DNA from: Minisyncoccota bacterium
GTDB taxonomy: Bacteria; Patescibacteriota; Minisyncoccia; Phycocordibacterales; UBA9973
Length of the DNA: 64,000 bases
Assembly: GCA_043776915.1 (NCBI GenBank)
Contig: JAYVQT010000003.1
Coordinates: forward strand, 26,187 to 90,186
Reading direction: 5' to 3'
The position numbers were made by a program, and so were the translations under genes. Within the stretch, counting starts at the first letter, position 1. Each line of letters opens with the position of its first letter. Below are positions 1 to 64,000 of the stretch, one piece after another. The notes under the pieces are model-generated. The model was given only the letters and a program-made list of their open reading frames with translations. It searched no databases and was not told where the DNA came from.

Positions 1-1220
1 GCATTAGCATACTCAATATCGCGTGGACTTTCCAAGTTCTTAATAAGTCCCGATGTTTCATTTGGCAGATCAATGCCAGTTTTCTCACCAACACCGTACG
101 CTTTCATATATGCACGCATATTATCGTGGCCAAGTTTATTTTCCACAAAGACCATACCTGTGTTAAGCGATTGATCAAGAACAGTTTGCATTGTTGAAAG
201 ACCACGACCCTTTAGATCGAAGTTATTTATTTTCTTCGTATTCACAATAACAAAACCACTATCCATATATGTCGTCTCAGGTGTGACAACATTCTTATCA
301 AGTGCGGCTGCCATAACGAGGGGCTTAATAACGGAACCAAATTCAAAGACATTTTCAACAAGTGGATTGCGGTAGACATCAGTATTTTCGACACTTCCAA
401 AATCATTTATATCAAAATCAGGAAACCCGGCAATCGCATAAATCTCCCCTGTCTGCGGGTTAATAATAATACCTCCTGCTTGATCAGCATGCCACAATCT
501 AAGAGTATTTTGTAATTCAGACTCAAGCGTATGTTGTGTTGAAGGCTCGATCGTTGTCACAATATCACCTTGATTACTATTTGTGTCCGAAATACTATTA
601 CGTAGATTTGAAAATACTTCAGCAAAAAAGTTTATATAAGCTTCGTCTTTTGGCTTCGAAAGACTCAAGTTATAAAAGCGCTCCAACCCATACTGGCCAA
701 CCTTATCATTATCTTTATAGGCAAGGAATCCAAGTGTTTGTGAAGCTAAACTTCCTCCAGGATAGAAGCGCCAATTATCTTTATATATCGAGACTCCTTT
801 AATATGAAGTGCGTCAACTGCATCAGCTTGCTCTTTTGTCATATGAACCGCAATCTCTTCGTACGGATCATTCTTCTTTAAGGCATGGGACACAAATACA
901 TCATGACTCATGTCGATATATGAATCAAGGGTACTATATAATGCTTCAGCATCGGTCACTTCTTTAGGATTAATAGCAAGTTTAAATCCTGAGGAAATCG
1001 TGGCCGCCGCCACAAGTGTACTATCTTTTTTAGTAAAAAATATTGATCCACGATTAAAAATATCACCAGCGGGTGTAGCATACTGCTTGTCGGCTCGTTC
1101 AGCATATACATTCTGGTGAACAATCTGCACAAAAAAAAGCTTAACGACAAGTATGACCGCAAAGCCAAAAACAAATATGGATATAATCCTTATTCGTGAT
1201 TGGAACAATGCTGGTACCAT
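1..1220 (-). CDS. ftsI: Penicillin-binding protein, class B transpeptidase (FtsI-like); partial, C-terminus lies beyond the left window edge
   Basis: Own translation of the minus strand from the ATG at complement 1218-1220: [32 protein letters not shown]... This gives an N-terminal TM helix, a PBP dimerisation region and an SxxK motif (GSVIKP). The frame stays open to position 1. It is absent from the ORF track because it has no stop within the window. It lies directly downstream of ftsL-rsmH-mraZ. Confidence 0.8.
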
Positions 1221-1543
1221 TATCTTAAGGCTACAGTTGCAGCGTTACGTGAAGCAAAAATATTAGTATTCATATCAATAAAGCCAAGCGACAACGCATA
1301 GTTTTTATCTATCTTATTGGTACTTGCCAAATAGCGAAGTTCAAGCTCACTAATATTACTACCGAGTTCACGAACTGTTTTCTCAAGATTTTTACGCGCA
1401 AGAACATTAAATGTAATCGATCCTATTAAATATACATACACAAGTGATAATGTAATAAGTGAAGCAAGCAACACTCGGAAGATAATAAGACGAGTGCTTG
1501 TGTTTTCTATAATATTATTTTTGAGGGCTTTGGCTTTGTTCAT
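1220..1543 (-). CDS. ftsL: Cell division protein FtsL-like (single TM, coiled coil)
   Basis: 107 aa with one N-proximal TM helix. Its position between rsmH and ftsI is the canonical FtsL slot in dcw clusters. Confidence 0.5.
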
Positions 1544-1572
1544 ACTGTTTATGTCTTAATTATTAATGTATG

Positions 1573-2478
1573 TTACTTTTTTTCTATAATTCTTAGTTTA
1601 GCGCTTCGGGCTCGTGGGTTTAATTTTAATTCTTCATATGTCGGAATGATTGGCTTTTTCGTAATAATGGTTCCATACTCTTGATGTTTTAATTTAACGT
1701 ATGCCTGCTTGACGATGCGATCTTCAAGGCTATGGAATGAAATGATGGCAAGCCTACCTCCAACTGATAAGAGATTAAATCCTTTTTCAATAACTTTCTC
1801 TAAGTTACAGAGCTCATTGTTAGTTGCGATACGAAGCGCTTGGAATGTCTTGGTTGCGGGGTGGATCTTCATTTTCTTATAAGCTCGTCCGACTGACTCT
1901 TCTATAATCTTTACAAGATCAAATGTTGTCTCGATGGATTTCTTTTTACGAGACTCAATTATCGTTTTGGCAATCTTGCGAGAATACTTCTCTTCACCGA
2001 AACCATAGATGATGTCTGCGAGTGTCGTCTCTTCCCACGTATTGACGATATCTCGAGCGGTCAGATCTTCTTCGGTTGGATTCTTCTTCATCGTCATAAG
2101 AAGGGGTTCATCTTTCATAAATGAGAATCCTCGGCCTGATACTTCGAGCTGGAATGATGAGAGTCCTAAGTCAAGCATAATGCGGTCAACGTGTGGCATA
2201 TTAAGCTCGGCCAGAACTTTGTCCATATCTTGGAATCCGCAGGTACGAAACACGGCATCATGAGGAAGTTCACTAATCAAAGCTTTGGCGCGATCTATCG
2301 CATCAGCATCAAAGTCGAGTCCAATAACTTTTACCCCCGAGCCGAAGCGGCGCATGATCTCGAACGTATGCCCTCCGCCACCGAGCGTACCATCGATAAT
2401 GATGTCACCCGATCGGATGGCGAGTCCGTCAATCGTTTCATTTTTGAGTACTGGAATATGATTCATATTAAAGAACAC
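1573..2478 (-). CDS. rsmH: 16S rRNA (cytosine1402-N4)-methyltransferase RsmH/MraW
   Basis: N-terminus HIPVL...IDGTLGGGGHT and overall length fit RsmH. TAA stop verified. The 11-nt overlap with mraZ is typical. Confidence 0.9.
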   Translation of the reverse strand: MFFNMNHIPVLKNETIDGLAIRSGDIIIDGTLGGGGHTFEIMRRFGSGVKVIGLDFDADAIDRAKALISELPHDAVFRTCGFQDMDKVLAELNMPHVDRIMLDLGLSSFQLEVSGRGFSFMKDEPLLMTMKKNPTEEDLTARDIVNTWEETTLADIIYGFGEEKYSRKIAKTIIESRKKKSIETTFDLVKIIEESVGRAYKKMKIHPATKTFQALRIATNNELCNLEKVIEKGFNLLSVGGRLAIISFHSLEDRIVKQAYVKLKHQEYGTIITKKPIIPTYEELKLNPRARSAKLRIIEKK

Positions 2479-2902
2479 CTATCTGCCCTAATTTATCAGC
2501 CAGGGCGTCCGCCTGTGTTTCTACAATCTTTTTGTAGTTATTCCATGCTTTCTCGTTCCAGATTTCTGCGCGGTTCTGTACTCCGATGACAATCACTTTA
2601 CTAGTCAATCCTGAACGATTCTTTAAATTTTCCGGGATTAGTATTCGGCCGCTCGTGTCGACATCGACAACGATAGCTTGCCCAAACATAAATCTCGAGA
2701 AACTTCGATTATCTGTCGCAAGCATTGATGAGTCGGAAAGCTTACTTGAGATCTTCTCCCATTCCTTGGTGGTAAATATTGATAAACAATTATCAAGCCC
2801 AGGGGCAACAATAACACTCTTCCCCATTTCTTTTCGGAATTTTACTGGCAGTGACATTCGGTTCTTGTCGTCTAATGTGTGTGTATATTCTCCAATTAAC
2901 AT
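2468..2902 (-). CDS. mraZ: Transcriptional regulator MraZ
   Basis: MLIGEYTHTLDDKNRMSLPVKFR aligns with the MraZ N-terminus (compare B. subtilis MFMGEYQHTIDAKGRM). The start was moved to the internal Met at complement 2900-2902. The longer ORF-track start (2935) would overlap the GTGGG operator-like repeats. Confidence 0.85.
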   Translation of the reverse strand: MLIGEYTHTLDDKNRMSLPVKFRKEMGKSVIVAPGLDNCLSIFTTKEWEKISSKLSDSSMLATDNRSFSRFMFGQAIVVDVDTSGRILIPENLKNRSGLTSKVIVIGVQNRAEIWNEKAWNNYKKIVETQADALADKLGQIGVL

Positions 2903-2915
2903 AAATAATTTATTC

Positions 2916-2951
2916 GCCACTTTATCCCACAACACAAATACTCTTCCCCAC
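2916..2951 (-). promoter_or_regulatory. Three direct GTGGG/GTGGC repeats (minus-strand sense) immediately upstream of mraZ; candidate MraZ operator boxes
   Basis: The repeats are the reverse complements of plus-strand 2916-2920 (gccac), 2926-2930 (cccac) and 2947-2951 (cccac). Spacings are 10 and 21 nt, i.e. helical-turn periodicity as for E. coli MraZ boxes. Confidence 0.35.
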
Positions 2952-2981
2952 TCAAACTGTGGATAACAAAATTCCCTATAT

Positions 2982-3009
2982 TTGACATATTTAAATTAAA
3001 TGATATATT
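2982..3009 (+). promoter_or_regulatory. Sigma-70-like promoter P1 (TTGACA, 16-nt spacer, extended -10 TGaTATATT)
   Basis: TTGACA at 2982-2987, TG at 3001-3002, TATATT at 3004-3009. No coding region follows for about 280 nt. Confidence 0.4.
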
Positions 3010-3015
3010 CTAAAA

Positions 3016-3214
3016 TAGATTAATGTCATCATAGTTCTTTTAAAGTGAATATAGGTCTACTAACTATATTCCAGAATTTCAATAGGGCGACACTTGTACC
3101 GAATCACCTTAATGTTCAGGCACATGTAATACTTGTCCCCGAAAAGCTTACGTGAATTGAAATTCACAAAAGAACAGAACCATCCACTTTTAAAAGAGGG
3201 TGGTTTTTATTTTA
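3016..3214 (+). ncRNA. Candidate ~200-nt small RNA between promoter P1 and a hairpin plus U-tract
   Basis: Strong promoter P1, an internal 7-bp palindrome (gtgaatt gaa attcac near 3152-3167) and an imperfect hairpin plus T-run at about 3178-3214. No ORF longer than 30 aa. Identity unknown. Confidence 0.2.
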
Positions 3215-3243
3215 TTGACTTATATATAATTTAATAGTATAAT
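3215..3243 (+). promoter_or_regulatory. Sigma-70-like promoter P2 (TTGACT, 17-nt spacer, TATAAT) for ORF 3293-3595
   Basis: TTGACT at 3215-3220 and TATAAT at 3238-3243. Both are consensus-grade. The ORF start is about 45 nt downstream. Confidence 0.45.
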
Positions 3244-3292
3244 ACTATTAAACATAAACAAAATTTCATCTTTTCACATAAAAAACAAAAAT

Positions 3293-3595
3293 ATGTTACT
3301 CAGAAAAATGTTTAATGATTTAAATAATGTACTATTTGGCCCAATTTATGGACCACATAGATTTAAAACTCTTTACAGTGTTTTAAAAGCATATGATGCA
3401 GATAGACAGGATTTATTTGCTGAAGCTTTAAAAAAAGTAGGGACACTAGAAAAAATAAATAAAAAGCGTCTTAAATTTATTGTAGGTATGTTAAACCAGA
3501 AGTTAGATCTCCTGGTGAAAGAAAGAGAGCAGAAGTCAAAAATATTTACTGAGCTCGAAAACATAGCCATTAAAATGGTAAACGAAATTAAATAA
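3293..3595 (+). CDS. Hypothetical protein (100 aa)
   Basis: ORF with its own consensus promoter and a downstream hairpin terminator. No recognisable motif. Confidence 0.4.
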   Translation: MLLRKMFNDLNNVLFGPIYGPHRFKTLYSVLKAYDADRQDLFAEALKKVGTLEKINKKRLKFIVGMLNQKLDLLVKEREQKSKIFTELENIAIKMVNEIK

Positions 3596-3605
3596 AAAAT
3601 ACAAA

Positions 3606-3632
3606 AAGAAACCTAATCAGTTTCTTTTTTTA
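3606..3632. terminator. Bidirectional rho-independent terminator between convergent genes
   Basis: Stem agaaac(3607-3612)/gtttct(3620-3625) followed by a T-run, with an A-run before it. Confidence 0.5.
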
Positions 3633-4034
3633 TGCTGCCTCGGTATAGAATACATTATTAATTCTACTAACAAAATTTTGATTATTATCTTTGGTACACC
3701 TCTGTATCGCATTATCCATAGCTTTTTTTATCCTCGAATCATTTTTTAGGATTTCCTCGGGTACAATATGTAATTTAAGAATTCTATTGATATCATTAAA
3801 TCCTGTTTCATCATTTGCTTCAATATTCTTAAATCTCTCTTCGATATATAATTCAATATCAAGCAATAGTATTCTTTCAATTTCTTGGGTGTGGATATCT
3901 CTATAATGCTCATGTACATAATTTTCGAGATCGGTTAAGTTATCATTTTGTAAGTACTGATGAATAGCAACCATGGGACTTGGCTCTATTTCTAGTACTT
4001 TTTCTTTTTTAGTAAATTTTAAAAATTCAAGCAT
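3630..4034 (-). CDS. Hypothetical protein (134 aa)
   Basis: ORF only; acidic; no recognisable domain. Confidence 0.4.
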   Translation of the reverse strand: MLEFLKFTKKEKVLEIEPSPMVAIHQYLQNDNLTDLENYVHEHYRDIHTQEIERILLLDIELYIEERFKNIEANDETGFNDINRILKLHIVPEEILKNDSRIKKAMDNAIQRCTKDNNQNFVSRINNVFYTEAA

Positions 4035-4046
4035 AGTATAGTACTA

Positions 4047-5531
4047 TCACTCATGAGATTTTGGTTTCATTAATGGAAAGAGTTGCGTCTCACGAATTGG
4101 CTTGTCTACCATAAAGGAAAAAAGTCGCTCGCCAAAGCCGAATCCACATGTCGGTGGCATACCGTGCTCAAGCATCTCTACAAATTCCCATTCCGGTTGC
4201 ATAGCTTCTGTGTCCCCTTTCTCAATTAATCTCTGCTGTAGTTCAAAGCGGGCACGCTGATCTATCGGATCATTTAGTTCTGAGAATCCGTTACCAAGCT
4301 CTGACCCAGCTAGAAGTGGCTGGAATCTTTCAGTTAACTCTGGATTATCTTTCCTTGCTTTTGAAAGTGGTGACACAAGCTTCGGATGACCGACCAAAAA
4401 TGCGGGGCCAGCAATCTGCTTACGACAATACTTCCAGAGTGTATCAGTCAATCGCTCACGATTATCACCTTCGTAGCTGACACCAAGTTTAGTGAGCGTA
4501 TCTTTCATATCTTGCTCAGTTGCAGAAAGAACATCAATCCCTGTGACTCTTTTTACTTCATCAACATATTCAATACGTTTCCATTCGTTAGCAAGATCAA
4601 AGGTATGTCCGTGAGTTGTAAATATGGTTGTTTCGAAAACTTCTTTGGCAATCGTTCGATATAAGTCTTCGACAATTTTCATACCATCTTCATAGTTTGC
4701 ATAGGCCCAGTAGAATTCCATATTGGTAAATTCTTGCAAATGCTCGGGGCTTGTACCTTCATTTCTATACGCCCGACCGATTTCAAACGTCTTTGGGAAA
4801 CCAGCGGCCATCAAGCGCTTCTGCCAAAGCTCACCGATCGAGATGCGTAAATAGACATCAATATCAAAATCTTTGTGGTGAGTTTTAAAAGGGTTAGCCT
4901 CAGCTCCACCGGTCGTGACTTCAAGAGTTGGTGTTTCAACTTCGAGAAATCCATGTGACTTCATAAAAGTGCGAGTAACTTCCCAGAATTTTGATTTCTT
5001 AATAAAAAGCTCTTGAAGCTCAGGTGTTGTTAGAATATCTAAATATCGCTTTCGAAAACGCTCTTCGACATCTTGGAGACCATGCCATTTATCAGGAAGT
5101 GGGGCCAGGGCCTTGGTTAGGATATTCCAGTGTTTCACCAGAATTGTTTTTTGCTCTGTTTTTGTTTTAAATAGCGTGCCTGTTACTTCGATAAAATCAG
5201 CGCTATCGATGGTATCACGGAATAAATTAAAAAGAGTATCCTTGAGTTCTCCTTTTTTAATTAAACCCTGGAACTCATCTGAGCCATCGGTGAAATTAAA
5301 AAAGATTAGAGCGCCTTGCCCACGAGTCACCAGCACTCGGCCAGCAAGTGTGACTTCTTTTTGAGAATTTTCTAGAAATTCAAAACCGATAATAACTTCA
5401 CGTACGGTATGAGTACGAAAAGAGTTTGCGGTGAATGGATCCATTCCCGCCTCTTGTAATATATGCAATTTTGATAATCGAGCACTCCGTAATTCTTCAA
5501 GTGATGCCATAGGTCTATTGTATATCAACAA
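4047..5531 (-). CDS. lysS: Lysine--tRNA ligase (class II)
   Basis: Class II aaRS motifs (FRTHTV..., GRVLVTRGQGALIFF, ELGNGFSELNDP) and length 494 aa. TGA stop verified. Confidence 0.9.
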   Translation of the reverse strand: MLIYNRPMASLEELRSARLSKLHILQEAGMDPFTANSFRTHTVREVIIGFEFLENSQKEVTLAGRVLVTRGQGALIFFNFTDGSDEFQGLIKKGELKDTLFNLFRDTIDSADFIEVTGTLFKTKTEQKTILVKHWNILTKALAPLPDKWHGLQDVEERFRKRYLDILTTPELQELFIKKSKFWEVTRTFMKSHGFLEVETPTLEVTTGGAEANPFKTHHKDFDIDVYLRISIGELWQKRLMAAGFPKTFEIGRAYRNEGTSPEHLQEFTNMEFYWAYANYEDGMKIVEDLYRTIAKEVFETTIFTTHGHTFDLANEWKRIEYVDEVKRVTGIDVLSATEQDMKDTLTKLGVSYEGDNRERLTDTLWKYCRKQIAGPAFLVGHPKLVSPLSKARKDNPELTERFQPLLAGSELGNGFSELNDPIDQRARFELQQRLIEKGDTEAMQPEWEFVEMLEHGMPPTCGFGFGERLFSFMVDKPIRETQLFPLMKPKSHE

Positions 5532-5979
5532 TAGTGTATTTGACTAGTCCTTTCGGAGTTGTGATCGATACAACGTCACCTTTTGATTTACCAAAGAGTG
5601 CTTCACCAAGTGGTGACTTATTTGATATTTTATTTTTAGACATATCAGCTTCTTCCGCACCAACAATACTGTACGTGATAACATCTTTGGTATTTTCTTT
5701 TTTAACAGAGACTGTTGTACTAATTTCTACTTTGGTACTGTGATGTTTCTTCACAACAACAGCTGACTGGAGCATATACTCAATCTGCTTTATACGATCT
5801 TCAATTTTACCTTGATCTTCGCGAGCTTGATGATATTCAGCATTCTCAGAAAGGTCACCAAGAGCCTTAGCAGCTTCGAGCGCCTCAAGTATTTCCTTAC
5901 GTTTGACGTTTTTTAAATTATTTACTTCCTCAATGAAAGCTTGTTTTTTCTCTTCAGTTATGTGTTGTATTTCATCCAT
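5515..5979 (-). CDS. greA: Transcription elongation factor GreA
   Basis: An N-terminal coiled coil with the acidic tip LGDLSENAEYH, and the C-terminal FKBP-like domain. Confidence 0.85.
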   Translation of the reverse strand: MDEIQHITEEKKQAFIEEVNNLKNVKRKEILEALEAAKALGDLSENAEYHQAREDQGKIEDRIKQIEYMLQSAVVVKKHHSTKVEISTTVSVKKENTKDVITYSIVGAEEADMSKNKISNKSPLGEALFGKSKGDVVSITTPKGLVKYTIVDIQ

Positions 5980-6020
5980 AATCGAGTTAGTATACCGTTT
6001 TAAGGTAAATAAGTCAAAGG

Positions 6021-7730
6021 CTAGTTCAAGTACTCTGGTGTATATACACTCATATAGTCGACAACTTCACTCATCACTTGTGTAGCATTTCCTGAAGCTA
6101 TTTTCGGCCCTCGTTCCATGAGGACGGCAAATGTGTACTTTGGATTATCATACGGGAAAAACCCCACAATCCATGAGTTCGTATTTGTATTACCAAGGCC
6201 AATTTGGGCTGTACCAGACTTGGCAGCTACTTTAACTGATGCTAAGTTAAGCTTTGTAGCTGTTCCTCCGATTACTGTTTGGCGCATCGCTTCTTGTATA
6301 ACTTTCATTTTCTCTTGGTCAACAGGTATAATTGTCTGGGTTTTTTCAAGTTTTGTATCACCGAGCCTTACATGCGGAGTTGGAATAACTCCGAAGTTTG
6401 CAATACCAGCTACAGCTTTTGCCATTTGAAGTGGACTAACTTGGAATCCATATTGACCAATTGAAGTATTGTATGTATCACCAACTCGCCAGATATCACC
6501 TTTGAATGTTTTAGCTTTCCACTCTGGAGTCGGAATGGTCCCCTCTTTCTCACCACCCATGTCAACTCCAGTTTTTTGAGCAATACCAAACATACGTGTA
6601 TACTTATCAATATTTACAATTCCCAATCCTTTCTGATCCTGGAATCCACCACCAATTTCATAAAAATAAACGTCAGAAGAGATCGCAATTGCTTGCTTCA
6701 TATCGACATAACCGAATGAGCCATGATCTTTGAAGGTTGACTTTTTATCAGGAAAATACGGATTTGGAATAGAGATAGAACCATTTGATAAAATTTGCTT
6801 CAATGGAGAGATTATATCTTCCACAAGTGCACCATAAGCAATAAATGGCTTTACGATCGAGCCCGGTGTATATAGTCCAGCTACAGCTCGGTTAAGAAAA
6901 ACTTTTCGCTTATCAGACAGATACTCAGTAATGGTTTTCTTGTCTTCTCCTTTCGAAATAATATTCGAGTTATATTCCGGATAACTTGTTAATGCTAGTA
7001 ATTCTCCTGTTTTAATATCCATAATAACACCCGCACCACCAGAGAATGATACTCCTTGAGCCATTGATACAATAGAGTCATATAATTTCTTCTGTACACG
7101 ACTATCTATAGAAAGCTTAAGATTTTCGCCCGGCTTTGGTTGAGATACCGTATTCTCAGACTGAATCGCACCACTGACATCTGTCTCAGTAATACGAACA
7201 CCATTTTTACCAGTTAAATTTTCATTATATGATTTCTCAACACCATCTTTACCGATAAAGGCATCTTGCCAGTAATGCCCGGATGAATCTTTTGCTGGCT
7301 GGCTGACGTACCCAAGTAAAAGTCCGAACCCAGAGTCGGAAATATACGCTCTTTCAGGAGCAGAAAATTTATCGAGATCAGTTTTATCCCAGACATTCCA
7401 CGCAAGCACTGTATCTCGACGATCATAGATCATGCCTCTATCAGCAAAAATTGGTTGATTCGTTAAACTATTATTTTGACTTTTTTTATAAAATGTTTCA
7501 CCACGTACTATTTGCAAGCTTTGGAGTTGCCAGACAAATACGAATGCCATGAAGATAAAAAAGAAACCAATAATAAAAATCGAACGCTTTGGAATTGATT
7601 GCTCTAAGCGACCTTCAAACTGCTGAGTGTTAAAATGAGGTAGATTTTTTGAATCCAAGAATATTTCATCTGGATCAATATCTTGCCTGATAGATCGTTT
7701 ATGTAAATTAATATTCATTGTTATATACAA
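6021..7730 (-). CDS. Penicillin-binding protein, class B transpeptidase (PBP2/MrdA-like)
   Basis: N-terminal TM, then SxxK (GSIVKP), SxN (SSD) and KTG-like (KSGTAQ) motifs. It is distinct from the ftsI at the window edge. Confidence 0.75.
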   Translation of the reverse strand: MYITMNINLHKRSIRQDIDPDEIFLDSKNLPHFNTQQFEGRLEQSIPKRSIFIIGFFFIFMAFVFVWQLQSLQIVRGETFYKKSQNNSLTNQPIFADRGMIYDRRDTVLAWNVWDKTDLDKFSAPERAYISDSGFGLLLGYVSQPAKDSSGHYWQDAFIGKDGVEKSYNENLTGKNGVRITETDVSGAIQSENTVSQPKPGENLKLSIDSRVQKKLYDSIVSMAQGVSFSGGAGVIMDIKTGELLALTSYPEYNSNIISKGEDKKTITEYLSDKRKVFLNRAVAGLYTPGSIVKPFIAYGALVEDIISPLKQILSNGSISIPNPYFPDKKSTFKDHGSFGYVDMKQAIAISSDVYFYEIGGGFQDQKGLGIVNIDKYTRMFGIAQKTGVDMGGEKEGTIPTPEWKAKTFKGDIWRVGDTYNTSIGQYGFQVSPLQMAKAVAGIANFGVIPTPHVRLGDTKLEKTQTIIPVDQEKMKVIQEAMRQTVIGGTATKLNLASVKVAAKSGTAQIGLGNTNTNSWIVGFFPYDNPKYTFAVLMERGPKIASGNATQVMSEVVDYMSVYTPEYLN

Positions 7731-7977
7731 TCATTCGAGATCGAAATGCTTGGAGACCAATATACAGAAGACTTATACTAATCGGGAACCAAACTCGAGA
7801 TGTGATAAACCTATCACCAGGTACTGCAAACAGAGTATACATAACTATGCTTACACACAGAAACTCATAAAAATTCTTAAAAAGAAACATACCAATAAAT
7901 GCCAAAGAAACCGTTATCCACCAAGGTAGAATAAAGACTGACACAAATAACATACTATCAAACAAAAGCCGTTTCAT
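7708..7977 (-). CDS. Small membrane protein (3 predicted TM helices), hypothetical
   Basis: 89 aa, hydrophobic, immediately upstream of the PBP gene. An MreD-like role is only a positional guess. Confidence 0.3.
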   Translation of the reverse strand: MKRLLFDSMLFVSVFILPWWITVSLAFIGMFLFKNFYEFLCVSIVMYTLFAVPGDRFITSRVWFPISISLLYIGLQAFRSRMIVYNNEY

Positions 7978-8017
7978 GAGTAATATTATACCTTTTGAAA
8001 TAAGGATGACAACTATA

Positions 8018-8806
8018 CTATCTATTTCTTATTCTACGATAACATATTCGAAGAATAAGGAAGACAGTAATAAGAATAAGTCCATAGAATACTATTTGGG
8101 TACTAAAAATAAGAGATGCGATTGATAAAAGAAAAAGTTTAATATAGGCAATCGGCTTTTCTGTTACATCGAGTAATTTTTTATTTGATTGTGCGTTCTC
8201 GAGTATCGATCGAGGAGTATTAAGCATATCGATTCTCTTTTCTGTTACATCTTTATTCGTAGCTATATTTGTAGCTACAGCCATACGAAACGTATCCGTA
8301 GCATTAAAGTTACTACGCGCAGCCGTACTGACGGATGGTGGTATGATACTACGTAAGTCTGTTTTGGCTATATCAAGTTGTTTTTTAATGATAGTTCCAC
8401 TTGAAACATGTGAGTCATCAATGCCTGGAATTCCTGACACAGAACGATGATCGACAGCAGTGACACTTGTGTTACCCGATGAGACAATCTTGGCAGATAT
8501 ATCATGATCCCCTGCCGTTACTTTCCATGGTACTGATATATCTTTCAAGCTCAATGCACTCACAATAATATCTCGCGCACCAAGAATAGTACTTTTATCA
8601 TAGAATTCAACTCGAGTCGATACTGGCTTATCACTATTATTAAACACTGCCGTGTGTATCTTAATCGTATCGTCTACTTCAAGAGGTTCTTTCGAATACC
8701 AAATCTGACCAGGTAAAAAACCAACAGTCGGAACAGTCACCGCATATACAACCTGTATATTACAATATAGAAAAAGGATAATTAAAATAAGTAAATATTT
8801 TTTCAT
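8018..8806 (-). CDS. Hypothetical secreted protein with C-terminal TM anchor
   Basis: N-terminal signal peptide, an S/T-rich middle region and a C-terminal hydrophobic helix followed by basic residues. Confidence 0.4.
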   Translation of the reverse strand: MKKYLLILIILFLYCNIQVVYAVTVPTVGFLPGQIWYSKEPLEVDDTIKIHTAVFNNSDKPVSTRVEFYDKSTILGARDIIVSALSLKDISVPWKVTAGDHDISAKIVSSGNTSVTAVDHRSVSGIPGIDDSHVSSGTIIKKQLDIAKTDLRSIIPPSVSTAARSNFNATDTFRMAVATNIATNKDVTEKRIDMLNTPRSILENAQSNKKLLDVTEKPIAYIKLFLLSIASLIFSTQIVFYGLILITVFLILRICYRRIRNR

Positions 8807-8808
8807 TA

Positions 8809-9537
8809 TTACTTAAGAGAAAAAGATGCTTTGACTGTAAGCATAATATTCTTTTCAATCTTTGACGTATCGTATGAGCCGTAATCTGAGACATCAAGCG
8901 AGTTCGAAGACATGACTTGAACCACACCAGAAGATGCACTCTGTAACTGGCCAATACTTTTCCCACTTGATTCGGCAAGTTTTGAGGCGCGAGCTTTAGC
9001 ATCTTTAATAGCATCAGAGAGAAGCGCTACACGCTCTTCGGGTAGCTTGGTATAAGTATATTCAAGAGATTGTGTTGAAAAGACGACACCCTTGTCGATA
9101 AGCGGATTAATATTTTTAGCAATCTGGGTGATACCATTTACATCGGATGAATTTATATCGACAGTTTGCCTTAAGGTATATGTTTTCTCAGTATTTTGTG
9201 GTTGGTCATAATTCTGATCCATAAAGACTGGTGAGATCACTATTTGATCAGGAGTAATAGTATTACTTTTTAAAAATTCTTGAACGTTTAACACATCAGT
9301 CGCCATACTCGCATAGCCCGCTTTGAGTGTATTTGTTTTGACAATGTGATTGATAACCCCGACCCATTTGACGTGATCAGAAGTAACACGCTTTGAAGCT
9401 GATCCAGTAACGGTCAGAGTATTATCGAGCGCTCGAATGTGATAAAATGTCCATGCGCCGATAGATGTACTGAGAATAAGTGCAAGAGCAATACATATAC
9501 GAGAGTTAGACCAACTGTGTTTATGTGTGGTTTCCAT
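8809..9537 (-). CDS. SIMPL-domain (DUF541) periplasmic protein
   Basis: N-terminal TM, then LTVTGSASKRVTSDHVKWVGV..., which matches the start of the SIMPL/26-kDa periplasmic immunogenic protein family. Confidence 0.55.
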   Translation of the reverse strand: METTHKHSWSNSRICIALALILSTSIGAWTFYHIRALDNTLTVTGSASKRVTSDHVKWVGVINHIVKTNTLKAGYASMATDVLNVQEFLKSNTITPDQIVISPVFMDQNYDQPQNTEKTYTLRQTVDINSSDVNGITQIAKNINPLIDKGVVFSTQSLEYTYTKLPEERVALLSDAIKDAKARASKLAESSGKSIGQLQSASSGVVQVMSSNSLDVSDYGSYDTSKIEKNIMLTVKASFSLK

Positions 9538-9564
9538 ACTATTTATTATACCACAAAGCGCAGA

Positions 9565-10869
9565 TTATCTTTCAAGAAGTCTATCTCCTACTTTAAAGGC
9601 TTCACCAGCACCCATTGTAATAACGACATCCTGAGAAGTTAAAGATACACTCTGTACATATTTTGCAGCATCTTCAATCGAAAGCACCTGAACAGATGTA
9701 TGGTTCACACGGAGAGCCTGCGCAAGCTTGTCTGAACTAATACTACCGTCGTCAACTTCACGAGCTTTGAAAATTGGCAGGAGGACTACTTCATCCGCAT
9801 CCATAAAACATGTGACAAATTCATCAAAGAGCGCCTTGGTTCGACTGAACAAATGTGGTTGAAAAAAAACGTGAAGTGTATACTCATCTTTCGGATATTT
9901 CTCTCGAAATGCTTGTAGACTTGCTGTAACTTCGGTTGGATGATGTGCATAATCATCGTAGACTAATGCTCCAGTATTTGTCGTTCCTTTGTATTCAAAC
10001 CGACGCTCAGTTCCTATAAAACTTGCAAGGCTCTCATCAATTTTTCCTTTTTCAAAGTTAAGGAGACTACCCACAGCCGCAGCGAAACTCGCATCGACTT
10101 GCATATGACGCCCAGGGATTTTAAGTTCTCTCTCGGAAAGATACTTTTTATAGTCAACAACAGTGCACGGTGCTCCATCAATCACATCTTTAATGTCACT
10201 ATTATCTGGGTCGCAAATAACAAAACCATCAGCAGGCACTTTAGCAAGCAGTGTTTTATACGCACTTTTAATATCATCTAAATCTTTGTAGTAATCAACA
10301 TGATCAAGATCGATATTTATAATAATCAGAATATTTGGATTTACATTTAAAAAAGCCCGATAGTATTCATCAGCTTCGACGACGAAGTATGTACTCGCAC
10401 CTTGAATAAAGTTTGACTTCATGCCTTGCAAGAAACTTCCAATCACAACTGTTGGGTCAGCACCGAGCGATATCAACATATGAGCCACCATACCCGTCGT
10501 CGTCGTTTTACCATGACAACCCGACACTGCAATCGTGTACTTATTTTTCGAAACTACGCCAAGCATTTCTGGATAGACACATGAGGGTACCGAAAGTATT
10601 TTTATGTGCTTTAAGAATTCAGGCTCAAGCACCTCAATCGCCCGAGAGTAAACAATTAAGTCTGCATCTTTAGGTATGGCCTCAATGCTTTGACCAATCG
10701 TAATATCTGCACCAAGCTTTCCAAGCTCTATCGTTACCTTGGACTCTTGCATATCTTGCCCCGTCACTTTTTTCCCTTCCCCTATCATCATCCGTGCAAT
10801 TGCCGAAATACCTATTCCGCCACTACCGATAAAATGAACGTGTTTAATTGTAGATAAATCGAGATTCAT
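9565..10869 (-). CDS. murC: UDP-N-acetylmuramate--L-alanine ligase
   Basis: HFIGSGGIGISAIARMM N-terminal Rossmann motif and Mur ligase central/C-terminal domains. Confidence 0.9.
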   Translation of the reverse strand: MNLDLSTIKHVHFIGSGGIGISAIARMMIGEGKKVTGQDMQESKVTIELGKLGADITIGQSIEAIPKDADLIVYSRAIEVLEPEFLKHIKILSVPSCVYPEMLGVVSKNKYTIAVSGCHGKTTTTGMVAHMLISLGADPTVVIGSFLQGMKSNFIQGASTYFVVEADEYYRAFLNVNPNILIIINIDLDHVDYYKDLDDIKSAYKTLLAKVPADGFVICDPDNSDIKDVIDGAPCTVVDYKKYLSERELKIPGRHMQVDASFAAAVGSLLNFEKGKIDESLASFIGTERRFEYKGTTNTGALVYDDYAHHPTEVTASLQAFREKYPKDEYTLHVFFQPHLFSRTKALFDEFVTCFMDADEVVLLPIFKAREVDDGSISSDKLAQALRVNHTSVQVLSIEDAAKYVQSVSLTSQDVVITMGAGEAFKVGDRLLER

Positions 10870-10870
10870 A

Positions 10871-12199
10871 TTATTTTAATTTCCTTACTATCTTCATAAA
10901 CTGATCATTGCGGTCGTATTCATTGATAAACATACCAAATGATGCAAAGCCAGGACTCAGGAGTACTATATCTCCTTTCTTTGCAGATTGTATAGCAGTC
11001 GAAACTGCATCTTTGATATTTGCAACTATAATCGTATCTGTTTTTATTTTTTCGTTTAGAAGTTTATTGGTACCAGTACCAGCAAGTAAAACAATATATT
11101 TTGTATGCATAGTAATAGCTTTTACTAATGCACCGAGCGGCAAATTTTTATCTGATCCACCAGCGATTAAAATAATATTTTTCTTTTTACTTCCAAGTGC
11201 TTCAAGACCTGCGACAGTTGCCTCCGGGGTTGTCGCATTATTGTCGTTGTATATCTTTATGCCATGCACTTCTTTTACAAACTGCAAACGTCCTTCTAGT
11301 CCCTTAAAATCTGCTACGGCTTTCTTAATTTTCGTTAAAGGAATGTCGAATTGCTTAGCCACTTCCACTGCACAGGCAAGATTCTCACGCTGATATTCAC
11401 CTGGCACAATAAATTTCCACGAAGCAACATCTTTTTTGCTAGCAACAATAAGGTCTGCTTTAATATTTTTAGGAATAAGTTTCTGCATACCTGGGCGAAT
11501 AACAAGTACATCACCCTTTTGTTGATAATTGAAAATATTTGCTTTATCAGAAAAATACGTTTTCATATTATCTTTATAGTAATTCATATGATCTGGCATA
11601 AAGCTCGTAAATACAGAAATATCAGGCGATAATTGTATTTCGCCAAATCCTTGGAGTTGCCAGGAATCAAGTTCAAGTACTACAATGTCGCCGTCTTTTA
11701 CTTTTTTAGCCAGCGGTAATGTTGCCTTCCCGCGGATATTGCCACCGATAAATACGTTGCGGCCCAGATAACTTTCATTTGCTTTTAGTATTTCGTAGAT
11801 GAGTGTCGTCGTCATAGATTTACCACGAGTACCCGTGATACCAACAATGATTACCTCAGGGCATAATTCTACAAAAAGTGACGCGTCCATTTTAACCGGA
11901 ATATTATTTTTCTGTGCTTCTTTTATATAGATAGAGTCGAGGGGCACACCCGCAGATTTGATAATCATATCTTTATCTTTAAAATCTTTAAGATCATGTG
12001 TACCAAGTGTATACGTGATATGTTTGTATTTTGAAAGTGCGTTAATTGAAGTAGCCAATTGTTCTTTAGTTTTCAGATCAGTCACTGTTAAAATCGCTCC
12101 CTGTTCTGCAAGGAATTTTGTATACCCCAGACCTCGTCCCAAAAGCCCGAGTCCCATAATAGTAATCTTTTTATTTTTAAAATAAGTTTTGTAATTCAT
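10871..12199 (-). CDS. murD: UDP-N-acetylmuramoylalanine--D-glutamate ligase
   Basis: ITIMGLGLLGRGLGYTKFLAEQGA N-terminus and Mur ligase architecture. A 2-nt gap to murC suggests an operon. Confidence 0.85.
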   Translation of the reverse strand: MNYKTYFKNKKITIMGLGLLGRGLGYTKFLAEQGAILTVTDLKTKEQLATSINALSKYKHITYTLGTHDLKDFKDKDMIIKSAGVPLDSIYIKEAQKNNIPVKMDASLFVELCPEVIIVGITGTRGKSMTTTLIYEILKANESYLGRNVFIGGNIRGKATLPLAKKVKDGDIVVLELDSWQLQGFGEIQLSPDISVFTSFMPDHMNYYKDNMKTYFSDKANIFNYQQKGDVLVIRPGMQKLIPKNIKADLIVASKKDVASWKFIVPGEYQRENLACAVEVAKQFDIPLTKIKKAVADFKGLEGRLQFVKEVHGIKIYNDNNATTPEATVAGLEALGSKKKNIILIAGGSDKNLPLGALVKAITMHTKYIVLLAGTGTNKLLNEKIKTDTIIVANIKDAVSTAIQSAKKGDIVLLSPGFASFGMFINEYDRNDQFMKIVRKLK

Positions 12200-12201
12200 A
12201 A

Positions 12202-13965
12202 TTAAAATAGTTGCTTCTGCCAGAGTTCATAGAATCGGCCTTGTGCCTTCATAAGCTCTTCATATGACCCCATCTCAAGTATACCACCGTCTTCGATAAC
12301 AATAATCTTATCCATTTCACGAATAGTGGTGAGACGATGAGCAATAACAATCGCCGTGACATTTTCAAAAAATGTATGGAGTGAATCTTTAATCTTCTCT
12401 TCAGACTCAAGATCAAGATGCGACGTCGCCTCATCAAGAAGTAAAATTGACGGCTCTTTAAATATCGCTCGCGCAATTCCAAGTCGCTGACGTTCTCCAC
12501 CTGAGAGCTTGACTCCTCGTTCGCCGATAAGCGTATCTACACCGCCCTCAAGCTTGCCCAAGAAATCTTTGACATGACTAACCGAAAGAGATTTCTGAAA
12601 TAACTCTTCGTCTTCCGACTTTGCCGGCTGAGCAATCGTAATATTCTCTTTCAGTGAAAAGTTAAAAACTTCTGTGTCTTGTGGAACTATCGAGACATGC
12701 TTATAAAAATCACTGGCAACTATATCCTTAATATTCGTACCACCAACTTGTATCACACCGCTATAGTCGACACGCTCACGAATAAGTAACTTAAATAGCG
12801 TTGATTTACCAGCTCCCGAAAGCCCCACAATACCAACCTTCTCTCCATTTTTAACACTGAAAGAAATATTTTTAAGTGCTTCATTCTCACCATATGAGAA
12901 AGAAAGATTTTCTACTTTTAATGCATCCCAACTTTCAGGAAAAACTTCTGTTGCTTTCTCAACCGGTACATCCTTACCAATCAAATCATACATGCGAAAA
13001 ATTGATTGACGGTGCACAATCATGTCCTGGCTTGCATCAGTCAACTCCTTTACAGTCTCCCAAATATTTGCAAAATATGACCAGAAAAGAACGATTAGGC
13101 CTACCTCATACTTGCCATGAATTATATTGAACGAAATATATGCAATAGCAATGATAGAAAATAGCTGCGCATAATTTCCCATAAAACTACCTCTAAATTG
13201 GAAATTATTTATCCTTTTAGTAACTGCAAGAAGTGCTTTATCAGTAAGCAAGCCTACTCTGCGGATCATTTCACTACCTACATTTAGCACTCGTATAGTT
13301 CTTATATTACTTACCGTCTCATATACTATTCCACTGAATTGATCCTCTTCTACATTAAAATTATGTGCTGCTACAATACACCTATTTTGTAATAGTTTGG
13401 ATATATAAAAATAAGTAATTATAAAAACAACCATAAAAATACTTATGGTCAAATCGAATTTATACAAAATGAAAGTAATACCTACTATACGTGTAAATAT
13501 TTCAATATAGTTACCTATATATAAGTATAAAATTTCTTTATAAGCCTGAGAACCACGCTCAATTCTTTTTATTTTTACTCCTGAGGATTCAACTTCATGC
13601 CAAGTACTATCTTTAGAAATCAATATGCTGAGCATTTTCTTTTCAACAGTAAACCAAATATCATGTCCAGCTCGATACATGATTTTTTTACTAAAAAATA
13701 CAGTCCAGTAACGAATAAATATGCTTATGCCCCATAAAATTAATAGAGTTATAATATATTTTTTTTCTGGTTTTACTCTGGCAAGATATGTGACAAGTGT
13801 TGCAAATGCAAATGCAGGATACAAAGAAACTATGTCACTGACAAGCCTTAATAATGAACCTAGTATTAAGTATTTTCTTCTTTTACCAGAATGAATCCAG
13901 ATATCTTTTATAATATCTTTAATCTGATACTGTTTTCCTTTTTCATTTGGATCTGATATTTTCAT
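12202..13965 (-). CDS. ABC exporter, fused permease/ATPase (MsbA-like type I exporter family)
   Basis: Six-TM N-terminal half, Walker A GLSGAGKST, signature LSGGERQR, Walker B ILLLDEATS. Embedded between murD and murE. Confidence 0.85.
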   Translation of the reverse strand: MKISDPNEKGKQYQIKDIIKDIWIHSGKRRKYLILGSLLRLVSDIVSLYPAFAFATLVTYLARVKPEKKYIITLLILWGISIFIRYWTVFFSKKIMYRAGHDIWFTVEKKMLSILISKDSTWHEVESSGVKIKRIERGSQAYKEILYLYIGNYIEIFTRIVGITFILYKFDLTISIFMVVFIITYFYISKLLQNRCIVAAHNFNVEEDQFSGIVYETVSNIRTIRVLNVGSEMIRRVGLLTDKALLAVTKRINNFQFRGSFMGNYAQLFSIIAIAYISFNIIHGKYEVGLIVLFWSYFANIWETVKELTDASQDMIVHRQSIFRMYDLIGKDVPVEKATEVFPESWDALKVENLSFSYGENEALKNISFSVKNGEKVGIVGLSGAGKSTLFKLLIRERVDYSGVIQVGGTNIKDIVASDFYKHVSIVPQDTEVFNFSLKENITIAQPAKSEDEELFQKSLSVSHVKDFLGKLEGGVDTLIGERGVKLSGGERQRLGIARAIFKEPSILLLDEATSHLDLESEEKIKDSLHTFFENVTAIVIAHRLTTIREMDKIIVIEDGGILEMGSYEELMKAQGRFYELWQKQLF

Positions 13966-13966
13966 T

Positions 13967-15400
13967 TTATTTAAAATTTTTCTTTAATTCCTCCATATCA
14001 TCAAAGTGAGTTTTCAGGCCGTTCACTTCTTGATACTTCTCGTGACCTTTGCCGGCGACGAGTATATAATCCCCTTCTTTAGCAAGTTCAACTCCCTTCT
14101 TTATCGCTTCATGCCGATCAGCTATCACTAATACTTCTTTCCCACCAATTGGATTGATGGAGATACTTTCTAAACCCTTCTTCATATCTGCCAAAATAGC
14201 GAACGGGTCTTCGGTGCGAGGATTGTCGGACGTTAAAATGACAATATCACTCATATCGTAACCAATCCGTGCCATGATCGGTCTTTTCATTTTATCCCGA
14301 TCGCCACCACAACCAAATACTGAAATAACTTTTCCATCTTTTTTCATTTCGAAAATAGTTTTAAGTACATTTTCAAGCGCATCGGGAGTATGCGCATAGT
14401 CGACAATAGCTACTCTATTATCATTACTTTTTACATACTGGAATCGACCTTCGACTGGCTCAAGATTTTTCATCATATCTCGTACTTTTCCTCGATCTTC
14501 ATCAAGAAGGATAGCCGTCGCATAGACAGCAAGCACATTATACGCATTGAATTCACCAATGAGCTTTGTCTCGAACCGTTCATGAAAGCTGGCCTTGGTG
14601 GTAGCTATATCTGGATCTTCTTTTAAACTATAGAAATATTTCTTTGCCTGTGTACTTGAGAGCATATATGCACCATTTGAATCGTCACTATTCGAAAGAA
14701 CAAAGACATCTTCAGTCAGGCTATCAAAAAATACTTTCTTAGCATCACGATAATTCTCAAATGTCTGATGATAATCAAGATGATCTTGTGTTAAATTCGT
14801 AAAAACTCCGCCTGTAAAAAAGAGCCCACTAATCCGCTTCTCGACAACAGCATGTGAGCTTACTTCCATGAAGCAATAGTCACAACCCTCGTCGACCATT
14901 TGCTTAAGTAATTTATTCAAAGTTATCGAGTCAGGAGTCGTTCGCTCGGCATCCATGAGCGTATCATTCACTTTATTCACGATAGTCCCCATCATACCAA
15001 CCCTGTGACCAAGATTACGAAAAAGCTGATGGAGAAGTGTGGTAATAGTAGTCTTACCATTTGTACCCGTCACACCGACGAGCTTTAGCTTCTCTGATGG
15101 ATAATCATAAAACGCACTTGCAAGCTTACCGACCGCATCATGACTATCAGCAACTTTTATATAAGTCACACCCTCTTTGTATTCTTCAAGATCTTTCTGG
15201 TGCACGATAACATGTGCACCATGCTCTATCGCTCGGTCTATATACGTATGACCGTCAAGCAACCTACCCACGAGTGCAATAAATAATGATCCTGCCTGAA
15301 CAGTTTGAGAATTTAACGATAGAGAACTAATAGATATATCAAAATCACCTTTTGTATCTATCATGACTATCTCTTTAATTAATTCCTGGAGGCTTTTCAT
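13967..15400 (-). CDS. murE: UDP-N-acetylmuramoyl-L-alanyl-D-glutamate--2,6-diaminopimelate ligase
   Basis: VGVTGTNGKTT P-loop and a C-terminal DNPR motif, which is characteristic of meso-DAP-adding MurE. Confidence 0.85.
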   Translation of the reverse strand: MKSLQELIKEIVMIDTKGDFDISISSLSLNSQTVQAGSLFIALVGRLLDGHTYIDRAIEHGAHVIVHQKDLEEYKEGVTYIKVADSHDAVGKLASAFYDYPSEKLKLVGVTGTNGKTTITTLLHQLFRNLGHRVGMMGTIVNKVNDTLMDAERTTPDSITLNKLLKQMVDEGCDYCFMEVSSHAVVEKRISGLFFTGGVFTNLTQDHLDYHQTFENYRDAKKVFFDSLTEDVFVLSNSDDSNGAYMLSSTQAKKYFYSLKEDPDIATTKASFHERFETKLIGEFNAYNVLAVYATAILLDEDRGKVRDMMKNLEPVEGRFQYVKSNDNRVAIVDYAHTPDALENVLKTIFEMKKDGKVISVFGCGGDRDKMKRPIMARIGYDMSDIVILTSDNPRTEDPFAILADMKKGLESISINPIGGKEVLVIADRHEAIKKGVELAKEGDYILVAGKGHEKYQEVNGLKTHFDDMEELKKNFK

Positions 15401-15420
15401 TTACTCACTGTAACATAAGA

Positions 15421-15461
15421 TTTTACCAAAAGAAAACAAACGTCTCAAGATTAAGACGTTT
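15421..15461 (-). terminator. Rho-independent terminator downstream of cmk (minus strand)
   Basis: 8-bp stem aaacgtct/agacgttt (15438-15461). On the minus strand it is followed by gttttcttttgg. Confidence 0.5.
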
Positions 15462-15473
15462 GAATAAATAGTG

Positions 15474-16055
15474 CTATTCTTTAAGCCATTTTTTGTAAGC
15501 ATCAGAGATAATCTGAGGTACTCTTTCCTTTGTATTTTCTGGAAGAGTGTTATCTATGACTAAATCATAATGAGCGGGTGATGTATGATCCTCAATACCA
15601 TATAATTCTTTATACCTTTTTCTTTCACTTTCTAATCGTCGAGTAATTGATTCAACAATTTTTTCAACTGTATCGAACCCTTGCCTTGATTCATTATGAC
15701 GACTAGCGTTAACTTTCGCATCTTCCATGATTCTTTTAGCTGCAGTTTTAGCATCACAGTAAAGAAATACTTTAAATGCTTCCGGTATGAAATAAAATCC
15801 CAAACGGGAATCAAGTACAATATCTTTTTTCTTACCAATTTCTAAATTATAATCATCAAGTTCTTTATCAATCAAAGGATCAGTTTCGGCTCTTTCACTT
15901 AACTCGTTCAGCGTAATCCCTCTTTTCTCTGCCATGGATCTCATAAAATCTCCTGTTGATTTTTTCTCATACCCTAAAACAAGAGCAGTACCGCTTGAAG
16001 CAGAAGATTTACCTCCACCGTTATTTCCAGCAATTGTAATTATATATTTTTTCAT
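15474..16055 (-). CDS. cmk: Cytidylate kinase-family protein
   Basis: P-loop ITIAGNNGGGKSS, LID-like region and overall pattern of the (d)CMP kinase family. Divergent. Confidence 0.6.
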   Translation of the reverse strand: MKKYIITIAGNNGGGKSSASSGTALVLGYEKKSTGDFMRSMAEKRGITLNELSERAETDPLIDKELDDYNLEIGKKKDIVLDSRLGFYFIPEAFKVFLYCDAKTAAKRIMEDAKVNASRHNESRQGFDTVEKIVESITRRLESERKRYKELYGIEDHTSPAHYDLVIDNTLPENTKERVPQIISDAYKKWLKE

Positions 16056-16130
16056 ATATTGTATTTTTACAGTATACTACAATATTTATATATGATAGTC
16101 AAAAGAGGCTTTCTTTGCTAGAATAGTCGC

Positions 16131-17270
16131 ATGAAAATCCTTGCTATTGAGACAAGTTGCGACGATACTTGTATCGCTATTATTGAAGTAAAAGAATTAC
16201 AGAAAAAAACTTCTTTTACAATACTTTCGAATGTCGTCCACACACAACTCATTCATAATCAATATGGAGGTGTCTTCCCTGCTATGGCCAAGCGTGAGCA
16301 TATCAAAAATATCAATAGTGTCTATGAACATGCGATGAATGAGGCAAAAAATCCAAATATTGATATTATTGCGGTGACCGTTGGTCCTGGGCTTGAGCCA
16401 GCCCTCTGGGTTGGAATTACCTTTGCTGAAGAACTTGCAAAAAAGTGGAGTATTCCTATCATTCCCGTCAACCACATGGAAGGGCATATCCTTTCAATAT
16501 TTCCAAACAAAACTAACAGGTTCAGTATAGACAAAAATAAAAAAATATTTCCCCTGCTGTCACTTCTCGTTTCTGGTGGGCATACTGAAATAATTTTAAT
16601 AAAAAAATGGCAGGAGTACACACTGATCGGCCAGACGCGCGACGATGCCGCAGGTGAAGCATTTGACAAAGTCGCTCGCATGCTCGGACTTCCCTACCCA
16701 GGCGGACCGGAAATTTCAAGATTAGCACAAGCTGAGCGAAAGAATAGTGCGGTGAGAAGCCTAGAGAGCACGGTAGCGAGAGCTCGAGGTATTTTTCAGC
16801 AGAAAAATACCCGTGGTTCTCAGAGTACTATTTCGAGTGAAGTAACCCTCCCTCGCCCGATGATACATTCAAAAGACTATGATTTTTCTTTTTCTGGACT
16901 GAAAACAGCGGTGCTGTATTATATCCGTGACCATGGACCACTTACTGAAAAAATGAAATCAGAAATCGCTCGAGAATTTGAAGATGCCGCTATCGAAGTA
17001 CTGGTCTCGAAGACAGTTCGCGCCTTACAAGAATTCAAAACAAAAACCCTGATCATTGGCGGCGGAGTCTCCGCCAACTCATATCTGCAAAAAGTTTTTA
17101 AAAAGGCCATTAAAAAATTAGACCCTAAAGTAATCATTCACTTCCCCACCCAAAAACTCACCGGCGACAATGCCCTCATGATCGCGATCGCCGGATATTT
17201 TAAATATAAAAATAAAAAATATTCAAAGAATCCAGATAACATTGTAGCCAATGGAAATCTATCTTTATAA
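16131..17270 (+). CDS. tsaD: tRNA N6-adenosine threonylcarbamoyltransferase TsaD (Kae1/Gcp family), with a ~28-aa internal insertion
   Basis: MKILAIETSCDDT, HMEGH and VSGGH motifs. The insertion is discussed in findings. Confidence 0.9.
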   Translation: MKILAIETSCDDTCIAIIEVKELQKKTSFTILSNVVHTQLIHNQYGGVFPAMAKREHIKNINSVYEHAMNEAKNPNIDIIAVTVGPGLEPALWVGITFAEELAKKWSIPIIPVNHMEGHILSIFPNKTNRFSIDKNKKIFPLLSLLVSGGHTEIILIKKWQEYTLIGQTRDDAAGEAFDKVARMLGLPYPGGPEISRLAQAERKNSAVRSLESTVARARGIFQQKNTRGSQSTISSEVTLPRPMIHSKDYDFSFSGLKTAVLYYIRDHGPLTEKMKSEIAREFEDAAIEVLVSKTVRALQEFKTKTLIIGGGVSANSYLQKVFKKAIKKLDPKVIIHFPTQKLTGDNALMIAIAGYFKYKNKKYSKNPDNIVANGNLSL

Positions 17271-17306
17271 TTTTGGAAAAAAACTCTAAAATGCTATATT
17301 TCCTAT

Positions 17307-19508
17307 ATGAATGATGACCTTCCCAATATCGACCCTCGACTCTTAAAACCATATGACCCGGCGGAAACTGAAAACCGCATATATAAGCTTTGGGAAGAAA
17401 GCGGCTTTTTTAATCCTGATACGTGTATTGAAAAAGGAATCACGAAAGAAGATGCAGAACCTTTCTCTATCATTATGCCTCCACCAAATGCAACAGGTGT
17501 TCTTCATATGGGCCATGCCCTCATGCTTACGATTGAAGATATCATGATCCGCTATAAACGCATGCAAGGGTTCAAGACACTCTGGATCCCTGGTACCGAT
17601 CATGCGGCTATCGCGACTCAGTCAAAAGTAGAAAAAGAAATTAGTAAGAAAGAAGGTAAATCTCGTCACGATCTCGGACGGACAGAATTACTCAAACGCA
17701 TCGATTCATTCGTGACAGAGAATCGTTCGACAATGACAAACCAAATGAAAGTTATGGGTGCATCATGCGACTGGTCACGTGAAGCCTTTACTCTCGATGA
17801 TGCTCGCACGAAAGCAGTTCGGACACTATTTAAAATGATGTATGATGATGGTCTTATTTATCAAGGAAATCGTATTGTGAACTGGGATCCAAAAGGTCAA
17901 ACAACTATTTCTGATGATGAAATAGTTTACGAAGAGCGAAAATCTAAACTCTACACATTTAAGTACTCCAAAGATTTTCCAATAGCTATTTCAACAACTC
18001 GTCCAGAAACAAAAGTCGGTGATGTGGCAGTAGCAGTCCATCCTGAAGATATACGCTATACGACATTTATCGGTAAAGAGTATGATGCAGTGTTTTGTGG
18101 TGTACCAATTCATATAAAAATAATTGCTGATACTGCCGTAGAAAAAGAATTCGGCACAGGAGCACTTGGAGTGACACCTGCGCATAGTATGATCGACTGG
18201 GACATTGCCATACGCCACGAACTTCCCCATAGACAAGTTATTAATGAGTATGCCAAAATGTCTGTTGGTGACGAACGTATCATTGGCAAGAAAACAACTG
18301 AAGCCAGAGACATCATCGTCGAATGGCTTCGTACTGAAAATTTACTAGAAAAAGAAGAAGAAGTGACCCAAAATATTGCCACAGCAGAACGTACAAGTGG
18401 TATCATTGAACCATTACCCAAATTACAATGGTTTATCGATGTACATAAGCCAATACCAGCACGACACAATAAAACTCTCAAAGATCTTATGCGCGAGCCA
18501 GTATATGACAAGAGCATTATGATCATGCCTGATTATTTCTCAAAGACGTACTTTCACTGGATTGATAATCTTCGTGACTGGTGTATTTCCAGACAAATCT
18601 GGTACGGACACCGTATTCCAGTCTGGTATCGAAACAAAGAAATCTATACTGGCATCAATGCTCCCGAAGGAGATGATTGGGAACAGGATCCTGATACACT
18701 CGATACGTGGTTCTCAGCTGCCCTCTGGACATTCTCGACGCTTGGCTGGCCAAACCAAACAAAGGAGTTAGCACTCTATCATCCAACAGATGTCTTAGAA
18801 ACAGGATATGAAATTTTATTTTTCTGGGTCGCTCGTATGATCCTCATGAGTCAATATGCACTTGATGAAATTCCATTTAAGACTATATATCTGCATGGTA
18901 CCGTTCGTGATAGTAAAGGAGAAAAAATGTCCAAATCTCTCGGTAATGGGATTGATCCTATTGATATTAAAGACAAATATGGGATCGATGCTGGTCGTAT
19001 GGCACTTATCGTCGGCACTACGCCTGGCACAGATACCAAAATTTCTGAGGACAAAATTAAAGGCTATAAAAACTTTGCCAATAAACTTTGGAATATTACT
19101 CGATTCGTTCTTTCCTCAACTGGTGAGAGAACATATGACACTGTATTTAATACTTATACCGAAAAAGATCGCGAGCTCATGCAGGAACGCGATACCATGA
19201 TCGCTATCATCACGAAAGAAATGGATGAATACAAATTCTATTTAGTCAGCGAGAAAATATACCACTATACTTGGACACGATTAGCCGATAGTATCCTTGA
19301 GGAAAGTAAAGTACTATTAGCTGGTACTGACAGTAAAGCGATAGATTCTCGAATTCAATTTCTGCTTGATACACTGATAAAAATCATAATAATCCTTCAC
19401 CCATTCATGCCATTTGTTACTGAAGAAATTTGGTCAATGCTTCCTATTAAAGATAGAAATTTATTACTAGTAACAACTTGGCCGAAAGCACATGATGGAA
19501 CTCTTTAA
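17307..19508 (+). CDS. valS: Valine--tRNA ligase (short form, 733 aa)
   Basis: PPPNATGVLHMGHA (HIGH), GTDHAAIATQ, KMSKSLGN. It lacks a long C-terminal coiled coil. Confidence 0.85.
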   Translation: MNDDLPNIDPRLLKPYDPAETENRIYKLWEESGFFNPDTCIEKGITKEDAEPFSIIMPPPNATGVLHMGHALMLTIEDIMIRYKRMQGFKTLWIPGTDHAAIATQSKVEKEISKKEGKSRHDLGRTELLKRIDSFVTENRSTMTNQMKVMGASCDWSREAFTLDDARTKAVRTLFKMMYDDGLIYQGNRIVNWDPKGQTTISDDEIVYEERKSKLYTFKYSKDFPIAISTTRPETKVGDVAVAVHPEDIRYTTFIGKEYDAVFCGVPIHIKIIADTAVEKEFGTGALGVTPAHSMIDWDIAIRHELPHRQVINEYAKMSVGDERIIGKKTTEARDIIVEWLRTENLLEKEEEVTQNIATAERTSGIIEPLPKLQWFIDVHKPIPARHNKTLKDLMREPVYDKSIMIMPDYFSKTYFHWIDNLRDWCISRQIWYGHRIPVWYRNKEIYTGINAPEGDDWEQDPDTLDTWFSAALWTFSTLGWPNQTKELALYHPTDVLETGYEILFFWVARMILMSQYALDEIPFKTIYLHGTVRDSKGEKMSKSLGNGIDPIDIKDKYGIDAGRMALIVGTTPGTDTKISEDKIKGYKNFANKLWNITRFVLSSTGERTYDTVFNTYTEKDRELMQERDTMIAIITKEMDEYKFYLVSEKIYHYTWTRLADSILEESKVLLAGTDSKAIDSRIQFLLDTLIKIIIILHPFMPFVTEEIWSMLPIKDRNLLLVTTWPKAHDGTL

Positions 19509-20199
19509 AGATCCTCGAACATTTATCTATGCTATCTTAAGTGGCGCGATTCCTGCTATATTCTGGCTGTGGTTCTGGCTTCAAGAAGAAGATAGCGAGA
19601 AAACTGAGCCTCGTGGACTCATCGCTCTTGCGTTTATACTAGGAGCAGTCGTCGTGATGTTCGCTATCTGGATAGAAAAGTTTACCGTACCATACTTATC
19701 TGATCATACACTTCAAGTAGTAGCCTGGGCAGCCATTGAAGAGCTACTCAAACTTGGAGCAGTCGCTCTTATTATCTGGAATAGCAACGCTGTTGATAAG
19801 CCTATTGACTACCCCATGTACTTCATCGCCACTGCCCTTGGATTTGCAGCACTTGAGAATGTACTCTACTTACTACACCCACTTGATGCAAGTGGCACTA
19901 TTGTCGGACTCCTAACGGGTAATTTGCGATTCTTAGGTTCAACATTACTCCATGCAATTGCAAGTAGTATGATCGGGAGTGCACTTGGGTTGGCATTTTT
20001 TAGAAATGAATTCAGAAATGTGTACTTACTCTGTGGCATAGTATGCGCTATCCTCTTGCATAGTATTTTTAATTTTTTTATAATGGAAGGTAGTGGTGAG
20101 AATTTCTTAAGTGTGTTTGGATTCTTATGGGTCGTGGCAATTATTAATATACTTATATTTGAAAAACTAAAGCGTATGGGCAAGTATAGTGCTCTATAA
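19492..20199 (+). CDS. PrsW-family intramembrane protease-like membrane protein
   Basis: Multi-TM protein carrying an EExxK-like motif (AAIEELLKLG), FAALENVLY and HAIASS, which resemble PrsW conserved motifs. Confidence 0.55.
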   Translation: MMELFKDPRTFIYAILSGAIPAIFWLWFWLQEEDSEKTEPRGLIALAFILGAVVVMFAIWIEKFTVPYLSDHTLQVVAWAAIEELLKLGAVALIIWNSNAVDKPIDYPMYFIATALGFAALENVLYLLHPLDASGTIVGLLTGNLRFLGSTLLHAIASSMIGSALGLAFFRNEFRNVYLLCGIVCAILLHSIFNFFIMEGSGENFLSVFGFLWVVAIINILIFEKLKRMGKYSAL

Positions 20200-20216
20200 A
20201 AACGCTACAACATTAT

Positions 20217-20723
20217 ATGCTAAAAAAGAAATCATTTTTTGAACGACTGACAGGCGGCATGCGTTTTGATGATGAAAAAGAAGATAGCACGACCGAAGGA
20301 AGTGTAAATAAAAAAGACTACGGAATAGATAAAAATACGATTAACCAAGTAAGTAAAGATCCTAAAAAAGAATCAAAATGGGAAGAAGAAGAGGAAGCTC
20401 AGCTGTCTGTCGATTTGTATCAAACGGCAAGTGACATTATCATCCAAACTATGATTGCTGGAGTTATACCTGATAATCTTTCAATTACTATTACACGCGA
20501 CATGGTCGTCATCCGTGGCAAGCGCGAAGGTAATCGCTCTATTAATAGTGATAGCTACTTCATCCAAGAGCTCTACTGGGGAGGATTTACACGAACTATT
20601 TCTCTTCCAGAAGAAGTTGATCCTGAAGAATCTGAAGCCATCGAAAAGCATGGGCTCCTCATTATTACCCTTCCCAAGATAAATAAAGATAAAAAAACAA
20701 CACTGAAAGTTAAATCTATGTAA
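20217..20723 (+). CDS. Hsp20/alpha-crystallin family small heat-shock protein
   Basis: ACD-like core (LSVDLYQT...VIRGKRE...GGFTRTISLPEEVD...ITLPK). Confidence 0.8.
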   Translation: MLKKKSFFERLTGGMRFDDEKEDSTTEGSVNKKDYGIDKNTINQVSKDPKKESKWEEEEEAQLSVDLYQTASDIIIQTMIAGVIPDNLSITITRDMVVIRGKREGNRSINSDSYFIQELYWGGFTRTISLPEEVDPEESEAIEKHGLLIITLPKINKDKKTTLKVKSM

Positions 20724-20742
20724 TTCTCAAAGTGACCATACT

Positions 20743-20768
20743 AAAAATCCGCATTAATGCGGATTTTT
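20743..20768. terminator. Perfect palindromic hairpin terminator (aaaaatccgca ttaa tgcggattttt)
   Basis: 11-bp stem with A/T-runs on both sides, between hsp20 (+) and tRNA-Phe (-). Confidence 0.55.
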
Positions 20769-20772
20769 AGTA

Positions 20773-20848
20773 TGGTGCCGAGGACCAGAGTTGAACTGGT
20801 GACATCTCCCTCTTCAGGGGAGCGCTCTACCAACTGAGCTACCTCGGC
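20773..20848 (-). tRNA. tRNA-Phe (anticodon GAA), CCA encoded
   Basis: Manual fold: acceptor GCCGAGG/CCTCGGC, D-arm GCTC-AGTTGGTA-GAGC, anticodon loop CTGAAGA, T-arm ACCAG-TTCAACT-CTGGT. Confidence 0.9.
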
Positions 20849-20853
20849 ATATT

Positions 20854-21153
20854 CTATTTCATTGCTTTCAAGAAATCTTCTACTTGCTGCTTGTTGTTAT
20901 TTAAATTCTTCGTGACATCACTATAATTATTGATACCCGAAACACCGTAGACATTCAATAGGTTACCTAGAAACGGTTGTATAAAGAAGTAGGCTCCAAT
21001 TGAGGAAAAAATAATAATTCCCCAATAGACTACCCTATAGATAGTGTTCCACTTCTGGATACGAACTAGCTTGCCGAGCATCAGATTATTATCTTTCGCT
21101 ACAGCCAAATTCTCTTCTAAGAGCTTCTTTGTATCCGAATCCATAATGTGCAC
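20854..21153 (-). CDS. Hypothetical membrane protein (99 aa)
   Basis: One TM helix; lies between two tRNA genes. Confidence 0.35.
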   Translation of the reverse strand: MHIMDSDTKKLLEENLAVAKDNNLMLGKLVRIQKWNTIYRVVYWGIIIFSSIGAYFFIQPFLGNLLNVYGVSGINNYSDVTKNLNNNKQQVEDFLKAMK

Positions 21154-21184
21154 TTTACCATAATTGAAGTAAAAATAAAAGCTG

Positions 21185-21259
21185 TGGTGCCCTCGGCGGG
21201 AATCGAACCTACATCTATTCCTTAGGACGGAACTGTTCTATCCATTGAACTACGAGGGC
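21185..21259 (-). tRNA. tRNA-Arg (anticodon CCT), CCA encoded
   Basis: Manual fold: acceptor GCCCTCG/CGAGGGC, D-stem GTTC/GAAC, anticodon loop GTCCTAA, T-loop TTCGATT with one A-C mismatch in the T-stem. Confidence 0.75.
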
Positions 21260-21314
21260 ATTATAAAAGCAGCATTTCTGGTCCTTTTATAATACGTCAA
21301 AATACAAGAAATTG

Positions 21315-21554
21315 CTATAGAGTTATACCTAGCAATTCGATGATTTTAGGTTTATTAAAGCCAACGATGATTTTGTCACCAATAATAATAACTGGTACAC
21401 CCATCTGGCCACTCTTAGTAATCATTTCCTTTCTTTTTTCCTGATCACTAGCAACGTCAAAATCCTCGAACTCGACATTCTTCTCTTTAAAGAAATCTTT
21501 GGCCATGTGACAGAAGTGGCAGGAAGGTGTGCTATATATTATTACTTTGTTCAT
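21315..21554 (-). CDS. Glutaredoxin-like protein (NrdH/Grx fold, CxxC)
   Basis: 79 aa with a CHFC active-site motif and GVPVIIIG. Confidence 0.75.
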   Translation of the reverse strand: MNKVIIYSTPSCHFCHMAKDFFKEKNVEFEDFDVASDQEKRKEMITKSGQMGVPVIIIGDKIIVGFNKPKIIELLGITL

Positions 21555-21638
21555 AGTGTTTAGCCGAAATTCGGCAACTATTTATAATGGACTAGTAGTA
21601 TATCACAATTGTAAAATGCGCAATACTTGACATCTATG

Positions 21639-21712
21639 TGGTGCGGGATACGAGAATCGAACTCGTGTCTCAACCTTGGGAAGGTCGCATGCTGCCACTA
21701 TACCAATCCCGC
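21639..21712 (-). tRNA. tRNA-Gly (anticodon CCC), CCA encoded
   Basis: Manual fold: acceptor GCGGGAT/ATCCCGC, anticodon stem CGACC/GGTTG, loop TTCCCAA, T-arm ACGAG-TTCGATT-CTCGT. Confidence 0.85.
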
Positions 21713-21721
21713 AATAGTATA

Positions 21722-22102
21722 TTATTTTCGAAACATTCTTTTAATAAAGCCCCAAAAACTATGATCAGTGGTTATCTCTTCTGTTGTATTTTTCTTAGTA
21801 TTAGGATCGACAATAACCACCATCTTCTCTCCGGGTTTCACCACTTGAAATTTATCTCTCACTGTTTCTTCAACTCCTTCTTCTGTGTTCAAAGAATCAA
21901 TATCTTTCGTCAAAGCCATCTGACGTTTGCGTAATTCATCGATCTTATTGAGCTCTGAAATTTTATTTTTATTTGTTTCACGTTCTTTTTGTATAATACC
22001 AAATATATTATAAGCAAAAAGGATACTAATACAAAAAAGGATACTAAGCACGGGCGGCGAGTACCAGAAATTATATTTACTTTTCTGCTTGAATTGTGCC
22101 AT
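21722..22102 (-). CDS. ftsB: Septum formation initiator FtsB/DivIC-like
   Basis: N-terminal TM, a coiled coil, and a C-terminal EETVRDKFQVVKPGEKMVVI motif resembling the FtsB C-terminal region. Confidence 0.6.
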   Translation of the reverse strand: MAQFKQKSKYNFWYSPPVLSILFCISILFAYNIFGIIQKERETNKNKISELNKIDELRKRQMALTKDIDSLNTEEGVEETVRDKFQVVKPGEKMVVIVDPNTKKNTTEEITTDHSFWGFIKRMFRK

Positions 22103-22245
22103 AGAATATGTATAATTATATCATGATTTTCAGCACGAAAGGCCAAAAAAGAATGAGGACTGCTTTCACTATCATTTCAGTTATCGTTATACTGAGTATG
22201 ATCGCGCTCTATCTTCCTATTCTTCGCTAAACGAGTAGGGGGGGG

Positions 22246-24045
22246 TTAATTATCCCCACTTCTCATCATCTTTAAGAACACCTCGTGTGAGATGTTTATT
22301 TTCCCACGTCCGGCCATCTTTTTCTTGCCTTTCTTTTGCTTCTCTCGAAGTTTCATTTTACGAGTAATATCACCCCCATACATATGCTGCGTCACATCTT
22401 TCATAAATGCACTGACTGATTCTGATGAGATTATCCTTCCAAGTGCTTTACCTTGAATCTTGAAGGCAAACTGCTGACGAGGAATAACCTTTTTTAGTTT
22501 CTCAACTTGGCTCTTGGCGTCCTCTTCTACGCGCCGCCTGGAAACTACTCGAGTAAATGCGACCATTGGTTCATCAGCTACGAGGATATCCAAGCGAACT
22601 ACATCAGCATCATGGTACTCACCTATTTCATATGAAATGGAGGCATAGCCTTGAGTTATACTTTTTAAAGTATCAAAAAAGTCACGCATGAGTTCACGAA
22701 GTGGCATCTCGAGGTTTATGGACGAGCGATTATCTCCAAAGTTATCGGTCATCTTTATCTCTGCCTCATGTTCGTAGAAAAATGGCATAAGTATGCTCAC
22801 ATATCTCGTCGGAACAATAATCTTAACATCAACCCATGGTTCGAAAACTTTTGTAATATTCCCATCATCAGGAAACAAGTGCGGCGAATAGACCATCTGC
22901 TCTTTCCCACTTTTTAACACTACTTTGTATGTAATAGATGGCATGGTCACCACAAGCTCCAAATCAAACTCACGATTTAGACGCTCGGTCACTATTTCTA
23001 AATGAAGCATTCCGAGAAATCCACAGCGAAATCCTCGACCTAGACTGCCTGAGGTTTCCTCTTCGTATGAAAACGAAGAATCAGATAATTTTAATTTAGA
23101 GAGTGCTGCCTTGAGCTCGGGGAAATCATCTGCCGATTCCGGATAGACAGAAGCCCAGACTACTGGCGATGGGTTCATGTATCCTGGAAGTGCTGGTAAA
23201 GGCATCTTGACATAGGTGATGGTGTCTCCGACCGATGCAATACCGGGCTTTTTAATACCAGTGACAATATACCCTATTTCTCCACCACTGATTGTAGATC
23301 GAGGAAATTCTTCGGGAGAAAAAGTTCCAACTTCGAGTGATATAAATCTCTCATTTGAAATTGCAAAAAGGAGTGATTCTCCTTTTTTGAAACTTCCATC
23401 TATCACACGCACATATATTATGACTCCGCGGTGATTATCATACTTGAAATCAAAAACAAGAGCTCGCCCTGAAGTATTCTCTTCTTGCACATGTGGTGAT
23501 GGAATTCTTTTTACAAGTTCTGACAAAAGCTCGCTCACTCCTTGACCAGTTTTTCCCGACACTTCTAGGATTGTATCTGGGTCAATATCAAGAAGCAGAG
23601 CAAGCTCCATCTTTACTTCGTCTATGCGCGCAAGTGGTGAGTCTACTTTGGAAAGTACGGGGATAATGACGAGGCCGGATTCTCGTGCCATACCAAGAGT
23701 AGTAAGAGTCTGAGCTTGCACCCCTTGAGTACAGTCAACAAGTAAAATAGAACCTTCGACAGCTTTAAGTGCTCGAGAAACTTCGTACGAGAAGTCGATA
23801 TGCCCAGGAGTATCAATCAAGTTCAAAACATACATATGTCCATTTACAGAGTACTCCATACGCACTGGTTGCATTTTGATAGTAATACCACGCTCACGCT
23901 CAAGCTCCATTGAGTCGAGAACTTGGTCTTTCATCTTACGCTTCTCGATTGTACCCGTCACTTCAAGCATCCGGTCAGCGAGAGTACTTTTACCATGGTC
24001 AATATGAGCAATAATTGAGAAGTTTCTAATAGATTTTATATCCAT
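22246..24045 (-). CDS. lepA: Elongation factor 4 (LepA)
   Basis: NFSIIAHIDHGKSTLADRMLE G-domain and the LepA-specific C-terminal region; 599 aa. Confidence 0.9.
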   Translation of the reverse strand: MDIKSIRNFSIIAHIDHGKSTLADRMLEVTGTIEKRKMKDQVLDSMELERERGITIKMQPVRMEYSVNGHMYVLNLIDTPGHIDFSYEVSRALKAVEGSILLVDCTQGVQAQTLTTLGMARESGLVIIPVLSKVDSPLARIDEVKMELALLLDIDPDTILEVSGKTGQGVSELLSELVKRIPSPHVQEENTSGRALVFDFKYDNHRGVIIYVRVIDGSFKKGESLLFAISNERFISLEVGTFSPEEFPRSTISGGEIGYIVTGIKKPGIASVGDTITYVKMPLPALPGYMNPSPVVWASVYPESADDFPELKAALSKLKLSDSSFSYEEETSGSLGRGFRCGFLGMLHLEIVTERLNREFDLELVVTMPSITYKVVLKSGKEQMVYSPHLFPDDGNITKVFEPWVDVKIIVPTRYVSILMPFFYEHEAEIKMTDNFGDNRSSINLEMPLRELMRDFFDTLKSITQGYASISYEIGEYHDADVVRLDILVADEPMVAFTRVVSRRRVEEDAKSQVEKLKKVIPRQQFAFKIQGKALGRIISSESVSAFMKDVTQHMYGGDITRKMKLREKQKKGKKKMAGRGKINISHEVFLKMMRSGDN

Positions 24046-24085
24046 AGCCCTATCCTACCAGAAAAAGGCTTTAAAATAAAGGTGA

Positions 24086-25774
24086 TTACAGTTCTTTCTG
24101 TTCGGGGGCGACGACGCGGTTGCGCCAGAATTTATGACTGAGGGCCCGCGCAAGATCAGCCAGTTCCCTATTCTTCATAAGTGCCAGAGCACAGACGCCA
24201 AAGCTAATACCAATCACGCCGGATAGTAATCCTTGCAAGAATATTCCACGGCCAGTTGTCAATCCAAAGATATCATCAAATATCCCGAGACAAATATAGG
24301 CTACCGTACCCATAATTAGCGAACTAAAAACACTTTGAATAAATGTAGTCCATAGCTTAGATGAACCAAAGTTTAGAAAATCTTTTTTAAATAAATACCA
24401 TATTAAGAAGAAGTTCAGAAGCGAACCACACGCATAGGCAAGTGGAAGCGCAAGCATAAGAGTCCCTGGCACATGAGATACACGCAATATTGATTCAAGA
24501 TTTAAAAGAATATATGGATACGTCCGAAAGATATATATATAACTATAGGCAAAAACAATCATCATACATGAGGAGAAAATATTTATCACAAGAGGCTTGC
24601 GAGTATTCGATGCAGCATAGTAACCACGAACAAAAAGAAGCACGAGGCTCTGTGAGGCGAGTGATACTACAAAAAGTGCGGCTGAAGCAGCTGTTAAACG
24701 TGTATCAGCCCAAGAAAATGTGGTTGAACCAAGTACCACACGCACAATCTGCGCACGAAGCACAATCATAAGCACAATAACGGGTAATGACCAAAATATT
24801 ATTTGTCGGGCTGCACCAAGGATATGTGTCACGAAGCTTTCCATATCTTTCATTGAAAATGACCGGACGAGTATAGGAAACGCTGCCACGGAATATGAGA
24901 TACCAATAATCCCGACAGGCACTGACTGTAAGTTGTACGAAAATGTAAACAATGATATCGAACCAGACTTGAGCGTCGAAGCCATAGCTATAAAAGCCAT
25001 AAATGCAATGCTATTACATGAAAGTGCCAGTGTTCGTGGAGCTGAAAGCTTAACAACTTGCAACACTTCCATCCATGAAATACGAGATGTAAGCTTCGGT
25101 AGAAAGCCATGAGAAGCGACAACTGGTACTTGAATAAGGAAGTGAAGAGCTGCACCAATGATGACACCCAGCGCCAATCCATAAATACCCATCAATGGAT
25201 ATAGCACAATAATTCCGACTAAAATTCCCACATTATAAAATATCGGGGAGAGTGAAAATACGAAGAAGTTCTTAAATAGCTGAGTGATAGTGCCAATCAA
25301 ATTTGAAAGACCGATAAATATAGGAGAGAAAAGCATGATCCGGCTCATCATGACAAGTAAGATTGTTTGAGATTCAGAAAATCCTGGTGCAATAAAATGT
25401 GCAATATATGGCATAAGAATAGCAACTAGCACACTAGCAACGATCATGAAAAGCATATACGCACTAAAGATATTATTAATGAATTTTCGAGCACTCTCAG
25501 CACCATCACCATTCTTATTGATCTTATCCATCAAAAATGGCATGAGCACTGTAATCGAAGCAAGTGAAGCAATCGAAATATACAGAAAGTCTGGAATACG
25601 AAAAGCTGCATAGTACACGTCGAGTACCGGCCCGGCACCGACGACGTGCGCAAGTGTTCGATCACGAACGAGCCCGAGCAATTGAGATAAAAAAGCAAAT
25701 GAGCCCAGGAGAAGAGCCGCCTCATTGACTCCATGAAATTCTTTATTAATGAATGTCAGAATGCGCTTAACCAT
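24086..25774 (-). CDS. murJ: Lipid II flippase MurJ (MviN family)
   Basis: About 14 TM segments, the N-terminal LGLVRDRTLAHVVGAG and DVYYAAFRIPDFLY region typical of MurJ. Confidence 0.85.
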   Translation of the reverse strand: MVKRILTFINKEFHGVNEAALLLGSFAFLSQLLGLVRDRTLAHVVGAGPVLDVYYAAFRIPDFLYISIASLASITVLMPFLMDKINKNGDGAESARKFINNIFSAYMLFMIVASVLVAILMPYIAHFIAPGFSESQTILLVMMSRIMLFSPIFIGLSNLIGTITQLFKNFFVFSLSPIFYNVGILVGIIVLYPLMGIYGLALGVIIGAALHFLIQVPVVASHGFLPKLTSRISWMEVLQVVKLSAPRTLALSCNSIAFMAFIAMASTLKSGSISLFTFSYNLQSVPVGIIGISYSVAAFPILVRSFSMKDMESFVTHILGAARQIIFWSLPVIVLMIVLRAQIVRVVLGSTTFSWADTRLTAASAALFVVSLASQSLVLLFVRGYYAASNTRKPLVINIFSSCMMIVFAYSYIYIFRTYPYILLNLESILRVSHVPGTLMLALPLAYACGSLLNFFLIWYLFKKDFLNFGSSKLWTTFIQSVFSSLIMGTVAYICLGIFDDIFGLTTGRGIFLQGLLSGVIGISFGVCALALMKNRELADLARALSHKFWRNRVVAPEQKEL

Positions 25775-25791
25775 TACAAACTATACACCTC

Positions 25792-28143
25792 TTATTGTCC
25801 TCCTGTAGTTTTAGCTGGCTTGGTTGGTGTTTTTGTCGGTGATGGAGTTGTAGGTACTGGAGCTGTAAATGTTTGAGAAAGTGAGCTCAGAGCATCTTTA
25901 ACATCCTGATTGTTTGGTAGACGCTTAGTAAGTGCATTAAACATATCCCTTGCTTCATCGATACGACCAGCTTTCTTATATGATTGGCCGAGTAAAAATG
26001 CCGCATCAAGATATTGAGAATTAAGTTTTAGCGCTTGCTGGAATGCATTAATCGAACCCTGATAATCAGCGTTATTATATTTGAGTAAGCCAAGCTTAAA
26101 GAAAACAGTAGAATCATTCGGAGCGACTATACTTGCTTTTTCAGCTTGCTTTATAGCTTCTGACATATTACCTTCACTAATATTTATTTGAGCAAGAAGG
26201 AATAGTGCATCAGTATAATCAGACTTTAGAAGTAACGCTTGATCTATAAACTTCTTTGCCTCGTCATTATTCTTATGAGCAACTTCAAGACTCGCACGAG
26301 ATAAAAGTATTGATGGATTATTTGGAGCGAGGGCGCGTGCTTTTTCATAAGCAACAACGGCACTTTCATAACTACTCCTCACAGCAAGAGGTACAAGTGA
26401 ACTATAGAGATTACCAAGATTCATGTAATTAAGATACTGTTTAGGATTCTGACTAATAGCAGATTTGGCAGATGATTCAGCAAGACTAATGAGTCTTTCC
26501 ACATCAGGCTTGAGTGAATCAGCAGATCGTGTCTTGTCATTTATAATAATACCAATATCAGCAAGGTAAACCTGGGAAAGGGTACGGTAATATACATCAT
26601 TTTGATCGAGTAATAATGCATTTGAAAGATGTCTCTCTGATTGGGCTAAGGATTCTATAGTATTCGTACTTACTTGACCTTTTGAAAAATAAATAAGTGA
26701 AGCGAACTTTTCTGCATATACATAAGTTGTCGACAGTGTTACAATCATCAGAATCATAAGAATAAGTATTGAGAAGAAGCTTGCTCGAGGATCATGAAGA
26801 AATGAGAATTCTCGCACATGCACTGATTGATTCATTACCAGAAGAGCTACGAGCATACCACTTGATACAAAGGCACATGCAAACATTGTGAAGTTTGGTG
26901 TGTAGAAAATAATAGTAGCCCATGAGTAGATAGTAACGATGAGGGTGCTCATTGTGAAGTAATTAGAAACATGAGCATGAAGTACCTTCTGTATAGATGT
27001 AATAATTTTCTTAATAACAGCATAGAGGAAAAGGAGCCATGCGAAGATACCAAGGAGACCGGTCGTAACAACAAAAGTCATAAGGGAGCTGTAACCATTC
27101 ACAAAATCTACATTCCAAAATACAGACTGTGCAACCTCCTTTGGTTGCCAAAGCGCCCAATCCATAACAAACGTATTTGGACCAGTACCAAAGAGTGGAT
27201 TATGACGAATAGCTTTATACGCAATTTGTAGAGTTGTAGACGCTCCAGGATGGACATCAACATTATATACACTCAAATTTCTTGAAATCAGATTTCCGAT
27301 TGAATTATTACCAATCAAGAAAATAAGACAAATGAAAATCATCACAAGAGAAACAAATGGAAACTTTTTCTTTTCGTGAGCTGCCTCATCTTCTCTAATT
27401 CTAGCTTGCTGAATAGATATCGTATAGACAAAAATAATAATAGAAAAAAGTCCAACAAGAATCCAAACAAGTGGTACATTTACAATAATAAGAAAAAATA
27501 CACCAGAGATCAGTAAGAAATACTGCATAGCCATGAATAAACCCTTTGTTTTTAATAATTCAATCGTTGCTATACAAAGTAGAATAATGAGGCCAAATAA
27601 GAGAGCGAAATCATTCCAGTTACCAACCAAGTTTCCCGAAGAAATACCCTTTAAGAATCCTGGTAGAAAATGCTCAACACTCACAACAATATTGATAATT
27701 TGAAATACAGCTACCATAGTCGCTCCAATAAAGAGTGCCTGGTAAAAGGACCAAAGACGCTCTTCTTTTTGAAAATGCATTATCGAGAGGAAAAAAAGAA
27801 TAAACAAAACCAACATGGATCCGAAGGTTCCTAGTTCAAAACCACTTCCCAATATCGATACATACGAAGAAGAAGAGAAAAATGAAGAAATTAGAAATAC
27901 AACAGGAATAGCGAGGGCAAAGAGTATAATTTTATCTTTAGGAATCAAGAACTTTCCTTCACCGAGCCTTGCAATAAGCCAGAAGAATAGCGAGAGTGTC
28001 GTCCCGACAGATATTAAAAAACCTTTATTTGCCTCGAGAGTTACTGATACATATGGAAGAAAGAAAAATAATGACAGGAATAAAGTTGCCAGAAGTGTCA
28101 AAAACGATACCGTATTGAAAAATTCAATTTTTTTAGATTCCAT
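25792..28143 (-). CDS. O-antigen ligase (Wzy_C)-like polytopic membrane domain fused to C-terminal TPR repeats, with a Pro/Thr-rich tail
   Basis: About 12 TM helices in the N-terminal 450 aa, TPR-like repeats (AxxxxxKAxxL periodicity) and a low-complexity tail TAPVPTTPSPTKTPTKPAKTTGGQ. Confidence 0.55.
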   Translation of the reverse strand: MESKKIEFFNTVSFLTLLATLFLSLFFFLPYVSVTLEANKGFLISVGTTLSLFFWLIARLGEGKFLIPKDKIILFALAIPVVFLISSFFSSSSYVSILGSGFELGTFGSMLVLFILFFLSIMHFQKEERLWSFYQALFIGATMVAVFQIINIVVSVEHFLPGFLKGISSGNLVGNWNDFALLFGLIILLCIATIELLKTKGLFMAMQYFLLISGVFFLIIVNVPLVWILVGLFSIIIFVYTISIQQARIREDEAAHEKKKFPFVSLVMIFICLIFLIGNNSIGNLISRNLSVYNVDVHPGASTTLQIAYKAIRHNPLFGTGPNTFVMDWALWQPKEVAQSVFWNVDFVNGYSSLMTFVVTTGLLGIFAWLLFLYAVIKKIITSIQKVLHAHVSNYFTMSTLIVTIYSWATIIFYTPNFTMFACAFVSSGMLVALLVMNQSVHVREFSFLHDPRASFFSILILMILMIVTLSTTYVYAEKFASLIYFSKGQVSTNTIESLAQSERHLSNALLLDQNDVYYRTLSQVYLADIGIIINDKTRSADSLKPDVERLISLAESSAKSAISQNPKQYLNYMNLGNLYSSLVPLAVRSSYESAVVAYEKARALAPNNPSILLSRASLEVAHKNNDEAKKFIDQALLLKSDYTDALFLLAQINISEGNMSEAIKQAEKASIVAPNDSTVFFKLGLLKYNNADYQGSINAFQQALKLNSQYLDAAFLLGQSYKKAGRIDEARDMFNALTKRLPNNQDVKDALSSLSQTFTAPVPTTPSPTKTPTKPAKTTGGQ

Positions 28144-28198
28144 AGTTTATATATTAAAGCGAATAAGAATTAATTATACATAATTTCGACTCATAAGA

Positions 28199-30622
28199 CT
28201 ACACAACTATGTTAACAAGCCTGTCCTTAATGTAAATAAAGCGCTTTATATCCTTCCCTACTGTCCAGCCTATAATAGCCTTATTTTCTAATGCACACTT
28301 CTTGACATCTTCCTCATCTATATCTCGATGTACCATCATTTCAGCTCGAACTTTACCATTCACTTGAATGATTATCTTTAGCACATCAGTAATAATTTTC
28401 TCTGGATCCCACTTCGGCCAGGCACTGAGATGAATAGATTTCTTCTCATCAAGTCCTCGCCAGAGCTCTTCAGTGATGTGTGGAGCAAATGGTGCGAGGA
28501 TTTGCAAAAAAAACTTAAAATCTTTTTTAGAGATTGTTTTTACTTTTTCAATTTCATTTACAAGAACCATCGTCGATGAGATTGCGGTATTGAAGCTCAT
28601 AGACTCTATATCTTCAGTTACTTTTTTTATCGTCTTATGTAAGATTGTTTTGAGCTTTGTGGAAGAAACTTTCTGAGTAGAGGTCATCGCATCAACATAT
28701 TCCAAACTTTTCCAAACCTTTTCCAAAAACCGTCGTGAGCCAATAATGCTTTGTGTATTCCACGCCACAGCTTGATCAAAAGGACCCATGAACATTTCAT
28801 AGATGCGAAGAGTATCGGCGCCATATGTCTTTACAATATCTTTAGGATCAACTGTATTACCAATTGATTTGGACATTTTGACTCCACCTTCGGCCAAAAT
28901 CATACCGTGACTCGTCCGCTTGGTATACGGCTCACTCGTTGGTACAAGCTTTAAATCGTATAAAAATTTATGCCAAAAGCGTGAATAGAGTAAGTGAAGA
29001 GTGGTGTGTTCCATCCCACCATTATACCAGTCGACAGGCGTCCAGTATTTTAAATTCTTTTTTGAAGCAAATTCTTTTTGATTCTTTGGGTCAGCATAGC
29101 GAAGATAGTACCACGAGCTTCCCGCCCAATTTGGCATAGTATCAGTCTCACGAGTAGCTTTGCCTTTACAGATCGGACACTTTACATTGACCCATTTGTC
29201 AATAATGGCAAGCGGGCTCTCGCCAGTATCAGTCGGCACATATGACTTTACTTTTGGTAGTGTCACTGGCAGATCTTTCTCGGGAACAGGGACATAACCA
29301 CACGTTGCGCAGTGAATAATCGGAATCGGCTCACCCCAATAACGCTGTCGAGAGAAAACCCAGTCGCGAAGCTTATACTTGGTCACCATCTTCCCCCCGA
29401 TTGCTTCCGTGATTTTTATGCGAGCTTCTTCAGAATTCATACCAGAAAATTCTCCAGAATCAGTCAAAATTCCTTCGCCTGTATAAAAAGAGTCTTTCGT
29501 ATTAAGAATAGGTACACCCTGAACAACTGACTTACTACCTACATGATACTTCTTAGCAAATTCAAAATCACGTTCATCGTGCGCTGGCACAGCCATGATG
29601 GCACCTGTACCATACTGAAGCAGAACATGGTCGCCAATAAAGAGAGGTATCTCTTCACCACTGGCCGGATTCAGAGCTTTTATTCCTTTTAGTTCTACTC
29701 CAGTTTTTTCCTTATCATCTGTTGTTCGCTCAATTTCATCTTTTTCTTTTGTCTTTTGAATATAGGCTTTAACTTCATCCTTATTCTCAAAGATATCGAG
29801 GTTTCTTGTCACCCAGGGATGCTCCGGAGCAAAAACCATGTACGTTGCACCATATATCGTATCAGCTCGCGTAGTAAAAATTTTAATACTCTCTTTACTA
29901 TTTTTTATCAGAAAGTCTATCTCACTCCCCTCGCTTTTGCCGATCCAGTTACGTTGCTGAGTTTTTATTTTAGGAAGGTAGTCAACAGTATCAAGATCAG
30001 CATCGAGCCTGTCCGCATACTTGGTAATGGCGAGCATCCACTGCTCCTTCTCGCGCTTTACAACCGGAGTATCGCAGCGTTCACAACAACCGTTAACTAC
30101 TTCTTCGTTGGCAAGGCCTATCTTATCCTTCGGGCACCAGTTTATAATACTCTTGGCTTTATATGCCAAACCTTTCTTGTACAACTGCAAGAATATCCAC
30201 TGCGTCCATTTGTAATATGTCGGATCAGTCGTATTTACCTCTCGAGACCAATCAAAGCCGAAACCGATTTCTTTTAATTGTTTACGAAACGTATCAGTAT
30301 TCTGCTTGGTCACCTTCTCTGGTTGAATACCAGTCTTAATAGCATAGTTCTCGGTCGGTAGACCAAAGGCGTCCCAACCAATCGGAAAAAGCACGTTATA
30401 CCCTTCCATTCGACGCTTACGAGTAATAATATCCATAGCCGTATTTGAGCGAATATGGCCAACATGAAGCCCAGCTCCGGATGGGTACGGGAACTCAATC
30501 AAGCCGTAAAACTTTTTGCGCTTAGATAGAACTTTGGTTCCATTCTTAACCTGGTAAATCTTTTTAGTATCCCAGTCTTTCTGCCATTTTTTTTCTATTT
30601 TCGTATGGTCGTACTTTTTCAT
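28199..30622 (-). CDS. leuS: Leucine--tRNA ligase
   Basis: FPYPSGAGLHVGH (HIGH), KMSKSIGN and CP1 editing-domain length; 807 aa. Confidence 0.9.
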   Translation of the reverse strand: MKKYDHTKIEKKWQKDWDTKKIYQVKNGTKVLSKRKKFYGLIEFPYPSGAGLHVGHIRSNTAMDIITRKRRMEGYNVLFPIGWDAFGLPTENYAIKTGIQPEKVTKQNTDTFRKQLKEIGFGFDWSREVNTTDPTYYKWTQWIFLQLYKKGLAYKAKSIINWCPKDKIGLANEEVVNGCCERCDTPVVKREKEQWMLAITKYADRLDADLDTVDYLPKIKTQQRNWIGKSEGSEIDFLIKNSKESIKIFTTRADTIYGATYMVFAPEHPWVTRNLDIFENKDEVKAYIQKTKEKDEIERTTDDKEKTGVELKGIKALNPASGEEIPLFIGDHVLLQYGTGAIMAVPAHDERDFEFAKKYHVGSKSVVQGVPILNTKDSFYTGEGILTDSGEFSGMNSEEARIKITEAIGGKMVTKYKLRDWVFSRQRYWGEPIPIIHCATCGYVPVPEKDLPVTLPKVKSYVPTDTGESPLAIIDKWVNVKCPICKGKATRETDTMPNWAGSSWYYLRYADPKNQKEFASKKNLKYWTPVDWYNGGMEHTTLHLLYSRFWHKFLYDLKLVPTSEPYTKRTSHGMILAEGGVKMSKSIGNTVDPKDIVKTYGADTLRIYEMFMGPFDQAVAWNTQSIIGSRRFLEKVWKSLEYVDAMTSTQKVSSTKLKTILHKTIKKVTEDIESMSFNTAISSTMVLVNEIEKVKTISKKDFKFFLQILAPFAPHITEELWRGLDEKKSIHLSAWPKWDPEKIITDVLKIIIQVNGKVRAEMMVHRDIDEEDVKKCALENKAIIGWTVGKDIKRFIYIKDRLVNIVV

Positions 30623-30631
30623 CCTGAATAG

Positions 30632-31243
30632 TTATTTCGAAAACTTCTTAACTGCAAGCCAGACAAGGGCCGCAAGAGCTACCCCAAGAATAATAACTCT
30701 TATAATACTATCCGCGCTGCCCCAGTAGCGCATTGAAGCGATAATTAGTGACAGTACACCACTCCACGAAAAAGCCATGGACAAAAGTGGTAGCCCCACA
30801 AATGCTCCAAGTATGAGGACGATAACGCCGAGAGAAACAAGAATGATGAAAATATTACGATTGTACAATTTCTGTGTAGCATCAAATTTCTTCTGGCAAG
30901 TATAGGTCGCATTACAATAACCCGTCACTTGCGTCTTAGTTGGGGATGAGATTTTAGGCCCTTCGACTGGTACGACTTGCTCACTCCACATACCACCATT
31001 CTCTAAGCACTGACCCTTATTATCATATGCTTTATTTATAATATCAACAGGACAAAACCCCTCAAACGTTGGTTCAGTATAGACAAGTGATGTTGCATAA
31101 TTAAAAAATAAATTTGTCACAATGACAATAGCAACAACCAGTGACCACATAAGTGCTTTTGGCTTCTTTACTTCCTCTCCATGTAGACTATTATTATTTT
31201 CCATAATAATTATAGTATACCAGAATTGTGGTAGAGACGACAA
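30632..31243 (-). CDS. Hypothetical membrane protein
   Basis: N- and C-terminal TM helices flanking a Cys-containing extracytoplasmic segment. Confidence 0.35.
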   Translation of the reverse strand: MSSLPQFWYTIIIMENNNSLHGEEVKKPKALMWSLVVAIVIVTNLFFNYATSLVYTEPTFEGFCPVDIINKAYDNKGQCLENGGMWSEQVVPVEGPKISSPTKTQVTGYCNATYTCQKKFDATQKLYNRNIFIILVSLGVIVLILGAFVGLPLLSMAFSWSGVLSLIIASMRYWGSADSIIRVIILGVALAALVWLAVKKFSK

Positions 31244-31263
31244 ACTACTGTATACACCAGTTT

Positions 31264-31839
31264 TTATACTGTTATTTCCACTGCCCCTTGTCGCAGAATT
31301 TTTACTGTTTCATGTTGAAACTCAATCAATGTTGAAGCTTTCGATTCTTTGGTCCCTCCGTTAATATACATATCGACACGTTCATGAAAATATTTTCTAG
31401 CCTCTGTGATATTTCGTGCTGGCACAAGCCCTTGCGGATTAGCACTCGGAGCAACAAGTGGTCCAATGTTTTGTAGAAGTGTATAGAGATTTTTATTTTG
31501 TGGTCCAACCATTCTAAAAGCAATTGTCTTAGTTCCCCGATGAAGATACGAGAACTGCTTACTTATGCATGGCATGACGACGCTCACCTTTCCTGGCCAT
31601 ACAGCACCCAGTAATGTACTCTGCTTTTGGTCTAATGAAACACCAAAATCCTGAAGTTGAGAATAAGAAGAAATAAGAACAATGCATGGCTTACCTTTAT
31701 CACGACCGCGGACTTTGTATATACGCTCCACTGCCCTTTTCGATAACGCACTCCCGACAACACCATAAATAGTATCAGTCGGAAGCACGACAACTCCATC
31801 ATTCTTTAAAATAACTATGGCTTTCGTCCAATTATTCAT
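31264..31839 (-). CDS. tsaC: L-threonylcarbamoyladenylate synthase (TsaC/YrdC/Sua5 family)
   Basis: VVLPTDTIYGVVGSA YrdC signature. The start was set at the internal Met (complement 31837-31839) to avoid a 100-nt overlap with the upstream gene. Confidence 0.75.
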   Translation of the reverse strand: MNNWTKAIVILKNDGVVVLPTDTIYGVVGSALSKRAVERIYKVRGRDKGKPCIVLISSYSQLQDFGVSLDQKQSTLLGAVWPGKVSVVMPCISKQFSYLHRGTKTIAFRMVGPQNKNLYTLLQNIGPLVAPSANPQGLVPARNITEARKYFHERVDMYINGGTKESKASTLIEFQHETVKILRQGAVEITV

Positions 31840-32179
31840 CACCAAAACTTGAGACATCGATATCAATCTTCGCTGCCACAATAAAATCATTCTGCGATAA
31901 TCCGCGAATAGCATGGGTAGAGAGAATAATTTCGACATGTTTGTAATCGGTCAGGTGAATATCTGGATGATGGTGTTCGTCTTCAGCTGTTATTCCAACC
32001 TTATTCACAAAGTCTAATGCTTCCTTAAAATTTCCAAATGTGTACTGCTTACTAATGGACTTACCATCATAAGAAAGTTCCCAGTATGGTATCTGGGCAA
32101 GTAAGACTGTCGCTTCTTCTTTGTCGTATGGAATGACATTGCCTTCGCAGGCCACACACTTTTGTTCGGTTAGATTCAT
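31832..32179 (-). CDS. Pterin-4a-carbinolamine dehydratase (PCD/DCoH)
   Basis: EHHHPDI catalytic motif and a size of about 110 aa. Confidence 0.8.
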   Translation of the reverse strand: MNLTEQKCVACEGNVIPYDKEEATVLLAQIPYWELSYDGKSISKQYTFGNFKEALDFVNKVGITAEDEHHHPDIHLTDYKHVEIILSTHAIRGLSQNDFIVAAKIDIDVSSFGDE

Positions 32180-32206
32180 ATATGTATTTTAGCACATATA
32201 GATAGT

Positions 32207-32235
32207 TTGACAAAGGTAATAAGTTATATTAATAT
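32207..32235 (+). promoter_or_regulatory. Sigma-70-like promoter (TTGACA, 17-nt spacer, TAATAT) upstream of the sigma-factor gene
   Basis: TTGACA at 32207-32212 and TAATAT at 32230-32235. The sigma-gene ATG is 40 nt downstream. Confidence 0.5.
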
Positions 32236-32274
32236 ATTAAAAAATCTTTATCTAATCTTTTAAAACCTATATAT

Positions 32275-33129
32275 ATGAGACAATTAAAAATTGTAACACA
32301 GATTACTGACCGTGATTCCCAGGCAGTGGAAAAATACCTTCAAGAAATATCAAAGATATCTATGATTACTCCAGAGGAAGAGCCCATTCTGGCTGAGAAA
32401 ATAAAGACGGGTGATCAACAAGCATTGAATAGATTAGTGAATGCTAATCTTCGTTTCGTAGTCTCGGTCGCCAAGCAGTACCAATACCAAGGATTAACTT
32501 TACCGGATCTGATTAATGAAGGCAACCTGGGGTTAATAAAGGCTGCCCAAAGATTTGATGAAACACGGGGGTTTAAATTCATTTCGTACGCTGTGTGGTG
32601 GATTCGTCAATCTATTTTACAATCTTTAGCCGAGCAAGGCAGGTTAGTGCGTATACCACAAAATAAAATTGGTGCTTATAATAAAGCTCATAAGGCTTAT
32701 ATGTCTTTTGAGCAACAATATGAAAGAGAACCTTCAACCGAGGAATTAGCGGAATTACTGGAAATAAGTGAAACTAAAGTTAATACCATTTTCCAAGGTA
32801 GATCTCATCATACTTCTCTTGATTCCCCTATAAATGAAGAGGGAGATACGAATCTAGGTGATTTACTGCGAAGTGATGACAAAGCCGACGAAGATGTAAT
32901 GCACAACTCATTAAAAGATGAAATCCAGCGAGTTTTGAAATCATTAAGCCCACGAGAAGCAGATATAGTAAATGCTTACTTTGGATTAGATGGAGACGTT
33001 TTGACTCCTGAGCAGATTGGTATAAAATATAATTTGACAAAGGAGCGTGTCCGTCAGATTAAAGAAAGAGCTATCAATCGCCTGAAAAAAGCAGGGTACA
33101 GTAATACTTTAAAAGCATACTTGGGGTAA
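32275..33129 (+). CDS. RNA polymerase sigma-70 family factor (compact; regions 2, 3 and 4 present)
   Basis: Region 2 (LRFVVSVAKQYQYQGLTLPDLINEGNLGLIKAAQRFD...FISYAVWWIRQSI) and a region 4 HTH (TKERVRQIKERAINRLKK). Confidence 0.85.
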   Translation: MRQLKIVTQITDRDSQAVEKYLQEISKISMITPEEEPILAEKIKTGDQQALNRLVNANLRFVVSVAKQYQYQGLTLPDLINEGNLGLIKAAQRFDETRGFKFISYAVWWIRQSILQSLAEQGRLVRIPQNKIGAYNKAHKAYMSFEQQYEREPSTEELAELLEISETKVNTIFQGRSHHTSLDSPINEEGDTNLGDLLRSDDKADEDVMHNSLKDEIQRVLKSLSPREADIVNAYFGLDGDVLTPEQIGIKYNLTKERVRQIKERAINRLKKAGYSNTLKAYLG

Positions 33130-33143
33130 TATCAAAATTTTCA

Positions 33144-33176
33144 AGATATGATGTAGAAATACTCATATCTTTTTTT
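33144..33176 (+). terminator. Rho-independent terminator after the sigma-factor gene
   Basis: Stem agatatga(33144-33151)/tcatatct(33163-33170) followed by a T-run. Confidence 0.6.
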
Positions 33177-34284
33177 ATATCTTAAACTCAATGACATCAC
33201 CATCTTTTACAATATATCCCTTCCCTTCGGTACGCACTTTACCTTTCGAACGAGCTTCACTGTAGGATCCAGCTTTCAGTAGATCACTCCAGAATACAAC
33301 TTCAGCGCGGATAAATTTATCTTTAAAGTCTGTATGAATAGCTGTACCGGCAATAGGTGCAGTGGAGTTATGTTTAATTGTCCAGGCACGAGTCTCATCT
33401 TCACCTGTAGTGAAATAAGTATCAAGACCAAGCAACGTATAACCTTCCGTAATCAAGCGATTAATACCATCATCTTCTCCACCGAGCTCTTTACGGAATA
33501 CTTCTTTCTCTTCTCCTTCAAAATCTTTCAATTCTTCTTCAATCTTGGCATCAAGGACAACATAACACGAACCAGTACTCTCGATATAGTCAGTTAACTC
33601 TTTAAATATTTCTGGATTCATGTCATCCAGATTTTTAGCTCCCCCACGCTTGTTGAGCCCGTAGATAAATGGCTTGAGCGTTAAAAGATTTAGCATTTTA
33701 ATTTTCTCTAATTCCTTTTCATCAAGCTCAACGGTATTAGCAAGCGTACCTTTTTCAAATGCTTGCTCGAGTTTTACTAGTGCACCTTCTTCAAGAATTG
33801 CTTCTTTATCGCCTTTCTTTATATCTTTCTGTAAATTATTCTTCCGCTTCGATACCGTCTCCATATCAGCTAAGATAAGCTCAAGGTTGATGACTTCAAT
33901 ATCACGCAGTGGATCGATATCACCATAGACATGGAGAATCTCATTACCCTTGTCGTTCTTAAGTGGAAAAATACGGACCATTTCAAATATGGCATCAACT
34001 TCGCGAATATTAGCCAGAAACTTATTACCCAGCCCTTCACCTTTCGAAGCGCCAGCCACCAGGCCAGCAATGTCGACAAACTCTATAACTGCTGGAATAG
34101 TTTTTACTGACTTTGAAAATTCTGATAGCTTCCAGAGTCGGGTGTCAGGTACAGGAACAATCCCAACCGCTGGATCAATGGTACAAAATGGGTAATTCTC
34201 AGCCGGTACGCCCTTCTTGGTAAGTGCATTAAAAAGCGTCGATTTACCGACGTTCGGGAGACCTACAATTCCGATACTTAGCAT
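33175..34284 (-). CDS. ychF: Ribosome-binding ATPase YchF (Obg family)
   Basis: GIVGLPNVGKSTLFNALT G1 motif, TGS-like C-terminal domain; 369 aa. Confidence 0.9.
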   Translation of the reverse strand: MLSIGIVGLPNVGKSTLFNALTKKGVPAENYPFCTIDPAVGIVPVPDTRLWKLSEFSKSVKTIPAVIEFVDIAGLVAGASKGEGLGNKFLANIREVDAIFEMVRIFPLKNDKGNEILHVYGDIDPLRDIEVINLELILADMETVSKRKNNLQKDIKKGDKEAILEEGALVKLEQAFEKGTLANTVELDEKELEKIKMLNLLTLKPFIYGLNKRGGAKNLDDMNPEIFKELTDYIESTGSCYVVLDAKIEEELKDFEGEEKEVFRKELGGEDDGINRLITEGYTLLGLDTYFTTGEDETRAWTIKHNSTAPIAGTAIHTDFKDKFIRAEVVFWSDLLKAGSYSEARSKGKVRTEGKGYIVKDGDVIEFKI

Positions 34285-34342
34285 TTTGTGAATATACCAA
34301 AATTTATACTAAAAATCTACTAAAAGTAGAGTACAGTCTGTG

Positions 34343-34381
34343 ATCTAAATAAAACCCTCGCTTTGAATACCAAAGAGAGGG
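34343..34381 (-). terminator. Hairpin plus U-tract on the minus strand in the ychF leader region (possible attenuator)
   Basis: Stem ccctcgctttg/caaagagaggg (34355-34381) with one mismatch. On the minus strand it is followed by ttttattt. It is preceded by a 25-codon ORF (complement 34401-34478). Confidence 0.35.
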
Positions 34382-34517
34382 TGTAATGGTGCGTAACACA
34401 TTATGTATTAAGCGCGTTTAGATCGATCATAATTTCTAAGAAAATTAAATCAGGATCGTTTTCTTTTTCATTAACCATGATAAATTATTTTGTTTAACCA
34501 CATGCGAATATACACAT

Positions 34518-34547
34518 TTACAACAAGATATCACACTTATCTATAAT
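34518..34547 (+). promoter_or_regulatory. Candidate promoter (TTACAA, 18-nt spacer, TATAAT) for the carotenoid-cluster plus-strand genes
   Basis: TTACAA at 34518-34523 and TATAAT at 34542-34547. Confidence 0.35.
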
Positions 34548-34560
34548 ATTCAATACTCAA

Positions 34561-35319
34561 GTGTTATACTATGCGTCTATGAAGAAAAGTATACTCATAT
34601 TCTATAGTGTCTTTATAGTTTGTAGTAGTCTATCACTAGTCTACATACCTCATGTATTTTCCTATCGATATGCATCTGAAATATCAATTATACTTATTCT
34701 TTTTCCATTATTCGTCACGTTACAGCGAGAGTTCGGTATCTACAAAACTATCATACACATCGTCGTGCTTTCAAGTATCTCATTATTCATTGAATACAGA
34801 GGACTCATCACCGGTATGCCGTATGGATTCTTTTCGTACAATACTGCTATACCGAATCAAATACAGCATATTCTCCCATGGACTGTTGGATTATCGTATA
34901 TACCACTCCTCTATGGAGCAGTTGGCTCTGCCTATTATTTTTCTAAAAAACCTTTCCAGGTGCTTTTACTTTCTGTTACCTTTTTACTGATCATCGATAT
35001 CGTTATAGATCCTGCTGCTGTGTCCATCGGCATGTGGACGTACGCTACACATGGATGGTACTACGGAGTACCGTTCCAAAACTTTATCGGATGGATAGTT
35101 TCTAGCACAATTACATCAAGTATCCTCGTACTCCTTATGCGTTCATATCCAAAAGATCATACGATAGCACTAACCTCGAGTATGTATATCAGTCTTGCAT
35201 TATGGGTATATATCGCTCTTATTAAAAATCTGTGGATCCCCGCATGTATAGGCATAGCAGTACTTGGATATCTATTAATGATATACTCAAGAAATGAAAG
35301 AAACACTCAGACAAAGTAG
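34561..35319 (+). CDS. Polytopic membrane protein resembling the carotenoid biosynthesis protein family (CruF-type carotenoid 1,2-hydratase family); putative
   Basis: About 7 TM helices, and a conserved-looking GMWTYATHGWYYGVPFQNFIGW segment similar to the family motif. Directly adjacent to UbiA, crtI, crtB and crtE homologs. Confidence 0.4.
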   Translation: MLYYASMKKSILIFYSVFIVCSSLSLVYIPHVFSYRYASEISIILILFPLFVTLQREFGIYKTIIHIVVLSSISLFIEYRGLITGMPYGFFSYNTAIPNQIQHILPWTVGLSYIPLLYGAVGSAYYFSKKPFQVLLLSVTFLLIIDIVIDPAAVSIGMWTYATHGWYYGVPFQNFIGWIVSSTITSSILVLLMRSYPKDHTIALTSSMYISLALWVYIALIKNLWIPACIGIAVLGYLLMIYSRNERNTQTK

Positions 35320-36121
35320 GCCACGATTCTGGATCTATGTATTTGGGCCATTTATACTCCCCCTTGCGACACTTCACTCACTTCATGAACTATCATTTTC
35401 TATCATTCTTCTTGGTCTGTACTTTACATTTCCTGCCAATATATTTATATATGGCATCAATGATATATATGATAAAGCAACGGACATACTGAATGAAAAA
35501 AAGAAATCATATGAAACAGAAATTTCTCAACAGGCCGAAAGAAAAGTAAAAATCATATTACTCGTTAGCACACTTGCTATTCTTTTGTATAGTATATTTT
35601 TTCTGACTCTTGTCACCACAAGTTCTTTAATTTTTTTTCTTATCTGTGCACATCAATACTCAGCACCTCCACTACGAGCAAAGGCAGTTCCCTTCCTTGA
35701 TAGTATTGTAAGTGGTATCTTGTACACTATTCCGGCATTCATATCTTGGAGTATGATACATACAACTATGCCACCCGTGTGGCCATTTGTGGCTTCATGT
35801 ATATGGTCTATGAGTATGCATGCCTACTCAGCCGTGCCTGATATTGAAGCTGATACACAAGCCCATATACAGACTAGTGCCACACTACTCGGTAAAAACG
35901 TAATGCTTGTGTGTTGTGGAGTATTATTTATAATTGCTACATTACTTGCAGTCCCCTATCTTGGATTTTTTGCATATGGAGCAGGATTAATATATCTTGT
36001 ACTTATTGGAGTATCTCTCGCTACAAACACATCGGGAGCAACATTATACTATTACAAAATGTTTCCACTTGTAAACACTCTTACTGGCTTTGGTATGTTT
36101 ATAACAATGTTATTATCGTAA
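35294..36121 (+). CDS. UbiA-family prenyltransferase (lycopene elongase-like by context)
   Basis: Multi-TM protein with a UbiA-type Asp-rich motif NDIYDKATD and a second Asp-rich region. Sits between the CruF-like and crtI genes. Confidence 0.6.
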   Translation: MKETLRQSRPRFWIYVFGPFILPLATLHSLHELSFSIILLGLYFTFPANIFIYGINDIYDKATDILNEKKKSYETEISQQAERKVKIILLVSTLAILLYSIFFLTLVTTSSLIFFLICAHQYSAPPLRAKAVPFLDSIVSGILYTIPAFISWSMIHTTMPPVWPFVASCIWSMSMHAYSAVPDIEADTQAHIQTSATLLGKNVMLVCCGVLFIIATLLAVPYLGFFAYGAGLIYLVLIGVSLATNTSGATLYYYKMFPLVNTLTGFGMFITMLLS

Positions 36122-37642
36122 CTGATCTTCTGTAAGTGGTTCTGCTGTTTTAATATTCTCAATTCTCTTATACACTAACTCTGCAGATATTAAACATATG
36201 GGCATACCGATACCCGGGTTTGTGCCTGCGCCGGTAAAGTATAAATTCTTTATTTTTTTAGATACATTGTTTGGACGAAATAGTGATGTTTGCATCAGTG
36301 TATGTGCAAGCCCTAATGCTGTGCCTTTAAATGCGTTATAATCTTTTTTAAAATCTTCAACACTATATATTTCTTTAACCAAGATACGCTCGCGTAGATG
36401 TGGGATGTTGCATTCTTTGGCTATCATATCAAGTATCTTATCAGCATATGCTTCTTTGCCAACAACACTTGTATCAAGATCTGACGCAATAGGAACAAGC
36501 ACAAAAAGATTCTCGGTACCTACTGGAGCAATCGTACTATCAGTTTTTGATGGTGCACAAATATAAAATGCTGGGTAGTCAGGCCACTTCGGTTTCTTAA
36601 AAATAGTATCAAAATTTTCCTTCCATGCATCTGGGAAAAAAAGATTGTGATGTGAGAGTGTCGGAATAGTACCCTCAACACCCAAATATAATATAAATGC
36701 ACTTGGAGCGAGTGTTCTCTTATTCCACCATTTCTGTGTGTGTGTACGATATTTTTCTTCAATCAAATTCATCTCTGTATGCTCATAATCCGCATTTGAA
36801 ATTACAATATCAGCATATACTTCAGTATCGTCAGCGAGGACACACCCATATGCAGTACCATCTCTAATAAGAATACGTTTGACCTCTGTATTCAAGTGAA
36901 TAATCGTCCCCTGTTTGGTAGCAATAAGAGCGAGGGCTTTGGGAACTTCATAAATACCACCCTCGGGATACCATACTCCTAAACCGAAGTCGACATAATT
37001 CATAAGTGTATAGATTCCCGGTGTATCAAACGGTGATGTCCCCAGAAGCACTGTTTGATATTGCATCACTTTACGCAACAATTCATTAGTGAATAATTTG
37101 TTAACAATCGTACTTTGTTTTTGAAGTAAGGGAAGCTCACGACCAAGCGTCGCAGTACGCTTGTTCAAAAAGTCAAAAATAGAATCAACATTTTTATACA
37201 TGAATTCATTCTTAGCAATATCATACTGGTATTTTGTTTGTGCAAGAAATTTCTCAAGCACAGCACCTGAACCTTTTTCAAGTGATTCAAATGTATGTTT
37301 ATTTTTTGCCAAGTCTGCATAAAAATCATATGAAGGCTTGCCACCTTGTTGGAAAATACGATATGACGGAGACAGAAGAGACAGCTTCAAGTACTTATGT
37401 ATATCTTCACCGAGAATGGCAAAGAAATCAGCAAAGACATCAGGCATCATATACCAGCTCGGACCTTTATCGAAAATAAAAGTACCTTTGGTTGATTTTT
37501 TTGTAAGTAAACTTGCTCGTCCACCAACCATGTCATTCTTATCATAAAGAGTGACCTCATATCCTTTTTTTGAAAGTAAAGATGCACTTGCAAGTGATGC
37601 AAGTCCTGCTCCGATAATAATAACTGATTTTTTTTTATTTTC
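36113..37642 (-). CDS. crtI: Phytoene desaturase-family FAD-dependent oxidoreductase (CrtI/CrtN-like)
   Basis: N-terminal dinucleotide-binding motif SVIIIGAGLASLASASLL...VGGRA and a C-terminal CrtI-family motif NLYFTGAGTNPGIGMP. The start was set at the internal Met (MENKKKS), giving an 8-nt overlap with crtB. Confidence 0.8.
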   Translation of the reverse strand, partial: ENKKKSVIIIGAGLASLASASLLSKKGYEVTLYDKNDMVGGRASLLTKKSTKGTFIFDKGPSWYMMPDVFADFFAILGEDIHKYLKLSLLSPSYRIFQQGGKPSYDFYADLAKNKHTFESLEKGSGAVLEKFLAQTKYQYDIAKNEFMYKNVDSIFDFLNKRTATLGRELPLLQKQSTIVNKLFTNELLRKVMQYQTVLLGTSPFDTPGIYTLMNYVDFGLGVWYPEGGIYEVPKALALIATKQGTIIHLNTEVKRILIRDGTAYGCVLADDTEVYADIVISNADYEHTEMNLIEEKYRTHTQKWWNKRTLAPSAFILYLGVEGTIPTLSHHNLFFPDAWKENFDTIFKKPKWPDYPAFYICAPSKTDSTIAPVGTENLFVLVPIASDLDTSVVGKEAYADKILDMIAKECNIPHLRERILVKEIYSVEDFKKDYNAFKGTALGLAHTLMQTSLFRPNNVSKKIKNLYFTGAGTNPGIGMPICLISAELVYKRIENIKTAEPLTEDQLR

Positions 37643-38573
37643 CATTTTGTTTTTTGTAAATCCTATTAAATTCATATACTGCACATACCAGATACCATAG
37701 TTTATGAAACGTATTCTCAGATTTCCATATAAATGGATTAAAGTGATTCTGCTCGATACGATCCAATATTCGCTCATACATCCGACCTGCTACGTATACT
37801 GCTAATCGTGTATCTTTTGAAAGAAAACCAAGACCTCTATAGCCCTGTCTATACAATGCCCTTGTTTTACTAACTTCATATTTCATAAGTTCGACAAGTT
37901 CTGAAGTACACTGTTTGTGTGCGATCATATCCATAGTAACATGATATCGATTCATATCTTCATCGGGAATATAGATACGATGTCGTATGGCGTAATCTTC
38001 TTGTATATCACGCAGAAAATTGGTCATCTGCATCCCGTACGCAAGTGATGTCGCATACGTAAGTGCACCATCAGTAAATCCAAAAAAATACGTGAGCATA
38101 TATCCTACTACACCTGCTGAACCATGCATGTAGCCTTCAAGTTCATGATAAGTCGCATAACGAGTGACATGGCTATCTGTTTTCATTGCATACATAAAAT
38201 CGATCGTATATACAAAGGGTATGCGATATTTTTTACACATATCTCTAAAAGTAGACAAAAAGGGAGAATCATTTTGATCTGTATTCCAAATATCTACCCA
38301 CTCCATCTCAAATGCTTTCAGGGCACACAATCCTCCATCTGTATCAGTACTGTATTCTGTATCAATAATTTCATCAGGAATACGAACAAATGCATACAAG
38401 TATTCTACTTCTGTACGAATACGTTTCGGAAGTAATCGGGTTGCTAGAAAGTACCGCATGCTATATTTCTTTTGAAAAAGCTTCGGATTCGCATATGCAT
38501 GCTCTAAATTATTTTGTGCGGTTATAGATAAATTCACAAATGTCATACCATTTCTTTTTCCTTTTAATATCAA
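37635..38573 (-). CDS. crtB: Phytoene/squalene synthase family (CrtB/CrtM-like)
   Basis: Asp-rich motifs YAFVRIPDEIID and NFLRDIQEDYAIRHRIYIPDED. The start may be an internal Met, as the ORF overlaps the crtE 3' end. Confidence 0.8.
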   Translation of the reverse strand: MILKGKRNGMTFVNLSITAQNNLEHAYANPKLFQKKYSMRYFLATRLLPKRIRTEVEYLYAFVRIPDEIIDTEYSTDTDGGLCALKAFEMEWVDIWNTDQNDSPFLSTFRDMCKKYRIPFVYTIDFMYAMKTDSHVTRYATYHELEGYMHGSAGVVGYMLTYFFGFTDGALTYATSLAYGMQMTNFLRDIQEDYAIRHRIYIPDEDMNRYHVTMDMIAHKQCTSELVELMKYEVSKTRALYRQGYRGLGFLSKDTRLAVYVAGRMYERILDRIEQNHFNPFIWKSENTFHKLWYLVCAVYEFNRIYKKQNGK

Positions 38574-39534
38574 TAGGTAATCTCATAATTTGCTTTTGGG
38601 CTTTGGTATAGAGATTCAATTTACGTTCCTCGATATAGGAACATAACCCACTTGCGTATATAACTTCTTGTACCCATGGGAAATCAGCTTCTGTTAAATC
38701 CGCGCCCCACATTCTTTTCATAAATATATTTCTATATTTATGAGGAGCCTGAGTGGTCATATACCATGAGAGTGGTGTATGCTGTTTTTCATTAAAATCC
38801 TGGAAAATATTTTTACCAAGATCTACCGTTCTTGTCGTCACATCAATAAAGTCATCTCCGAGCTGAAATAACTCTCCGAGTATTTCCCCGAGGGCAACGT
38901 ATGCCTTACATGCTTTTGTATCGAGTTTACTAGAGAGAGCCCCAAGCACCATCGGTCGTGCAAATGTATACCTCCCACTTTTTATTTTATTCTTCTCTGA
39001 CACAAGAGTATCATCGATATGAGAACGACGAGGCATATCCGTATCAAGCATTTGGCCGACTGCAAGTTCTGAGACCAGCGTAAAATACGCTAATCCAAGG
39101 GAGTAATTATCTTTACTTGCTTTATATACATGTTCACTTGCCCAGTTAAAGACTAAGTCACCTATCAGTATAGTCTGGTGCAATGCTTGATCTCTACTTA
39201 ATCCATAGGTAGTCTGTAGGTACATCTGTGTCGTAGGTATCCCATGGCGCAATGATGCTTGATCAATAATATCATCATGAATTAAGGCAAATAAATGCAA
39301 GTATTCAATACCAAGCAACAGTTCAGTCGATGCTTTCTTGTTGTGATCAGTACACACCATACTAATAACATATGGGCGAATACGCTTACCATGAGTGGCA
39401 ATTATCTTGATATAATCGATATAATGATGAATAGTAGGATCTGAAGTATATTTTTTTGATCGAGTAATGTTACGCTCGAGTGATGATACAAAAGAGATAT
39501 TAAATTTTTTCTGAAATAGAATTAAATCATGCAT
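38509..39534 (-). CDS. crtE: Polyprenyl diphosphate synthase (GGPP/FPP synthase, CrtE/IdsA-like)
   Basis: FARM LIHDDIID and SARM GDDFID motifs. Confidence 0.8.
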   Translation of the reverse strand: MHDLILFQKKFNISFVSSLERNITRSKKYTSDPTIHHYIDYIKIIATHGKRIRPYVISMVCTDHNKKASTELLLGIEYLHLFALIHDDIIDQASLRHGIPTTQMYLQTTYGLSRDQALHQTILIGDLVFNWASEHVYKASKDNYSLGLAYFTLVSELAVGQMLDTDMPRRSHIDDTLVSEKNKIKSGRYTFARPMVLGALSSKLDTKACKAYVALGEILGELFQLGDDFIDVTTRTVDLGKNIFQDFNEKQHTPLSWYMTTQAPHKYRNIFMKRMWGADLTEADFPWVQEVIYASGLCSYIEERKLNLYTKAQKQIMRLPIDIKRKKKWYDICEFIYNRTK

Positions 39535-39569
39535 ACAATAAAATTGAATATATCACTTTTTACACTTTT

Positions 39570-41402
39570 TTACACCAGTCGATCCTTATACTTAACATAT
39601 GCAAAGGAAGCAGCAAGCGCAATAATACCAAAAACGATAAATGATACAATACGGTACAATTGCCCAAGATTCCACACATCAGTCACGACTTTAATTGCAG
39701 TGATGACAAAGAGTATGAGACCAAATTTTCGTATAAGTGAAATTCTTCGAATGAAACCGATAGCTGTTAGAATGGCCGCATAAATAGCCCATAGGATTGA
39801 GATCGTAATATTAGCAGTATTCTGAATATCAACATTCGTATAATTATATTGCGTATGTGCAATCATATCGATTGCATTATAGTATGAGTATATTTGTAAA
39901 CTCAATGCAAAGAGAGTGAGAATATTTGCAATAACAACATAGACCGTTATACCCGTTTGCTGAATACCAGTCGTGACACTACCATATCTTTTGTAAAAAT
40001 ATGCGATCAGATATGCAGCTATAATCGCGACAACAAAGATATAGAATGTTGAGTTAAAGATCGGTACGAATGACGTCTTCATATCAGTTTGAATATTCCA
40101 CAAGAAAAGATTAAGCCCACCCAAGATGTATACAATAATTCCCATAATTTGGAATCCACGATTATTCATCTTAGATGCGATATAGTAAAGCACACATGAC
40201 TCGACAAACCACAAAGTGGCAATCCATGGACCGGAGAGATGAATGGGAATAGCCACCGAAAAGAAAACCGTAGTTAACCCGGGTAAGAATATATTGAGTG
40301 CAGTATCGGATGGATTCCATATGTGGACAAAGTACGAGAAGATACCGTAAGTGATACCAAGTAAAACTGCTACAAGTCCAATACTATTATGATGCATCGG
40401 CTCAAGAATGATATAGAGTATAAATCCATACATAAGCGCATTGAGTCCAATAATAAAATAGTCACCTTCTTTAGCATTTGTTTTGAGAATCATCAATCTT
40501 GCAACACTCGCTATAAGAAAAATAATAAATGAAACAGTCAGGAATAAAAGAGTCGGACTCAAAAGATCTGGAGTGTAGTGGTTCATATACCAGACAATAA
40601 AATTCATAGCGGTCCCAACAAGAGCAAGTACCGTTACATTGGGCCACTTCTTAAAGAATGAAATAGCAAGAACACCAATATTAAGAATAGTCAGATACAT
40701 AAACAAAGTTCCCATCATATCTATTGGAGATATTAGTAAAAATGGTGTTGCAAATCCACCAACAACGGCAATCATCGAAAGCGTTGTATCTTCATTCCGC
40801 AAACTAAGAACAAAAGCAAGGATGGTCACAAGAAACATCAATACTCCAGTCAGAAACATATCAGTCAGATTATAAAATGAATATGCAGCAAAAAATGAAA
40901 GATAGAGTACTGCTACTCCACCACCCATTAAAAGCTCGGCATATGTCAGGTATTTCCTACGCATATACTGCCCGAGAACCAAGAGTCCGATACCTAGGAA
41001 CACACCTACCATGACTCGCCCAGCGGGACCAATCCAATTATTATCAAACGCATACTTAAGGAAAAAAGCCATACCGACAATAACGGCTCCGATACCAATT
41101 CGACCGAGTAATTGACCAGATACTTCTTCTTGTATTTTTGGTCCCTCCGTCTGAGATATCGATGGCATAGCCGCATTTGGAGTCTGCACTGAAGGTCCGA
41201 CTTGATGGACTGGTATAGTGCTCACAGGAGTTTGCACCGTTGCCACAGGCGCAGGGGGCACTTGTGATGAAGTTGCTTGAACGGATGACTTGTATCCCTC
41301 CGCAACCATATTATTTATTTTTTTTTCTAGATTGGTAATCCGATTACTCTGACCTCTGACAATAATAATGAGAATAATAAGAAGAATGACATCAAATATC
41401 AT
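39570..41402 (-). CDS. Large polytopic membrane protein (about 18 TM), hypothetical (DUF2339-like architecture)
   Basis: 610 aa. N-terminal TM, then a Pro/Val/Thr-rich linker, then many TM helices. Confidence 0.45.
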   Translation of the reverse strand: MIFDVILLIILIIIVRGQSNRITNLEKKINNMVAEGYKSSVQATSSQVPPAPVATVQTPVSTIPVHQVGPSVQTPNAAMPSISQTEGPKIQEEVSGQLLGRIGIGAVIVGMAFFLKYAFDNNWIGPAGRVMVGVFLGIGLLVLGQYMRRKYLTYAELLMGGGVAVLYLSFFAAYSFYNLTDMFLTGVLMFLVTILAFVLSLRNEDTTLSMIAVVGGFATPFLLISPIDMMGTLFMYLTILNIGVLAISFFKKWPNVTVLALVGTAMNFIVWYMNHYTPDLLSPTLLFLTVSFIIFLIASVARLMILKTNAKEGDYFIIGLNALMYGFILYIILEPMHHNSIGLVAVLLGITYGIFSYFVHIWNPSDTALNIFLPGLTTVFFSVAIPIHLSGPWIATLWFVESCVLYYIASKMNNRGFQIMGIIVYILGGLNLFLWNIQTDMKTSFVPIFNSTFYIFVVAIIAAYLIAYFYKRYGSVTTGIQQTGITVYVVIANILTLFALSLQIYSYYNAIDMIAHTQYNYTNVDIQNTANITISILWAIYAAILTAIGFIRRISLIRKFGLILFVITAIKVVTDVWNLGQLYRIVSFIVFGIIALAASFAYVKYKDRLV

Positions 41403-41529
41403 AAAGTATGCGACTGATTAATTATATATACTAGTATATCACAACTATTTTTTATAAACTCTTAATTGTACTAACTGCGACGCCATTAGCCTGGGCCTGA
41501 ATTTTTCTTTATAAGTAAATCAGCGATAG

Positions 41530-41997
41530 CTATTTTATGATCATATCGGGGTTGAATAGGGATTGCTCTTTTTTACATACAGATTTCTCTGGGTCATCAT
41601 AATTCTCACATTGTGAAAAACGAAGAGTAAATACCGTTTGGGTTGTATTGGTTCTATATGTATATGTCGTATACGTACTTCCGGCCGCACCTTCATTTCG
41701 TGTCGTTACACAGTAATGCTTGCCGTGAATGGTCCGCTCAATAGTACGTCCTGTCCCTTCAATCACAGACCCACTAGGCGTACAAGAAAATGCTCTAGTA
41801 AGCGCGGTCACTAGCGGCGGCCAACCCTCTGTGCTCGTTCTGATATATTTTGTATTTAAAAATTTTGAGATAAGTACCACATCACCTTTGACAGGTTCCT
41901 TTACAACCACAGGCGTAAGTTTCCTAGATTGATTAAAAAAGAAAATTCCGACAATAACAACAATCAAAATCCCTATTAAAATTAAAGTTTTTTTCAT
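41530..41997 (-). CDS. Hypothetical secreted/anchored protein
   Basis: N-terminal signal-anchor helix followed by a Cys-containing domain. Confidence 0.35.
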   Translation of the reverse strand: MKKTLILIGILIVVIVGIFFFNQSRKLTPVVVKEPVKGDVVLISKFLNTKYIRTSTEGWPPLVTALTRAFSCTPSGSVIEGTGRTIERTIHGKHYCVTTRNEGAAGSTYTTYTYRTNTTQTVFTLRFSQCENYDDPEKSVCKKEQSLFNPDMIIK

Positions 41998-42023
41998 GTG
42001 TGTTTTAAGAGTTCTTGTCTATT

Positions 42024-42485
42024 TTATCTATTCAAATACGTAATAGTAATCTGCAATACTGTCGCAAATGTTACCCAAATGAGGTATGGAATATTAGCAT
42101 AGATGATCCAAGTAAGACTTGGGGCGCCAGTAGAGATGTGGTTGGTAAGTGAAAATTGATAGAGAGAAAATAATGCCCAGATGAGAGTGATAAGGATGAG
42201 GATGATGTCGATTGATGCGAGGAGGTTATTCTTGAGGCCGAATTGAAAATAAGTAAAAGAGAAATTAAAAATGAGGTTAAGAATAAATGGAAGTGCCACA
42301 ATAACTGGAAGTTCTTTTGTATAGACTTTATAGAACACTGTTCCGAAAGTTACAAATAGTATTGCATAAAGTACAGTCCACACTGGCCCAAAAAGCCATG
42401 AAGGTGGTGCCCAAGATGGCTTAAGGAGAATAGAGTACCAATTGTAAGAATTAGACATAATCAAATAATGCCATACATTAAGCAT
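42024..42485 (-). CDS. tspO: TspO/MBR family (tryptophan-rich sensory protein)
   Basis: KPSWAPPSWLFGPVWTVLY signature and 5 TM helices. Confidence 0.8.
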   Translation of the reverse strand: MLNVWHYLIMSNSYNWYSILLKPSWAPPSWLFGPVWTVLYAILFVTFGTVFYKVYTKELPVIVALPFILNLIFNFSFTYFQFGLKNNLLASIDIILILITLIWALFSLYQFSLTNHISTGAPSLTWIIYANIPYLIWVTFATVLQITITYLNR

Positions 42486-42489
42486 TTTT

Positions 42490-42972
42490 TCAAGATACCG
42501 AAATTATTTGCATTGACTTGAGGCTTTTGCGTATGTCTTTATAATCCGGAATAGTATGTGCAACGAGATCCCAAAAAGCTTGAGAGTGATTGAACTGCCC
42601 AAGGTGACAAAGCTCATGGATGATGATGTAATCGATTTGCTTCTCCGATAGAAATACGATCTTGTAGTTAAAATTTAAATTGCTTTTTTTTGAGCAGCTT
42701 CCCCAGCGAGTCTTGGTGTCACGAATAGCCACACGCCTATAAGTGAAATTATAAGCTTGATTCCAGAACTCAAGCTTGGCGTATACGAGGGTTCGAGCCT
42801 GCTCCTTGTGCTTCATATACCGCGCATTTGGCTTACGAGCCTTCTTTTTTCTTCTTATATTTTTTACTCTCTTTCTAAGAGTACGATAGACGACCGGTTG
42901 GCCATTCAATATCCTTTGAATTGTACCAAGTATACTGTGATGATTTTTCATTCGTTTGATTATAGCAAACAT
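42490..42972 (-). CDS. YgjP-like metal-dependent hydrolase (DUF45, HExxH)
   Basis: IIHELCHL HExxH motif with the downstream FW..V context typical of DUF45/YgjP. Confidence 0.6.
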   Translation of the reverse strand: MFAIIKRMKNHHSILGTIQRILNGQPVVYRTLRKRVKNIRRKKKARKPNARYMKHKEQARTLVYAKLEFWNQAYNFTYRRVAIRDTKTRWGSCSKKSNLNFNYKIVFLSEKQIDYIIIHELCHLGQFNHSQAFWDLVAHTIPDYKDIRKSLKSMQIISVS

Positions 42973-43039
42973 ACGGATATGTTAATAAGAATATTGACTT
43001 TAGTAGATAAATAAGAGATACTAGATTCTAATTTAAGTA

Positions 43040-43288
43040 TTGTTATTTTTAACCAAAAAAACAGGTAGTGCTATGTGTAAATTAAAAAACCCAGAAATTG
43101 AAAAACTCGAAAAGCAAAAAGAAAGCTTACAAAGATCCTTTAGAAATGCCTATGGCCAAACTAGAAAAGATTTACAGCATGAAATAGATGCTGTAAAAGA
43201 AAAAATTCTTAAAGTAAAAACTATCCCCATTCACCCTGTCAACTTTGGTCAGTATCACCAGGGTATTGCATCTATGAGAGCATTTTAG
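43040..43288 (+). CDS. Hypothetical small protein (coiled-coil-like)
   Basis: ORF followed by a strong terminator. The start may be at the internal Met. Confidence 0.35.
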   Translation: MLFLTKKTGSAMCKLKNPEIEKLEKQKESLQRSFRNAYGQTRKDLQHEIDAVKEKILKVKTIPIHPVNFGQYHQGIASMRAF

Positions 43289-43311
43289 TTATCGTGGGAT
43301 TCCAATTTAGG

Positions 43312-43349
43312 GGCGTTCGTTTCATTTGAAACGAACGCCTTTTATATTT
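43312..43349 (+). terminator. Strong rho-independent terminator
   Basis: 13-bp stem ggcgttcgtttca/tgaaacgaacgcc followed by ttttatattt. Confidence 0.65.
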
Positions 43350-43414
43350 GTGTATATAGTAAAATTTTGTAATATATGTAATCGATCGGATAATATTAAT
43401 GATGCTTCACCTAT

Positions 43415-44014
43415 TTGAGTAATTTGCGGTATACTCAAGAAATGAAAATCAGATCAGCCATATTTGTGCGTGGGGTAACAGATGACGACAATCTAATTCG
43501 CGACGGACTACCACAAGTAGCTTTTATCGGGCGCTCAAATGTTGGTAAATCAAGTCTCATAAATACTCTCGTCGGTAATGCTAAACTTGCGCGGTCAAGC
43601 GCTACAGCCGGCCGAACCCAAGAAATCAATTTCTTCTTACTCAATAACTCATTCTACCTCGTCGACCTGCCTGGTTATGGCTACGCTCGTGGCTCATTTG
43701 AAACACGTGGGCTTATCTATGAGCGAATCGAGGGCTACTTATTCAAATCACGTATCAAGCACTATCGTATTGTACTCCTCATTGATGCTAAAGCTGGCAT
43801 GACTGATGCAGATCGCGAAATGTTCAAAGAGCTGACACACTATAAAAAGAATCTCATCGTTGTTATTAATAAAATTGACAAAGTAAACCAAAGTGAAAAA
43901 CAGAAGAATATAAAAGCAATTCAGGAATTCATCGGTAACTACCCTCTTGTAATATGTTCGTCGCAAAAGAAAATTGGCGTCGACGAACTAGCCACCTTGA
44001 TACTTCCTCAGTAA
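43415..44014 (+). CDS. engB: Ribosome biogenesis GTPase EngB/YihA
   Basis: VAFIGRSNVGKSSLIN G1 motif, DLPGYGYA G3 and NKIDK G4 motifs. Confidence 0.85.
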   Translation: MSNLRYTQEMKIRSAIFVRGVTDDDNLIRDGLPQVAFIGRSNVGKSSLINTLVGNAKLARSSATAGRTQEINFFLLNNSFYLVDLPGYGYARGSFETRGLIYERIEGYLFKSRIKHYRIVLLIDAKAGMTDADREMFKELTHYKKNLIVVINKIDKVNQSEKQKNIKAIQEFIGNYPLVICSSQKKIGVDELATLILPQ

Positions 44015-44059
44015 CTTTACCACTATAAACTACGAGGGAATACCTTTCATACTCAAGAG

Positions 44060-44812
44060 CTACTTACTAATTTTAAAATTTTTAATTGCAACTGCGTATG
44101 TATCTTTATTAAATAGATAGGTAAATGTTGCCTTACTTTTCACATGACCATCTTCATAGACAACCATACCTGTATCAGCATTGGGATTTGTATCGATAGT
44201 TGTAACGTACCATGCACCACCAAGAGTAGGTTTAATAATCGACAGAGTCCCAATCGCACTACGAACGTATTCTTCAACAGTTAGAATTTTAACAAGCTGT
44301 CCGCAATCAATCTGTGGCATAGTAATTCCTGGGGTAAGCTTCGTTTGATCTTTATAGACATAGACGCCATCACCGCGATTTACCATTTCACCAAAGAGTG
44401 CCGCTGCGCTCCCTTGACCAAAGTTAATATGCAACTCTTGTTTTGTTGTCATACCTTCGGCTAATGCCATCCACCATACACGTGCAGTGCGACTCGTAGT
44501 CATCTTATTAGTTACACCGATGCTCCCCTCAAATACTCCAGTCATTTTGTCTTTGTCAGCTGGTAAGTTACGATACTCACCTTTTACATTCGTACCTATA
44601 ATACTCATCTTCACCCACGCGCGATCAACATACTCGCTCGTTGTAGCTTTCGAATAGTAATAACACATGCCAATGGGCTGCGTGCTTTGAATTGTTGTTT
44701 GTTGCTCATCATGAGTTGGAGCGATAGCTACTTTAGCATTTTTGGAACTAACAATCACAACGCCGATAGTAATAAGGACGAACATGCTTATAATAATTAC
44801 TATTTTCTTCAT
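44060..44812 (-). CDS. Hypothetical secreted protein
   Basis: N-terminal signal-anchor; no recognisable domain. Confidence 0.4.
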   Translation of the reverse strand: MKKIVIIISMFVLITIGVVIVSSKNAKVAIAPTHDEQQTTIQSTQPIGMCYYYSKATTSEYVDRAWVKMSIIGTNVKGEYRNLPADKDKMTGVFEGSIGVTNKMTTSRTARVWWMALAEGMTTKQELHINFGQGSAAALFGEMVNRGDGVYVYKDQTKLTPGITMPQIDCGQLVKILTVEEYVRSAIGTLSIIKPTLGGAWYVTTIDTNPNADTGMVVYEDGHVKSKATFTYLFNKDTYAVAIKNFKISK

Positions 44813-44828
44813 ATATCAATTCTAACAT

Positions 44829-44852
44829 AAAAATCCCCATAAGGGGATTTTT
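44829..44852. terminator. Perfect hairpin terminator aaaaatcccc ataa ggggattttt
   Basis: 10-bp stem flanked by A- and T-runs. Lies 10 nt downstream of the small acidic ORF on the minus strand. Confidence 0.6.
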
Positions 44853-44861
44853 ATGTTAGAA

Positions 44862-45014
44862 TTATACAGCTAGTTCTGCTTCGGGAAGATCTTCTGCTGG
44901 CATATGTTCTCCGGCAGGCATTTCCTCTGGGGATTCAGTTCCAACTTCTTCCGGCATTATCACTGGAGAGGCTGTGACTTCATTACTTTCTACTTTTATT
45001 TCTTCATCTGACAT
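44862..45014 (-). CDS. Small highly acidic protein (50 aa), not in the ORF track
   Basis: Own translation: MSDEEIKVESNEVTASPVIMPEEVGTESPEEMPAGEHMPAEDLPEAELAV; terminator immediately downstream. Confidence 0.4.
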   Translation of the reverse strand: MSDEEIKVESNEVTASPVIMPEEVGTESPEEMPAGEHMPAEDLPEAELAV

Positions 45015-45287
45015 AGAGATATATCTACTTATGGATAAGCTCTTATAGTAGCACAGATACGTGATTTACAGTATACTAAGAATATCTTATTAATAATACA
45101 AAAAAAAGCCGCGTTTAAATCAATAATGACGCGACACAATTTTGCAAAATCGCATGGCCAAAAGAAATACAACACTAAGCCCAAAAAAGAAATCACGACA
45201 CTCTCACAAAACACAAAAGAGATTAGCTGTAAAAAAAGTAATGCTTGCAACAAAGTCTGCTCGCAGAAAGACAAAGATGAAGTAAAT

Positions 45288-45330
45288 AAAATCCCCGCCA
45301 CAACGTTTAGATATTGGCGGGGATTTTATT
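45288..45330. terminator. Bidirectional terminator hairpin (aaaatccccgcc ... ggcggggatttt)
   Basis: 12-bp stem (45288-45299 / 45316-45327) with a 16-nt loop and flanking A/T-runs. Confidence 0.55.
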
Positions 45331-45560
45331 TACTGGCCCATAGCTCTCTTGATCTCAGCTTGGTGGATCCGCATGACTTGCATAGTAGCGGTCATCTCAC
45401 TCATACCACCTTTAGTCAGTTTTTTGACTTCGTCACCAATTTTTTGAAACAGCTCCGGATTTTCATTAATAAGCTTAATAAACATATCTTGCTGGGTTTT
45501 TGGCAAGTTTTTCATCTTGGCACGTATTAATTTTTCAGTTAAAAAACTTTTGATTGACAT
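45330..45560 (-). CDS. Hypothetical small protein (76 aa)
   Basis: ORF with the start taken at the internal Met (MSIKSFLTEK...) and a terminator at its 3' end. Helical, with no recognised family. Confidence 0.35.
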   Translation of the reverse strand: MSIKSFLTEKLIRAKMKNLPKTQQDMFIKLINENPELFQKIGDEVKKLTKGGMSEMTATMQVMRIHQAEIKRAMGQ

Positions 45561-45603
45561 GTCGAAACTATAGCAAAAAAAGCGCCAGTATGCCAGTATA
45601 GAG

Positions 45604-46521
45604 ATGGTGGAAAGCGACAATAAGATACAATCTAAAATCATCATCATCCTCGGTCAGACCTCAACCGGTAAGAGTGACTTTGCTGTCGAAGTCTCTCGAC
45701 GAATCGGCGGTGAAGTCATCTCGGCCGACTCTCGTCAAGTTTACAAAGGGATGAATCTCGGTACGGGGAAAATTACAAAGAAAGAAATGAAAAGCGTACC
45801 ACACCACCTCCTTGACGTCATCTCACCCAAGAAAATCTATACCGTCAGTGAGTATAAAAAACAGGCTGACAGAAAAATAAAAGAAATTATTAGACGAGGT
45901 AAAACACCTATCATTGTAGGTGGTACGGGGTTCTATATAGATGCAGTAGTCGATGGAATTGTATTACCCGAAGTCGCACCCAATACTACACTCCGCGCAC
46001 ACCTTGCCAAAAAAACTACACCACAACTCTACACCATGCTCCACAAACTCGACTCGCGTCGCGCAGAAACTATTGATGCCAATAATCCTGTCCGTCTGAT
46101 CCGCGCAATCGAGATAGCAAAAAGCGAGGGCTTAGTTCCTGCTCTGTCTCATTCGTCACCATACCGAGTATTCAAAATTGGTCTTACTCTCCCTGATGAA
46201 GTATTGAAAGAAAAGATAAAAGTCCGCCTGATATCTCGCATCAAAAAAAGAATGCTCAGAGAAATTAAAGACTTGCACACGCAAGGAATTTCCTGGAAGC
46301 GTATGGAGATTCTCGGCCTCGAGTATCGCTATGGAGCCCTATATCTACAAAAGAAAATTACCAAAGATGAAATGATTAAAAAAATATGCACCGAAACATG
46401 GCATTACGCCAAGCGTCAAAAGACATGGTTTAAAAAAGATACGAGTATTATCTGGATAGATCCACGTGAAATACACGAGCAAGTAAAAGCTCTTAAAGCA
46501 ATTAAAGACTTTTTGACATAA
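45604..46521 (+). CDS. miaA: tRNA dimethylallyltransferase
   Basis: P-loop ILGQTSTGKSDFAV and DSRQVYKGMNLGTGK motifs. Confidence 0.9.
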   Translation: MVESDNKIQSKIIIILGQTSTGKSDFAVEVSRRIGGEVISADSRQVYKGMNLGTGKITKKEMKSVPHHLLDVISPKKIYTVSEYKKQADRKIKEIIRRGKTPIIVGGTGFYIDAVVDGIVLPEVAPNTTLRAHLAKKTTPQLYTMLHKLDSRRAETIDANNPVRLIRAIEIAKSEGLVPALSHSSPYRVFKIGLTLPDEVLKEKIKVRLISRIKKRMLREIKDLHTQGISWKRMEILGLEYRYGALYLQKKITKDEMIKKICTETWHYAKRQKTWFKKDTSIIWIDPREIHEQVKALKAIKDFLT

Positions 46522-46551
46522 GGCTATTGTATAGTATACTCACAAACACAA

Positions 46552-46622
46552 GGGCGATTAGTTTAGTGGTAGAACGAAGGTCTCCAAAACCTTTGGTGGG
46601 GGTTCGATTCCTCCATCGCCCG
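46552..46622 (+). tRNA. tRNA-Trp (anticodon CCA), CCA not encoded
   Basis: Manual fold: acceptor GGGCGAT/ATCGCCC, anticodon stem AAGGT/ACCTT, loop CTCCAAA, T-loop TTCGATT. Confidence 0.85.
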
Positions 46623-46797
46623 CAAATTGGAACAACGTGAGAATTTTCGGGCGATAGCACGACAACTGCTTGTCGTGCGTGGAGGAATCGGAAAGCTTTT
46701 TCGTCTTTTGAAAATATACTCATTTGAAAAAGTGGAAAAGGTGTAATGACCCAGTAAGGGTCGATACGCGTACTCGTGGTCCTCCATCACCCGCTGT
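46623..46797 (+). ncRNA. Candidate structured non-coding RNA co-transcribed after tRNA-Trp
   Basis: 175 nt with no ORF, a perfect 9-bp hairpin (gcacgacaa ctgc ttgtcgtgc), a long-range complement tggagga/tcctcca, and an intrinsic terminator at its end. Identity unknown. Confidence 0.2.
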
Positions 46798-46829
46798 AAA
46801 AAATACCTCTAGAGGAGGTATTTTTATTT
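46798..46829. terminator. Bidirectional terminator (aaatacctc tagag gaggtattt)
   Basis: 9-bp stem with T-runs on both strands. Serves convergent rpmG and the tRNA-Trp transcript. Confidence 0.55.
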
Positions 46830-46992
46830 AACCAGTAATTTTAGCTTCTTTGTGTTTAACGTTTTTTACACAGGTTTTGCAGAATTTCTTAAGCTCGATC
46901 TTTTTTGTGACGAGTTTTTTGTTCTTGCTAGTATAATAGTTAGCGTTCTTGCAAACACTACATTTTAATCTTAAAAGTCTATCTTGTGACAT
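46828..46992 (-). CDS. rpmG: 50S ribosomal protein L33
   Basis: Own translation: MSQDRLLRLKCSVCKNANYYTSKNKKLVTKKIELKKFCKTCVKNVKHKEAKITG. It has the L33 CxxC...CxxC zinc-ribbon pattern and is 54 aa, below the ORF-track size cutoff. Confidence 0.8.
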   Translation of the reverse strand: MSQDRLLRLKCSVCKNANYYTSKNKKLVTKKIELKKFCKTCVKNVKHKEAKITG

Positions 46993-47030
46993 AGTGGGTA
47001 AAGAATACTATAGAATGCTCTAAATTGCAA

Positions 47031-48191
47031 CTATCGTACAACCTTTGAAAGTAAAGGATTTATGCGGGTCGTAATCTCATAGTGTATGGTCCCCGCTTGC
47101 TCTGCTACTTCCTCAGCTGTAATTTCCTCTTTCCCTTGTGTACCGAGTATCACTACTTCATCTTCGGGTAATACGTCGACAATACCCGACACATCAACAA
47201 CGAACATATTCATAGCTACTCGACCGAGAATCAAAGCTCGTACACCATGAATCAAGACTGCACCTTTATTCGACATAGATCTTGGTACTCCATCTGAATA
47301 GCCTTGCGGTATGACAGCAATTATTGTTGGTCTTTTTGTAAAATAAGTAAGACCATAGCCGACCGAATGACCTTTCGGTAATAGTTTCACTTGAGCGACA
47401 TGAGTGACCCATCGAGCCACTGGTAATAATGCAATCTTTTTCTTCCACATTTTTTCGAGTTCAGGACTCGGCCACATACCATAGAGACCGATACCGATGC
47501 GAACGATAGCATTGAGACCATTATTTTTTTCATATGCGAGGACTCCTGATGTTGCTGAAATATGAGTCTTGATTTTAGTATACCCATGTAATCGAAAAAT
47601 TTTAAGCACGTTTTCGTATTCTTTTATTTGCTTCTCCGCATGAGAAAAGTCAGTTGTATCTTCAATATTAGCAAAGTGAGAATACACCCCGTCAATTACA
47701 AGATTTTTCATCTTCTTGATTTCTGTAAGAAATGTATCAACCTGTGAAGAAAGTATTCCCTCTCTTCCTAAGTATGAATCGACACTTATATGTACTTTCT
47801 GCTTTTTGCCAAGGATGCGCGAACTTTCATTAATGAGAAGTATGTGATGAAAATCAAAAACTGATAAAATACACCCAAGATTTATCGCCCGAGCGATATC
47901 ATTCTTAGCTACATAACCCAACACCAGAATAGGTTTCTTTGTAACAGTGCGTACACGTGCTAACTCTTCAATACTGTTCACCTGAAAGTAGTCGACAAAG
48001 GGCGCAAGTATTGGCACAACTTCGGTATCACCATGACCGTAGGCATTCGCTTTTACCACTGCTGCAATTTTTGTCCCTTCTTTTACAATACGCCGAAACT
48101 GCGTGATGTTATGAATCAAATTTTTCTTGGAAAGTTCGATGTATGAAAGAGGAAGTGACTTAGCCATTTTTATTCTTAAAATTAGTTTCAA
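47031..48191 (-). CDS. alr: Alanine racemase
   Basis: PLP-binding AVVKANAYGHG motif and a two-domain length. The start is possibly at the internal Met. Confidence 0.85.
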   Translation of the reverse strand: MKLILRIKMAKSLPLSYIELSKKNLIHNITQFRRIVKEGTKIAAVVKANAYGHGDTEVVPILAPFVDYFQVNSIEELARVRTVTKKPILVLGYVAKNDIARAINLGCILSVFDFHHILLINESSRILGKKQKVHISVDSYLGREGILSSQVDTFLTEIKKMKNLVIDGVYSHFANIEDTTDFSHAEKQIKEYENVLKIFRLHGYTKIKTHISATSGVLAYEKNNGLNAIVRIGIGLYGMWPSPELEKMWKKKIALLPVARWVTHVAQVKLLPKGHSVGYGLTYFTKRPTIIAVIPQGYSDGVPRSMSNKGAVLIHGVRALILGRVAMNMFVVDVSGIVDVLPEDEVVILGTQGKEEITAEEVAEQAGTIHYEITTRINPLLSKVVR

Positions 48192-48927
48192 CTAATATCT
48201 CAGCTAATTTCTTTACATCCTCCCGTGCTTCATTGATTTTATCTTGAGAGTATATTGTCTTCTCACCTAAAACATTCTCAGGTAATTTTATGTCTGAAAC
48301 ATGTTGATTAGCATGAGACGAAAGTACATCCCCATAATTTTTCAATACTCCAGACAAATTAGGTTGATGGAAAATTTCGGGTTTGCCAAAAGATCCAAAA
48401 TAAATATGGTCTTTTACTTCTGGGGTATATTCAAATTCTTTTTCATTGTAAATAGCGCAACTTGCTATATCGTACTCTATATCGTTATTTTTTAGAGCAT
48501 TACAAATTGCGCTTATTGAACCTCCCGTTTCGACGAAATCAGTCACTATCAATGCTTTTTTCTTACCCGAGGCATTCATTTTTACATATTCAGTAAATTC
48601 TCTAGATATCTTACTGTTACCATATTTATATCTGGCCCCGGCCATGAATAACAGCTTTGGGTTTTCTTCTCCGTACACCTTTTTAAAAATCTGATCGAAA
48701 ACAAGGGCAGGGATTCTACCCGAAGCATCTTCGCCGATAAGAAGATCGTACTCATGATTTTCTATTTTCTGCTCTATCCCCTTTTCAAGTATTTTAGAAA
48801 TGGGTTTAAAAAGATGGGTTATCTCAATATTTTTTATCGTATCAAGTCTTGCATTGATTTGATTAATTTCTTCTTGTTTCAGGTTCAGATTTAGATTTAG
48901 CTCGAAGTTAATTTTAGGCTCTGACAT
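48160..48927 (-). CDS. Phosphoribosyltransferase-domain protein (type I PRTase fold), hypothetical function
   Basis: PRPP-binding-like motif KKKALIVTDFVETGGSI. Confidence 0.5.
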   Translation of the reverse strand: MSEPKINFELNLNLNLKQEEINQINARLDTIKNIEITHLFKPISKILEKGIEQKIENHEYDLLIGEDASGRIPALVFDQIFKKVYGEENPKLLFMAGARYKYGNSKISREFTEYVKMNASGKKKALIVTDFVETGGSISAICNALKNNDIEYDIASCAIYNEKEFEYTPEVKDHIYFGSFGKPEIFHQPNLSGVLKNYGDVLSSHANQHVSDIKLPENVLGEKTIYSQDKINEAREDVKKLAEILVETNFKNKNG

Positions 48928-48977
48928 AAGACCATTCTAGCATTTTACGTATAGTTTGGTATACTAGCCGAGTAAAT

Positions 48978-49059
48978 GCCAGAGTGGCGAAATTGGTAAC
49001 CGCAATCGACTCAAAATCGATCGTCGCAAGACTTGGGAGTTCGAGTCTCCCCTCTGGCA
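48978..49059 (+). tRNA. tRNA-Leu (anticodon CAA), long variable arm
   Basis: Manual fold: acceptor GCCAGAG/CTCTGGC, anticodon stem ATCGA/TCGAT, loop CTCAAAA, variable arm, T-arm GGAGT-TCGAGTC-TCC. Confidence 0.85.
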
Positions 49060-49068
49060 CATATGTAT

Positions 49069-50091
49069 TTAGACAAACTCAGGTTCAGCTTCAAGTAAGA
49101 TGCCAAATTTATCAAATACAATTTTGATGATTTCATCACGGGTGTTCTCCACATCGCTTCGTGTGGCACCACCAGTGTTTATAAGTACCATAGCGTTATT
49201 TACATACGAAGAAATAGTACCAAATTTTTTACCTTTTAATCCCGCAGTTTCAATAAGAAAGCCTGCGGGTACCTTCGTGTGAGTTTTATCAACAGAGAAT
49301 GTTATCATAGTAGGATATAACTCCATAAGCTTTTTTGCTGTTTCATTCTGAACAATCGGATTCTTAAAAAATGAGCCTACATTTGAGATCTCTTTGGGAT
49401 TGGGTAATTTTATACTACGAATAGCTATAATTGCGCTGCGAATTTCTTGAAGTGTTGGATTAGTAATCTTTTTCTCATCAAAATATTTCTTTACCTCTGG
49501 ATACTGAGGAATCGTAGGCACTACCTTTAACAGGCGTAGAATTGTACTTGTAATTACATATCGTCGTTTTTCTTTTCCTTTAAAAATACTATTTCTATAT
49601 GAAAACTCACACTCGGCATTTGTAAATGTTTTCCATACGTTCTTCGTCGTATCAAATACCTCTAAGGATACTAGTGTATCCTTAATCTCTTGTCCGTATG
49701 CGCCAACGTTCTGTACAGGAGTCGCACCAGTTGTGCCAGGAATTGCTGAAAGCGCTTCAATACCTGATAGATTCATAGCAACTGTACGGGCAACAACAGA
49801 ATCCCAATTCTCTCCAGCGCCAATTTTTATATCAGTATAATTTTCTTCGTCATGTATAATTTCAAAACCTTCAAATTGAATATGGACTACAACTTTCTCA
49901 AACACTCCATCAGGAAAAACTATATTTGAGCCTCCACCAAGAATATGCACCGGTATATTTTTCTCTTGTGCAAATTGGTAGAGTGCTGGCAACTCAGCCA
50001 CATCATGTACTTCGGTAAAATAGCGACACTGCCCTCCAACTTTGAAAGTGCAATAGTTCTTGATATCCACATATTCTTTGATAGCTAACAT
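49069..50091 (-). CDS. murB: UDP-N-acetylenolpyruvoylglucosamine reductase
   Basis: FAD-binding N-terminal KVGGQCRYF...ILGGGSNIVF and MurB C-terminal domain. Confidence 0.85.
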   Translation of the reverse strand: MLAIKEYVDIKNYCTFKVGGQCRYFTEVHDVAELPALYQFAQEKNIPVHILGGGSNIVFPDGVFEKVVVHIQFEGFEIIHDEENYTDIKIGAGENWDSVVARTVAMNLSGIEALSAIPGTTGATPVQNVGAYGQEIKDTLVSLEVFDTTKNVWKTFTNAECEFSYRNSIFKGKEKRRYVITSTILRLLKVVPTIPQYPEVKKYFDEKKITNPTLQEIRSAIIAIRSIKLPNPKEISNVGSFFKNPIVQNETAKKLMELYPTMITFSVDKTHTKVPAGFLIETAGLKGKKFGTISSYVNNAMVLINTGGATRSDVENTRDEIIKIVFDKFGILLEAEPEFV

Positions 50092-50093
50092 AT

Positions 50094-50121
50094 TGCTATT
50101 ATATCATATATGATATACAAT
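50094..50121 (+). promoter_or_regulatory. Candidate promoter (TTGCTA, 17-nt spacer, TACAAT) for murA, overlapping the murB start region
   Basis: TTGCTA at 50093-50098 and TACAAT at 50116-50121. This places the -10 inside the ORF-track N-terminal extension and supports the 50146 start. Confidence 0.4.
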
Positions 50122-50145
50122 AATCAAATAACAATATATTCAGAT

Positions 50146-51654
50146 ATGAAAAAAACACAAACACAGAAAATAGGCTTCTTTATCAGAGAGTTGCGAGAAA
50201 AGAAAAAGCTGACTCAAGAGGCATTTGCCCAAGAACTTGGCACATCTCAATCAGCTGTCGCCCGAATGGAGAAAGGCGAGCAAAACTTCACTACCGAATT
50301 ACTTTCTAAAATAAGTGGAATACTCGAGCATCAAATTGTATCTATAAATAAATCTATGGATTTTCAAGTAGTTGGTGGTAAGAAATTACACGGCAGTATC
50401 ACGACGACATTTTCCAAAAATGGTTCTGTTGGTTTACTGTGCGCTACACTTTTAAACAAAGGAACCACAACACTCCACGGCATTGCTCGAATCGAAGAAG
50501 TCTATCGTGTGATTGAAATACTCGAAAGTATTGGTGTCGAAATAAAATGGACAGCTCCCAATACCGTCGTCGTCACACCACCCAAAATATTTACACTGAG
50601 TTCACTCAATGTGGAATCAGCAATTAAAACCCGATCAATCATAATGCTGATTGGTCCGTTAATCCATATATTACCTTCATTCTCTATCCCTCACGCTCAA
50701 GGATGCAAGCTCGGCAAGCGCACGATCTCAGCTCATACATACGCACTCGAAGAGCTTGGTGTTAAAATTAAAACCACAAATACTACATATGAAGTACATA
50801 TGACGAAGCTTAAGTCCTCTGATATTATCATGTACGAATCAGGCGACACTGCCTGCGAAAATATCCTCATGGCTGCGTCAAAAATTGAAGGAACCACAAC
50901 TATTGAATGTGCGAGTGGTAACTATATGGTTCAGGAAGTCGGCTTCTTTCTTCAAGCACTCGGCGTAAAAATCGAAGGTATCGGCTCAGGCACGCTTATC
51001 GTTCACGGAGTAAAAGATATACATATAAATCTTGAATACCATAATAGTGAAGACCCTATTGAATCGATGATGTTCATCTCCGCTGCGATAGCAACAGATT
51101 CCGAGCTTACTATACATCGTTGCCCGATAGATTTTCTAACACTTGAACTGTATCGACTCAAGAAAATGGGATTAAAATACAAAGTCCTTAAAAAATACGT
51201 TTCTAGGAATGAAAAAACAAAACTCGTCGATATACAAATTATGCCGAGTATTCTAAAAGCCCCATATGATAAAATTCATGCAAATCCATATCCTGGAATC
51301 AACATCGATAATCTTCCCTTCTTTGTGCCAATCGCTATACGAGCCCAAGGTACAACACTTATTCATGATTGGTTCTATGAGAATCGTGCAATTTATGCGA
51401 CCGAACTCAATAGGCTCGGAGCCAACGTTACTCTCGTCGATGCTCATCGTGTCTATATCACAGGAGGCACACCTCTTACTGCTGCCCAAGTCGTCTGCCC
51501 GCCAGCACTTCGCCCTTCTATGGTTATCCTGATATCAATGCTCGCTGCCGAAGGCACTTCTATACTTCGCAATGTCTATATGATAAAACGAGGCTATGAG
51601 GACGTCGCTGAGCGCTTGAACTCCATCGGTGCAGAGATTACCATACTGAAATAA
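50146..51654 (+). CDS. murA: UDP-N-acetylglucosamine 1-carboxyvinyltransferase (MurA) with N-terminal XRE-type HTH domain fusion
   Basis: Residues ~10-65 form an HTH_XRE-like domain (LRELREKKKLTQEAFAQELGTSQSAVARMEKGEQNFTTELLSKI). The EPT-fold MurA body follows, with the active-site Cys loop AQGCKLGKR. The ORF-track start at 50110 is also possible. Confidence 0.85.
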   Translation: MKKTQTQKIGFFIRELREKKKLTQEAFAQELGTSQSAVARMEKGEQNFTTELLSKISGILEHQIVSINKSMDFQVVGGKKLHGSITTTFSKNGSVGLLCATLLNKGTTTLHGIARIEEVYRVIEILESIGVEIKWTAPNTVVVTPPKIFTLSSLNVESAIKTRSIIMLIGPLIHILPSFSIPHAQGCKLGKRTISAHTYALEELGVKIKTTNTTYEVHMTKLKSSDIIMYESGDTACENILMAASKIEGTTTIECASGNYMVQEVGFFLQALGVKIEGIGSGTLIVHGVKDIHINLEYHNSEDPIESMMFISAAIATDSELTIHRCPIDFLTLELYRLKKMGLKYKVLKKYVSRNEKTKLVDIQIMPSILKAPYDKIHANPYPGINIDNLPFFVPIAIRAQGTTLIHDWFYENRAIYATELNRLGANVTLVDAHRVYITGGTPLTAAQVVCPPALRPSMVILISMLAAEGTSILRNVYMIKRGYEDVAERLNSIGAEITILK

Positions 51655-51703
51655 TACCCTAAAATTTAGACAAGAATAATAAAATATTTACTAGCTTTTG
51701 GTT

Positions 51704-52486
51704 TTATATTTTCTTAACCTCAAAACACATAAAGAGTGGAATCTCTTTGCGAGCTATATCTTCTGCTTTTTGGCGAGGTCCATTCTGGCTTTGCTTGTGG
51801 GAAATCCACTCTTCGAGGCGAGAAACGGCAAAGCCATTCTTGGCAAATAACTTTACATAGTACTGAAGTGGTCGGTGAAATGAAATTGTTTTAATTTTCT
51901 TTTTAATATCTTTCTCGCCCGGCGTCATATCGATCGATACTTTTGTTTCAGAAAGATATTTGCCGATAATCCGATACTGTGTCCCATCTTTAAAATACCA
52001 GTCGCTTCCTTGTGGTACACGAAAACTTGGGTGATTCAATACGAAGACAATCCTACCAGTCTTTTTTAAAATACGCTTGCACTCCATGAGTACTTCATTC
52101 ACATTCTCAATATTCTGAATTGAAAGAATAATAGTAATAACATCAATTGAATTATCTTTCAGAAATAGCGCCTTATGAGCTGGTGTAGTATAAAATTTTA
52201 TATCTTTTGGAGAATTCTTTATAGCTGCCTCAATCAACTTCTTTGATAAGTCAGAAGCGGTGATGGTCGCACCACTTTTGTAAAATAGATTTGTGAAATA
52301 ACCCTGTCCGCATGCTAGATCGTACACCTGCTCACCTTTCTTTAAATCAAGTACACGAAGTAAGTTCGGTGCAATAACTTTCGACTGATAGCTATCAGTG
52401 TCATTCTTTAAAAGGTCATCGTACCAGTTGGCAACGTTGTTCCATGAAGTATCTTTTAGTTTCTTATGCAAAGGATTATTATTCAT
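51704..52486 (-). CDS. Class I SAM-dependent methyltransferase
   Basis: Motif I VYDLACGQGYF and a Rossmann-fold pattern. Confidence 0.7.
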   Translation of the reverse strand: MNNNPLHKKLKDTSWNNVANWYDDLLKNDTDSYQSKVIAPNLLRVLDLKKGEQVYDLACGQGYFTNLFYKSGATITASDLSKKLIEAAIKNSPKDIKFYTTPAHKALFLKDNSIDVITIILSIQNIENVNEVLMECKRILKKTGRIVFVLNHPSFRVPQGSDWYFKDGTQYRIIGKYLSETKVSIDMTPGEKDIKKKIKTISFHRPLQYYVKLFAKNGFAVSRLEEWISHKQSQNGPRQKAEDIARKEIPLFMCFEVKKI

Positions 52487-52542
52487 GTGCCTAGTATAGC
52501 AAAAATTCTTTAAAAACCTGCTTCCTCGACAGTATGTAAAAA

Positions 52543-54009
52543 CTATTCAATAATAGTCATGTCTGATGCGGTAAGTCCTTTATCTAAGTCATCATGAGTG
52601 GAAGTTTTCTTACGGAGAAGAATGACACTTGCAATTGCAATAATTATAATAAAAATAAGTCCTATCTCAGTCAACATATTGTTTGATATTTTCACCTTTG
52701 CATTATCAGCGCTTGCCCCGAGAGTATTTAGGTCGATAACTCCGGGTTCTGCCATTTTTATCTTTTCTAGTTGCATCATCTCTTCTGTATTTGGTATTGA
52801 TTGTATTTTATTTTCAACTGATGCGCTGTGCTGTATGGGAACTTTTATTTTCGAAAGAGTCGGAGTAGTCAGTGGATAAAAGGCTGTATTTTCCCTATAT
52901 GGATTTTGAAGTGTAACTGATTTTAAATCTTCTGCTATAAAACCTGTTCGTCGTGGTGAGAATTTTAATTTATTTTTGGGTAACATTATTGTATTACCCG
53001 GAATAGTAAAACTATGAGTAACTCCTTGTACAGTCCAGTTAGAAATATCTATCTCATAGCCGGATTTATTCTCGAGCTCGATATATGGATCGGTCTCAGC
53101 ACCAACAGAGCTAATAGAAATCTCAGGTGAAACAACTTTTATAATCATTCGATCGGTTGCATCGGGGTGACTTACCCAATAATTGGAATAATATGAAAGA
53201 GACAAAACGTAGTCACCGGGATAATCATATGTGTAGGTGAATTCTTTCTGTTCACTAAGAGTAGTTATCATACCGTCACCGAAATTCCAGACAAATTTTC
53301 CTCGTGTGAGTGGCTCTTTACTGAGGCCGAGCGTTTGGGCGTCAACAGTAAAAGACAAACCTGAAAACACAATATTCTTCGAAAGAATATTGGTGGTGAT
53401 TTTTGGTATCTCAACTTCTTTTTTTATGACTGGTTTTATTGACACAGAAGTACTCGCTCCTCCACCTCCAGCAGAAGTCATAGTCACTCCATTAGTACTT
53501 CCTGGTTGATTATCCTTACCAGGAGTAGGAGGAGCGCCTGACCACGATCCATTCAAAAATTGAAGTGAATTCCCATCCCCTGCTGCTCCTTGGCTTGAAG
53601 CAAAGATAACTGAGCTCACAATATTTTGATCAGGATCTTTCAGTGCAATCGTCTCACTATCATTATTAAACCCCGTCCAACTACTATCAAACAAGAGCCC
53701 AGAATAATGTGACCAATCAGCTTTAAATTTGGGAGTATTTTGTGCAATGACTGCATAACCACCAGCCGGTACTTCGGACAATCCTTGTGGTACGAGCGCA
53801 TGCTTAGTATTGTCTGAGAAAAAATACCACTTAGAAAGATCAGCAGGAGCAGTACTTGTATTATGCACTTCAATCCATTCACGATTCGTATCAGTTCCCT
53901 CAAGATCATACATAATCTCTGAAATTTCAAAGCTCGCTACTACCAAATGAGGCAACAAGAAAAGGACTAGTAGTAAAGCCAGATGTAGTTTTATTATTTT
54001 CTGAGACAT
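52543..54009 (-). CDS. Cell-surface protein with lamin-tail domain (LTD) and C-terminal TM anchor
   Basis: Signal peptide, LTD signature EIMYDLEGTDTNREWIEVHN and a C-terminal hydrophobic helix. Confidence 0.65.
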   Translation of the reverse strand: MSQKIIKLHLALLLVLFLLPHLVVASFEISEIMYDLEGTDTNREWIEVHNTSTAPADLSKWYFFSDNTKHALVPQGLSEVPAGGYAVIAQNTPKFKADWSHYSGLLFDSSWTGFNNDSETIALKDPDQNIVSSVIFASSQGAAGDGNSLQFLNGSWSGAPPTPGKDNQPGSTNGVTMTSAGGGGASTSVSIKPVIKKEVEIPKITTNILSKNIVFSGLSFTVDAQTLGLSKEPLTRGKFVWNFGDGMITTLSEQKEFTYTYDYPGDYVLSLSYYSNYWVSHPDATDRMIIKVVSPEISISSVGAETDPYIELENKSGYEIDISNWTVQGVTHSFTIPGNTIMLPKNKLKFSPRRTGFIAEDLKSVTLQNPYRENTAFYPLTTPTLSKIKVPIQHSASVENKIQSIPNTEEMMQLEKIKMAEPGVIDLNTLGASADNAKVKISNNMLTEIGLIFIIIIAIASVILLRKKTSTHDDLDKGLTASDMTIIE

Positions 54010-54021
54010 AGAGTGAGGATA

Positions 54022-56322
54022 TTATTCTAGTACTTTGAGTAATACTTCTTCAGGAACCTCTTTTCCGGCCACACGTTTCTGCCATTGACTACGTGGGATA
54101 TTTTGATTAGATTGATTCGTTTGTACAGAAGGACGTGATACTGCCTCCGGTTCAGATTTTGTTTCTACCGGATCAGGTTTCGGCATTGTAACTGATACGT
54201 TGGTATGAACCGTCACATTATGAATTGGCGTCGGCGCCACTGCTTCTGGTTCTGGTTCTGGAATCGGAATTGCCAGGCGCGTAACTGGAATTTCAACTTT
54301 TAGTGGAACTGGTTCTACGGCCGGTACGGGATGAGCTATTGCTTTCATTAAAAGTTCTTTCAGTGATGCTTTCTTATCTTCGGATGCTTCTTTAGTTGGA
54401 AGATGTATCGCGGTAGTATGATGAGACTTTTTTAATGTCGAAAGAGATACTGGAACAGCTGTAGCAGCTTTGACTGGAATTGCCTGTGGTGAAATTTTCG
54501 GCGCTGACTTTTTATGATCATCTTCAATTTTTTCAAGTAAACCTTTTAAAAGTGGCGATGGACCTACATGCTTACGCTCAACTGGCGTATACGTTGGACG
54601 ATTATTTTGTATTGATGCTCGTGGAGCCGAAGAATTGGTAGTTTTATTTTGTGTTTGCGGCAAAGGATTTAGGGGTACTGAACGCGGAGAACTTGTTGGA
54701 TATTTTTGCTGAATTTGTTGGATAGGTTGAGCGTCTCTGATCGGTCGCTGCGATAGAGCGCTCGGGGCTTTTGCTCCAGTATCAGCAAATTCAATACCAA
54801 GCATTGCAAGCGGTGCAGTTGAATTCTTTTCATCTTGGCGAGCTGAACGCGTAGCCACAAAGCCAGTCTGAGGCTTGAGCTCTCCGCTCTTAATCTTAAA
54901 CATACAATCTTTACAATAGACTGGTCGGCCCTCTTTCGGCTCGAATGGCACCATGGTTACTTTACCGCAGTTTGAGCAGTCAGCTTTAAACTTCGCCGCT
55001 TCATCACCAACTTGGAGCATACCGCTCCACTTTGATATTTCATTTTCAACTTCTTCACGGGGTCGAGCATAAAGCGAACGTGACATATCTATAATCTTTT
55101 CTTTGACTCCAGCTGATGGATCAATCGTCATCGGTGGAAGAGTGCTTGCCGAGAATGGTCGACTGGTTACGCCGTCAATCATGAGCTTCAAGTAGACGTG
55201 GTAGTTCGGCAAATTCACTAAGTCTTGCGCCGTAAACTCAGGCTCAAATTCTTTCTCAATAAATTCGGCATCATCGGCACCAACGCGGAAGATAACCATC
55301 GTGCCGACGTTACCAAAAACAGCATCACGGACTGCTGTACCATTTTCATTCGATAGTTGAGCTGTATACTGGTGAGCAATAATTAAATTGAGGCGATACT
55401 TACGAGCCTCAGAGAGAATGTTGGCAAATGAATCGGTCGCGAAGTTCTGGAATTCGTCAACATAGAGATAGAAATCTTTACGCTCATCTTCGGGAATACG
55501 CACGCGCTCCATGGCGGCGAGCTGAATTTTCGTAATAATCATACCTCCAAGAAGTGCTGAGTTATCTTCACCGACGCGCCCTTTTGAAACGTTCACGAGA
55601 AATATCTTCCCTTCGTTCATGATTTTAAATATATCAATCGTCGACTTTGACTGCCCGACAACATTACGAATAATAGATGTTGAGAGGAATTGGCCAACTT
55701 TGTTCTGAATTGGGGCAATGGCTTCATTACGGAATTGCTCACGCCACTGCTCGTACTCATGAACCCAGAAAGCTTTGACCACTGGATCTTTCAAGTTGCC
55801 GATAATCATCTGGCGATAATCTTTGTCGACAAGCAGACGCGGAATACCAAGGAGTGTCGTACCAGGAGTGTCGAGAAGTGCTAAGATAGCATTATTGAGA
55901 ATGTACTCCATACGAGAACTCCAGGCATTGGCCCAAATCTTTGTAAAAATTCCCATCAATCCTGAAGCGACCAAGTGCTTATACTTTGGATCATCGAGCG
56001 CAATGACATTGAATCCGACATTAAAATCAACATCAGCAGGATTAAAGTAGATGACATCTTTGGCACGATGATCAGGAATCAGATGAAGAATTTCTTCCAC
56101 AAGCTCACCGTGCGGATCCACCACACAAACACCCTCGCCATTATTGATATTCTGAACAATCAGATTTGAAAGGAGGACTGACTTACCTGTACCTGACTTT
56201 CCAAGTACATACATATGCTGACGACGATCGCGTCTCTTGATCCCAAAGGCATTCTTGGTGTTACGAAAATTCGTCCGACCGAAGTAAGTGATGTCTCGAT
56301 TTTGTGGGATATCGTTGTTCAT
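54022..56322 (-). CDS. VirD4/TraG-like (type IV coupling protein-like) P-loop ATPase lacking N-terminal TM, with long disordered C-terminal tail containing a CxxC...CxxC zinc ribbon
   Basis: Walker A VLGKSGTGKS and Walker B plus downstream YLYVDEFQNF...NLIIAHQYTAQL, which match the T4CP family pattern. Paralog of 62397-63875. Tail of about 330 aa rich in P/S/T/K. Confidence 0.6.
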   Translation of the reverse strand: MNNDIPQNRDITYFGRTNFRNTKNAFGIKRRDRRQHMYVLGKSGTGKSVLLSNLIVQNINNGEGVCVVDPHGELVEEILHLIPDHRAKDVIYFNPADVDFNVGFNVIALDDPKYKHLVASGLMGIFTKIWANAWSSRMEYILNNAILALLDTPGTTLLGIPRLLVDKDYRQMIIGNLKDPVVKAFWVHEYEQWREQFRNEAIAPIQNKVGQFLSTSIIRNVVGQSKSTIDIFKIMNEGKIFLVNVSKGRVGEDNSALLGGMIITKIQLAAMERVRIPEDERKDFYLYVDEFQNFATDSFANILSEARKYRLNLIIAHQYTAQLSNENGTAVRDAVFGNVGTMVIFRVGADDAEFIEKEFEPEFTAQDLVNLPNYHVYLKLMIDGVTSRPFSASTLPPMTIDPSAGVKEKIIDMSRSLYARPREEVENEISKWSGMLQVGDEAAKFKADCSNCGKVTMVPFEPKEGRPVYCKDCMFKIKSGELKPQTGFVATRSARQDEKNSTAPLAMLGIEFADTGAKAPSALSQRPIRDAQPIQQIQQKYPTSSPRSVPLNPLPQTQNKTTNSSAPRASIQNNRPTYTPVERKHVGPSPLLKGLLEKIEDDHKKSAPKISPQAIPVKAATAVPVSLSTLKKSHHTTAIHLPTKEASEDKKASLKELLMKAIAHPVPAVEPVPLKVEIPVTRLAIPIPEPEPEAVAPTPIHNVTVHTNVSVTMPKPDPVETKSEPEAVSRPSVQTNQSNQNIPRSQWQKRVAGKEVPEEVLLKVLE

Positions 56323-56368
56323 AGATTGATCTTATTATACAACAACATGTATCGTTTAAAAAGGGAAA

Positions 56369-56911
56369 TTAAATATACTTCTTCATTGCATTCATTAATT
56401 CAGGAAAAGTATCTTGCGGATAGAAGTGACCTTGGGTGAGCTCACGGTAATCACTTTTTAATTTTACACTTATAAACTGAGCTTCCTCTATTGGAATGAA
56501 TTCATCATCCACCGAACTAAATTGAATAATCCATCTTTGATTTTGTTTTATAGCATTCCAGTCCCATGATCCATCATAGTAGCCACTGACTTTCTCGCTG
56601 TCCAAACCAAGATCAGTATGGCATGGCGCAACCAAAACAGAACCTAAGAGTGTATGGTTCTCAGCATACCGCATAGCCGCTACTGCTCCAGATGAGTGCC
56701 CTATCAGAATAGTATTTTCATTTGTCCCTAAGCTTTCCAGAAACGGTAGCCAGTATGATCGGCGTGCAAGTGCTCCATCGGGGAATGTAGGAGTCAGCAC
56801 TTCGAGCCCTAACTTCTCAAGTTCTATCTTCGCATAAGAAAACCAACCATAGAGTGTATTCCCATCTCCCCCATTCCCTGGTAGAAATATAACTTTAGTA
56901 GTATTTTTCAT
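56369..56911 (-). CDS. Alpha/beta-fold serine hydrolase (YdeN/RBBP9-like, GHSxG)
   Basis: 180 aa with the nucleophile elbow LIGHSSGAV. Confidence 0.6.
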   Translation of the reverse strand: MKNTTKVIFLPGNGGDGNTLYGWFSYAKIELEKLGLEVLTPTFPDGALARRSYWLPFLESLGTNENTILIGHSSGAVAAMRYAENHTLLGSVLVAPCHTDLGLDSEKVSGYYDGSWDWNAIKQNQRWIIQFSSVDDEFIPIEEAQFISVKLKSDYRELTQGHFYPQDTFPELMNAMKKYI

Positions 56912-56929
56912 ATTTTTATAATTAGCTGT

Positions 56930-56965
56930 GTTTACATTTTTTGACAGCCGTCAAAAAATGTAAAC
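56930..56965. repeat. Perfect 16-bp inverted repeat with 4-nt spacer (gtttacattttttgac agcc gtcaaaaaatgtaaac)
   Basis: Read directly. It lies 1 nt after the stop of the upstream minus-strand gene and about 18 nt before the hydrolase start codon. Confidence 0.7.
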
Positions 56966-56966
56966 G

Positions 56967-57542
56967 TTATGTAGTATGTGTGAGCTTATAGTCAACAATT
57001 TGGCTGACCAGAATACCCCCGAAGCAAATAAGAATATAGCCAGTCATGGCTTCAAGATATGACAGAGGAATGTGGCCAAGCATGCCGAGCACAAAAGCTG
57101 AAAGCCACGACGCCAAAGACACCGAACCAAATGCAAAAGACATCTTGCGAATTTTTACATATTTATGACTCATATTAACGTCAGTAAAGTTAATCTTACG
57201 TAGGGCCGGATGAATGAGTTTTTGAAAAAGATAGCCGTTCACAATAATGACTCCCACAATACTCATTTTCACCAAGAATTTTGGCGAGTGAATATAGCTA
57301 TTCGGATCAGAGAGAAAAAGCGCAAGACCTGACAGAACAATGAAGAATAAACTAGTCCAGACAATGGTTGAGAGTGTACTGAGCGTTCGATCTTCGTTCG
57401 GTTGAATTTTCTTGTCCTTAATATACACATTAAATAAAATATCAGATATCAGCGCTGCGCCCATACCCACAACCACCGAGAGCACGTGAATAATAACTGA
57501 GATATATTTGTAATTACTAAAAAATTCTATTATGTCCTCCAT
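56967..57542 (-). CDS. Hypothetical membrane protein (about 5 TM)
   Basis: 191 aa, hydrophobic. Confidence 0.4.
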   Translation of the reverse strand: MEDIIEFFSNYKYISVIIHVLSVVVGMGAALISDILFNVYIKDKKIQPNEDRTLSTLSTIVWTSLFFIVLSGLALFLSDPNSYIHSPKFLVKMSIVGVIIVNGYLFQKLIHPALRKINFTDVNMSHKYVKIRKMSFAFGSVSLASWLSAFVLGMLGHIPLSYLEAMTGYILICFGGILVSQIVDYKLTHTT

Positions 57543-57569
57543 ATGAAAGTATTATACACGAATATACTA

Positions 57570-57950
57570 TTAATTCACTTCCTGCTGATAACACGACTCG
57601 CAATACACAATATCAGGTCGGTCAGATGCATAGGAGGTCTCGAATTTTTTTTGACATATACCTGAATGCTCATGGTTTTCCTGTGTACACATACATGAAC
57701 GATTAAATAGATTTCTCTCGGGTCTAAATTTAATACGTTTCTCGTAACGACAGTTGGGGCAAAAACGTGGAATAGGAATAACGTGCTCTCTATAGAATTT
57801 CAATTCTTCAGATACAATATTGTAATTCCGCTCACAACCTATACATTTTAGTACCTCACTGGTAATACTATCACTAATATCAAGAATACTATCAATTACA
57901 TTTTCTGGTGCTATGGTTTCTTTTCCTTTTCTTACGGGTATATCATCTTG
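57570..57950 (-). pseudogene. C-terminal portion of a split Cys-rich modular protein gene: in frame with upstream CDS 57951-59261, separated only by a single TAG
   Basis: The 126 codons after the TAG stop of 57951-59261 translate to QDDIPVRKGKETIAPENVIDSILDISDSITSEVLKCIGCERNYNIVSEELKFYREHVIPIPRFCPNCRYEKR...CESCYQQEVN, which is colinear with the C-terminus of paralog 59736-61454. There is no in-frame ATG. The ORF-track 77-aa call begins at a TTG. Confidence 0.5.
57613..57703. repeat. 91-nt segment with 1 mismatch to 59779-59869 (3' ends of the Cys-rich paralog genes)
   Basis: Direct comparison shows 90/91 identical. Flanks are more diverged. Confidence 0.8.
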
Positions 57951-59261
57951 CTATGTAAATCCTCCAGCAAGGGCTTGTTCTTTTGAAAGTGGCATAAATA
58001 TTTGGCCTTGTGTTTCGTTATATCCAAAAGGAGAAAGTAGTGAAGGAAAAAATTCGCCATATTCAGATGTTTTTTTCATATGTTCAATTAATTTATTTTT
58101 GAGTAACTCATACTCATCTTTTTCGTACGGTCTATTTAAAATACAATAATTTGATTTTTTTAACCCAACACAACCAAAAAGATTTTGAGAATTATGGCAT
58201 GAATCACAATATTCAATAAAAATATCGTCCCATGAAAGATGCGAGAACTTAGTATAGGATGAATTAGACATTGCATGAGATTCATAAATCATCATCCCTA
58301 TGCCTACACTAAATATATCCATAGCGTCTTTCACTTCTGCAGTTGCTACTGAATACTTAATAGTATCAGAAGCAAAGATATCAAAATCATTATGACAATT
58401 CTTTGAATTATATATTACATCACCAGAAACATTTACAGACCTTTCTATTTGACCATAGCGATGCAACGCGTTAGTTTTTAACATTTCTTTCCATTGAGCA
58501 TATAGACTACTTCTTGTTTGGAAAGAATCTAAGTTGTATTTTTCCATACGTACCATATATTCTTCTTTTGTGTATTGCGTATTTAAAATACAGTATTTTT
58601 TATTACGCAAATTATATGACATAAAGCAATCTGAACAATTTCTACAATCGTAACAGTATGAGCAATTTATAGAATCATGTGTCAGGAGACAAAACTGACA
58701 ATTATAATCTCTATCGCAAGAAATACATTCATAAAGGAAGGTTCCCTTATCGATAATCATATTGCAATCACATGATTCACTTACATGATTCCAACAATTA
58801 CTTGAATAAAGAACATTCTCACTATTAAAAACATCAAAGCATAAATAACAATTTTTGTTATCTTGGGAATGATTAGTGTATTCACTTTGTATTGAATTTT
58901 TAGATAATAATGCAACACGAGGAACTTTTAATTGTAACTCTAAAAACTGCTCAAAAAATGGGCGAGAAAAATCTATTTCTTGTGCAAAATCTTTTGCATC
59001 CCAACTATCACCCCACCAACAAGCTGAACAATACACTTTAAACGGAGACAGAGGATTATAAATAGTGACAGTTGATTTAGTACATAAATCACAATTCCTT
59101 CGATATAAAGTCCTTTCATTACGCCAAGAATAGCGACGGCGTTGCCTGCAGTCCGGGCAAAATGTCGGTGGTGGTACCTTCATCTTCTCGTAAAAACCGA
59201 AGTCATCCGGTTCGATTGTGAAGTCTTTTTTGCAGTTTTGGCAGGTTTTTGTTTCTTGCAT
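57951..59261 (-). CDS. Cys-rich modular protein (N-terminal zinc ribbon plus internal tandem CxxC-type repeats); N-terminal 436-aa part of a gene split by an in-frame TAG
   Basis: N-terminal CQNCKKDFTIEPDDFGFYEKMKVPPPTFCPDCR. Repeats such as NCWNHVSESCDCN, ECISCDRDYNCQFC and CSYCYDCRNCSDC. The N-terminus is near-identical to paralog 59736-61454. Confidence 0.55.
   Translation of the reverse strand: MQETKTCQNCKKDFTIEPDDFGFYEKMKVPPPTFCPDCRQRRRYSWRNERTLYRRNCDLCTKSTVTIYNPLSPFKVYCSACWWGDSWDAKDFAQEIDFSRPFFEQFLELQLKVPRVALLSKNSIQSEYTNHSQDNKNCYLCFDVFNSENVLYSSNCWNHVSESCDCNMIIDKGTFLYECISCDRDYNCQFCLLTHDSINCSYCYDCRNCSDCFMSYNLRNKKYCILNTQYTKEEYMVRMEKYNLDSFQTRSSLYAQWKEMLKTNALHRYGQIERSVNVSGDVIYNSKNCHNDFDIFASDTIKYSVATAEVKDAMDIFSVGIGMMIYESHAMSNSSYTKFSHLSWDDIFIEYCDSCHNSQNLFGCVGLKKSNYCILNRPYEKDEYELLKNKLIEHMKKTSEYGEFFPSLLSPFGYNETQGQIFMPLSKEQALAGGFT
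59164..59244. repeat. 81-nt segment identical to 61360-61440 (5' ends of the two Cys-rich paralog genes)
   Basis: Character-by-character comparison shows 81/81 identical. Confidence 0.85.
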
Positions 59262-59318
59262 AAAATTATGTGTATGATATACTTTAGTAGTAAATGCTTC
59301 TCTTGTCAGAAGCTCCGA

Positions 59319-59345
59319 GAAAACCCCGAAAGGGGTTTTTGTTTT
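59319..59345. terminator. Hairpin terminator gaaaacccc gaaa ggggttttt
   Basis: 9-bp stem immediately downstream (on the minus strand) of the MazF-like gene stop. Confidence 0.5.
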
Positions 59346-59721
59346 ATATTATAAGACGTATCTTTTCTTTTAATCTATTTAATTCAGTTGATTCTACCTT
59401 TCCTACAAAACGTAGCAATCTTTTAGCATCAAATAATCGTACTTGCGAAAGTATAACGGTAGATCTATGAAATGATTCTAATGTAAAATAATATTTACCA
59501 ATCTTCGGCTGGCTCGTCAGAGGCACACCCATAAATATATGGTTGTTAAATTTTCTGGTAATCAAAACAGGTCTTTCAAAATTCTTATTTTTTCCATCTT
59601 CTTCATCTCCAATATTTTTACCCATATGTAAAAACCACACTTCTCCTTTACCAAAGAAAATTCTCTCATTCATTGAAATTTTCTTTTTTAAACTATTCCA
59701 TATGTCAAAATCTTCTTTCAT
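59344..59721 (-). CDS. PemK/MazF-like toxin-fold protein (putative)
   Basis: GEVWFLHMGKNIGDEEDGKNKNFERPVLITRKF...FMGVPLTSQPK resembles the MazF/PemK pattern (G.vw.v.f....G.E..k.RPvlv....VvPlTs). Start set at the internal Met to avoid overlap with the upstream gene. Confidence 0.45.
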   Translation of the reverse strand: MKEDFDIWNSLKKKISMNERIFFGKGEVWFLHMGKNIGDEEDGKNKNFERPVLITRKFNNHIFMGVPLTSQPKIGKYYFTLESFHRSTVILSQVRLFDAKRLLRFVGKVESTELNRLKEKIRLII

Positions 59722-59735
59722 ATTCAAATTATAAT

Positions 59736-61454
59736 CTAATTCACCTCTTTTTGATAACAACTTTCGCAATAAATAATTTCAGGTCGGTCAGATGCATAGG
59801 AGGTCTCGAATTTGTTTTGACATATACCTGAATGCTCATGGTTTTCCTGTGTACACATACATGAACGATGGAAAAGTTTTGGTTGATTTATAAATTGTAG
59901 GCGATTAAGAAATCTACAATTATGACAAGTATGAGGAAGTGGTAATCCTACACGTTGATAAAACTGCAACTCTGCTGGTATGATACGATATGCACGTTTA
60001 CAATTCTCACACGCAATTACTTCTTTTGTAATATCATCAGAAACATCTTGCAACAAATCAGGTACACCTGAACCATCTAATGTTGTCTGAAATTCTTTTG
60101 CACTTGGTTCACGCCATGTAAACCCTTGATCAAGGGCTTCTTCTTTACGTATTGGTACATAATCTTGTGCCAAACTCTCATTGTAAGCCAAAGGTGAAAA
60201 AGAAAATGGGAAAAAGTCGCCATATGTATACACTCTCCCTTGTTCATCGACATACGGCATATCTTTCATATGTTGTATTATTTTAGGAACAAGTATTTCG
60301 TATTCTTCTTTTGAATATTGTTTATTTAAAATACAATATTTATTCTTCTTCATACTTACACATCCAAAACAATATGACGTACCAAAACAATACCCACAAT
60401 ACTCTATCTCACGAACATTACCGAATGAATTAAAACAACATTTTAGTCCATATGCTCCATCTCCACAAGTCATACACTCGTATGCATTTTCTATATTCAT
60501 AAAAAGCTGACAGGAGTCATATGAATTTGCTGCTTTTAATACACTAATCTGTACATATCGTAGATTCTCGCCATTTTCAACAGAAAAGGAATCACGTACA
60601 TTTTTTGAATCACTAATTCTATCACCGGTACAATTAAGATTTCGCGTACCATGATAATATTTAACTGGGAACTGTTGCCAAAACTCCAAAACTTTTTCTC
60701 GAATATGCACGATGGATTGGTATGAAGATAGATTCATCTCAAATATCCTTCTCTCATATTCTTCTTTAGAAAGTGGTTCATTGAAAAAATAGTATGATTT
60801 ACCACGAAGATTTACACACCCGAAACAATTCGTACAACCACGAAGTCCTTTACTAAACCACACATCTACACAACTTTCACAATCAACAGAAAAGAACGTC
60901 TGGTACGACTTATATACCATGACACATTCGTAGCACAATTCATCATCTATTAATTCATGAGAATCAAATGAATTTTTTACATTAGTAACTTTTACAAGAT
61001 ACGCCGAGTCTTCGATAAAATCTGCATCGAAACACAAATATGCATTTTTAAGTCTCCCTGCCTCATTGCAGTAGTCAGAATTAATCATAAACCCAGCAGA
61101 AGACTTTGCCATAATAGGTACTCTCTTAAACAATTCCAAAAATTGCTCAAAAAACGGCCGTGAAAAATCATACTCTACACCATACTCTAACGCATCCCAC
61201 TCATCACTATACCAATATGTTGTTTCGTATGTTTGTATTGATGATTCAGGAGGAATACCTGAAAATGAATCCTTCCCAGTATGAGCATCTGTTCTACGAA
61301 AAAGATTACGTTCGTTTCTCCATGCTAATCGACGTACCATCCGACACTCTGGACACCACGTCGGTGGTGGTACCTTCATCTTCTCGTAAAAACCGAAGTC
61401 ATCCGGTTCGATTGTGAAGTCTTTTTTGCAGTTTTGGCAGTTGCGGGTTTCCAT
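59736..61454 (-). CDS. Cys-rich modular protein, intact 572-aa paralog (zinc-ribbon module at both ends, internal CxxC repeats, duplicated KYCILN.QYSKEEYE segments)
   Basis: N-terminal CQNCKKDFTIEPDDFGFYEKMKVPPPTWCPECR and C-terminal CENCKRAYRIIPAELQFYQRVGLPLPHTCHNCR...SCMCTQENHEHSGICQ...CESCYQKEVN. Confidence 0.6.
   Translation of the reverse strand: METRNCQNCKKDFTIEPDDFGFYEKMKVPPPTWCPECRMVRRLAWRNERNLFRRTDAHTGKDSFSGIPPESSIQTYETTYWYSDEWDALEYGVEYDFSRPFFEQFLELFKRVPIMAKSSAGFMINSDYCNEAGRLKNAYLCFDADFIEDSAYLVKVTNVKNSFDSHELIDDELCYECVMVYKSYQTFFSVDCESCVDVWFSKGLRGCTNCFGCVNLRGKSYYFFNEPLSKEEYERRIFEMNLSSYQSIVHIREKVLEFWQQFPVKYYHGTRNLNCTGDRISDSKNVRDSFSVENGENLRYVQISVLKAANSYDSCQLFMNIENAYECMTCGDGAYGLKCCFNSFGNVREIEYCGYCFGTSYCFGCVSMKKNKYCILNKQYSKEEYEILVPKIIQHMKDMPYVDEQGRVYTYGDFFPFSFSPLAYNESLAQDYVPIRKEEALDQGFTWREPSAKEFQTTLDGSGVPDLLQDVSDDITKEVIACENCKRAYRIIPAELQFYQRVGLPLPHTCHNCRFLNRLQFINQPKLFHRSCMCTQENHEHSGICQNKFETSYASDRPEIIYCESCYQKEVN
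59779..59869. repeat. 91-nt segment with 1 mismatch to 57613-57703
   Basis: See partner copy. Confidence 0.8.
61360..61440. repeat. 81-nt segment identical to 59164-59244
   Basis: See partner copy. Confidence 0.85.
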
Positions 61455-61455
61455 A

Positions 61456-61941
61456 TTATTTAATCAATTGAGTAAACTGATCGAGTTGTCGACTTTTAAT
61501 AGTACTTTGTATAAAACCAAGGGTTGTTTGTAATTCTTTAATGGTATTTTGGTTTGATTCTGCGAGACGTTTTTGATTCAATACATACCCTTTGATTACA
61601 TAGTGGCGAAGCGTTTTTGTAGCCCATTGTCGAAAAATAATTGCCTTGCTTGAATTTGTTTTATATCCCACAGCCAGAACAACATCCAGAGAATATAGTG
61701 AAACTGGTTTATCTGAATTTGCAATGTGCATTTTTTGCACATTGTTTTTTGTATCAACTTCTTTTGATCTCAAGAGATTATGTATATGTTTAGTGATAAC
61801 TGAACGCTCAATGCCAAAAAGCTGAGCAATTTGGATTTGTGTTGCCCAAATAGTTTCCTTTGAAATATCAGCGTGAAATTCGATATTCCCTTTTTTGTCT
61901 TTATAGATAGCGAGGTTATTTTTTAAATCATTTTTAGTCAT
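61456..61941 (-). CDS. RhuM-family protein (virulence-protein RhuM / Fic-DOC-associated family)
   Basis: KGNIEFHADISKETIWATQIQIAQLFGIERSVITKHIHNL matches the RhuM family N-terminal core. Confidence 0.55.
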   Translation of the reverse strand: MTKNDLKNNLAIYKDKKGNIEFHADISKETIWATQIQIAQLFGIERSVITKHIHNLLRSKEVDTKNNVQKMHIANSDKPVSLYSLDVVLAVGYKTNSSKAIIFRQWATKTLRHYVIKGYVLNQKRLAESNQNTIKELQTTLGFIQSTIKSRQLDQFTQLIK

Positions 61942-62369
61942 ATGGATTTTGTGTTGAGCAGTGATGAATGGTGTGTATCTGGCTTGTACGGCGTGCCGAT
62001 TTTAATTTCTACATTTTTGATAATTTCTTTTTTAATTGCTTTTTTAATATTAGACAGGAGTGATGCTTGATCATAGCCAAGAAATAGTAAAGATGGGTTG
62101 ACTTCTTTGAGGGTATTATACGAACCTTCATCGAGGTCGCCAAGAAGCACACGATCGATCTCGGGAACTTGTAAAAGACTTTCAATACGGGATGCTTCAG
62201 TATAAATTGGTATTTTGCCTTTTAACTTTTCTACCATACTATCACGTGCCACAATAGCTACGAGATGTTCCCCTTGAGCTTTTGCTTCTTTAATAAATTC
62301 ACGATGACCATCATGAATCCCATCAAACACTCCAAAAATTATAACGGTTCGCGATTTCATAAAATTCAA
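61938..62369 (-). CDS. Small cytidylyltransferase-like nucleotidyltransferase (HxGH motif; TagD/RibL/FAD-synthetase-like)
   Basis: FGVFDGIHDGHREFIKEAK is a nucleotidyltransferase (H/T)xGH signature; 143 aa. Confidence 0.6.
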   Translation of the reverse strand: MNFMKSRTVIIFGVFDGIHDGHREFIKEAKAQGEHLVAIVARDSMVEKLKGKIPIYTEASRIESLLQVPEIDRVLLGDLDEGSYNTLKEVNPSLLFLGYDQASLLSNIKKAIKKEIIKNVEIKIGTPYKPDTHHSSLLNTKSI

Positions 62370-62396
62370 TGTATTATTATAATTGGTAATCAGTAA

Positions 62397-63875
62397 TTAA
62401 ATAAGGGGTTCACTGTTTTTTTCTTCTATGGCTACTAGATTTGTAAATTCATCGTTTGTCGAATTAGTATTTCGAGTAATGGCCGCTTTCTCTTGAGCTG
62501 AGCGAATAATGGTCGACTCTTCTTCGGCAATGAGCTTCTGAGCTTCACCGGCTGGAATAGCGTACTGGCGACGAGAAGCTTCGATAATGCGTGTACGATA
62601 TGAGGGGTGAGTTGCTGGAAGCACACGCAATGTCTCCGCTGAGAATGGGTCATAGCTTTCACCATCAATCGTCATCTTAATATAAAATTCTCCCACTCCA
62701 AGATTGATCATATCTTTGACATCAAAGATCGGTGCGAACTCTGGCTTGAGCTTGACTGCATCGTCACCACCGACACGGAATGAGATAATCGAACCAATGT
62801 TTCCAAGTACTGCTTGCTGAACTTTCGGCAAAAGCTGACCGACATACTGGTGAGCTACAATCAGATTCAGTCCATACTTACGGGCCTCTGACAAAATATT
62901 CTCAAACGTATCAGTCACGATGTTCTGGAACTCATCGACGTACAAATAAAAGTCAGCACGATCTTTCGGCTCAAGCTTGGCGCGTGCCATACCGGCTTGC
63001 TTGATCTTAGTCAAGAACATGGCTCCAAAGAACGATGAATTCTCTTCACCAATTTTTCCTTTCGAGAGATTGATGAGCAAAATTTTCTGTTGATTCATGA
63101 GCACTTCGATATCAATCTTATTCTGCTTCTGGCCGAAAATATTACGGAGCATCGGATCAGACAAGAATTGCCCGAGCTTGTTTACAAGCGGAATGATCGC
63201 ATCAGTATCGAACTTCTCGGACCAGTCGGCGAATTCGATAGCCCAGAATCGTTTGACCATGTCGTCCTCAATATACTCGACAACTTTCTGACGATAGTTA
63301 CGGTCGGTCAGCATAGAGATCATACCGCGCATCGTCGCGTATGGATAGTCGAGAAGCGCAAGGACGGTGAAGCGAAAGACGTGCTCCAAGCGTGGCGTCC
63401 AGTTTGCACCGAACTGCTTACGCAACACTTCGATTAAGCCTTGGGTTAGTTGGTGCTTAAATGTCGGGTCAATATTAGCAAGTGGATTAAATGATGACGG
63501 AAAGTCAACATCACCCGGATCAATAATGCAGACGTCATTAATACGATCTTCGGGAATAAAATTCAAGATGTCATCGATCAGTTCACCATGAGGATCAATA
63601 ATACAAACACCTTGACCGTATGCAATATCTTGACGAATCATCAACTCTTGGAGTTTCGATTTACCTACGCCAGACTTACCGATAATATACATGTGTCGTC
63701 TACGATCAACACGCTTGATACCAAAAACGAATTTCTTTTCTTCAAGTGAAGCTACGTAATTCGTCCGACCGATAAAGCAGACTTCGGCAGGATCAGACTG
63801 ACCAAGAGTTGGTAAATCTGGTGGAGGTGGAGCGTACTTTATGATTTGAATTTTATTTGGTTTGTTGAGCGCCAT
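62397..63875 (-). CDS. VirD4/TraG-like (T4CP-like) P-loop ATPase, paralog of 54022-56322, lacking the C-terminal tail
   Basis: IIGKSGVGKS Walker A and YLYVDEFQNIVTDTFENILSEARKYGLNLIVAHQYVGQL. High identity blocks with the other copy throughout the ATPase core. Confidence 0.6.
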   Translation of the reverse strand: MALNKPNKIQIIKYAPPPPDLPTLGQSDPAEVCFIGRTNYVASLEEKKFVFGIKRVDRRRHMYIIGKSGVGKSKLQELMIRQDIAYGQGVCIIDPHGELIDDILNFIPEDRINDVCIIDPGDVDFPSSFNPLANIDPTFKHQLTQGLIEVLRKQFGANWTPRLEHVFRFTVLALLDYPYATMRGMISMLTDRNYRQKVVEYIEDDMVKRFWAIEFADWSEKFDTDAIIPLVNKLGQFLSDPMLRNIFGQKQNKIDIEVLMNQQKILLINLSKGKIGEENSSFFGAMFLTKIKQAGMARAKLEPKDRADFYLYVDEFQNIVTDTFENILSEARKYGLNLIVAHQYVGQLLPKVQQAVLGNIGSIISFRVGGDDAVKLKPEFAPIFDVKDMINLGVGEFYIKMTIDGESYDPFSAETLRVLPATHPSYRTRIIEASRRQYAIPAGEAQKLIAEEESTIIRSAQEKAAITRNTNSTNDEFTNLVAIEEKNSEPLI

Positions 63876-63924
63876 GTGTGTTAAATTGTATCAAATTACA
63901 ATAAAATAGTATAATAATTCCATC

Positions 63925-64000
63925 TATGGATGACACTAAAAAGTTTTTACTCGAGGATGGCAAAGATTATATTAAGAAGTTGGGGCCCGGCCTTATTACT
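63925..64000 (+). CDS. Start of an unknown gene (partial, continues beyond right edge)
   Basis: ATG at 63925 followed by an open frame MDDTKKFLLEDGKDYIKKLGPGLIT to the window end. Confidence 0.25.

Follow-up and report, generated by a model that had tools for sequence, protein, structure and literature searches.

In Haloarcula japonica, crtI/crtD (c0507) and lyeJ (c0506) form a cluster with cruF (c0505), according to Yang et al. 2015 (cited in PMC11946383), and experiments have established that C0507 functions as both CrtI and CrtD, with C0506 being LyeJ and C0505 CruF (PMC11946383). In Arthrobacter bacterioruberin producers, Lye is 36-37% identical to the Halobacterium Lye, and bacterioruberin has been suggested to take part in adapting membranes to cold (PMC9122864). 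Haro-Moreno et al. 2023 reported lyeJ, crtD and cruF in Patescibacteria from Lake Baikal, and inferred bacterioruberin synthesis (PMC9948471). Here, we describe a 64-kb stretch of DNA, hereafter the window, from a Nomurabacteria-like Parcubacterium (CPR/Patescibacteria). Five intact, overlapping genes at positions 34579-39534, cruF-like, lyeJ-like, crtI/crtD-type, crtB and crtE/idsA-like (Table 1), probably encode a complete and self-contained pathway for a red, acyclic bacterioruberin-type C50 carotenoid.

Organization of the locus

All five genes listed in the preliminary description are present where they were placed, each with a strong family match. Their content and family assignments, the intact catalytic motifs and the conservation of the cassette are established, and the matches and overlaps of the five-gene block are far beyond chance. 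In three independent, identical metagenome contigs, the genes were called as encoding proteins of 246, 275, 510/520, 303 and 341 aa. For the CruF-like protein, the length of 252 aa given originally is less likely than 246 aa, from an ATG start at 34579. The desaturase and crtB ORFs, both on the minus strand, span 36113-37777 and 37635-38573, with the likely true starts at 37645 and 38546, respectively. The two groups of genes, first reported as divergent, are in fact convergent, with lyeJ and crtI sharing 9 nt at their 3′ termini (36113-36121). As cruF and lyeJ overlap by 26 nt, the bacterioruberin-type trio of cruF, lyeJ and crtI is contiguous and physically clustered; crtI and crtB overlap by 11 nt, and crtB and crtE by 38 nt. 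That cruF is intact and overlaps lyeJ suggests that their expression is coupled.

Table 1. Genes of the carotenoid cassette and their upstream neighbours, in window coordinates
Feature	Position	Strand	Length (aa)	Match or remark
cruF-like	34579..35319	+	246	PF04240 Caroten_synth 126 bits, E 2.5e-36
cruF-like, alternative GTG start	34561	+	252	Length that this start would give
lyeJ-like UbiA-family prenyltransferase	35294..36121	+	275	PF01040 UbiA 81 bits; NF009516 219.8 bits
crtI/crtD-type carotenoid desaturase	36113..37645	-	510	TIGR02734 crtI_fam 467 bits; NF058655 CrtID 578 bits
crtB, phytoene synthase	37635..38546	-	303	PF00494 SQS_PSY 191 bits
crtE/idsA-like short-chain prenyl diphosphate synthase	38509..39534	-	341	PF00348 polyprenyl_synt 117 bits
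DUF2339 membrane protein	39570-41402	-		Pfam match; upstream, membership in system uncertain
Hypothetical protein	41530-41997	-	155	Upstream, membership in system uncertain
TspO	42024-42485	-		Pfam match; upstream, membership in system uncertain

The three genes upstream of crtE (39570..42485, minus strand) follow at gaps of 35, 127 and 26 nt and may be co-transcribed with crtE-crtB-crtI. TspO recurs two genes away from lyeJ in a related contig (L033), with 72% identity; the DUF2339 gene and the 155-aa hypothetical gene are found in no other cassette locus compared. A promoter and terminator scan of positions 33000-43500 was uninformative, with 49 promoter-like sites versus 43.6 expected, and no clear Shine-Dalgarno sequences were found upstream of the cassette genes. 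An Rfam scan of the window returned five tRNAs and nothing else. A link to a rhodopsin was considered and rejected, as the uncharacterised membrane proteins of the window that were scanned are PrsW, DUF2214, DUF2339 and TspO, none of them a rhodopsin, and neither a rhodopsin nor a brp/blh gene was seen in the examined parts of the window.

Predicted pathway and alternatives

We infer each enzymatic step and the final product as follows. The prenyl diphosphate synthase would generate geranylgeranyl diphosphate (GGPP), two molecules of which would be joined by CrtB to form phytoene, and the single CrtI/CrtD-type desaturase would convert phytoene to lycopene. The LyeJ-type UbiA enzyme, holding DMAPP via two Asp-rich Mg2+ sites, would then add a C5 unit to C-2 at each end of lycopene and hydrate C-1. 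The same desaturase would introduce the 3,4 and 3′,4′ double bonds, and the CruF-type protein would hydrate the added C5 units, resulting in bacterioruberin or its mono- or bis-anhydro forms. The carotenoid would likely serve as a membrane-spanning reinforcer and as an antioxidant or photoprotectant. The initial reading of the locus as a C50/bacterioruberin-like gene set is supported by the CruF family membership, the NF009516 match, CrtID as the best desaturase model, the lack of HpnCDE and the C40-type gate residues, as documented below.

The desaturase, initially assigned to the CrtI family, exceeds the cut-off of the TIGR02734 subfamily model (467 versus 238 bits), and its best match is the model of the haloarchaeal bifunctional CrtI/CrtD enzyme, NF058655 CrtID (578 bits, below the cut-off of 640); the desaturase of a CPR relative (L023) scores 641 on this model. 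With CrtID and crtI_fam scores of 578 and 467, it resembles the desaturases of haloarchaeal clusters (750 and 490), and an ordinary actinobacterial CrtI has the reverse pattern (453 and 553). The best matches among solved structures are CrtD (4rep, 209 bits) and CrtI (4dgk, 192 bits). This single desaturase is predicted to convert phytoene to lycopene and also to catalyse the 3,4-desaturations. We assume that it is bifunctional, and the genome could encode another desaturase outside the window.

The CruF-like polytopic protein belongs to the carotenoid biosynthesis (CruF) family, as initially suggested, with 126 bits in the broad family PF04240, for which the cut-off is 25. Among NCBIfam models, it scores highest on the two for bisanhydrobacterioruberin hydratase, although it falls under both equivalog cut-offs (TIGR03460, 106 versus 154.7 bits; NF041333, 90 versus 300 bits). 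It is 36% identical to one haloarchaeal CruF across a 126-aa core and has a long branch in a neighbour-joining tree; a word-indexed search returned only nine CruF hits, because the protein evolves fast. It is predicted to be the hydratase of the added C5 units (2′′,3′′-hydratase).

If the desaturase cannot carry out 3,4-desaturation, or if CruF, being divergent, has a different action, a pathway of the same type would yield an acyclic C45/C50 carotenoid with less desaturation or hydration, for example tetrahydro-bisanhydrobacterioruberin, bisanhydrobacterioruberin or a mono-elongated C45 compound. The sub-cut-off scores of both proteins and the long CruF branch are consistent with such an outcome, as are the accumulation of TH-BABR and DH-IDR in a Haloarcula mutant without c0507 (PMC11946383) and the related contigs that have no adjacent cruF. 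We nevertheless consider it unlikely, as the desaturase has the score pattern of the haloarchaeal cluster desaturases and the intact cruF, overlapping lyeJ, points to coupled expression.

The LyeJ-like protein passes NF009516 (219.8 bits versus a cut-off of 205), the model matched by the prenyltransferases of two haloarchaeal crtI-lyeJ-cruF clusters that served as controls (397-426 bits). It is 37% identical over 264 aa to the prenyltransferase of the Halocatena cluster and retains the Asp-rich motifs NDxxDxxxD and DxxxD, with NDIYDKATD and DIEAD aligning with the haloarchaeal NDIFDADID and DIEPD. It does not group with quinone prenyltransferases, a possibility named in the preliminary description, as its scores on quinone and chlorophyll models are below 50 bits and far under the cut-offs (TIGR01474, 39; MqnP, 19; ChlG, 43). 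From these matches, it is predicted to be a lycopene C5-elongase and 1,2-hydratase that uses DMAPP.

It is improbable that the locus directs synthesis only of a C40 acyclic hydroxy-carotenoid, with CruF functioning as a lycopene 1,2-hydratase, like the gamma-carotene CruF enzymes of bacteria, and the UbiA protein prenylating some other membrane acceptor. The characterised bacterial CruF enzymes are indeed C-1′,2′ hydratases, an activity modelled by NCBIfam NF045693, and no bacterial NF009516 member encountered here has a specific functional annotation or is tied to a measured pigment. However, the CruF-like protein scores only 50 bits on NF045693, the cyanobacterial gamma-carotene CruF model, versus 106 and 90 on the bacterioruberin-type models, and the UbiA gene, whose product, like the haloarchaeal prenyltransferases, scores above the NF009516 cut-off, is fixed between cruF and crtI in four phyla.

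CrtB has the Asp-rich motifs DEIID and DIQED, and its LATRLLP motif is found unchanged in the synthases of the haloarchaeal clusters. At the positions of the CrtM chain-length gates F26 and F233, it has Thr36 and Leu242, two residues that do not vary among the cluster synthases of haloarchaea and Actinobacteria; Phe is present at the F26 position in all three aligned C30 synthases (S. aureus CrtM, 8is6 CrtM and 5iys). CrtB does not reach the curated CrtB equivalog cut-offs (123 versus 550 bits). The prenyl diphosphate synthase has DDIID, free of insertions and preceded by Phe (-5) and Ala (-4), as its first motif and DDFID as its second. The first of these, with its Phe and the small residue that follows it, fits the rule for archaeal-type GGPP synthases. 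The protein scores 94 bits on NF041003 GGPP_syn versus a cut-off of 500, and its matches among solved structures, which include the Corynebacterium glutamicum GGPP synthase 3lk5, have mixed chain lengths; GGPP is the predicted product.

It is very improbable that the cluster encodes a squalene route of the HpnCDE type or a diapocarotenoid (C30, CrtM/CrtN) pathway, both raised in the preliminary description. The best NCBIfam matches of the synthase are to HpnC (151 versus 250 bits) and HpnD (128 versus 279), but both are below cut-off and not diagnostic, because the synthases of haloarchaeal bacterioruberin-type clusters have the same sub-threshold hits. The best solved-structure matches of CrtB are C30 synthases, and these do not settle its identity. 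The cluster lacks an HpnCDE set: SQS_PSY is represented by one gene and HpnE is missing, its model being matched at 40 versus 283 bits, only in an N-terminal nucleotide-binding stretch (residues 52-98). The C40-type Thr and Leu in place of the CrtM Phe gates also disfavour a C30 product, as does the linked prenyl synthase with its putative GGPP-type chain-length region. A CrtEb-type elongase working with a C50 cyclase was rejected, as the LyeJ-like protein scores 115.6 bits on NF009608 versus a cut-off of 217 (467 for an Arthrobacter CrtEb-type protein, to which it is 27.6% identical) and there is no ORF space for crtYe/Yf.

Distribution and evolution of the cassette

The same cassette adjoins ychF in a related, syntenic Nomurabacteria genome, assembled from a metagenome, and recurs in four Patescibacteria contigs (L023, L030, L034 and L036). 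In three others (L033, L037 and L038) there is no adjacent cruF, and in relatives there are signs of decay, a split crtB (L032) and a CrtI remnant (L035), indicating that the pathway is not uniformly maintained. Blastocatellia-type Acidobacteriota and Abditibacteriaceae also have the cassette; a scan of genome contigs with single-protein patterns reached mostly Acidobacteriota. The Acidobacteriota CruF is a fusion with an IPP isomerase, which fits a DMAPP-consuming pathway.

The desaturase has many close homologues, and all those whose taxon names are informative belong to Paceibacterota/Pacebacteria. In neighbour-joining trees, the desaturases of the window clade group with those of Acidobacteriota with 100% bootstrap, the sole strongly supported signal. 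As the deep nodes are unsupported (bootstrap 13-55%), no firm claim is made for the direction of transfer. Recent transfer and contamination were rejected, as the cluster, with 36-37% GC, matches its flanks in base composition and the cassette lies beside ychF in the syntenic Nomurabacteria genome. We tentatively suggest that many Parcubacteria (Paceibacterota) might make their own membrane-spanning C50 carotenoid, using a five-gene cassette exchanged with Blastocatellia-type Acidobacteriota and Abditibacteriota, taxa for which, as for Parcubacteria, literature searches returned no reported bacterioruberin.

Comparison with known systems

CPR cells are generally thought to scavenge lipids. If the cassette works as predicted, its product would be the first carotenoid measured in a CPR bacterium, and these reduced cells would themselves make a lipid-like membrane component rather than take it from a host. 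If many Parcubacteria and the other groups with the cassette do make such a carotenoid, bacterioruberin-type pigments would extend far beyond haloarchaea and some Actinobacteria. Their known range would be broadened by the occurrence of the cassette in Patescibacteria, Acidobacteriota and Abditibacteriaceae, which matters for interpreting pigment biomarkers and for understanding adaptation to cold or oxidative stress.

As in the haloarchaeal cluster, genes for the three enzyme families adjoin in the window, and both desaturation roles are expected to fall to one enzyme. The prenyltransferase passes NF009516 and is 37% identical to its haloarchaeal counterpart, CrtID is the best desaturase model and the LATRLLP motif is identical. 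The haloarchaeal genes are, however, in the order crtI-lyeJ-cruF on one strand, whereas in the window cruF-lyeJ converges on crtE-crtB-crtI, a block that, unlike the haloarchaeal cluster, includes the genes for the predicted GGPP synthase and CrtB. The window CruF and desaturase score under the equivalog cut-offs, and the host is a small-genome bacterium rather than a halophilic archaeon.

The identity of the window LyeJ to the haloarchaeal enzyme is at the level documented for the Arthrobacter Lye. The pink Arthrobacter species A. agilis and A. bussei (PMC9122864) also have a bacterial lye-crtD-cruF set, but with separate crtI and crtD genes and with the pigment demonstrated, whereas the window has one desaturase and a pathway predicted from its genes. 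The actinobacterial C50 pathway to decaprenoxanthin, with CrtEb and a CrtYe/Yf cyclase (PMC3598387), similarly combines a UbiA-family lycopene elongase with crtE-crtB-crtI. It differs in the elongase, as reflected in the 115.6 bits of the window protein on the CrtEb-type model, and in its small cyclase subunits, for which the overlapping genes of the window cluster leave no room.

The Lake Baikal Patescibacteria are from the same superphylum and have the same three marker genes, from which the same inference was drawn (PMC9948471). Pigment biosynthesis was initially considered unexpected in a CPR-like genome, the weak point of that description given the 2023 report and the many desaturase homologues, the named ones all from Paceibacterota/Pacebacteria. 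In the Lake Baikal study the genes are unclustered, with cruF far from lyeJ and crtD or with the genes on separate reads, whereas the window has five overlapping genes within 5 kb that cover the pathway from GGPP formation on. The presence of lyeJ, crtD and cruF in Patescibacteria had thus already been reported, and the window cassette is unusually complete.

Gene organization in the window

Five long ORFs, matching the CruF, UbiA, CrtI, SQS_PSY and polyprenyl synthase families, occupy 34561-39534 without intergenic space, confirming the five-gene carotenoid cluster noted in the preliminary description (see table). Start positions were refined from gene calls on three independent metagenome contigs that are 100% identical, and the genes overlap at successive junctions by 26, 9, 11 and 38 nt. 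The two gene groups had been described as divergent but cruF-lyeJ and crtE-crtB-crtI in fact converge. The GC content of the cassette, 36-37%, is that of its flanks.

A 294-nt spacer separates the divergent ychF and cruF genes and contains a 27-nt hairpin of imperfect complementarity, CCCTCGCTTTG ... CAAAGAGAGGG, for which Rfam has no match. The cruF ATG is preceded, at a distance of 33 nt, by a TATAAT box. Upstream of crtE on the minus strand, Pfam identifies genes for a DUF2339 membrane protein and for TspO, the latter three genes from crtE, with a hypothetical protein of 155 aa encoded between them. A TspO with 72% identity to this protein is encoded two genes from lyeJ on the related contig L033, and TspO is missing from the remaining related loci examined. 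A tspO/crtK gene is known inside the Rhodobacter crt cluster, a placement that the window TspO recalls. Elsewhere in the window, two adjacent, paralogous Cys-rich proteins have a nearly identical N-terminal segment, CQNCKKDFTIEPDDFGFYEKMKVPPPT, and two paralogous ATPases look, by eye only, like type IV secretion coupling proteins (TraG/VirD4-like), the larger with a long Pro-rich, low-complexity tail.

Features of the window and of homologous loci on other contigs (L numbers)
Feature	Position	Strand	Length or score
cruF-like gene	34579-35319	+	246 aa
UbiA-family gene	35294-36121	+	275 aa
crtI-family gene	36113-37645	-	510 aa
SQS_PSY-family gene	37635-38546	-	303 aa
polyprenyl synthase gene	38509-39534	-	341 aa
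cassette with ychF, window	33175-39534
cassette with ychF, Nomurabacteria	L030:9280-15511
hairpin	34355-34381
TspO	42024-42485	-
TspO relative	L033:3569-3970
larger ATPase	54022-56322	-
second ATPase	62397-63875	-
Cys-rich protein	57951-59261	-	436 aa
Cys-rich protein	59736-61454	-	572 aa
lyeJ neighbour	L033:3979-4833		284 aa
lyeJ neighbour	L037:9426-10172		248 aa
lyeJ neighbour	L038:9372-9851		159 aa
CruF-Idi fusion	L004:6514-7857; L014:6662-8041	both -	NF002995, 210.8 bits (cut-off 127)
desaturase remnant	L035:8832-9530
split crtB	L032:2565-3460

Predicted functions of the five enzymes

The window UbiA protein scores 219.8 bits with the NCBIfam model NF009516 (cut-off 205), 115.6 bits with NF009608 and <50 bits with the quinone and chlorophyll models, and so is not of the quinone type. 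As NF009516 is named only 'prenyltransferase', it was calibrated against haloarchaeal replicons of Halocatena and Halarchaeum annotated crtI - prenyltransferase - cruF; the control was an Arthrobacter locus with a gene layout that suggests a decaprenoxanthin-type cluster. The haloarchaeal prenyltransferases gave 426 and 397 bits with NF009516, and the Arthrobacter protein 467 bits with NF009608, which argues that the window protein is a LyeJ-type elongase. A CrtEb-type identity was rejected given its much lower NF009608 score. The Asp-rich motifs NDIYDKATD and DIEAD align with the reference motifs, and across 264 aa it shares 37% identity with the Halocatena cluster prenyltransferase. Since the Lye proteins of bacterioruberin-producing Arthrobacter are equally distant (36-37% identity) from Halobacterium Lye (PMC9122864), this divergence is compatible with the same function. 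A lycopene elongase of Dietzia is also named in PMC9122864.

The CruF-like protein, listed previously as 252 aa and proposed for an HMM check, does match the CruF family (PF04240, 126 bits). Among NCBIfam models it scores best, though below cut-off, with the pair for bisanhydrobacterioruberin hydratase (106 and 90 bits), and reaches 50 bits with the gamma-carotene CruF model. It is 36% identical to a haloarchaeal CruF over its 126-aa core, and has a long branch in a neighbour-joining tree. The desaturase scores 578 bits with NF058655, 'bifunctional phytoene desaturase/3,4-desaturase' (below the cut-off of 640), and 467 bits with TIGR02734 (cut-off 238). The haloarchaeal cluster desaturases gave 750 and 490 bits, respectively, and an ordinary actinobacterial CrtI, with 453 and 553 bits, the opposite order. 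The haloarchaeal order is common to the desaturases of the window, of CPR relatives (613 and 641 bits with NF058655) and of an acidobacterium (617 bits).

The window synthase (PF00494, 191 bits) has NCBIfam matches to HpnC, HpnD and CrtB (151, 128 and 123 bits), all below cut-off. This pattern gives no support for a squalene route because the haloarchaeal cluster synthases likewise match HpnD and HpnC best, also below cut-off. GGPP is kept out of CrtM by the bulk of F26 and F233, and variants carrying F26A/S/L form phytoene (PMC13304436). Alignment to solved structures places Thr36 and Leu242 of the window synthase at these positions; Phe is retained at the F26 position in S. aureus CrtM, the 8is6 CrtM and the 5iys enzyme, and Thr and Leu are invariant in all cluster-linked synthases aligned, haloarchaeal and actinobacterial included. 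The LATRLLP motif is identical to that of the haloarchaeal enzymes, and DEIID and DIQED align with the reference Asp-rich motifs. By these residues, the synthase is predicted to be of the C40 rather than the C30 type. In the prenyl synthase (PF00348, 117 bits), DDIID and DDFID also align with references. DDIID has no insertion and is preceded by Phe at -5 and Ala at -4, which we take to be the archaeal-type GGPP synthase pattern under the classical chain-length rule, and GGPP is the predicted product.

The LyeJ-type UbiA protein, haloarchaeal-type desaturase scores and C40 synthase gates support the C50/bacterioruberin-like interpretation proposed earlier. Most likely, the cassette directs synthesis of bacterioruberin, or a close anhydro/dihydro relative, from GGPP via the five enzymes, with the single desaturase performing both kinds of desaturation. 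Bacterioruberin has the formula C50H76O4 and a mass of about 741 Da, and its absorption spectrum has three peaks, near 465, 495 and 525-530 nm. The exact end product is the main uncertainty, as the CruF-like protein and desaturase fall below equivalog cut-offs.

Host lineage and distribution

The window LepA falls into the same 90% cluster as a protein bearing the name 'Candidatus Nomurabacteria bacterium', which belongs in the Parcubacteria group of Patescibacteria. Samples rich in this organism are SRR22198270, SRR23617272 and SRR23617274. A metagenome-assembled Nomurabacteria genome (L030; GCA_037139835.1) carries the five genes with their internal order unchanged, also adjoining ychF (82% identical), although inverted relative to ychF when compared with the window. 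Past ychF, synteny extends through genes for Sua5, a hypothetical protein, LeuRS and a TPR protein. This shared neighbourhood argues that the cassette is resident in this Nomurabacteria-like lineage and vertically inherited, and the synteny rules out contamination as its source.

The cassette is also present on L023 (Magasanikiibacteriota), on L034, which has proteins that cluster with Nomurabacteria sequences, and on L036, labelled 'Patescibacteria group', as well as on L033, L037 (790 kb long) and L038 (Paceibacterota). In L033, L037 and L038 there is no CruF-family gene next to the UbiA gene, and cruF may be elsewhere in these genomes or missing. Their lyeJ neighbours encode, respectively, a protein whose transmembrane C-terminus resembles YgaP, a soluble protein and a membrane protein, the latter two without a Pfam match and the three without detectable similarity to each other. 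Desaturases 55-79% identical to the window enzyme form >120 distinct 90%-identity clusters and, among those with named sources, all informative taxon names are Paceibacterota or Pacebacteria. The window cluster adds to the indications that Parcubacteria commonly carry cassettes of this kind.

The core order, cruF and lyeJ converging on crtI-crtB, is kept in Blastocatellia-type Acidobacteriota and Abditibacteriaceae. In neighbour-joining trees the bacterial sequences are apart from the haloarchaeal, the window-clade desaturase groups with Acidobacteriota (100% bootstrap; remaining deep nodes unresolved) and Patescibacteria are non-monophyletic. This grouping, non-monophyly and spread point to lateral exchange of the cassette, in one direction or the other. 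Signs of decay are seen in L035, where cruF-lyeJ is kept and the desaturase is reduced to its C-terminal 232 aa, and in L032, where crtB is broken into two ORFs, perhaps by a frameshift or through a sequencing error.

The CruF-family protein of Acidobacteriota carries a type-1 isopentenyl-diphosphate isomerase (NUDIX domain) as a C-terminal fusion, and most of the Acidobacteriota loci L006-L026 have ORF lengths like those of the fusions. Such a fusion beside a LyeJ-type elongase fits a DMAPP-consuming pathway. NUDIX genes close to the CPR cassettes are not Idi-like.

Comparison with known bacterioruberin genes

In Haloarcula japonica, c0507, c0506 and c0505 encode CrtD, LyeJ and CruF, with C0507 later demonstrated to be a bifunctional CrtI/CrtD, and a bifunctional enzyme was also suggested for bacterioruberin-making bacteria with a single CrtI (PMC11946383). 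When placed in E. coli, the haloarchaeal CrtI/CrtD enzymes showed no activity (PMC11946383). Literature searches gave one report for CPR bacteria, that of Haro-Moreno et al. (2023), and none for Acidobacteria. Haro-Moreno et al. describe lyeJ, crtD and cruF, unclustered, in Lake Baikal Patescibacteria and propose a function in the membrane at low temperature (PMC9948471). Valuable mainly as a compact, testable construct, the cassette is unusually complete among the CPR bacterioruberin-type genes already reported.

Follow-up and report, generated by a model that had tools for sequence, protein, structure and literature searches.

Twin coupling-protein-type ATPases at a conserved chromosomal position flank a variable row of Cys-rich genes in Patescibacteria

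Two minus-strand paralogous ATPases, ATP1 and ATP2, were identified as vertically inherited, strongly conserved core genes in the 64,000-nt window (the whole stretch of DNA analysed). We give about even credence to the fuller account, in which they are ancient lineage-wide paralogues of the type IV coupling protein (T4CP) type, vertically inherited, lacking a membrane anchor, lying outside mobile elements and organising two gene modules, termed A and B. The setting of the pair is core chromosomal, the window containing dcw and mur genes, aminoacyl-tRNA synthetases, lepA and murJ.

Locus layout and conservation

The coordinates, common strand and shared blocks that a sequence-only reading had assigned to the two genes proved correct (BLASTP, 44% identity over 467 aa, E 2e-138), the blocks being FGIKR[RV]DRR[QR]HMY..GKSG[TV]GKS and YLYVDEFQN..TD.F.NILSEARKY.LNLI.AHQY. 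The spacer between them, described earlier as about 6 kb, measures 6074 bp (6.07 kb) and carries the genes that had been listed: an alpha/beta hydrolase, a DUF2214 membrane protein, Cys-rich paralogues, and PemK/MazF-like, RhuM-like and cytidylyltransferase-like genes (Table 1). Two of these descriptions required amendment. The RhuM-like gene represents just the N-terminal half of its family, and two of the ORFs attributed to the Cys-rich paralogues (436 and 77 aa) are a single gene split by an in-frame TAG. A hairpin at 59319–59340 lies in the one intergenic stretch of appreciable length among these genes and may represent a terminator or an operon break.

Table 1 Features of the ATP1–ATP2 locus (window positions)
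Feature	Coordinates	Strand	Supporting detail
ATP2, T4CP-like ATPase without TM domain, 492 aa	62397..63875	-	
Small cytidylyltransferase-like nucleotidyltransferase (FAD-synthetase/RibL-like)	61938..62369	-	Pfam CTP_transf_like E 3e-13 and FAD_syn
RhuM-like fragment, 161 aa, N-terminal half only	61456..61941	-	Pfam Virulence_RhuM, profile positions 9-76 of 252
cys572, Cys-rich protein, 572 aa	59736..61454	-	
PemK/MazF-like gene, 141 aa, TTG start	59344..59769	-	Pfam PemK_toxin E 3e-10
GC-rich hairpin GAAAACCCC GAAA GGGGTTTTT	59319..59340	.	
Second cys572-type gene, TAG-interrupted in frame	57570..59261	-	tblastn: cys572 residues 2-572 vs 59255-57573
DUF2214-like polytopic membrane protein, 191 aa	56967..57542	-	Pfam DUF2214 E 1e-5, below cut-off; hydrophobic maximum 2.45
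Perfect inverted repeat I4, 16 nt, 4-nt loop, DUF2214/hydrolase intergene	56930..56965	.	
Alpha/beta (serine) hydrolase, 180 aa	56369..56911	-	Pfam Abhydrolase_6 and Ser_hydrolase
ATP1, T4CP-like ATPase, 766 aa	54022..56322	-	Pfam TrwB_AAD_bind E 4e-14, zf_Tbcl_2 E 6e-14; TIGR04272 E 9e-15
LTD/PKD single-pass surface protein	52543..54009	-	Pfam LTD E 4e-23 and PKD; hydrophobic maximum 2.77 at aa 446

Conservation was assessed across 80 species-level related loci (Paceibacteria/Nomurabacteria). Identity was 78–95% for ATP2 and 73–98% for the ATP1 core, compared with 71–80% for MurA and 51–62% for MurB; with median orthologue identities of 87–88% for the ATPases versus 75% and 55% for MurA and MurB, respectively, the ATPases are thus more conserved than MurA. 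ATP1 and ATP2 were each monophyletic, with 72–99% identity within groups and 42–48% between them, indicating that the duplication is older than the radiation of these species. Both genes lay within 10 kb on one strand in 55 of the 80 genomes, and the 25 loci without linkage were mostly those with a contig edge or with Cys-rich copies filling the 10-kb flank. The order ATP1-LTD-MTase-MurA-MurB was retained. As a counterpoint, synteny among fairly close relatives can last without functional coupling.

In view of the conservation and monophyly of the ATPases and the retained synteny, the ATPases, the cytidylyltransferase and the Cys-rich family were found to hold largely conserved core positions, as expected of a conserved chromosomal operon rather than an accessory island. 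This did not extend to the RhuM fragment, the MazF-like gene or the hydrolase, present between the ATPases in 0/55, 1/55 and 3/55 other species, respectively. In agreement with the sequence-only reading, no relaxase, VirB4 or integrase was found in the 12 main ORFs of 51.7–63.9 kb or in the other large window ORFs scanned, a set taking in all but ~20 of the ORFs of at least 100 aa outside the locus. The search for island edges likewise returned no integrase, relaxase, direct or att repeat or flanking tRNA. Among 2.9 million viral contigs, only remote relatives of the ATPases and no members of the Cys-rich family were detected.

ATPase architecture and the two modules

Walker A and B motifs are intact in both proteins: GKSGTGKS (aa 41–48) and YLYVDE (aa 285–290) in the ATP1 core (aa 1–440), and GKSGVGKS (aa 66–73) and YLYVDEF (aa 310–316) in ATP2, which carries a conserved N-terminal peptide, NKIQIIKYAPPPPDLP, and ends in a conserved EPLI. 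Behind the ATP1 core come a treble-clef zinc finger of the pattern CxxC-x17-CxxC (aa 445–476, nt 54895–54990), a low-complexity linker of ~270 aa and a conserved C-terminal motif, WQKRxxxKEVPEEVLLKVLE (nt 54025–54087). Architecture and motif were alike in 50 species with total lengths of 592–932 aa. In the conservation comparison, the ATP1 tail was 31–48% identical. The earlier description of both ATPases as cytoplasmic and devoid of N-terminal TM helices was borne out: neither has a TM helix (maximal 19-residue Kyte-Doolittle means of 1.23 in ATP1 and 1.03 in ATP2; the neighbouring LTD/PKD membrane protein, used as a yardstick, reaches 2.77).

The best family assignment, as originally proposed, is to the T4CP (VirD4/TraD/TrwB) branch of the FtsK-HerA ATPases. 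Evidence pointing to it includes matches above Pfam gathering thresholds (TrwB_AAD_bind, T4SS-DNA_transf and TraG-D_C), TrwB as the best PDB sequence match, and the length of the helical insertion separating the two Walker motifs, which aligns best with T4CPs (350–370 aligned residues). DUF87 also passed its Pfam gathering threshold. A homologue on an Embleya plasmid (29% identity, E 5e-52) lies in a cluster with PrgI, an ATP-binding protein, a T4CP, a replication-relaxation protein and NlpC/P60. Because Walker A lies so close to the N-terminus (from residue 41 in ATP1, from residue 66 in ATP2), neither protein has a HerA N-terminal barrel. Unlike HerA, DptH or mad8, the pair has no NurA, Sir2, Dnd or MADS partner here and, unlike VirB4, it has no VirB4 N-domain.

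Module A was shown to be a conserved, co-directional unit in which ATP2 precedes an array, evolving by birth and death, of a ~570-aa Cys-rich protein specific to Patescibacteria. This protein contains zinc ribbons, and neither a Pfam family nor a matching fold was found for it. In cys572, an N-terminal zinc ribbon precedes two solenoid-like Cys-rich repeats and two C-terminal zinc ribbons. The second gene of this type (43% identity) is interrupted by the TAG at 57951–57953, where its paralogue has Trp; its orthologue in another genome (L012) is intact. Copy number between the ATPases was 0–6 across the 80 species, while more distant genomes had as many as seven. Of 116 copies in the 80 loci, 109 were downstream of ATP2 and 7 were upstream; 114 were co-directional. 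When long contexts were anchored on the Cys-rich genes, an ATP2-like gene stood directly upstream of the array in 5/5, one of them (L099) with a small opposite-strand ORF in between. Zero copies within 10 kb were found at 26/80 loci, for instance RAAC4_OD1_1, where ATP2 adjoins ATP1, so the array is either dispensable at the locus or located elsewhere in those genomes.

Module B, similarly shown to be conserved and co-directional, comprises ATP1 (core, treble-clef zinc finger, disordered tether and C-terminal peptide) and then the LTD/PKD protein, whose gene starts 12 bp past ATP1 and directly follows it in 37 of 40 species. The latter protein combines two lamin-tail domains and one PKD domain with a signal peptide, a single TM helix (aa ~446–465) and a 23-aa cytoplasmic tail, which ends in the conserved peptide LTASDMTIIE (nt 52546–52575). 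Its ectodomain is just 27–57% identical between species, yet the terminal x-A-x-D-[MI]-x-I-I-E is conserved.

The remaining spacer genes are more variable. The cytidylyltransferase-like gene, recognised in 39/80 loci and between the ATPases in 28/55, is a semi-conserved neighbour of ATP2; in two genomes (L084 and L098), riboflavin-synthase genes occupy a later slot between the Cys-rich array and ATP1. The DUF2214-like gene was directly upstream of ATP1 in 9/55 species. Accessory behaviour was shown for the RhuM fragment, the MazF-like gene and the hydrolase only, which are strain-specific insertions in a variable spacer. The RhuM-like gene matched the PADLOC PDC-S05/S23 models (E 3e-44), covering only positions ~1–155 of ~330, while the last 34 bp of cys572 are shared with the MazF-like gene, for which no antitoxin ORF was seen. 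A HicA gene was present in the variable region of L085, and serine recombinases and an Eco57I-like gene adjoined the locus in L084. Compositional deviation, suggested earlier as a check, was found at 57–62 kb, where 4-mer usage deviates more than anywhere else in the window (z 3.2–3.6, GC 0.335), but not in the ATPase cores; this interval coincides with the Cys-rich genes, themselves of unusual amino-acid composition.

Possible origin and function

ATP1 and ATP2 appear to be 'orphan t4cp' genes of Patescibacteria. In 2918 genomes of this phylum, 5713 VirD4-like homologues were reported, about two per genome and only 148 of them near virB4; no relaxase was present, and the authors suggested exaptation (Quinonero-Coronel et al. 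2025, PMC12102498). Our pair comes from the same phylum and shares the same VirD4/T4CP profile matches. That survey only counts homologues; as far as our literature searches show, what is added here is the division into two ancient orthologue groups, the absence of a TM domain, the ATP1 features (its zinc finger, its disordered linker and its C-terminal motif), the linked gene for an LTD surface protein and the Cys-rich array behind ATP2.

Our best guess is that the two proteins are exapted coupling-type motors, docked via terminal peptides. The mechanism as a whole, drawn from sequence, is tentative and somewhat doubtful. Each ATPase would form an ATP-driven hexameric ring, picking partners or clients by short terminal peptides in the fashion of coupling proteins. 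The cytoplasmic tail of the LTD protein would bring ATP1 to the membrane, comparable to the TM-less T4CP TraJ of pIP501 and TraI, and the tethered C-terminal motif would dock a further partner, comparable to the TraD C-terminal tail and TraM. ATP2 would work on or with the Cys-rich zinc proteins as clients, adaptors or cargo. Both modules would have been exapted from conjugation and would probably act independently of DNA conjugation. We infer these partner assignments from gene adjacency and conserved terminal peptides only. Neither module contains a channel-forming protein.

Type VII secretion offers a parallel in gene order, since essC is followed by variable effector modules, and EccC binds C-terminal peptides of its substrates. 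Both there and here, an FtsK-like ATPase gene (or a relative of it) precedes co-directional, strain-variable genes of client type. EssC, however, belongs to another ATPase branch, and its membrane anchor, three ATPase domains and small WXG100/LXG substrates are absent here. Precedents also exist among T4CPs, which include a TM-less subfamily as well as TraD, a protein that binds TraM through its C-terminal domain (PMC7434980). Like the ATPases described here, TraJ has nucleotide-binding and all-alpha domains and no N-terminal TM domain, and its membrane recruitment is proposed to occur via an adjacent, separately encoded membrane protein. In contrast, TraJ is plasmid-borne, encoded in a tra operon with VirB4 and relaxase, and serves conjugation, whereas ATP1 and ATP2 belong to the chromosomal core and have no T4SS genes beside them; instead of a small membrane protein, the putative anchor of ATP1 would be the large LTD/PKD surface protein. 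F-plasmid TraD, whose Pfam TraG-D_C domain is matched here, resembles ATP1 in its poorly conserved C-terminal extension ending in a short conserved docking peptide (putative in ATP1). Unlike ATP1, it is equipped with a TM domain, and its known partner at the relaxosome is TraM; ATP1 for its part has a zinc finger and a far longer disordered linker. A Saccharibacteria t4cp homologue was reported to be non-essential (PMC12102498), which fits poorly with the very strong ATPase conservation seen here.

Alternative explanations

An unlikely alternative is that ATP2 and/or ATP1 act as substrate receptors of the chromosomal Patescibacteria T4SS (encoded elsewhere, typically near dnaA), with Cys-rich proteins as effectors delivered into the host cell. 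T4CP ancestry and a polar, co-directional, fast-diversifying paralogue array directly behind an ATPase, reminiscent of the essC effector modules, would fit this, as would the frequent separation of T4CP genes from virB4 and a relaxase-free T4SS thought to export non-DNA cargo (PMC12102498). However, the Southlakia t4cp homologue is not essential while its T4SS is (PMC12102498), no T4SS gene was seen beside the pair or among the scanned window ORFs, and some genomes carry the pair without nearby Cys-rich genes. The Cys-rich proteins themselves, tightly folded and multi-zinc with structured C-termini, are unlike typical T4SS substrates.

Similarly improbable is a T4SS-independent nucleic-acid motor for uptake/salvage, export, repair or segregation, whose rings would move DNA or RNA bound by the ATP1 zinc finger and captured outside by the lamin-tail domains. 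The TIGR04272 finger (CxxC-x17-CxxC) is known also on helicases, lamin-tail domains are found in secreted bacterial nucleases, Patescibacteria are without de novo nucleotide synthesis, and ComEC is dispensable for Southlakia growth, all of which would favour it. T4CPs such as TrwB are DNA-dependent ATPases and relatives of FtsK (PMC7434980). Against this, the modules lack a nuclease, channel or DNA-binding partner, the LTD protein has one TM helix only, nucleic-acid binding is putative for every component, and the Cys-rich array is left unexplained.

We attach a low probability to anti-phage defence by a HerA/mad8/DptH-like ATPase with Zn-ribbon sensors or effectors in a defence-island-like variable region. 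PADLOC mad8 matches (59 and 50 bits), several weak HerA models and the MazF-like, RhuM-like, HicA, recombinase and Eco57I-like genes mentioned above would favour it. Defence genes, however, are patchy and fast-evolving, whereas nearly all genomes of the clade carry these ATPases, which are better conserved than any other gene of the locus and have largely been observed already at a fixed position. Moreover, they are accompanied by no further MADS, Dnd or Dpt component and by no effector domain such as a nuclease, Sir2 or TIR, and no PADLOC model recognises the Cys-rich or LTD proteins.

Finally, the proposal that 54–64 kb is an accessory island or decayed integrative/conjugative element bounded by a duplicated coupling-protein gene is very improbable and largely refuted: T4CP-like ATPases, interior gene content differing between genomes, deviant composition and typical island cargo (MazF-like and RhuM-like genes) speak for it, but both ATPases keep the same position beside murA/murB in dozens of species, their duplication is ancient, mobility genes and edge signals were absent from the scanned ORFs and edges, and the deviation sits on the Cys-rich genes and not on the ATPase cores. 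What stands of the accessory stretch is its variable interior; the ATPases are conserved core genes and not its boundaries.

The twin ATPase locus is best regarded, in line with our preferred account of vertically inherited T4CP-type paralogues, as a conserved cellular machine at a fixed chromosomal place rather than a mobile island, enclosing a fast-changing row of Cys-rich zinc proteins.

Chromosomal setting of the two ATPase genes

The two ATPases, here called ATP1 and ATP2, were 44% identical over 467 aa (E 2e-138) and shared the Walker A and B blocks cited in the sequence-only reading, as expected for the same-strand paralogues that it describes. In the ORF listing they belong to a row of twelve very tightly spaced genes, all on the minus strand, which runs from 63875 to 51704, and the genes reported between the ATPases were all present in a spacer of 6.07 kb. 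The same reading had interpreted this region as an accessory island or a decayed integrative element. Related genomes were scanned, retaining one genome per species, which resulted in 80 loci in which every locus protein was mapped by tblastn; all labels of homologues were those of Patescibacteria (Paceibacterota, Nomurabacteria or Minisyncoccia).

The ATPase pair was found in essentially all 80 relatives. Both genes were located no more than 10 kb apart, always on the same strand and with a spacing of 147–9801 bp, in 55 of the 80 loci, the other 25 mostly meeting a contig edge or having the 10-kb flank filled by copies of a Cys-rich gene family. The order ATP2 ... ATP1, LTD protein (a lamin-tail/PKD surface protein), methyltransferase, murA, murB was widely recurrent, and the complete genome RAAC4_OD1_1 (L008) has ATP2 directly beside ATP1. 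Identity to orthologues across the 80 loci was 78–95% (median 87%) for ATP2 and 73–98% (median 88%) for the ATP1 core, compared with medians of 75% for MurA, 71% for the methyltransferase, 55% for MurB and 36% for the LTD protein. Additionally, a neighbour-joining tree with an actinobacterial type IV coupling protein (T4CP) as outgroup recovered the ATP1 and ATP2 groups as monophyletic, with 72–99% identity within and 42–48% between groups. Collectively, identity, synteny and tree argue for an ancient duplication and for two vertically inherited core genes.

The syntenic comparison therefore places the pair at a conserved core position, and the locus is a conserved core locus mislabelled as an island; that 54–64 kb represents an island or a decayed ICE is now extremely improbable. 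The reported lack of a relaxase, VirB4 or integrase was confirmed among the window ORFs scanned, and no transposase was seen among them either. No tRNA gene was present at the border, the nearest being 5 kb away, and no flanking direct repeats of at least 24 nt were found other than those derived from paralogy. An Nramp gene lies on the opposite strand just past the window end, within the 1.4 kb beyond ATP2 that short Logan contigs covered. Elsewhere the window consists of core chromosomal genes, including mraW, a PBP gene, murC/D/E-type ligases, murJ, lepA, LeuRS and other aminoacyl-tRNA synthetases, alr, murB and the HTH-fused murA. The latter fusion is conserved along its whole length in related genomes (71–80% identity over ~ 500 aa).

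Of the two compositional signals considered for the island, a GC-skew break was absent from the region, and a 4-mer deviation was present, with 57–62 kb as the most deviant interval of the window (z 3.2–3.6, GC 0.335). We do not take this deviation as clear evidence of horizontal transfer, since the interval coincides with the Cys-rich genes, whose amino-acid composition is extreme. The 4-kb windows dominated by the ATPase cores were not deviant, while those covering the low-complexity tail of ATP1 reached z 1.8. The second most deviant interval (z ~ 2) was an isoprenoid/carotenoid-like cluster, unusual for a reduced Patescibacteria genome.

Positions of the features discussed, in window coordinates unless a locus of a related genome is named
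Feature	Position	Strand	Description
Isoprenoid/carotenoid-like cluster	35294-39534		UbiA prenyltransferase, flavin amine-oxidase/phytoene-desaturase-like, squalene/phytoene synthase, polyprenyl synthase
Phosphoribosyltransferase-like gene	48160-48927	-	255 aa; weak match, possibly ComF-like; beside alanine racemase, ~5 kb from ATP1
Nearest tRNA	48978-49060
HTH-fused murA	50110-51654	+	EPSP_synthase fold with N-terminal HTH_3 (Cro/C1-type) domain
Methyltransferase gene	51704-52486	-
LTD protein gene	52543-54009	-	directly after ATP1
ATP1	54022-56322	-	766 aa
Palindrome	56930-56965		perfect, 16 nt, 4-nt loop; between DUF2214 and hydrolase genes
Split cys572-type gene	57570-59261	-	436-aa and 77-aa ORFs
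In-frame TAG of the split gene	57951-57953
GC-rich hairpin	59319-59340		flanked by T/A runs; in the one sizeable gap between genes of the row
MazF/PemK-like gene	59344-59769	-	141 aa; TTG start
cys572	59736-61454	-	572 aa; Cys-rich zinc-ribbon protein
RhuM-like gene	61456-61941	-	between cytidylyltransferase gene (4-bp overlap on one side) and cys572 (1-bp gap on the other)
ATP2	62397-63875	-	492 aa
Serine-recombinase genes (two) and Eco57I-like methyltransferase gene	L084:1-4779		just upstream of the ATP2 locus
Riboflavin synthase (Lum_binding) and lumazine synthase genes	L084:11721-12827, L098:13454-14495		between Cys-rich array and ATP1
Gene with weak DUF8128 match	L100:4826-6235		two genes upstream of an ATP2-like gene

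Architecture of the ATPases and their candidate partner genes

The nucleotide-binding domain of both proteins is of the FtsK/HerA type and has both Walker motifs, with Walker A at residue 41 in ATP1 and residue 66 in ATP2. In line with the claimed lack of N-terminal TM helices, no hydrophobic segment was seen in either, with maximal 19-residue Kyte-Doolittle means of 1.23 (ATP1) and 1.03 (ATP2) versus 2.8 for a neighbouring membrane protein; the N-terminal transmembrane domain typical of T4CPs is absent from both. ATP1 had a uniform architecture in 50 species (592–932 aa in total length), consisting of the core, a CxxC-x17-CxxC finger (a zf_Tbcl_2/TIGR04272 match), a variable low-complexity linker and a nearly invariant C-terminal motif, ..WQKRxxxKEVPEDVLRKVLE (for ATP1 also written KEVPEDVLRKVLE).

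In ATP2 an N-terminal peptide and the C-terminal end EPLI are conserved. Relatives at 45–53% identity keep this end as [EA]P[ILF][ILV] and can carry an extra N-terminal domain of 250–400 aa, sometimes with a TM helix. Among database proteins, the nearest 50%-cluster relatives (P0256–P0278) have such an extra domain without a Pfam family, most of them end in [EA]P[ILF][ILV], and P0265, P0275 and P0278 begin with a TM helix. The extra domain had no Pfam match, DUF8128 included, and no separately encoded copy of the N-terminal TM helix plus extra domain was detected in the window or the 80 loci. One related locus, L100, has a gene with a weak DUF8128 match upstream of its ATP2-like gene.

In 37 of 40 species, and also in the distant loci L084 and L098, the gene after ATP1 is the LTD gene. 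Its product comprises a signal peptide, two lamin-tail domains, a PKD domain and one TM helix; the ectodomain is 27–57% identical among species and the end of the cytoplasmic tail, ..A-x-D-M-T-I-I-E, is conserved (..ASDMTIIE in the window).

ATP2 is accompanied by the Cys-rich family, of which cys572 is the representative in the window. Copies of this family in the 80 loci numbered 116, of which 109 were downstream and 7 upstream of ATP2 (1.79 vs 0.13 per 10 kb) and 114 were co-directional with it. Five long contigs were identified through their Cys-rich proteins and not through ATP2; in all five, an ATP2-like gene stood directly upstream of an array of 2–7 copies or, in L099, was separated from it by one small opposite-strand ORF. 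An exact look-up of the cys572 protein of the window found no record. The family has at least 7980 homologues (8000 candidates scored); among the matches listed all were unnamed or hypothetical, save one labelled ‘YbaR (Trm112 family)’ by JGI. Cys-rich proteins had no Pfam family and no PDB fold match, and no members were found in 2.9 million viral contigs. A literature search on this family, on Patescibacteria lamin-tail domains and on the CxxC-x17-CxxC finger returned nothing relevant. In their polar arrays of 0–7 copies, the Cys-rich genes resemble host-interaction or client proteins. One cys572-type gene of the window is split by an in-frame TAG, replacing a conserved Trp (TGG in the paralogue), while the L012 orthologue is intact; the stop marks a pseudogene, arose by nonsense mutation very recently or stems from an error in sequencing.

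The content of the spacer varied across the 55 species with closely spaced ATPases. The number of Cys-rich copies was zero in 24, one in 12, two in 12, three in six and six in one, and a cytidylyltransferase-like gene was present in 28, a DUF2214 gene in nine, the hydrolase gene in three, the MazF-like gene in one and the RhuM-like gene in none. Among relatives, patchiness is confined to the RhuM, MazF and hydrolase genes. The RhuM-like gene covers the N-terminal half of the RhuM and PADLOC PDC-S05/S23 models only. The MazF/PemK-like gene (PemK_toxin E 3e-10) has no small upstream antitoxin ORF in the ORF listing, as it shares 34 bp with the 3′ end of cys572; a 44%-identical copy is located just upstream of ATP2 in L076. 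A scan for promoter and terminator consensus sequences gave counts near shuffled expectation, and one hairpin alone was retained from it; the palindrome and the GC-rich hairpin of the spacer may be regulatory or terminator elements. The serine-recombinase and Eco57I-like methyltransferase genes beside the locus in L084 suggest that the locus edge may be an insertion hot spot in some lineages. In addition, a recurrent association with flavin metabolism was seen: riboflavin and lumazine synthase genes in L084 and L098, and, in the window clade, on the opposite side of the array beside ATP2, a small FAD-synthetase-like cytidylyltransferase.

Family placement and alternative roles

Fold comparison gave values of 22.9 for the DptH C-domain (321 aligned residues), 22.7 for the VirB4 C-domain (324), 22.6 for TrwB (350), 21.6 for Cag-beta (370), 20.7 for HerA (309) and 16 for FtsK (226). 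These values place the modelled fold in the VirD4/VirB4/HerA branch, without discrimination inside it. The all-alpha insertion of T4CPs appears in the AF2 model as a helical block at aa 137–261 between Walker A and Walker B, as judged by block position and alignment length.

Three sequence lines favour a T4CP origin. Firstly, the best Pfam models are T4CP families, with both proteins above gathering thresholds for TrwB_AAD_bind (aa 29–348 of ATP1, 52.6 bits vs a cut-off of 20.5), T4SS-DNA_transf and TraG-D_C; DUF87 also exceeded its threshold (36 and 33 bits), a match attributable to the shared P-loop core. Secondly, TrwB was the best match (E 0.0025) in PDB sequence searches with single sequence and profile, although these gave marginal matches only and cannot alone place the family. 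Thirdly, an Embleya plasmid homologue (29% identity, E 5e-52) is located in a monoderm conjugation cluster, with a PrgI-family gene, an ATP-binding protein, a replication-relaxation protein and an NlpC/P60 hydrolase as neighbours. The NCBIfam TraD and VirD4 equivalogs scored far below their cut-offs (e.g. 48.6 vs 366 bits). On this sequence basis we file the ATPases as a probable divergent, TM-less T4CP offshoot outside every curated T4CP equivalog. The wider family is a large one: it counts 21,296 cluster representatives at E ≤ 1e-3 and 5480 at E ≤ 1e-30. Viral contigs contained only 10 remote relatives at 30–42% identity.

It is unlikely that the ATPases are receptors for a chromosomal type IV secretion system (T4SS) with the Cys-rich proteins as effectors. 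The Southlakia homologue is non-essential though the T4SS is essential (PMC12102498), and no VirB4 or relaxase association was found among the window ORFs scanned by Pfam.

A motor for nucleic-acid uptake, salvage or repair is likewise improbable. Membership of the HerA helicases is not supported: there is no space for an N-terminal HAS-barrel, and no NurA, Sir2 or other effector gene was found at the locus. A role as a defence system is decidedly unlikely; PADLOC mad8 matched both ATPases (59.5 and 50.1 bits), at a level similar to that of the T4CP models, and no MADS or Dnd-Dpt partners were found by PADLOC among the other eight locus proteins scanned (all but the methyltransferase).

Proposed mechanism and significance

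We propose that ATP1 and ATP2 could be motors of the coupling type, hexameric and powered by ATP, which recognise short terminal peptides. The LTD tail would hold ATP1 at the membrane, the tethered C-terminal motif of ATP1 would dock a further partner, and ATP2 would work on or with the Cys-rich proteins. Precedents exist in conjugation systems: a T4CP subfamily without TM domain is known, pIP501 TraJ is paired with a membrane protein, TraI, and TraD binds TraM through its C-terminal domain (review, PMC7434980). The evolutionary and anatomical part of this account is very likely correct and the docking mechanism is tentative, rather doubtful at present; for evolution, anatomy and mechanism taken as a whole, we consider the case evenly balanced. 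A more far-reaching reading, which we regard as speculative and unlikely, is that ATP1 with the LTD protein and ATP2 with the Cys-rich array make up a trafficking machine confined to Patescibacteria, not described before, with a conjugative coupling protein as its ancestor. C-terminal peptide docking would then clamp its TM-less motor to a surface receptor, and the cargo, taken across or to the envelope while the epibiont interacts with its host, would be nucleic acid or the polymorphic zinc-ribbon proteins.

T4CP-like genes in Patescibacteria are already known and will not surprise a specialist; a survey counted VirD4-like genes at about two per genome and at a distance from the T4SS, with only 148 of 5713 homologues near virB4, and suggested exaptation (Quinonero-Coronel et al. 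2025, PMC12102498). The T4SS cluster of Southlakia has neither a coupling protein nor a relaxase that can be recognised (Wang et al. 2023, PMC10633639). The paralogue structure, domain architecture and partners were not found in PMC12102498, PMC10633639 or PMC7434980, and the locus contains a new architecture within a known kind of protein. The Cys-rich homologues are flagged as a very large uncharacterised family. Patescibacteria represent a large share of bacterial diversity and are host-dependent. The locus gives the bare count of the survey a concrete anatomy, with two orthologue groups of ancient origin, both subject to very strong purifying selection and each with a fixed partner: a LTD protein with a conserved tail peptide in one case and an expanding Cys-rich zinc family in the other. 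The conserved terminal peptides predict specific docking interactions, and these predictions, together with the two-module organisation, make the role of the exapted ATPases directly testable.

Follow-up and report, generated by a model that had tools for sequence, protein, structure and literature searches.

A premature TAG codon in one of two tandem copies of a cysteine-rich Patescibacteria gene, probably a recent nonsense allele

Genes and features of the locus

The DNA analysed here is a stretch of 64 kb from a member of the Patescibacteria (hereafter the window, to which all coordinates refer). On its minus strand, from position 59261 down to position 57570, runs a reading frame for a cysteine-rich protein that is split by a single in-frame stop codon. 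An ATG start opens a stretch of 436 codons (57954..59261), which appears in the list of open reading frames, is confirmed by translation, and corresponds exactly to an NCBI protein (P0001); it is followed by a premature TAG (57951..57953), by 126 further sense codons in the same frame (57573..57950), and by a TAA (57570..57572), which in the alignment falls where the homologs reach their C-terminus and represents the original stop of the full-length gene. The frame thus comprises 564 codons with the final stop counted, and the rebuilt protein has 563 residues. The run of 126 sense codons after the TAG, first noticed in a sequence-only reading of this DNA, is borne out by the minus-strand translation. 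The accompanying statement that this extension contains no ATG is incorrect, as one in-frame ATG is present at extension codon 87 (Met524, in the stretch SCMCTQ), albeit too far downstream to rescue the C-terminal module.

In an AlphaFold2 model, the 436 translated codons would account for the two N-terminal zinc ribbons, the Cys-rich beta-solenoid in the centre of the protein and a helical linker. The untranslated in-frame remnant encodes the C-terminal pair of zinc ribbons, and the translation shows the four cysteines of the first (Cys473, Cys476, Cys501 and Cys504; approximately 57750-57845, minus strand) as well as those of the second (Cys523, Cys536, Cys554 and Cys557; approximately 57591-57695, minus strand).

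An intact tandem paralog of 572 residues (59736..61454, minus strand), also terminated by TAG, is a member of a divergent subfamily. The rebuilt protein aligns with this paralog from residue 3 through to its end (43% identity, E = 5e-152), and the two are collinear, in agreement with the earlier estimate of about 563 codons versus 572 for the paralog. The paralog lacks the four cysteines of the second zinc ribbon of the family (C57, C60, C78 and C81), and several of the solenoid cysteines as well.

Two tracts at the ends of the genes are shared between these copies. At the 5' end, 81 nt of the split gene (59164..59244, minus strand) are 100% identical to positions 61360-61440 of the paralog. 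At the 3' end, downstream of the TAG, a tract of 133 nt (57571..57703, minus strand) is 91% identical to positions 59737-59869, including exact runs of 35 and 55 nt. Since the gene ends are nearly identical although the gene bodies show only about 50% DNA identity, both tracts are probably gene-conversion patches between the tandem copies.

Between the paralogs lies an open reading frame for a PemK/MazF-like toxin (59344-59769, minus strand; Pfam E = 3e-10), which overlaps the 3' end of the intact paralog; no obvious antitoxin gene was found upstream of it, and after it comes a hairpin similar to an intrinsic terminator (59319-59340). On the other side of the intact paralog, an open reading frame of 161 residues (61456-61941, minus strand) ends 1 nt before the start codon of the paralog, and its match to the profile of the RhuM virulence family covers no more than positions 9-76 out of 252. 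Judged by this partial match it looks like a truncated remnant, and its apparent truncation suggests a past rearrangement at the locus. The whole is flanked by two TraG/VirD4-like type IV coupling ATPases (54022-56322 and 62397-63875, both on the minus strand).

A large cysteine-rich family of the Patescibacteria

A search with the rebuilt protein retrieved at least 7,991 homologs at E<=1e-10 (8,000 candidates scored), of about 555-585 residues and collinear with the rebuilt protein. The best 120 of these 7,991 homologs have lengths of 552-596 residues, with the exception of P0001, the identical truncated protein of 436 residues, which originates from a single NCBI contig of 91.6 kb. All homologs with names come from groups of the Patescibacteria (CPR), i.e. 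Staskawiczbacteria, Nomurabacteria, Liptonbacteria, Paceibacterota and others. At 59-64%, with 64% for the nearest homolog, the identity of the split gene to its best homologs exceeds the 43% shared with the paralog, so that by sequence similarity it is the split gene, rather than the intact paralog, that is the more canonical copy.

Searches against Pfam and NCBIfam gave no significant assignment, with only sub-threshold matches to treble-clef zinc fingers. A strong zf_Tbcl_2 treble-clef zinc finger, the same finger type as in these weak matches, is present in the larger of the two flanking ATPases (residues 445-476 of the 54022-56322 product, E = 6e-14). The AlphaFold2 model, built from 33 sequences and of high confidence (pLDDT 87.6, pTM 0.84), predicts a three-part architecture for the family, with a Cys-rich beta-solenoid in the middle and a zinc-ribbon pair on either side. 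A second HSP in a BLASTP comparison shows the C-terminal zinc-ribbon pair to be a duplicate, within the protein, of the N-terminal one. Fold comparison yielded only weak matches to beta-solenoids, and no close solved relative.

The lesion and the state of the downstream remnant

Aligned against 31 homologs plus the paralog, the rebuilt protein has its TAG in a column that tryptophan occupies in 32 of the 32 other sequences, and the codon at the equivalent position of the paralog is TGG. The lesion is therefore a change of the family Trp437 codon from TGG to TAG, i.e. one G>A transition. None of the 32 aligned sequences has a stop at this column, and the disruptions that do occur in other copies of the family are located elsewhere or are frameshifts.

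The remnant retains all residues that are invariant in the family, including the eight cysteines of both C-terminal zinc ribbons. Of the columns conserved at 90% or more, the split gene keeps 38 out of 42 downstream of the TAG and 144 out of 146 upstream, a difference in losses (4/42 versus 2/146) that is nominally significant (Fisher p = 0.023). An equal or stronger downstream skew is seen in two of the 31 intact homologs, and up to 8 of the C-terminal conserved columns are lost in intact members, some of which lose none. We also considered relaxed selection downstream of the TAG; the value of 38/42 falls within the range of intact members and gives no reliable signal of decay.

Presence of the TAG codon in the population

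The codon in question derives from a metagenome-assembled genome (MAG). Independent assemblies of the same population were found in Logan, a resource of public per-run assemblies, by way of exact-product look-ups of the flanking genes. One contig (L080, run SRR22198271) corresponds to window positions 50967-57642 and another (L081, run SRR22198270) to positions 61411-64000, both at 100% identity. Each of them breaks off exactly 30 nt (k-1) into an exact repeat common to the two paralogs, within the shared tracts at the gene ends (L080 in the 3' tract, L081 in the 5' tract as present in the intact paralog). From this break rule it follows that the body of the split gene should form a contig of its own, spanning 57674-59193 and encoding a 5'-partial product of 413 residues (57954-59192). 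The predicted contig was indeed found (L082, run SRR23617274): it is 1,520 nt long, 100% identical to 57674-59193 with the TAG included, and recorded in four samples, the site reading ...GGATTTACATAGCAAGAT...

The nearest repeat shared with the paralog lies at least 248 nt from the TAG and the paralog has TGG at this position; a chimera with the paralog can therefore not create the TAG. An error of assembly or base calling, one of the options put forward in the sequence-only reading, is contradicted by the recovery of the same TAG in four samples on this contig, together with flanking contigs from two other runs that are 100% identical to the window. The TAG is a genuine feature of the population's DNA, having been assembled independently several times, which effectively excludes a random error in base calling or in assembly of the MAG; an intact TGG allele may be carried by a minority of the population. 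More generally, per-run public assemblies can substitute for the inspection of reads where a base in a MAG is suspicious.

Other searches for strain variants gave no match: among JGI metagenome contigs, neither an exact pattern of 24 bases across the TAG nor a subsequent codon-degenerate pattern of 41 nt was found, and exact-product look-ups of the 436-residue protein, P0001, the paralog and the MazF-like open reading frame returned nothing. Neither the source genome nor a near relative is among the GTDB representative genomes, where the best match is 53% identical.

TAG as a stop codon and possible decoding signals

Among 60 non-overlapping open reading frames of at least 80 residues in the window, 43 end in TAA, 14 (about 23%) in TAG and three in TGA. 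In-frame tails after the stop are 3-27 codons long in the 13 other TAG-ended frames and 126 codons in the split gene, which is the sole long one; an in-frame TAG with a long tail thus occurs as a single case in 64 kb. TAG is a functional, ordinary terminator in this organism, as it closes 13 other open reading frames of the window with tails of at most 27 codons. The sequence-only reading had pointed out that TAA and TGA are ordinary stops, which is correct; of more relevance here is that the same holds for TAG.

The context of the premature stop is TAG-CAA-GAT, and the base C directly after the TAG is likewise found in four of the 13 other TAG-ended frames. Five tRNAs were identified in the window (Phe-GAA, Arg-CCT, Gly-CCC, Trp-CCA and Leu-CAA), and neither a tRNA with a CUA anticodon nor pylT is among them. 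No release-factor GGQ motif was found within the 64-kb window, the only Rfam families detected there were tRNAs, and promoter- and terminator-like matches occurred at chance level. The 120 nt from the TAG onward have a minimum free energy of -10.7 kcal/mol versus a mean of -13.9 for shuffled sequences (z = +1.19), i.e. they would fold less stably than shuffled sequences.

Disruptions in other copies of the family

A background survey covered 172 near-full-length copies of the family at 79 loci in GTDB representative genomes, of which four (about 2%) are disrupted by a nonsense codon or a frameshift. Two of these have a TAA, near residue 324 (L003) and near residue 350 (L068), at positions unrelated to that of the TAG studied here. 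The other two are frameshifts, one at approximately 11350-11400 of its locus in a genome with 5x coverage (L072) and one at approximately 2650-2670 inside an A7 run (L073). The frequency of 4/172 implies that sporadic inactivation of single copies is normal in this expanded family. A natural split into two complete open reading frames was found in 0 of the 172 copies.

Both frameshifts are located within about ten codons of the same Trp column, in the purine-rich linker that precedes the C-terminal module. Together with the TAG of the split gene, three of the five family disruptions are thus found within about ten codons of the conserved tryptophan. We regard the clustering of the two frameshifts as a mutational or alignment hot spot, which leaves one loose end, in that the region of the tryptophan may also be a tolerated break point.

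Interpretation of the split gene

Of the options raised by the sequence-only reading, a recent nonsense mutation is the one supported by the data, with a tryptophan found in 32 of 32 homologs replaced by a stop that is one transition away from TGG, and an intact frame downstream. With a probability of about 0.8, we propose that the split gene is an ordinary recent nonsense allele, which arose by a G>A change at the Trp437 codon in one of the two tandem copies and truncates the product. A transition from TGG to TAG in this copy would end translation after residue 436, because TAG is a normal stop in the genome, and the product would be devoid of the double zinc-ribbon module at its C-terminus, while the 126 codons beyond the stop would remain untranslated. 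The lesion would be young, since the remnant keeps 38 of the 42 conserved columns, and this young age, together with the homogenisation of the last approximately 130 nt of the remnant with the paralog through gene conversion, would account for its still pristine state. We infer that termination at the TAG is efficient, with loss of the C-terminal module, and that the split copy is dispensable or degenerating through redundancy with its paralogs; as such paralogs exist, a truncated variant or young pseudogene would be tolerated. One observation counts against this proposal, in that the absence of secondary damage in the 126 codons would also be expected if the tail were still translated to some extent.

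The split gene closely resembles young bacterial nonsense pseudogenes in multigene families, which likewise have one premature stop at a conserved codon, an otherwise undamaged frame and an adjoining intact paralog, and are accompanied by sporadic, unrelated disruptions in copies from other genomes (here 4/172). By these sequence features there appears to be no essential difference between them. The TAG lesion per se matters little, and the annotation due is that of a pseudogene or truncated allele, rather than one of unusual decoding.

Programmed readthrough is exemplified by the A1 protein of phage Q-beta (at UGA), gag-pol of MuLV (at UAG followed by a pseudoknot) and the tobamovirus context UAG CAR YYA, and its sites are conserved among orthologs. 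Leaky or programmed readthrough of the amber codon in the split gene, by a near-cognate or suppressor tRNA, would yield isoforms of 436 and 563 residues. The likeness to the known cases consists of an in-frame UAG ahead of a long and meaningful open frame, which here is uninterrupted and preserves every zinc ligand and invariant residue, and of the CAA directly after the TAG, which forms the first half of the tobamovirus-type leaky context; moreover, the TAG allele is stable across the four samples. The second downstream codon is GAT, however, and not the YYA of that motif, and a C following the stop is shared with ordinary TAG-ended frames of the window. No stimulatory RNA structure, Rfam element or window tRNA-CUA accompanies the site, the downstream RNA being no more structured than shuffled sequences. 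Unlike the known sites, the stop is present in no homolog, and instead of marking the boundary of a domain extension kept among orthologs it replaces an invariant structural tryptophan. Conservation of the stop, which defines programmed readthrough, is lacking, since none of the orthologs carries one in this column. When bacteria decode UAG through a near-cognate tRNA, the residue incorporated is usually Gln, Tyr or Lys, and readthrough would therefore not restore the conserved tryptophan. The suggestion of an amber readthrough site in the sequence-only reading is thus unsupported, and we consider it very unlikely. Known reassignments of stop codons include pyrrolysine at UAG, TAG to Gln in recoded phages and, in Gracilibacteria and Absconditabacteria of the same superphylum as the source organism, UGA to Gly (code 25). 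The organism studied here thus belongs to a group with a known code change, albeit of UGA and not of UAG, and a genome-wide reassignment of TAG to sense, or pyrrolysine decoding, could be invoked for the in-frame TAG itself but for nothing further. TAG is an ordinary terminator for about 23% of the open reading frames; the 13 others that it closes, with the next stop at most 27 codons away, include well-packed operon genes and the paralog. The in-frame TAG is the only one in 64 kb, the window contains neither a suppressor tRNA-CUA nor pylT, and the homologous residue is Trp and not Lys or Pyl. Within the window, the ordinary use of TAG as a terminator refutes this explanation, and its probability is practically negligible.

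A sequencing, base-calling or assembly artefact, with TGG as the true codon and an intact gene, could be suspected from the single-base difference from the expected codon and from the position of the locus between repeats that break short-read assemblies. The restored sequence would also contain CATG, a common methylation motif, and, speculatively, systematic miscalls at such motifs on some platforms could be involved. Against this stand the identical 1,520-nt contig assembled per run in four samples and its agreement with the NCBI MAG protein P0001, the distance of at least 248 nt to the nearest shared repeat with TGG in the paralog, and the absence of other broken genes in the window, which points to a good consensus quality; an artefact therefore seems most improbable. 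A functional fission of the gene, in which the 436-residue core and the C-terminal zinc-ribbon module would be made separately through re-initiation after the TAG, derives some support from the two frameshifted copies (L072 and L073), which break within about ten codons of the Trp column at the junction of core and C-terminal module, and from a purine-rich, AAGGA-like stretch ahead of an in-frame ATA at extension codon 13. There is, however, no canonical start ahead of the third zinc ribbon: the first one, a TTG at extension codon 50, lies after the first CxxC of that ribbon, and the sole ATG only at codon 87. The lesions in L072 and L073 are of a different kind, being frameshifts within runs rich in A or in purines, of which one comes from the genome with 5x coverage, and among the 172 copies there is no natural division into two complete open reading frames. 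We therefore consider fission very unlikely.

There is likewise only a slim chance that the TAG allele is maintained for a benefit it confers, a core-only isoform being produced by readthrough at a low level or by a break that is tolerated where the beta-solenoid core meets the C-terminal zinc-ribbon pair. A hint in this direction is given by the three of five family disruptions close to the conserved tryptophan, and, if true, this clustering might represent a recurrent, selectable switch-off of the C-terminal module in an expanded family. With the split gene taken as an ordinary nonsense allele, it is the very large and uncharacterised Patescibacteria-wide family, rather than the single TAG lesion, that merits more attention. 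Its expansion can be clearly seen in other representative genomes of the Patescibacteria, where family copies are organised in tandem arrays of seven to about ten (loci L016, L018, L020, L058, L066 and L067).

Follow-up and report, generated by a model that had tools for sequence, protein, structure and literature searches.

Organisation of the locus

The window analysed here is a stretch of 64,000 nt on a metagenome-assembled contig of a Minisyncoccota bacterium (GCA_043776915.1, JAYVQT010000003.1:26187-90186), and the locus described below comprises two paralogous genes, A and B, on its minus strand. Paralog B (59736-61454) is intact and encodes a cysteine-rich protein of 572 aa, in which two beta-solenoid-like repeats occupy the centre and a zinc-finger pair lies at either terminus; within the family, its orthologue group is the best conserved. 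Paralog A spans 57570-59261 and carries one in-frame TAG (57951-57953, codon 437), confirming the TAG-split copy that a prior reading of the sequence alone had noted. Its 5' part (57951-59261) has 436 codons before the TAG that closes it, and the frame runs on through a 3' part (57570-57950), which encodes the C-terminal zinc-finger pair and aligns with residues 448-572 of B, as far as a TAA at 57570-57572.

Three further features accompany the two genes. An ORF for a PemK/MazF-like toxin (59344-59769, minus strand; likely ATG at 59720; Pfam PF02452, E = 3.2e-10) lies between B and A, and a G+C-rich hairpin of terminator-like appearance (59319-59340) separates its stop codon from the start of A. 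Abutting the start of B is a truncated RhuM-family ORF (61456-61941, minus strand), which matches only positions 9-76 of the 252 in the Pfam profile PF13310. This ORF is missing from the relatives' syntenic loci and has no match in any related locus. The PemK/MazF-like ORF is likewise missing from the relatives' syntenic arrays and recurs at one other locus only (L041); a link between PemK and the family of A and B was considered and dropped, as the toxin adjoins a family member in just 2 of about 40 loci.

A large cysteine-rich family of the Patescibacteria

The family to which A and B belong consists of cysteine-rich proteins of about 570 aa, predicted to be cytoplasmic. Each terminus carries two zinc-finger-like modules, and two beta-solenoid-like repeats lie in between. 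The family comprises 3,696 clusters at 50% identity, occurs in arrays of 2-7 copies and appears to be confined to Patescibacteria. Whole-protein searches with A and B, including Pfam and NCBIfam, returned no Pfam, NCBIfam or PDB relative. Two profiles, zf_Tbcl (PF13451; 18.5 bits, threshold 24) and zf_Tbcl_2 (PF23477; 17.9 bits, threshold 27), score below the gathering threshold of Pfam. The sequence does show the CxxC...CxxC spacing, and we take it as a resemblance to treble-clef zinc fingers rather than as demonstrated membership. The array of which A and B are part lies between two orphan T4CP/VirD4-like ATPase genes, one of which bears the same kind of zinc finger, and such a flanking pair is found in about 15 related loci. 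Literature searches turned up neither an account of the family nor a report of gene conversion among its members.

Two short tracts of near-identity in diverged genes

The sequence-only reading had proposed that A and B share two near-identical repeats at their ends, and direct comparison reproduced this exactly. The N-terminal tract (59164-59244 in A, 61360-61440 in B; both minus strand) is 81 nt long, covers codons 7-33 of A (CQNCKKDFTIEPDDFGFYEKMKVPPPT) and is identical at 81/81 positions. The C-terminal tract (57613-57703 in A, 59779-59869 in B; both minus strand) is 91 nt long, encodes RSCMCTQENHEHSGICQ[K/N]KFETSYASDRP and agrees at 90/91 positions, the lone mismatch being at 57648, where A has T and B has G (Lys versus Asn on the coding strand). 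A repeat search recovered these same two pairs as the sole long direct repeats in 56.5-62.5 kb. Around the tracts lie wider blocks of 78% identity, one of 202 nt (57571-57772 and 59737-59938) and one of 158 nt (59098-59255 and 61294-61451). The remainder of the two genes is much more diverged, also as proposed: overall, A and B are 44-47% identical in amino acids and 56% in nucleotides, and the centre falls to 49% at the DNA level (residues 60-500) and 36% at the protein level.

Runs of this length are not expected by chance. Shuffling matches and mismatches among sites (10,000 replicates) gave a longest run of 11 on average and 24 at most, and the shuffling of codon pairs at identical amino acids only (5,000 replicates) gave 22 and 59, compared with an observed run of 81; chance is therefore excluded.

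The identity extends to synonymous sites. Where A and B have the same amino acid, the codon too is the same at 50 of 51 positions within the blocks and at 92 of 182 elsewhere. Every synonymous site of the N-terminal tract is identical, and in the C-terminal block (residues 529-560) the codon is shared at 26/26 identical amino acids. An internal control is provided by a 13-aa stretch common to both proteins (DFSRPFFEQFLEL), which matches at only 32/39 nt. Between genomes, the same-codon fraction is 0.50 in the N-terminal block and 0.44 in the centre, which argues against a special nucleotide constraint on the N-terminal block.

Discordance between the tracts and their flanks

Comparison with relatives gives a different answer for the ends of the genes than for their centres. 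In the N-terminal block, the nearest relatives of the two window genes are each other (95% nt identity), and so they are in the C-terminal block (94%). In the centre, the nearest relative of B is its orthologue in L004 (79.5% nt), and that of A is a gene of another genome, L024_7779 (57% nt). Along the whole gene, A and B are thus not each other's closest relatives, each having closer ones in other genomes. The discordance is well illustrated by the B orthologue of L001 (g1), which is 77% identical to B in nucleotides overall and 63% in the C-terminal block, where it differs from B most strongly and where B and A agree at 98%. Most B orthologues have a shorter version of the C-terminal module, and A and B share derived residues there (N-K-FETSY-A-S-DRP, where the family consensus is N-E-FETSY-A-P-DRP). 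Beyond the window, the best match to the N-terminal tract is the B orthologue of L005 with just 71/81, so that orthologues differ at 10 or more of the 81 positions, and no relative matches the C-terminal block at more than 62/91.

The discordance does not reflect a young gene pair. A and B fall into different clusters, G14 and G1 respectively. Full-length orthologues of the A type, from many Patescibacteria lineages, are 53-64% identical to it and cover 99-100% of the read-through protein, its best relative being P0122 (64%); orthologues of B are 70-83% identical, the best of them 81-83%. In the relatives, the slot beside B is filled by other paralog types. Recent duplication, which had been offered as one source of the repeats, is accordingly set aside as the cause of the identity, because the two genes belong to separate and old orthologue groups.

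Recurrence at gene ends in other genomes

To what extent the pattern is peculiar to the window can be judged from 101 within-genome paralog pairs, among which exact runs of at least 50 nt occur in four genomes: that of the window (81 and 55 nt), L011 (104 and 56), L009 (65) and L018 (65). All of them sit within roughly 150 nt of one end of the gene or the other. In 3,469 between-genome pairs, by comparison, exact runs never exceed 35 nt at paralog-level divergence; the N-terminal block remains about 70% identical even between unrelated genomes, with exact runs of 20-35 nt. A similar contrast is seen in the nearest neighbours, which lie in the same genome for 23/66 genes in the N-terminal block and 21/64 in the C-terminal block, against 7/67 in the centre and 6/67 in the first C-terminal finger. 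Lastly, paralogs in L011 and L041 share C-terminal variants that are specific to their genome.

A family-wide comparison of identities is less informative, since similarity within genomes exceeds that between genomes in every region, the centre included. The comparison is presumably confounded by shared codon usage, which explains part of the general within-genome signal, and we therefore relied on the two measures that alone are specific to the ends, namely long exact runs and the contrast in nearest neighbours.

Gene conversion as the probable origin of the tracts

The identity of the tracts, their homogenised synonymous sites, the disagreement between tracts and flanks and the recurrence in other genomes are observations. 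Homogenised codons within the blocks, together with orthologues that differ there at 10 or more positions, lead us to infer recent gene conversion; its mechanism, its direction and the reason for its confinement to the ends are interpretations. A and B are very probably old tandem paralogs in which the 81-nt and 91-nt end tracts were recently homogenised by ectopic gene conversion. The earlier suggestion of recent recombination between copies, limited to the module ends, thus gains support from the synonymous sites, the disagreement between tracts and flanks and the derived residues of the C-terminal block. We postulate that non-reciprocal homologous recombination made two short stretches identical, in the first N-terminal finger (81 nt) and in the last cysteine module of the C terminus (91 nt). 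Strand invasion would be seeded, and heteroduplex tolerated, only at the ends, where the DNA of the paralogs is similar enough to recombine, and the centre, at about 49% identity, would act as a recombination barrier; this could account for the restriction of the tracts to the ends. Of the two copies, the intact B was, tentatively, the more probable donor: the orthologues that most resemble the blocks are of the B clade (71/81 in the N-terminal block; L008 and L040 in the C-terminal block), by small margins.

The tracts could owe their identity to the data rather than to the genome, if reads of the two paralogs had been merged in their most similar stretches during assembly or polishing. The metagenomic origin of the contig leaves room for this, as does the conservation of the blocks, which exceeds that of any other part of the genes and makes mis-mapping during polishing easiest there. 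In metagenome contigs, neither the exact 81-nt block nor a degenerate back-translation of the C-block peptide CTQENHEHSGICQ had a match, and no strain-level relative was recovered. However, a typical read is longer than either block (81 and 91 nt), both blocks have unique in-frame sequence on each side, end-located exact runs (56-104 nt) recur in L011, L009 and L018, whose assemblies are independent and come from different assemblers, and the genome-specific variants of L011 and L041 span, at the protein level, more sequence than any one exact run covers. We consider such an artefact improbable. A reading without any recombination, in which the tracts were held identical by strong selection, whether on the protein or on a nucleotide element within them (such as an RNA structure or a regulatory site common to both), is already largely refuted and in our view highly improbable. 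In its favour, no other part of the family's proteins is as conserved as the N-terminal finger, and the DNA of that block is still about 70% identical when paralogs from different genomes are compared. Selection on protein nevertheless leaves synonymous sites free, and these are homogenised in the blocks and not outside them, nor in the 13-aa control, where 7/39 nt differ; a nucleotide element is hard to reconcile with the divergence of the orthologues in both blocks and with an N-terminal same-codon fraction between genomes near that of the centre, and Rfam gave no match in the tract region. It is scarcely credible, finally, that A and B arose by a recent tandem duplication and then diverged very fast save at their ends: they are adjacent, on the same strand and of the same architecture, but their low central identity, their separate sets of full-length orthologues and the other paralog types beside B in relatives all speak for an older split.

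More elaborate is the proposal that the locus is built for programmed variation, with the identical ends serving as handles by which centres are swapped and the population diversified. Conserved ends and diverse centres do recall cassette systems, and the copy number of the arrays, their varying composition and order among related species and the many types of centre (53 clusters among 86 genes) are all compatible with it. Against it, A and B have neither a signal peptide nor a membrane segment (maximal 19-residue hydropathy 0.94 and 0.81); their N terminus is a CxxC finger, and zinc-finger-like ends suggest an intracellular protein. The locus has no simple-sequence repeats, and its inverted repeats include none that is long (>27 nt) or near-perfect, as an invertible switch would need. 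Every copy is a full-length gene rather than a promoterless cassette. Orthologues of B share a conserved centre with it, the comparison with L001 giving 55-86% nt identity in every 60-nt window before the C-terminal block (73-86% in most) and no mosaic. We regard programmed variation as very unlikely, and the role as a contingency or variable-surface locus that the sequence-only reading envisaged is not borne out; of the shuffling it proposed, one part receives indirect support, on an evolutionary time scale, from tandem arrays whose composition and order differ among related genomes.

If gene conversion is the source of the tracts, it may be asked why it has been kept. One answer, which we think unlikely, is that the end modules are kept identical because all copies dock to one shared, genome-specific partner. 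Were this so, conversion at the ends would be retained by selection and not merely allowed by sequence similarity, the flanking pair of orphan T4CP/VirD4-like ATPases would be the candidate partner, and the diverged beta-solenoid centres would be the variable part, making the array a set of diversified substrates or adaptors of a Patescibacteria-specific machine.

Comparison with known systems

Gene conversion between paralogs is textbook biology, and the finding is in itself ordinary, here made in an unstudied family. The classic case of RecA-dependent conversion and concerted evolution of duplicated genes is tufA/tufB of Salmonella and E. coli. As there, non-reciprocal transfer within the genome would homogenise synonymous sites, and the converted DNA clusters with the other copy in its genome instead of with its orthologues. 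The tuf copies, however, are near-identical throughout, whereas the paralogs described here are old and about 49% identical centrally, so that conversion is limited to two end tracts of 81-91 nt. Closer in form is babA/babB of Helicobacter pylori, with conserved 5' and 3' ends, divergent middles and conversion between loci; homogenised ends around divergent centres, and recurrent events in different lineages, are common to both. In contrast to the bab surface adhesins, in which conversion alters phenotype within populations, A and B lack export signals and are apparently cytoplasmic, and the centre of B is stable among orthologues. Neisseria pilE/pilS and Borrelia vlsE, which are cassette-based systems of antigenic variation, similarly have short conserved segments that flank variable ones and act as recombination substrates, but our locus has no silent promoterless cassettes, surface product or hypervariable expressed site. 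Within the Patescibacteria, tandem arrays of highly divergent VirB2 pilins have been described (PMC12102498). The likeness is one of phylum and of tandem arrays of at least two divergent paralogs, in our case beside T4CP/VirD4-like genes; the 570-aa cysteine-rich proteins, by contrast, are not pilins, that paper makes no mention of them, and their link to type IV secretion is putative.

We found no paper reporting concerted evolution in Patescibacteria, and the locus offers a clean and well-controlled example of it. It also points to a family that is very large and lacks annotation, makes up a noticeable share of these very small genomes and often lies between orphan T4CP-like ATPase genes. 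On the practical side, the exact stretches of 50-100 nt that family members have in common at both gene ends may break or mis-join short-read assemblies and mislead whole-gene phylogenies.

The in-frame TAG of paralog A

The TAG of A aligns with the TGG codon of Trp447 in B, and this Trp is invariant in an alignment of 63 sequences. Two explanations were considered and rejected. Reassignment of TAG, or its programmed read-through, is at odds with TAG ending 12 of 48 long ORFs, B among them, and the five tRNAs of the window include no suppressor. Recurrent natural truncation near Trp447 was suggested by an in-frame stop in L014, 7 codons away, and by a few database proteins that end at residues 435-450; the idea was abandoned because these proteins stop at varying positions, perhaps where their contigs end. 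Nor does the TAG appear to have been created by recombination, as had been surmised: in the orientation of the gene, the N-terminal tract precedes it by more than 1.2 kb and the C-terminal tract follows 248 nt further on, and B has TGG at the homologous codon. Given that TGG, the TAG is a simple G-to-A change, a nonsense mutation probably independent of conversion. It leaves A as a copy that broke recently, as a variant due to strain or sequencing, or as the gene of a truncated protein.

The paralogs A and B and their family

Paralog B (59736-61454, minus strand) is an intact gene of 572 codons. Its neighbour A (57570-59261, minus strand) has the same architecture with one in-frame TAG at 57951-57953, past which the reading frame continues for 126 more codons to a TAA. 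Overall identity between the two is 44-47% at the protein level and 56% at the DNA level. Cysteine makes up ~6% of residues in the protein, in which no signal peptide or hydrophobic segment was found. The architecture includes internal duplications: the N-terminal module resembles the C-terminal module (E = 1e-14 to 2e-17; in protein B, E = 1e-14 for the N-terminal finger pair against the C-terminal pair), and the first half of the central region resembles the second (E = 2.7e-7), both halves being beta-solenoid-like in B. The cysteines of the second N-terminal finger are lost in B-type proteins and retained in A.

Database searches returned more than 7,900 relatives for B and likewise more than 7,900 for A, and all named relatives are Patescibacteria (Nomurabacteria, Staskawiczbacteria, Liptonbacteria, Paceibacterota and others). 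When clustered at 50% identity, the hits of an exhaustive search formed 3,696 clusters (1,469 with E <= 1e-30), and almost all have a length of 550-600 aa. The relatives include tandem arrays of 2-7 copies, and some genomes have more than one locus. No sequence relatives were found in Pfam, NCBIfam or the PDB, and the end modules resemble treble-clef zinc fingers below threshold only. The most reasonable reading of the family product is a putative intracellular metal-binding protein.

Probable gene conversion at the gene ends

The two repeats described in the sequence-only reading are real. At the N-terminal end, 59164-59244 in A equals 61360-61440 in B (81/81), and at the C-terminal end 57613-57703 in A matches 59779-59869 in B at 90/91 positions, the lone mismatch giving Lys in A and Asn in B and in the family consensus. 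A repeat scan of 56.5-62.5 kb returned only two long direct repeats, with these tracts as their cores; around each core lies a wider block at 78% identity (158 nt for the N block, 202 nt for the C block). The remainder of the genes is, as claimed, much more diverged, with 36% protein and 49% DNA identity over the central residues 60-500. When match and mismatch sites of the A/B alignment were shuffled, the longest run never exceeded 24 nt; under a stricter shuffle, in which codon pairs were exchanged only among positions of identical amino acid and that pattern was preserved, it reached at most 59 nt, compared with the 81 nt observed.

We attribute the identity of the tracts, very probably, to gene conversion between A and B. 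Where the two proteins have identical amino acids, the same codon is used at 50/51 positions within the two blocks and at 92/182 outside them, and the 13 residues DFSRPFFEQFLEL are identical in both proteins yet differ at 7/39 nt; the tracts thus cannot be put down to protein-level selection. Nor does anything point to a conserved nucleotide element embedded in the blocks: an Rfam search gave no match there, and the between-genome same-codon fraction is 0.50 for the N block, hardly higher than the 0.44 of the centre. Outside the window, the N block is matched best by a B orthologue, at 71/81, and the C block at no more than 62/91 positions in any relative.

Relationships along the genes are discordant. 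In both blocks A and B are each other's closest relatives (95% and 94% nucleotide identity), whereas in the centre B is closest to its orthologue at locus L004 (79.5%) and A to a gene of another genome (57%). B is 77% identical overall to its syntenic orthologue at locus L001; in the C block this falls to 63%, precisely the stretch over which identity between B and A is 98%. In this block A and B also have in common derived residues (K for E, S for P) and a long form of the C-terminal module, which is short in most B orthologues. The earlier proposal had been recent gene conversion or duplication; synonymous sites and discordance uphold conversion, and recent duplication is excluded because A and B are old paralogs that fall in different clusters and have their own full-length orthologues (at 53-64% identity for A and 70-83% for B). 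An artefact peculiar to this contig is argued against by the recurrence of such tracts and variants in independent assemblies made with different assemblers. Conversion here adds a new case of a familiar process, in a large and uncharacterised family apparently confined to Patescibacteria.

Recurrence, confinement to the ends and direction

Among 101 within-genome paralog pairs, drawn from 39 loci, four genomes have exact runs of at least 50 nt: the window (runs of 81 and 55 nt), L011 (a C-terminal run of 104 nt shared with one partner and an N-terminal run of 56 nt shared with a second), L009 (65 nt) and L018 (65 nt). All fall within ~150 nt of one end of the gene. A comparison set of 3,469 between-genome pairs has no exact run above 35 nt in any pair at paralog-level divergence. 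When each gene is compared region by region, its nearest neighbour is a gene of its own genome in 23/66 cases for the N block and 21/64 for the C block, but in only 7/67 for the centre and 6/67 for the first C-terminal finger. At L011 and L041, genome-specific C-terminal variants are common to the paralogs.

To initiate, homologous recombination requires a few tens of matched bases, and mismatches halt it. Even between unrelated paralogs, N block DNA is ~70% identical with exact runs of 20-35 nt, compared with ~49% identity in the centre, so conversion would be able to begin and persist at the gene ends only, and every event would renew the similarity that permits the next. Selection for a partner common to the end modules could be an alternative or additional reason for end-limited tracts. 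As to the direction of conversion, both blocks are most like B-clade orthologues, which, together with the Lys of A at the lone mismatch, tentatively suggests transfer from B to A followed by mutation in A.

The in-frame stop in A

The TAG replaces TGG at Trp447, a residue invariant in an alignment of 63 sequences. Recombination had been put forward as a possible origin, which is not borne out: B has TGG at the homologous codon, so conversion from B cannot have brought in the stop, and the distance from the stop to the C tract is 248 nt and to the N tract over 1.2 kb. In this genome TAG serves as a normal stop codon. The 48 long ORFs in the window end in TAA (34), TAG (12, B included) or TGA (only 2), and there is no sign of recoding in the window, where long ORFs are unfragmented under the standard bacterial code. 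Of 98 strongly conserved columns A deviates at 10, for the most part conservatively (family median 5, maximum 29); A being otherwise only mildly deviant, its break is recent, or else an error or a polymorphism. At L014 (848-2527), a B-type orthologue (~73% identical) has Cys in place of the invariant Trp and is likewise interrupted in frame, by a stop 7 codons downstream of the position that corresponds to the TAG of A. This could be coincidence, or the linker that precedes the C-terminal module may tolerate a break at this point.

Array turnover and neighbouring genes

The suggestion of a contingency or variable-surface locus found no support. The proteins have no export signal. No simple repeats occur at the locus, no long or near-perfect inverted repeats were found in the 56.5-62.5 kb scan, and no silent cassettes are present among the arrays of the window and its relatives; the central region of B is collinear with that of its orthologue, with no mosaic pattern. 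What does hold, judging from gene order, is a slower turnover of the arrays, whose composition and order vary among related species. By paralog type, the order is G1-G37-G2 in L001, x-G2-G1 in L006, L009 and L012, and G1-G14 in the window; the B type is first in L001 and the window and last in L006, L009 and L012. Exchange by recombination at the conserved ends might play a part in this turnover. Arrays of 3-7 family members are present at L001, L006, L009, L012, L015, L027 and L036.

A PemK/MazF-like toxin ORF (59344-59769, minus strand) sits between A and B; no antitoxin gene is visible, and a G+C-rich hairpin (59319-59340) comes after the ORF. A related PemK (phmmer E = 9.5e-21) is located directly upstream of a family member at L041 (14324-14719); the ORF is missing from the other ~38 loci. 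Upstream of B, a truncated RhuM-family ORF (61456-61941, minus strand) ends 1 nt before the B start codon and matches profile positions 9-76 of 252 and no others. Neither ORF is in the syntenic arrays of relatives, and the RhuM ORF is thus probably what is left of an inserted element. The array is flanked by two orphan T4CP/VirD4-like ATPase genes (54022-56322 and 62397-63875, both minus strand), and the same two flank it in ~15 related loci; a published study reports orphan T4CP genes as common in Patescibacteria (PMC12102498). In the 766-aa ATPase, residues 445-476 form a clear zf_Tbcl_2 finger (E = 6e-14), and the protein has a long tail rich in Pro and Gln.
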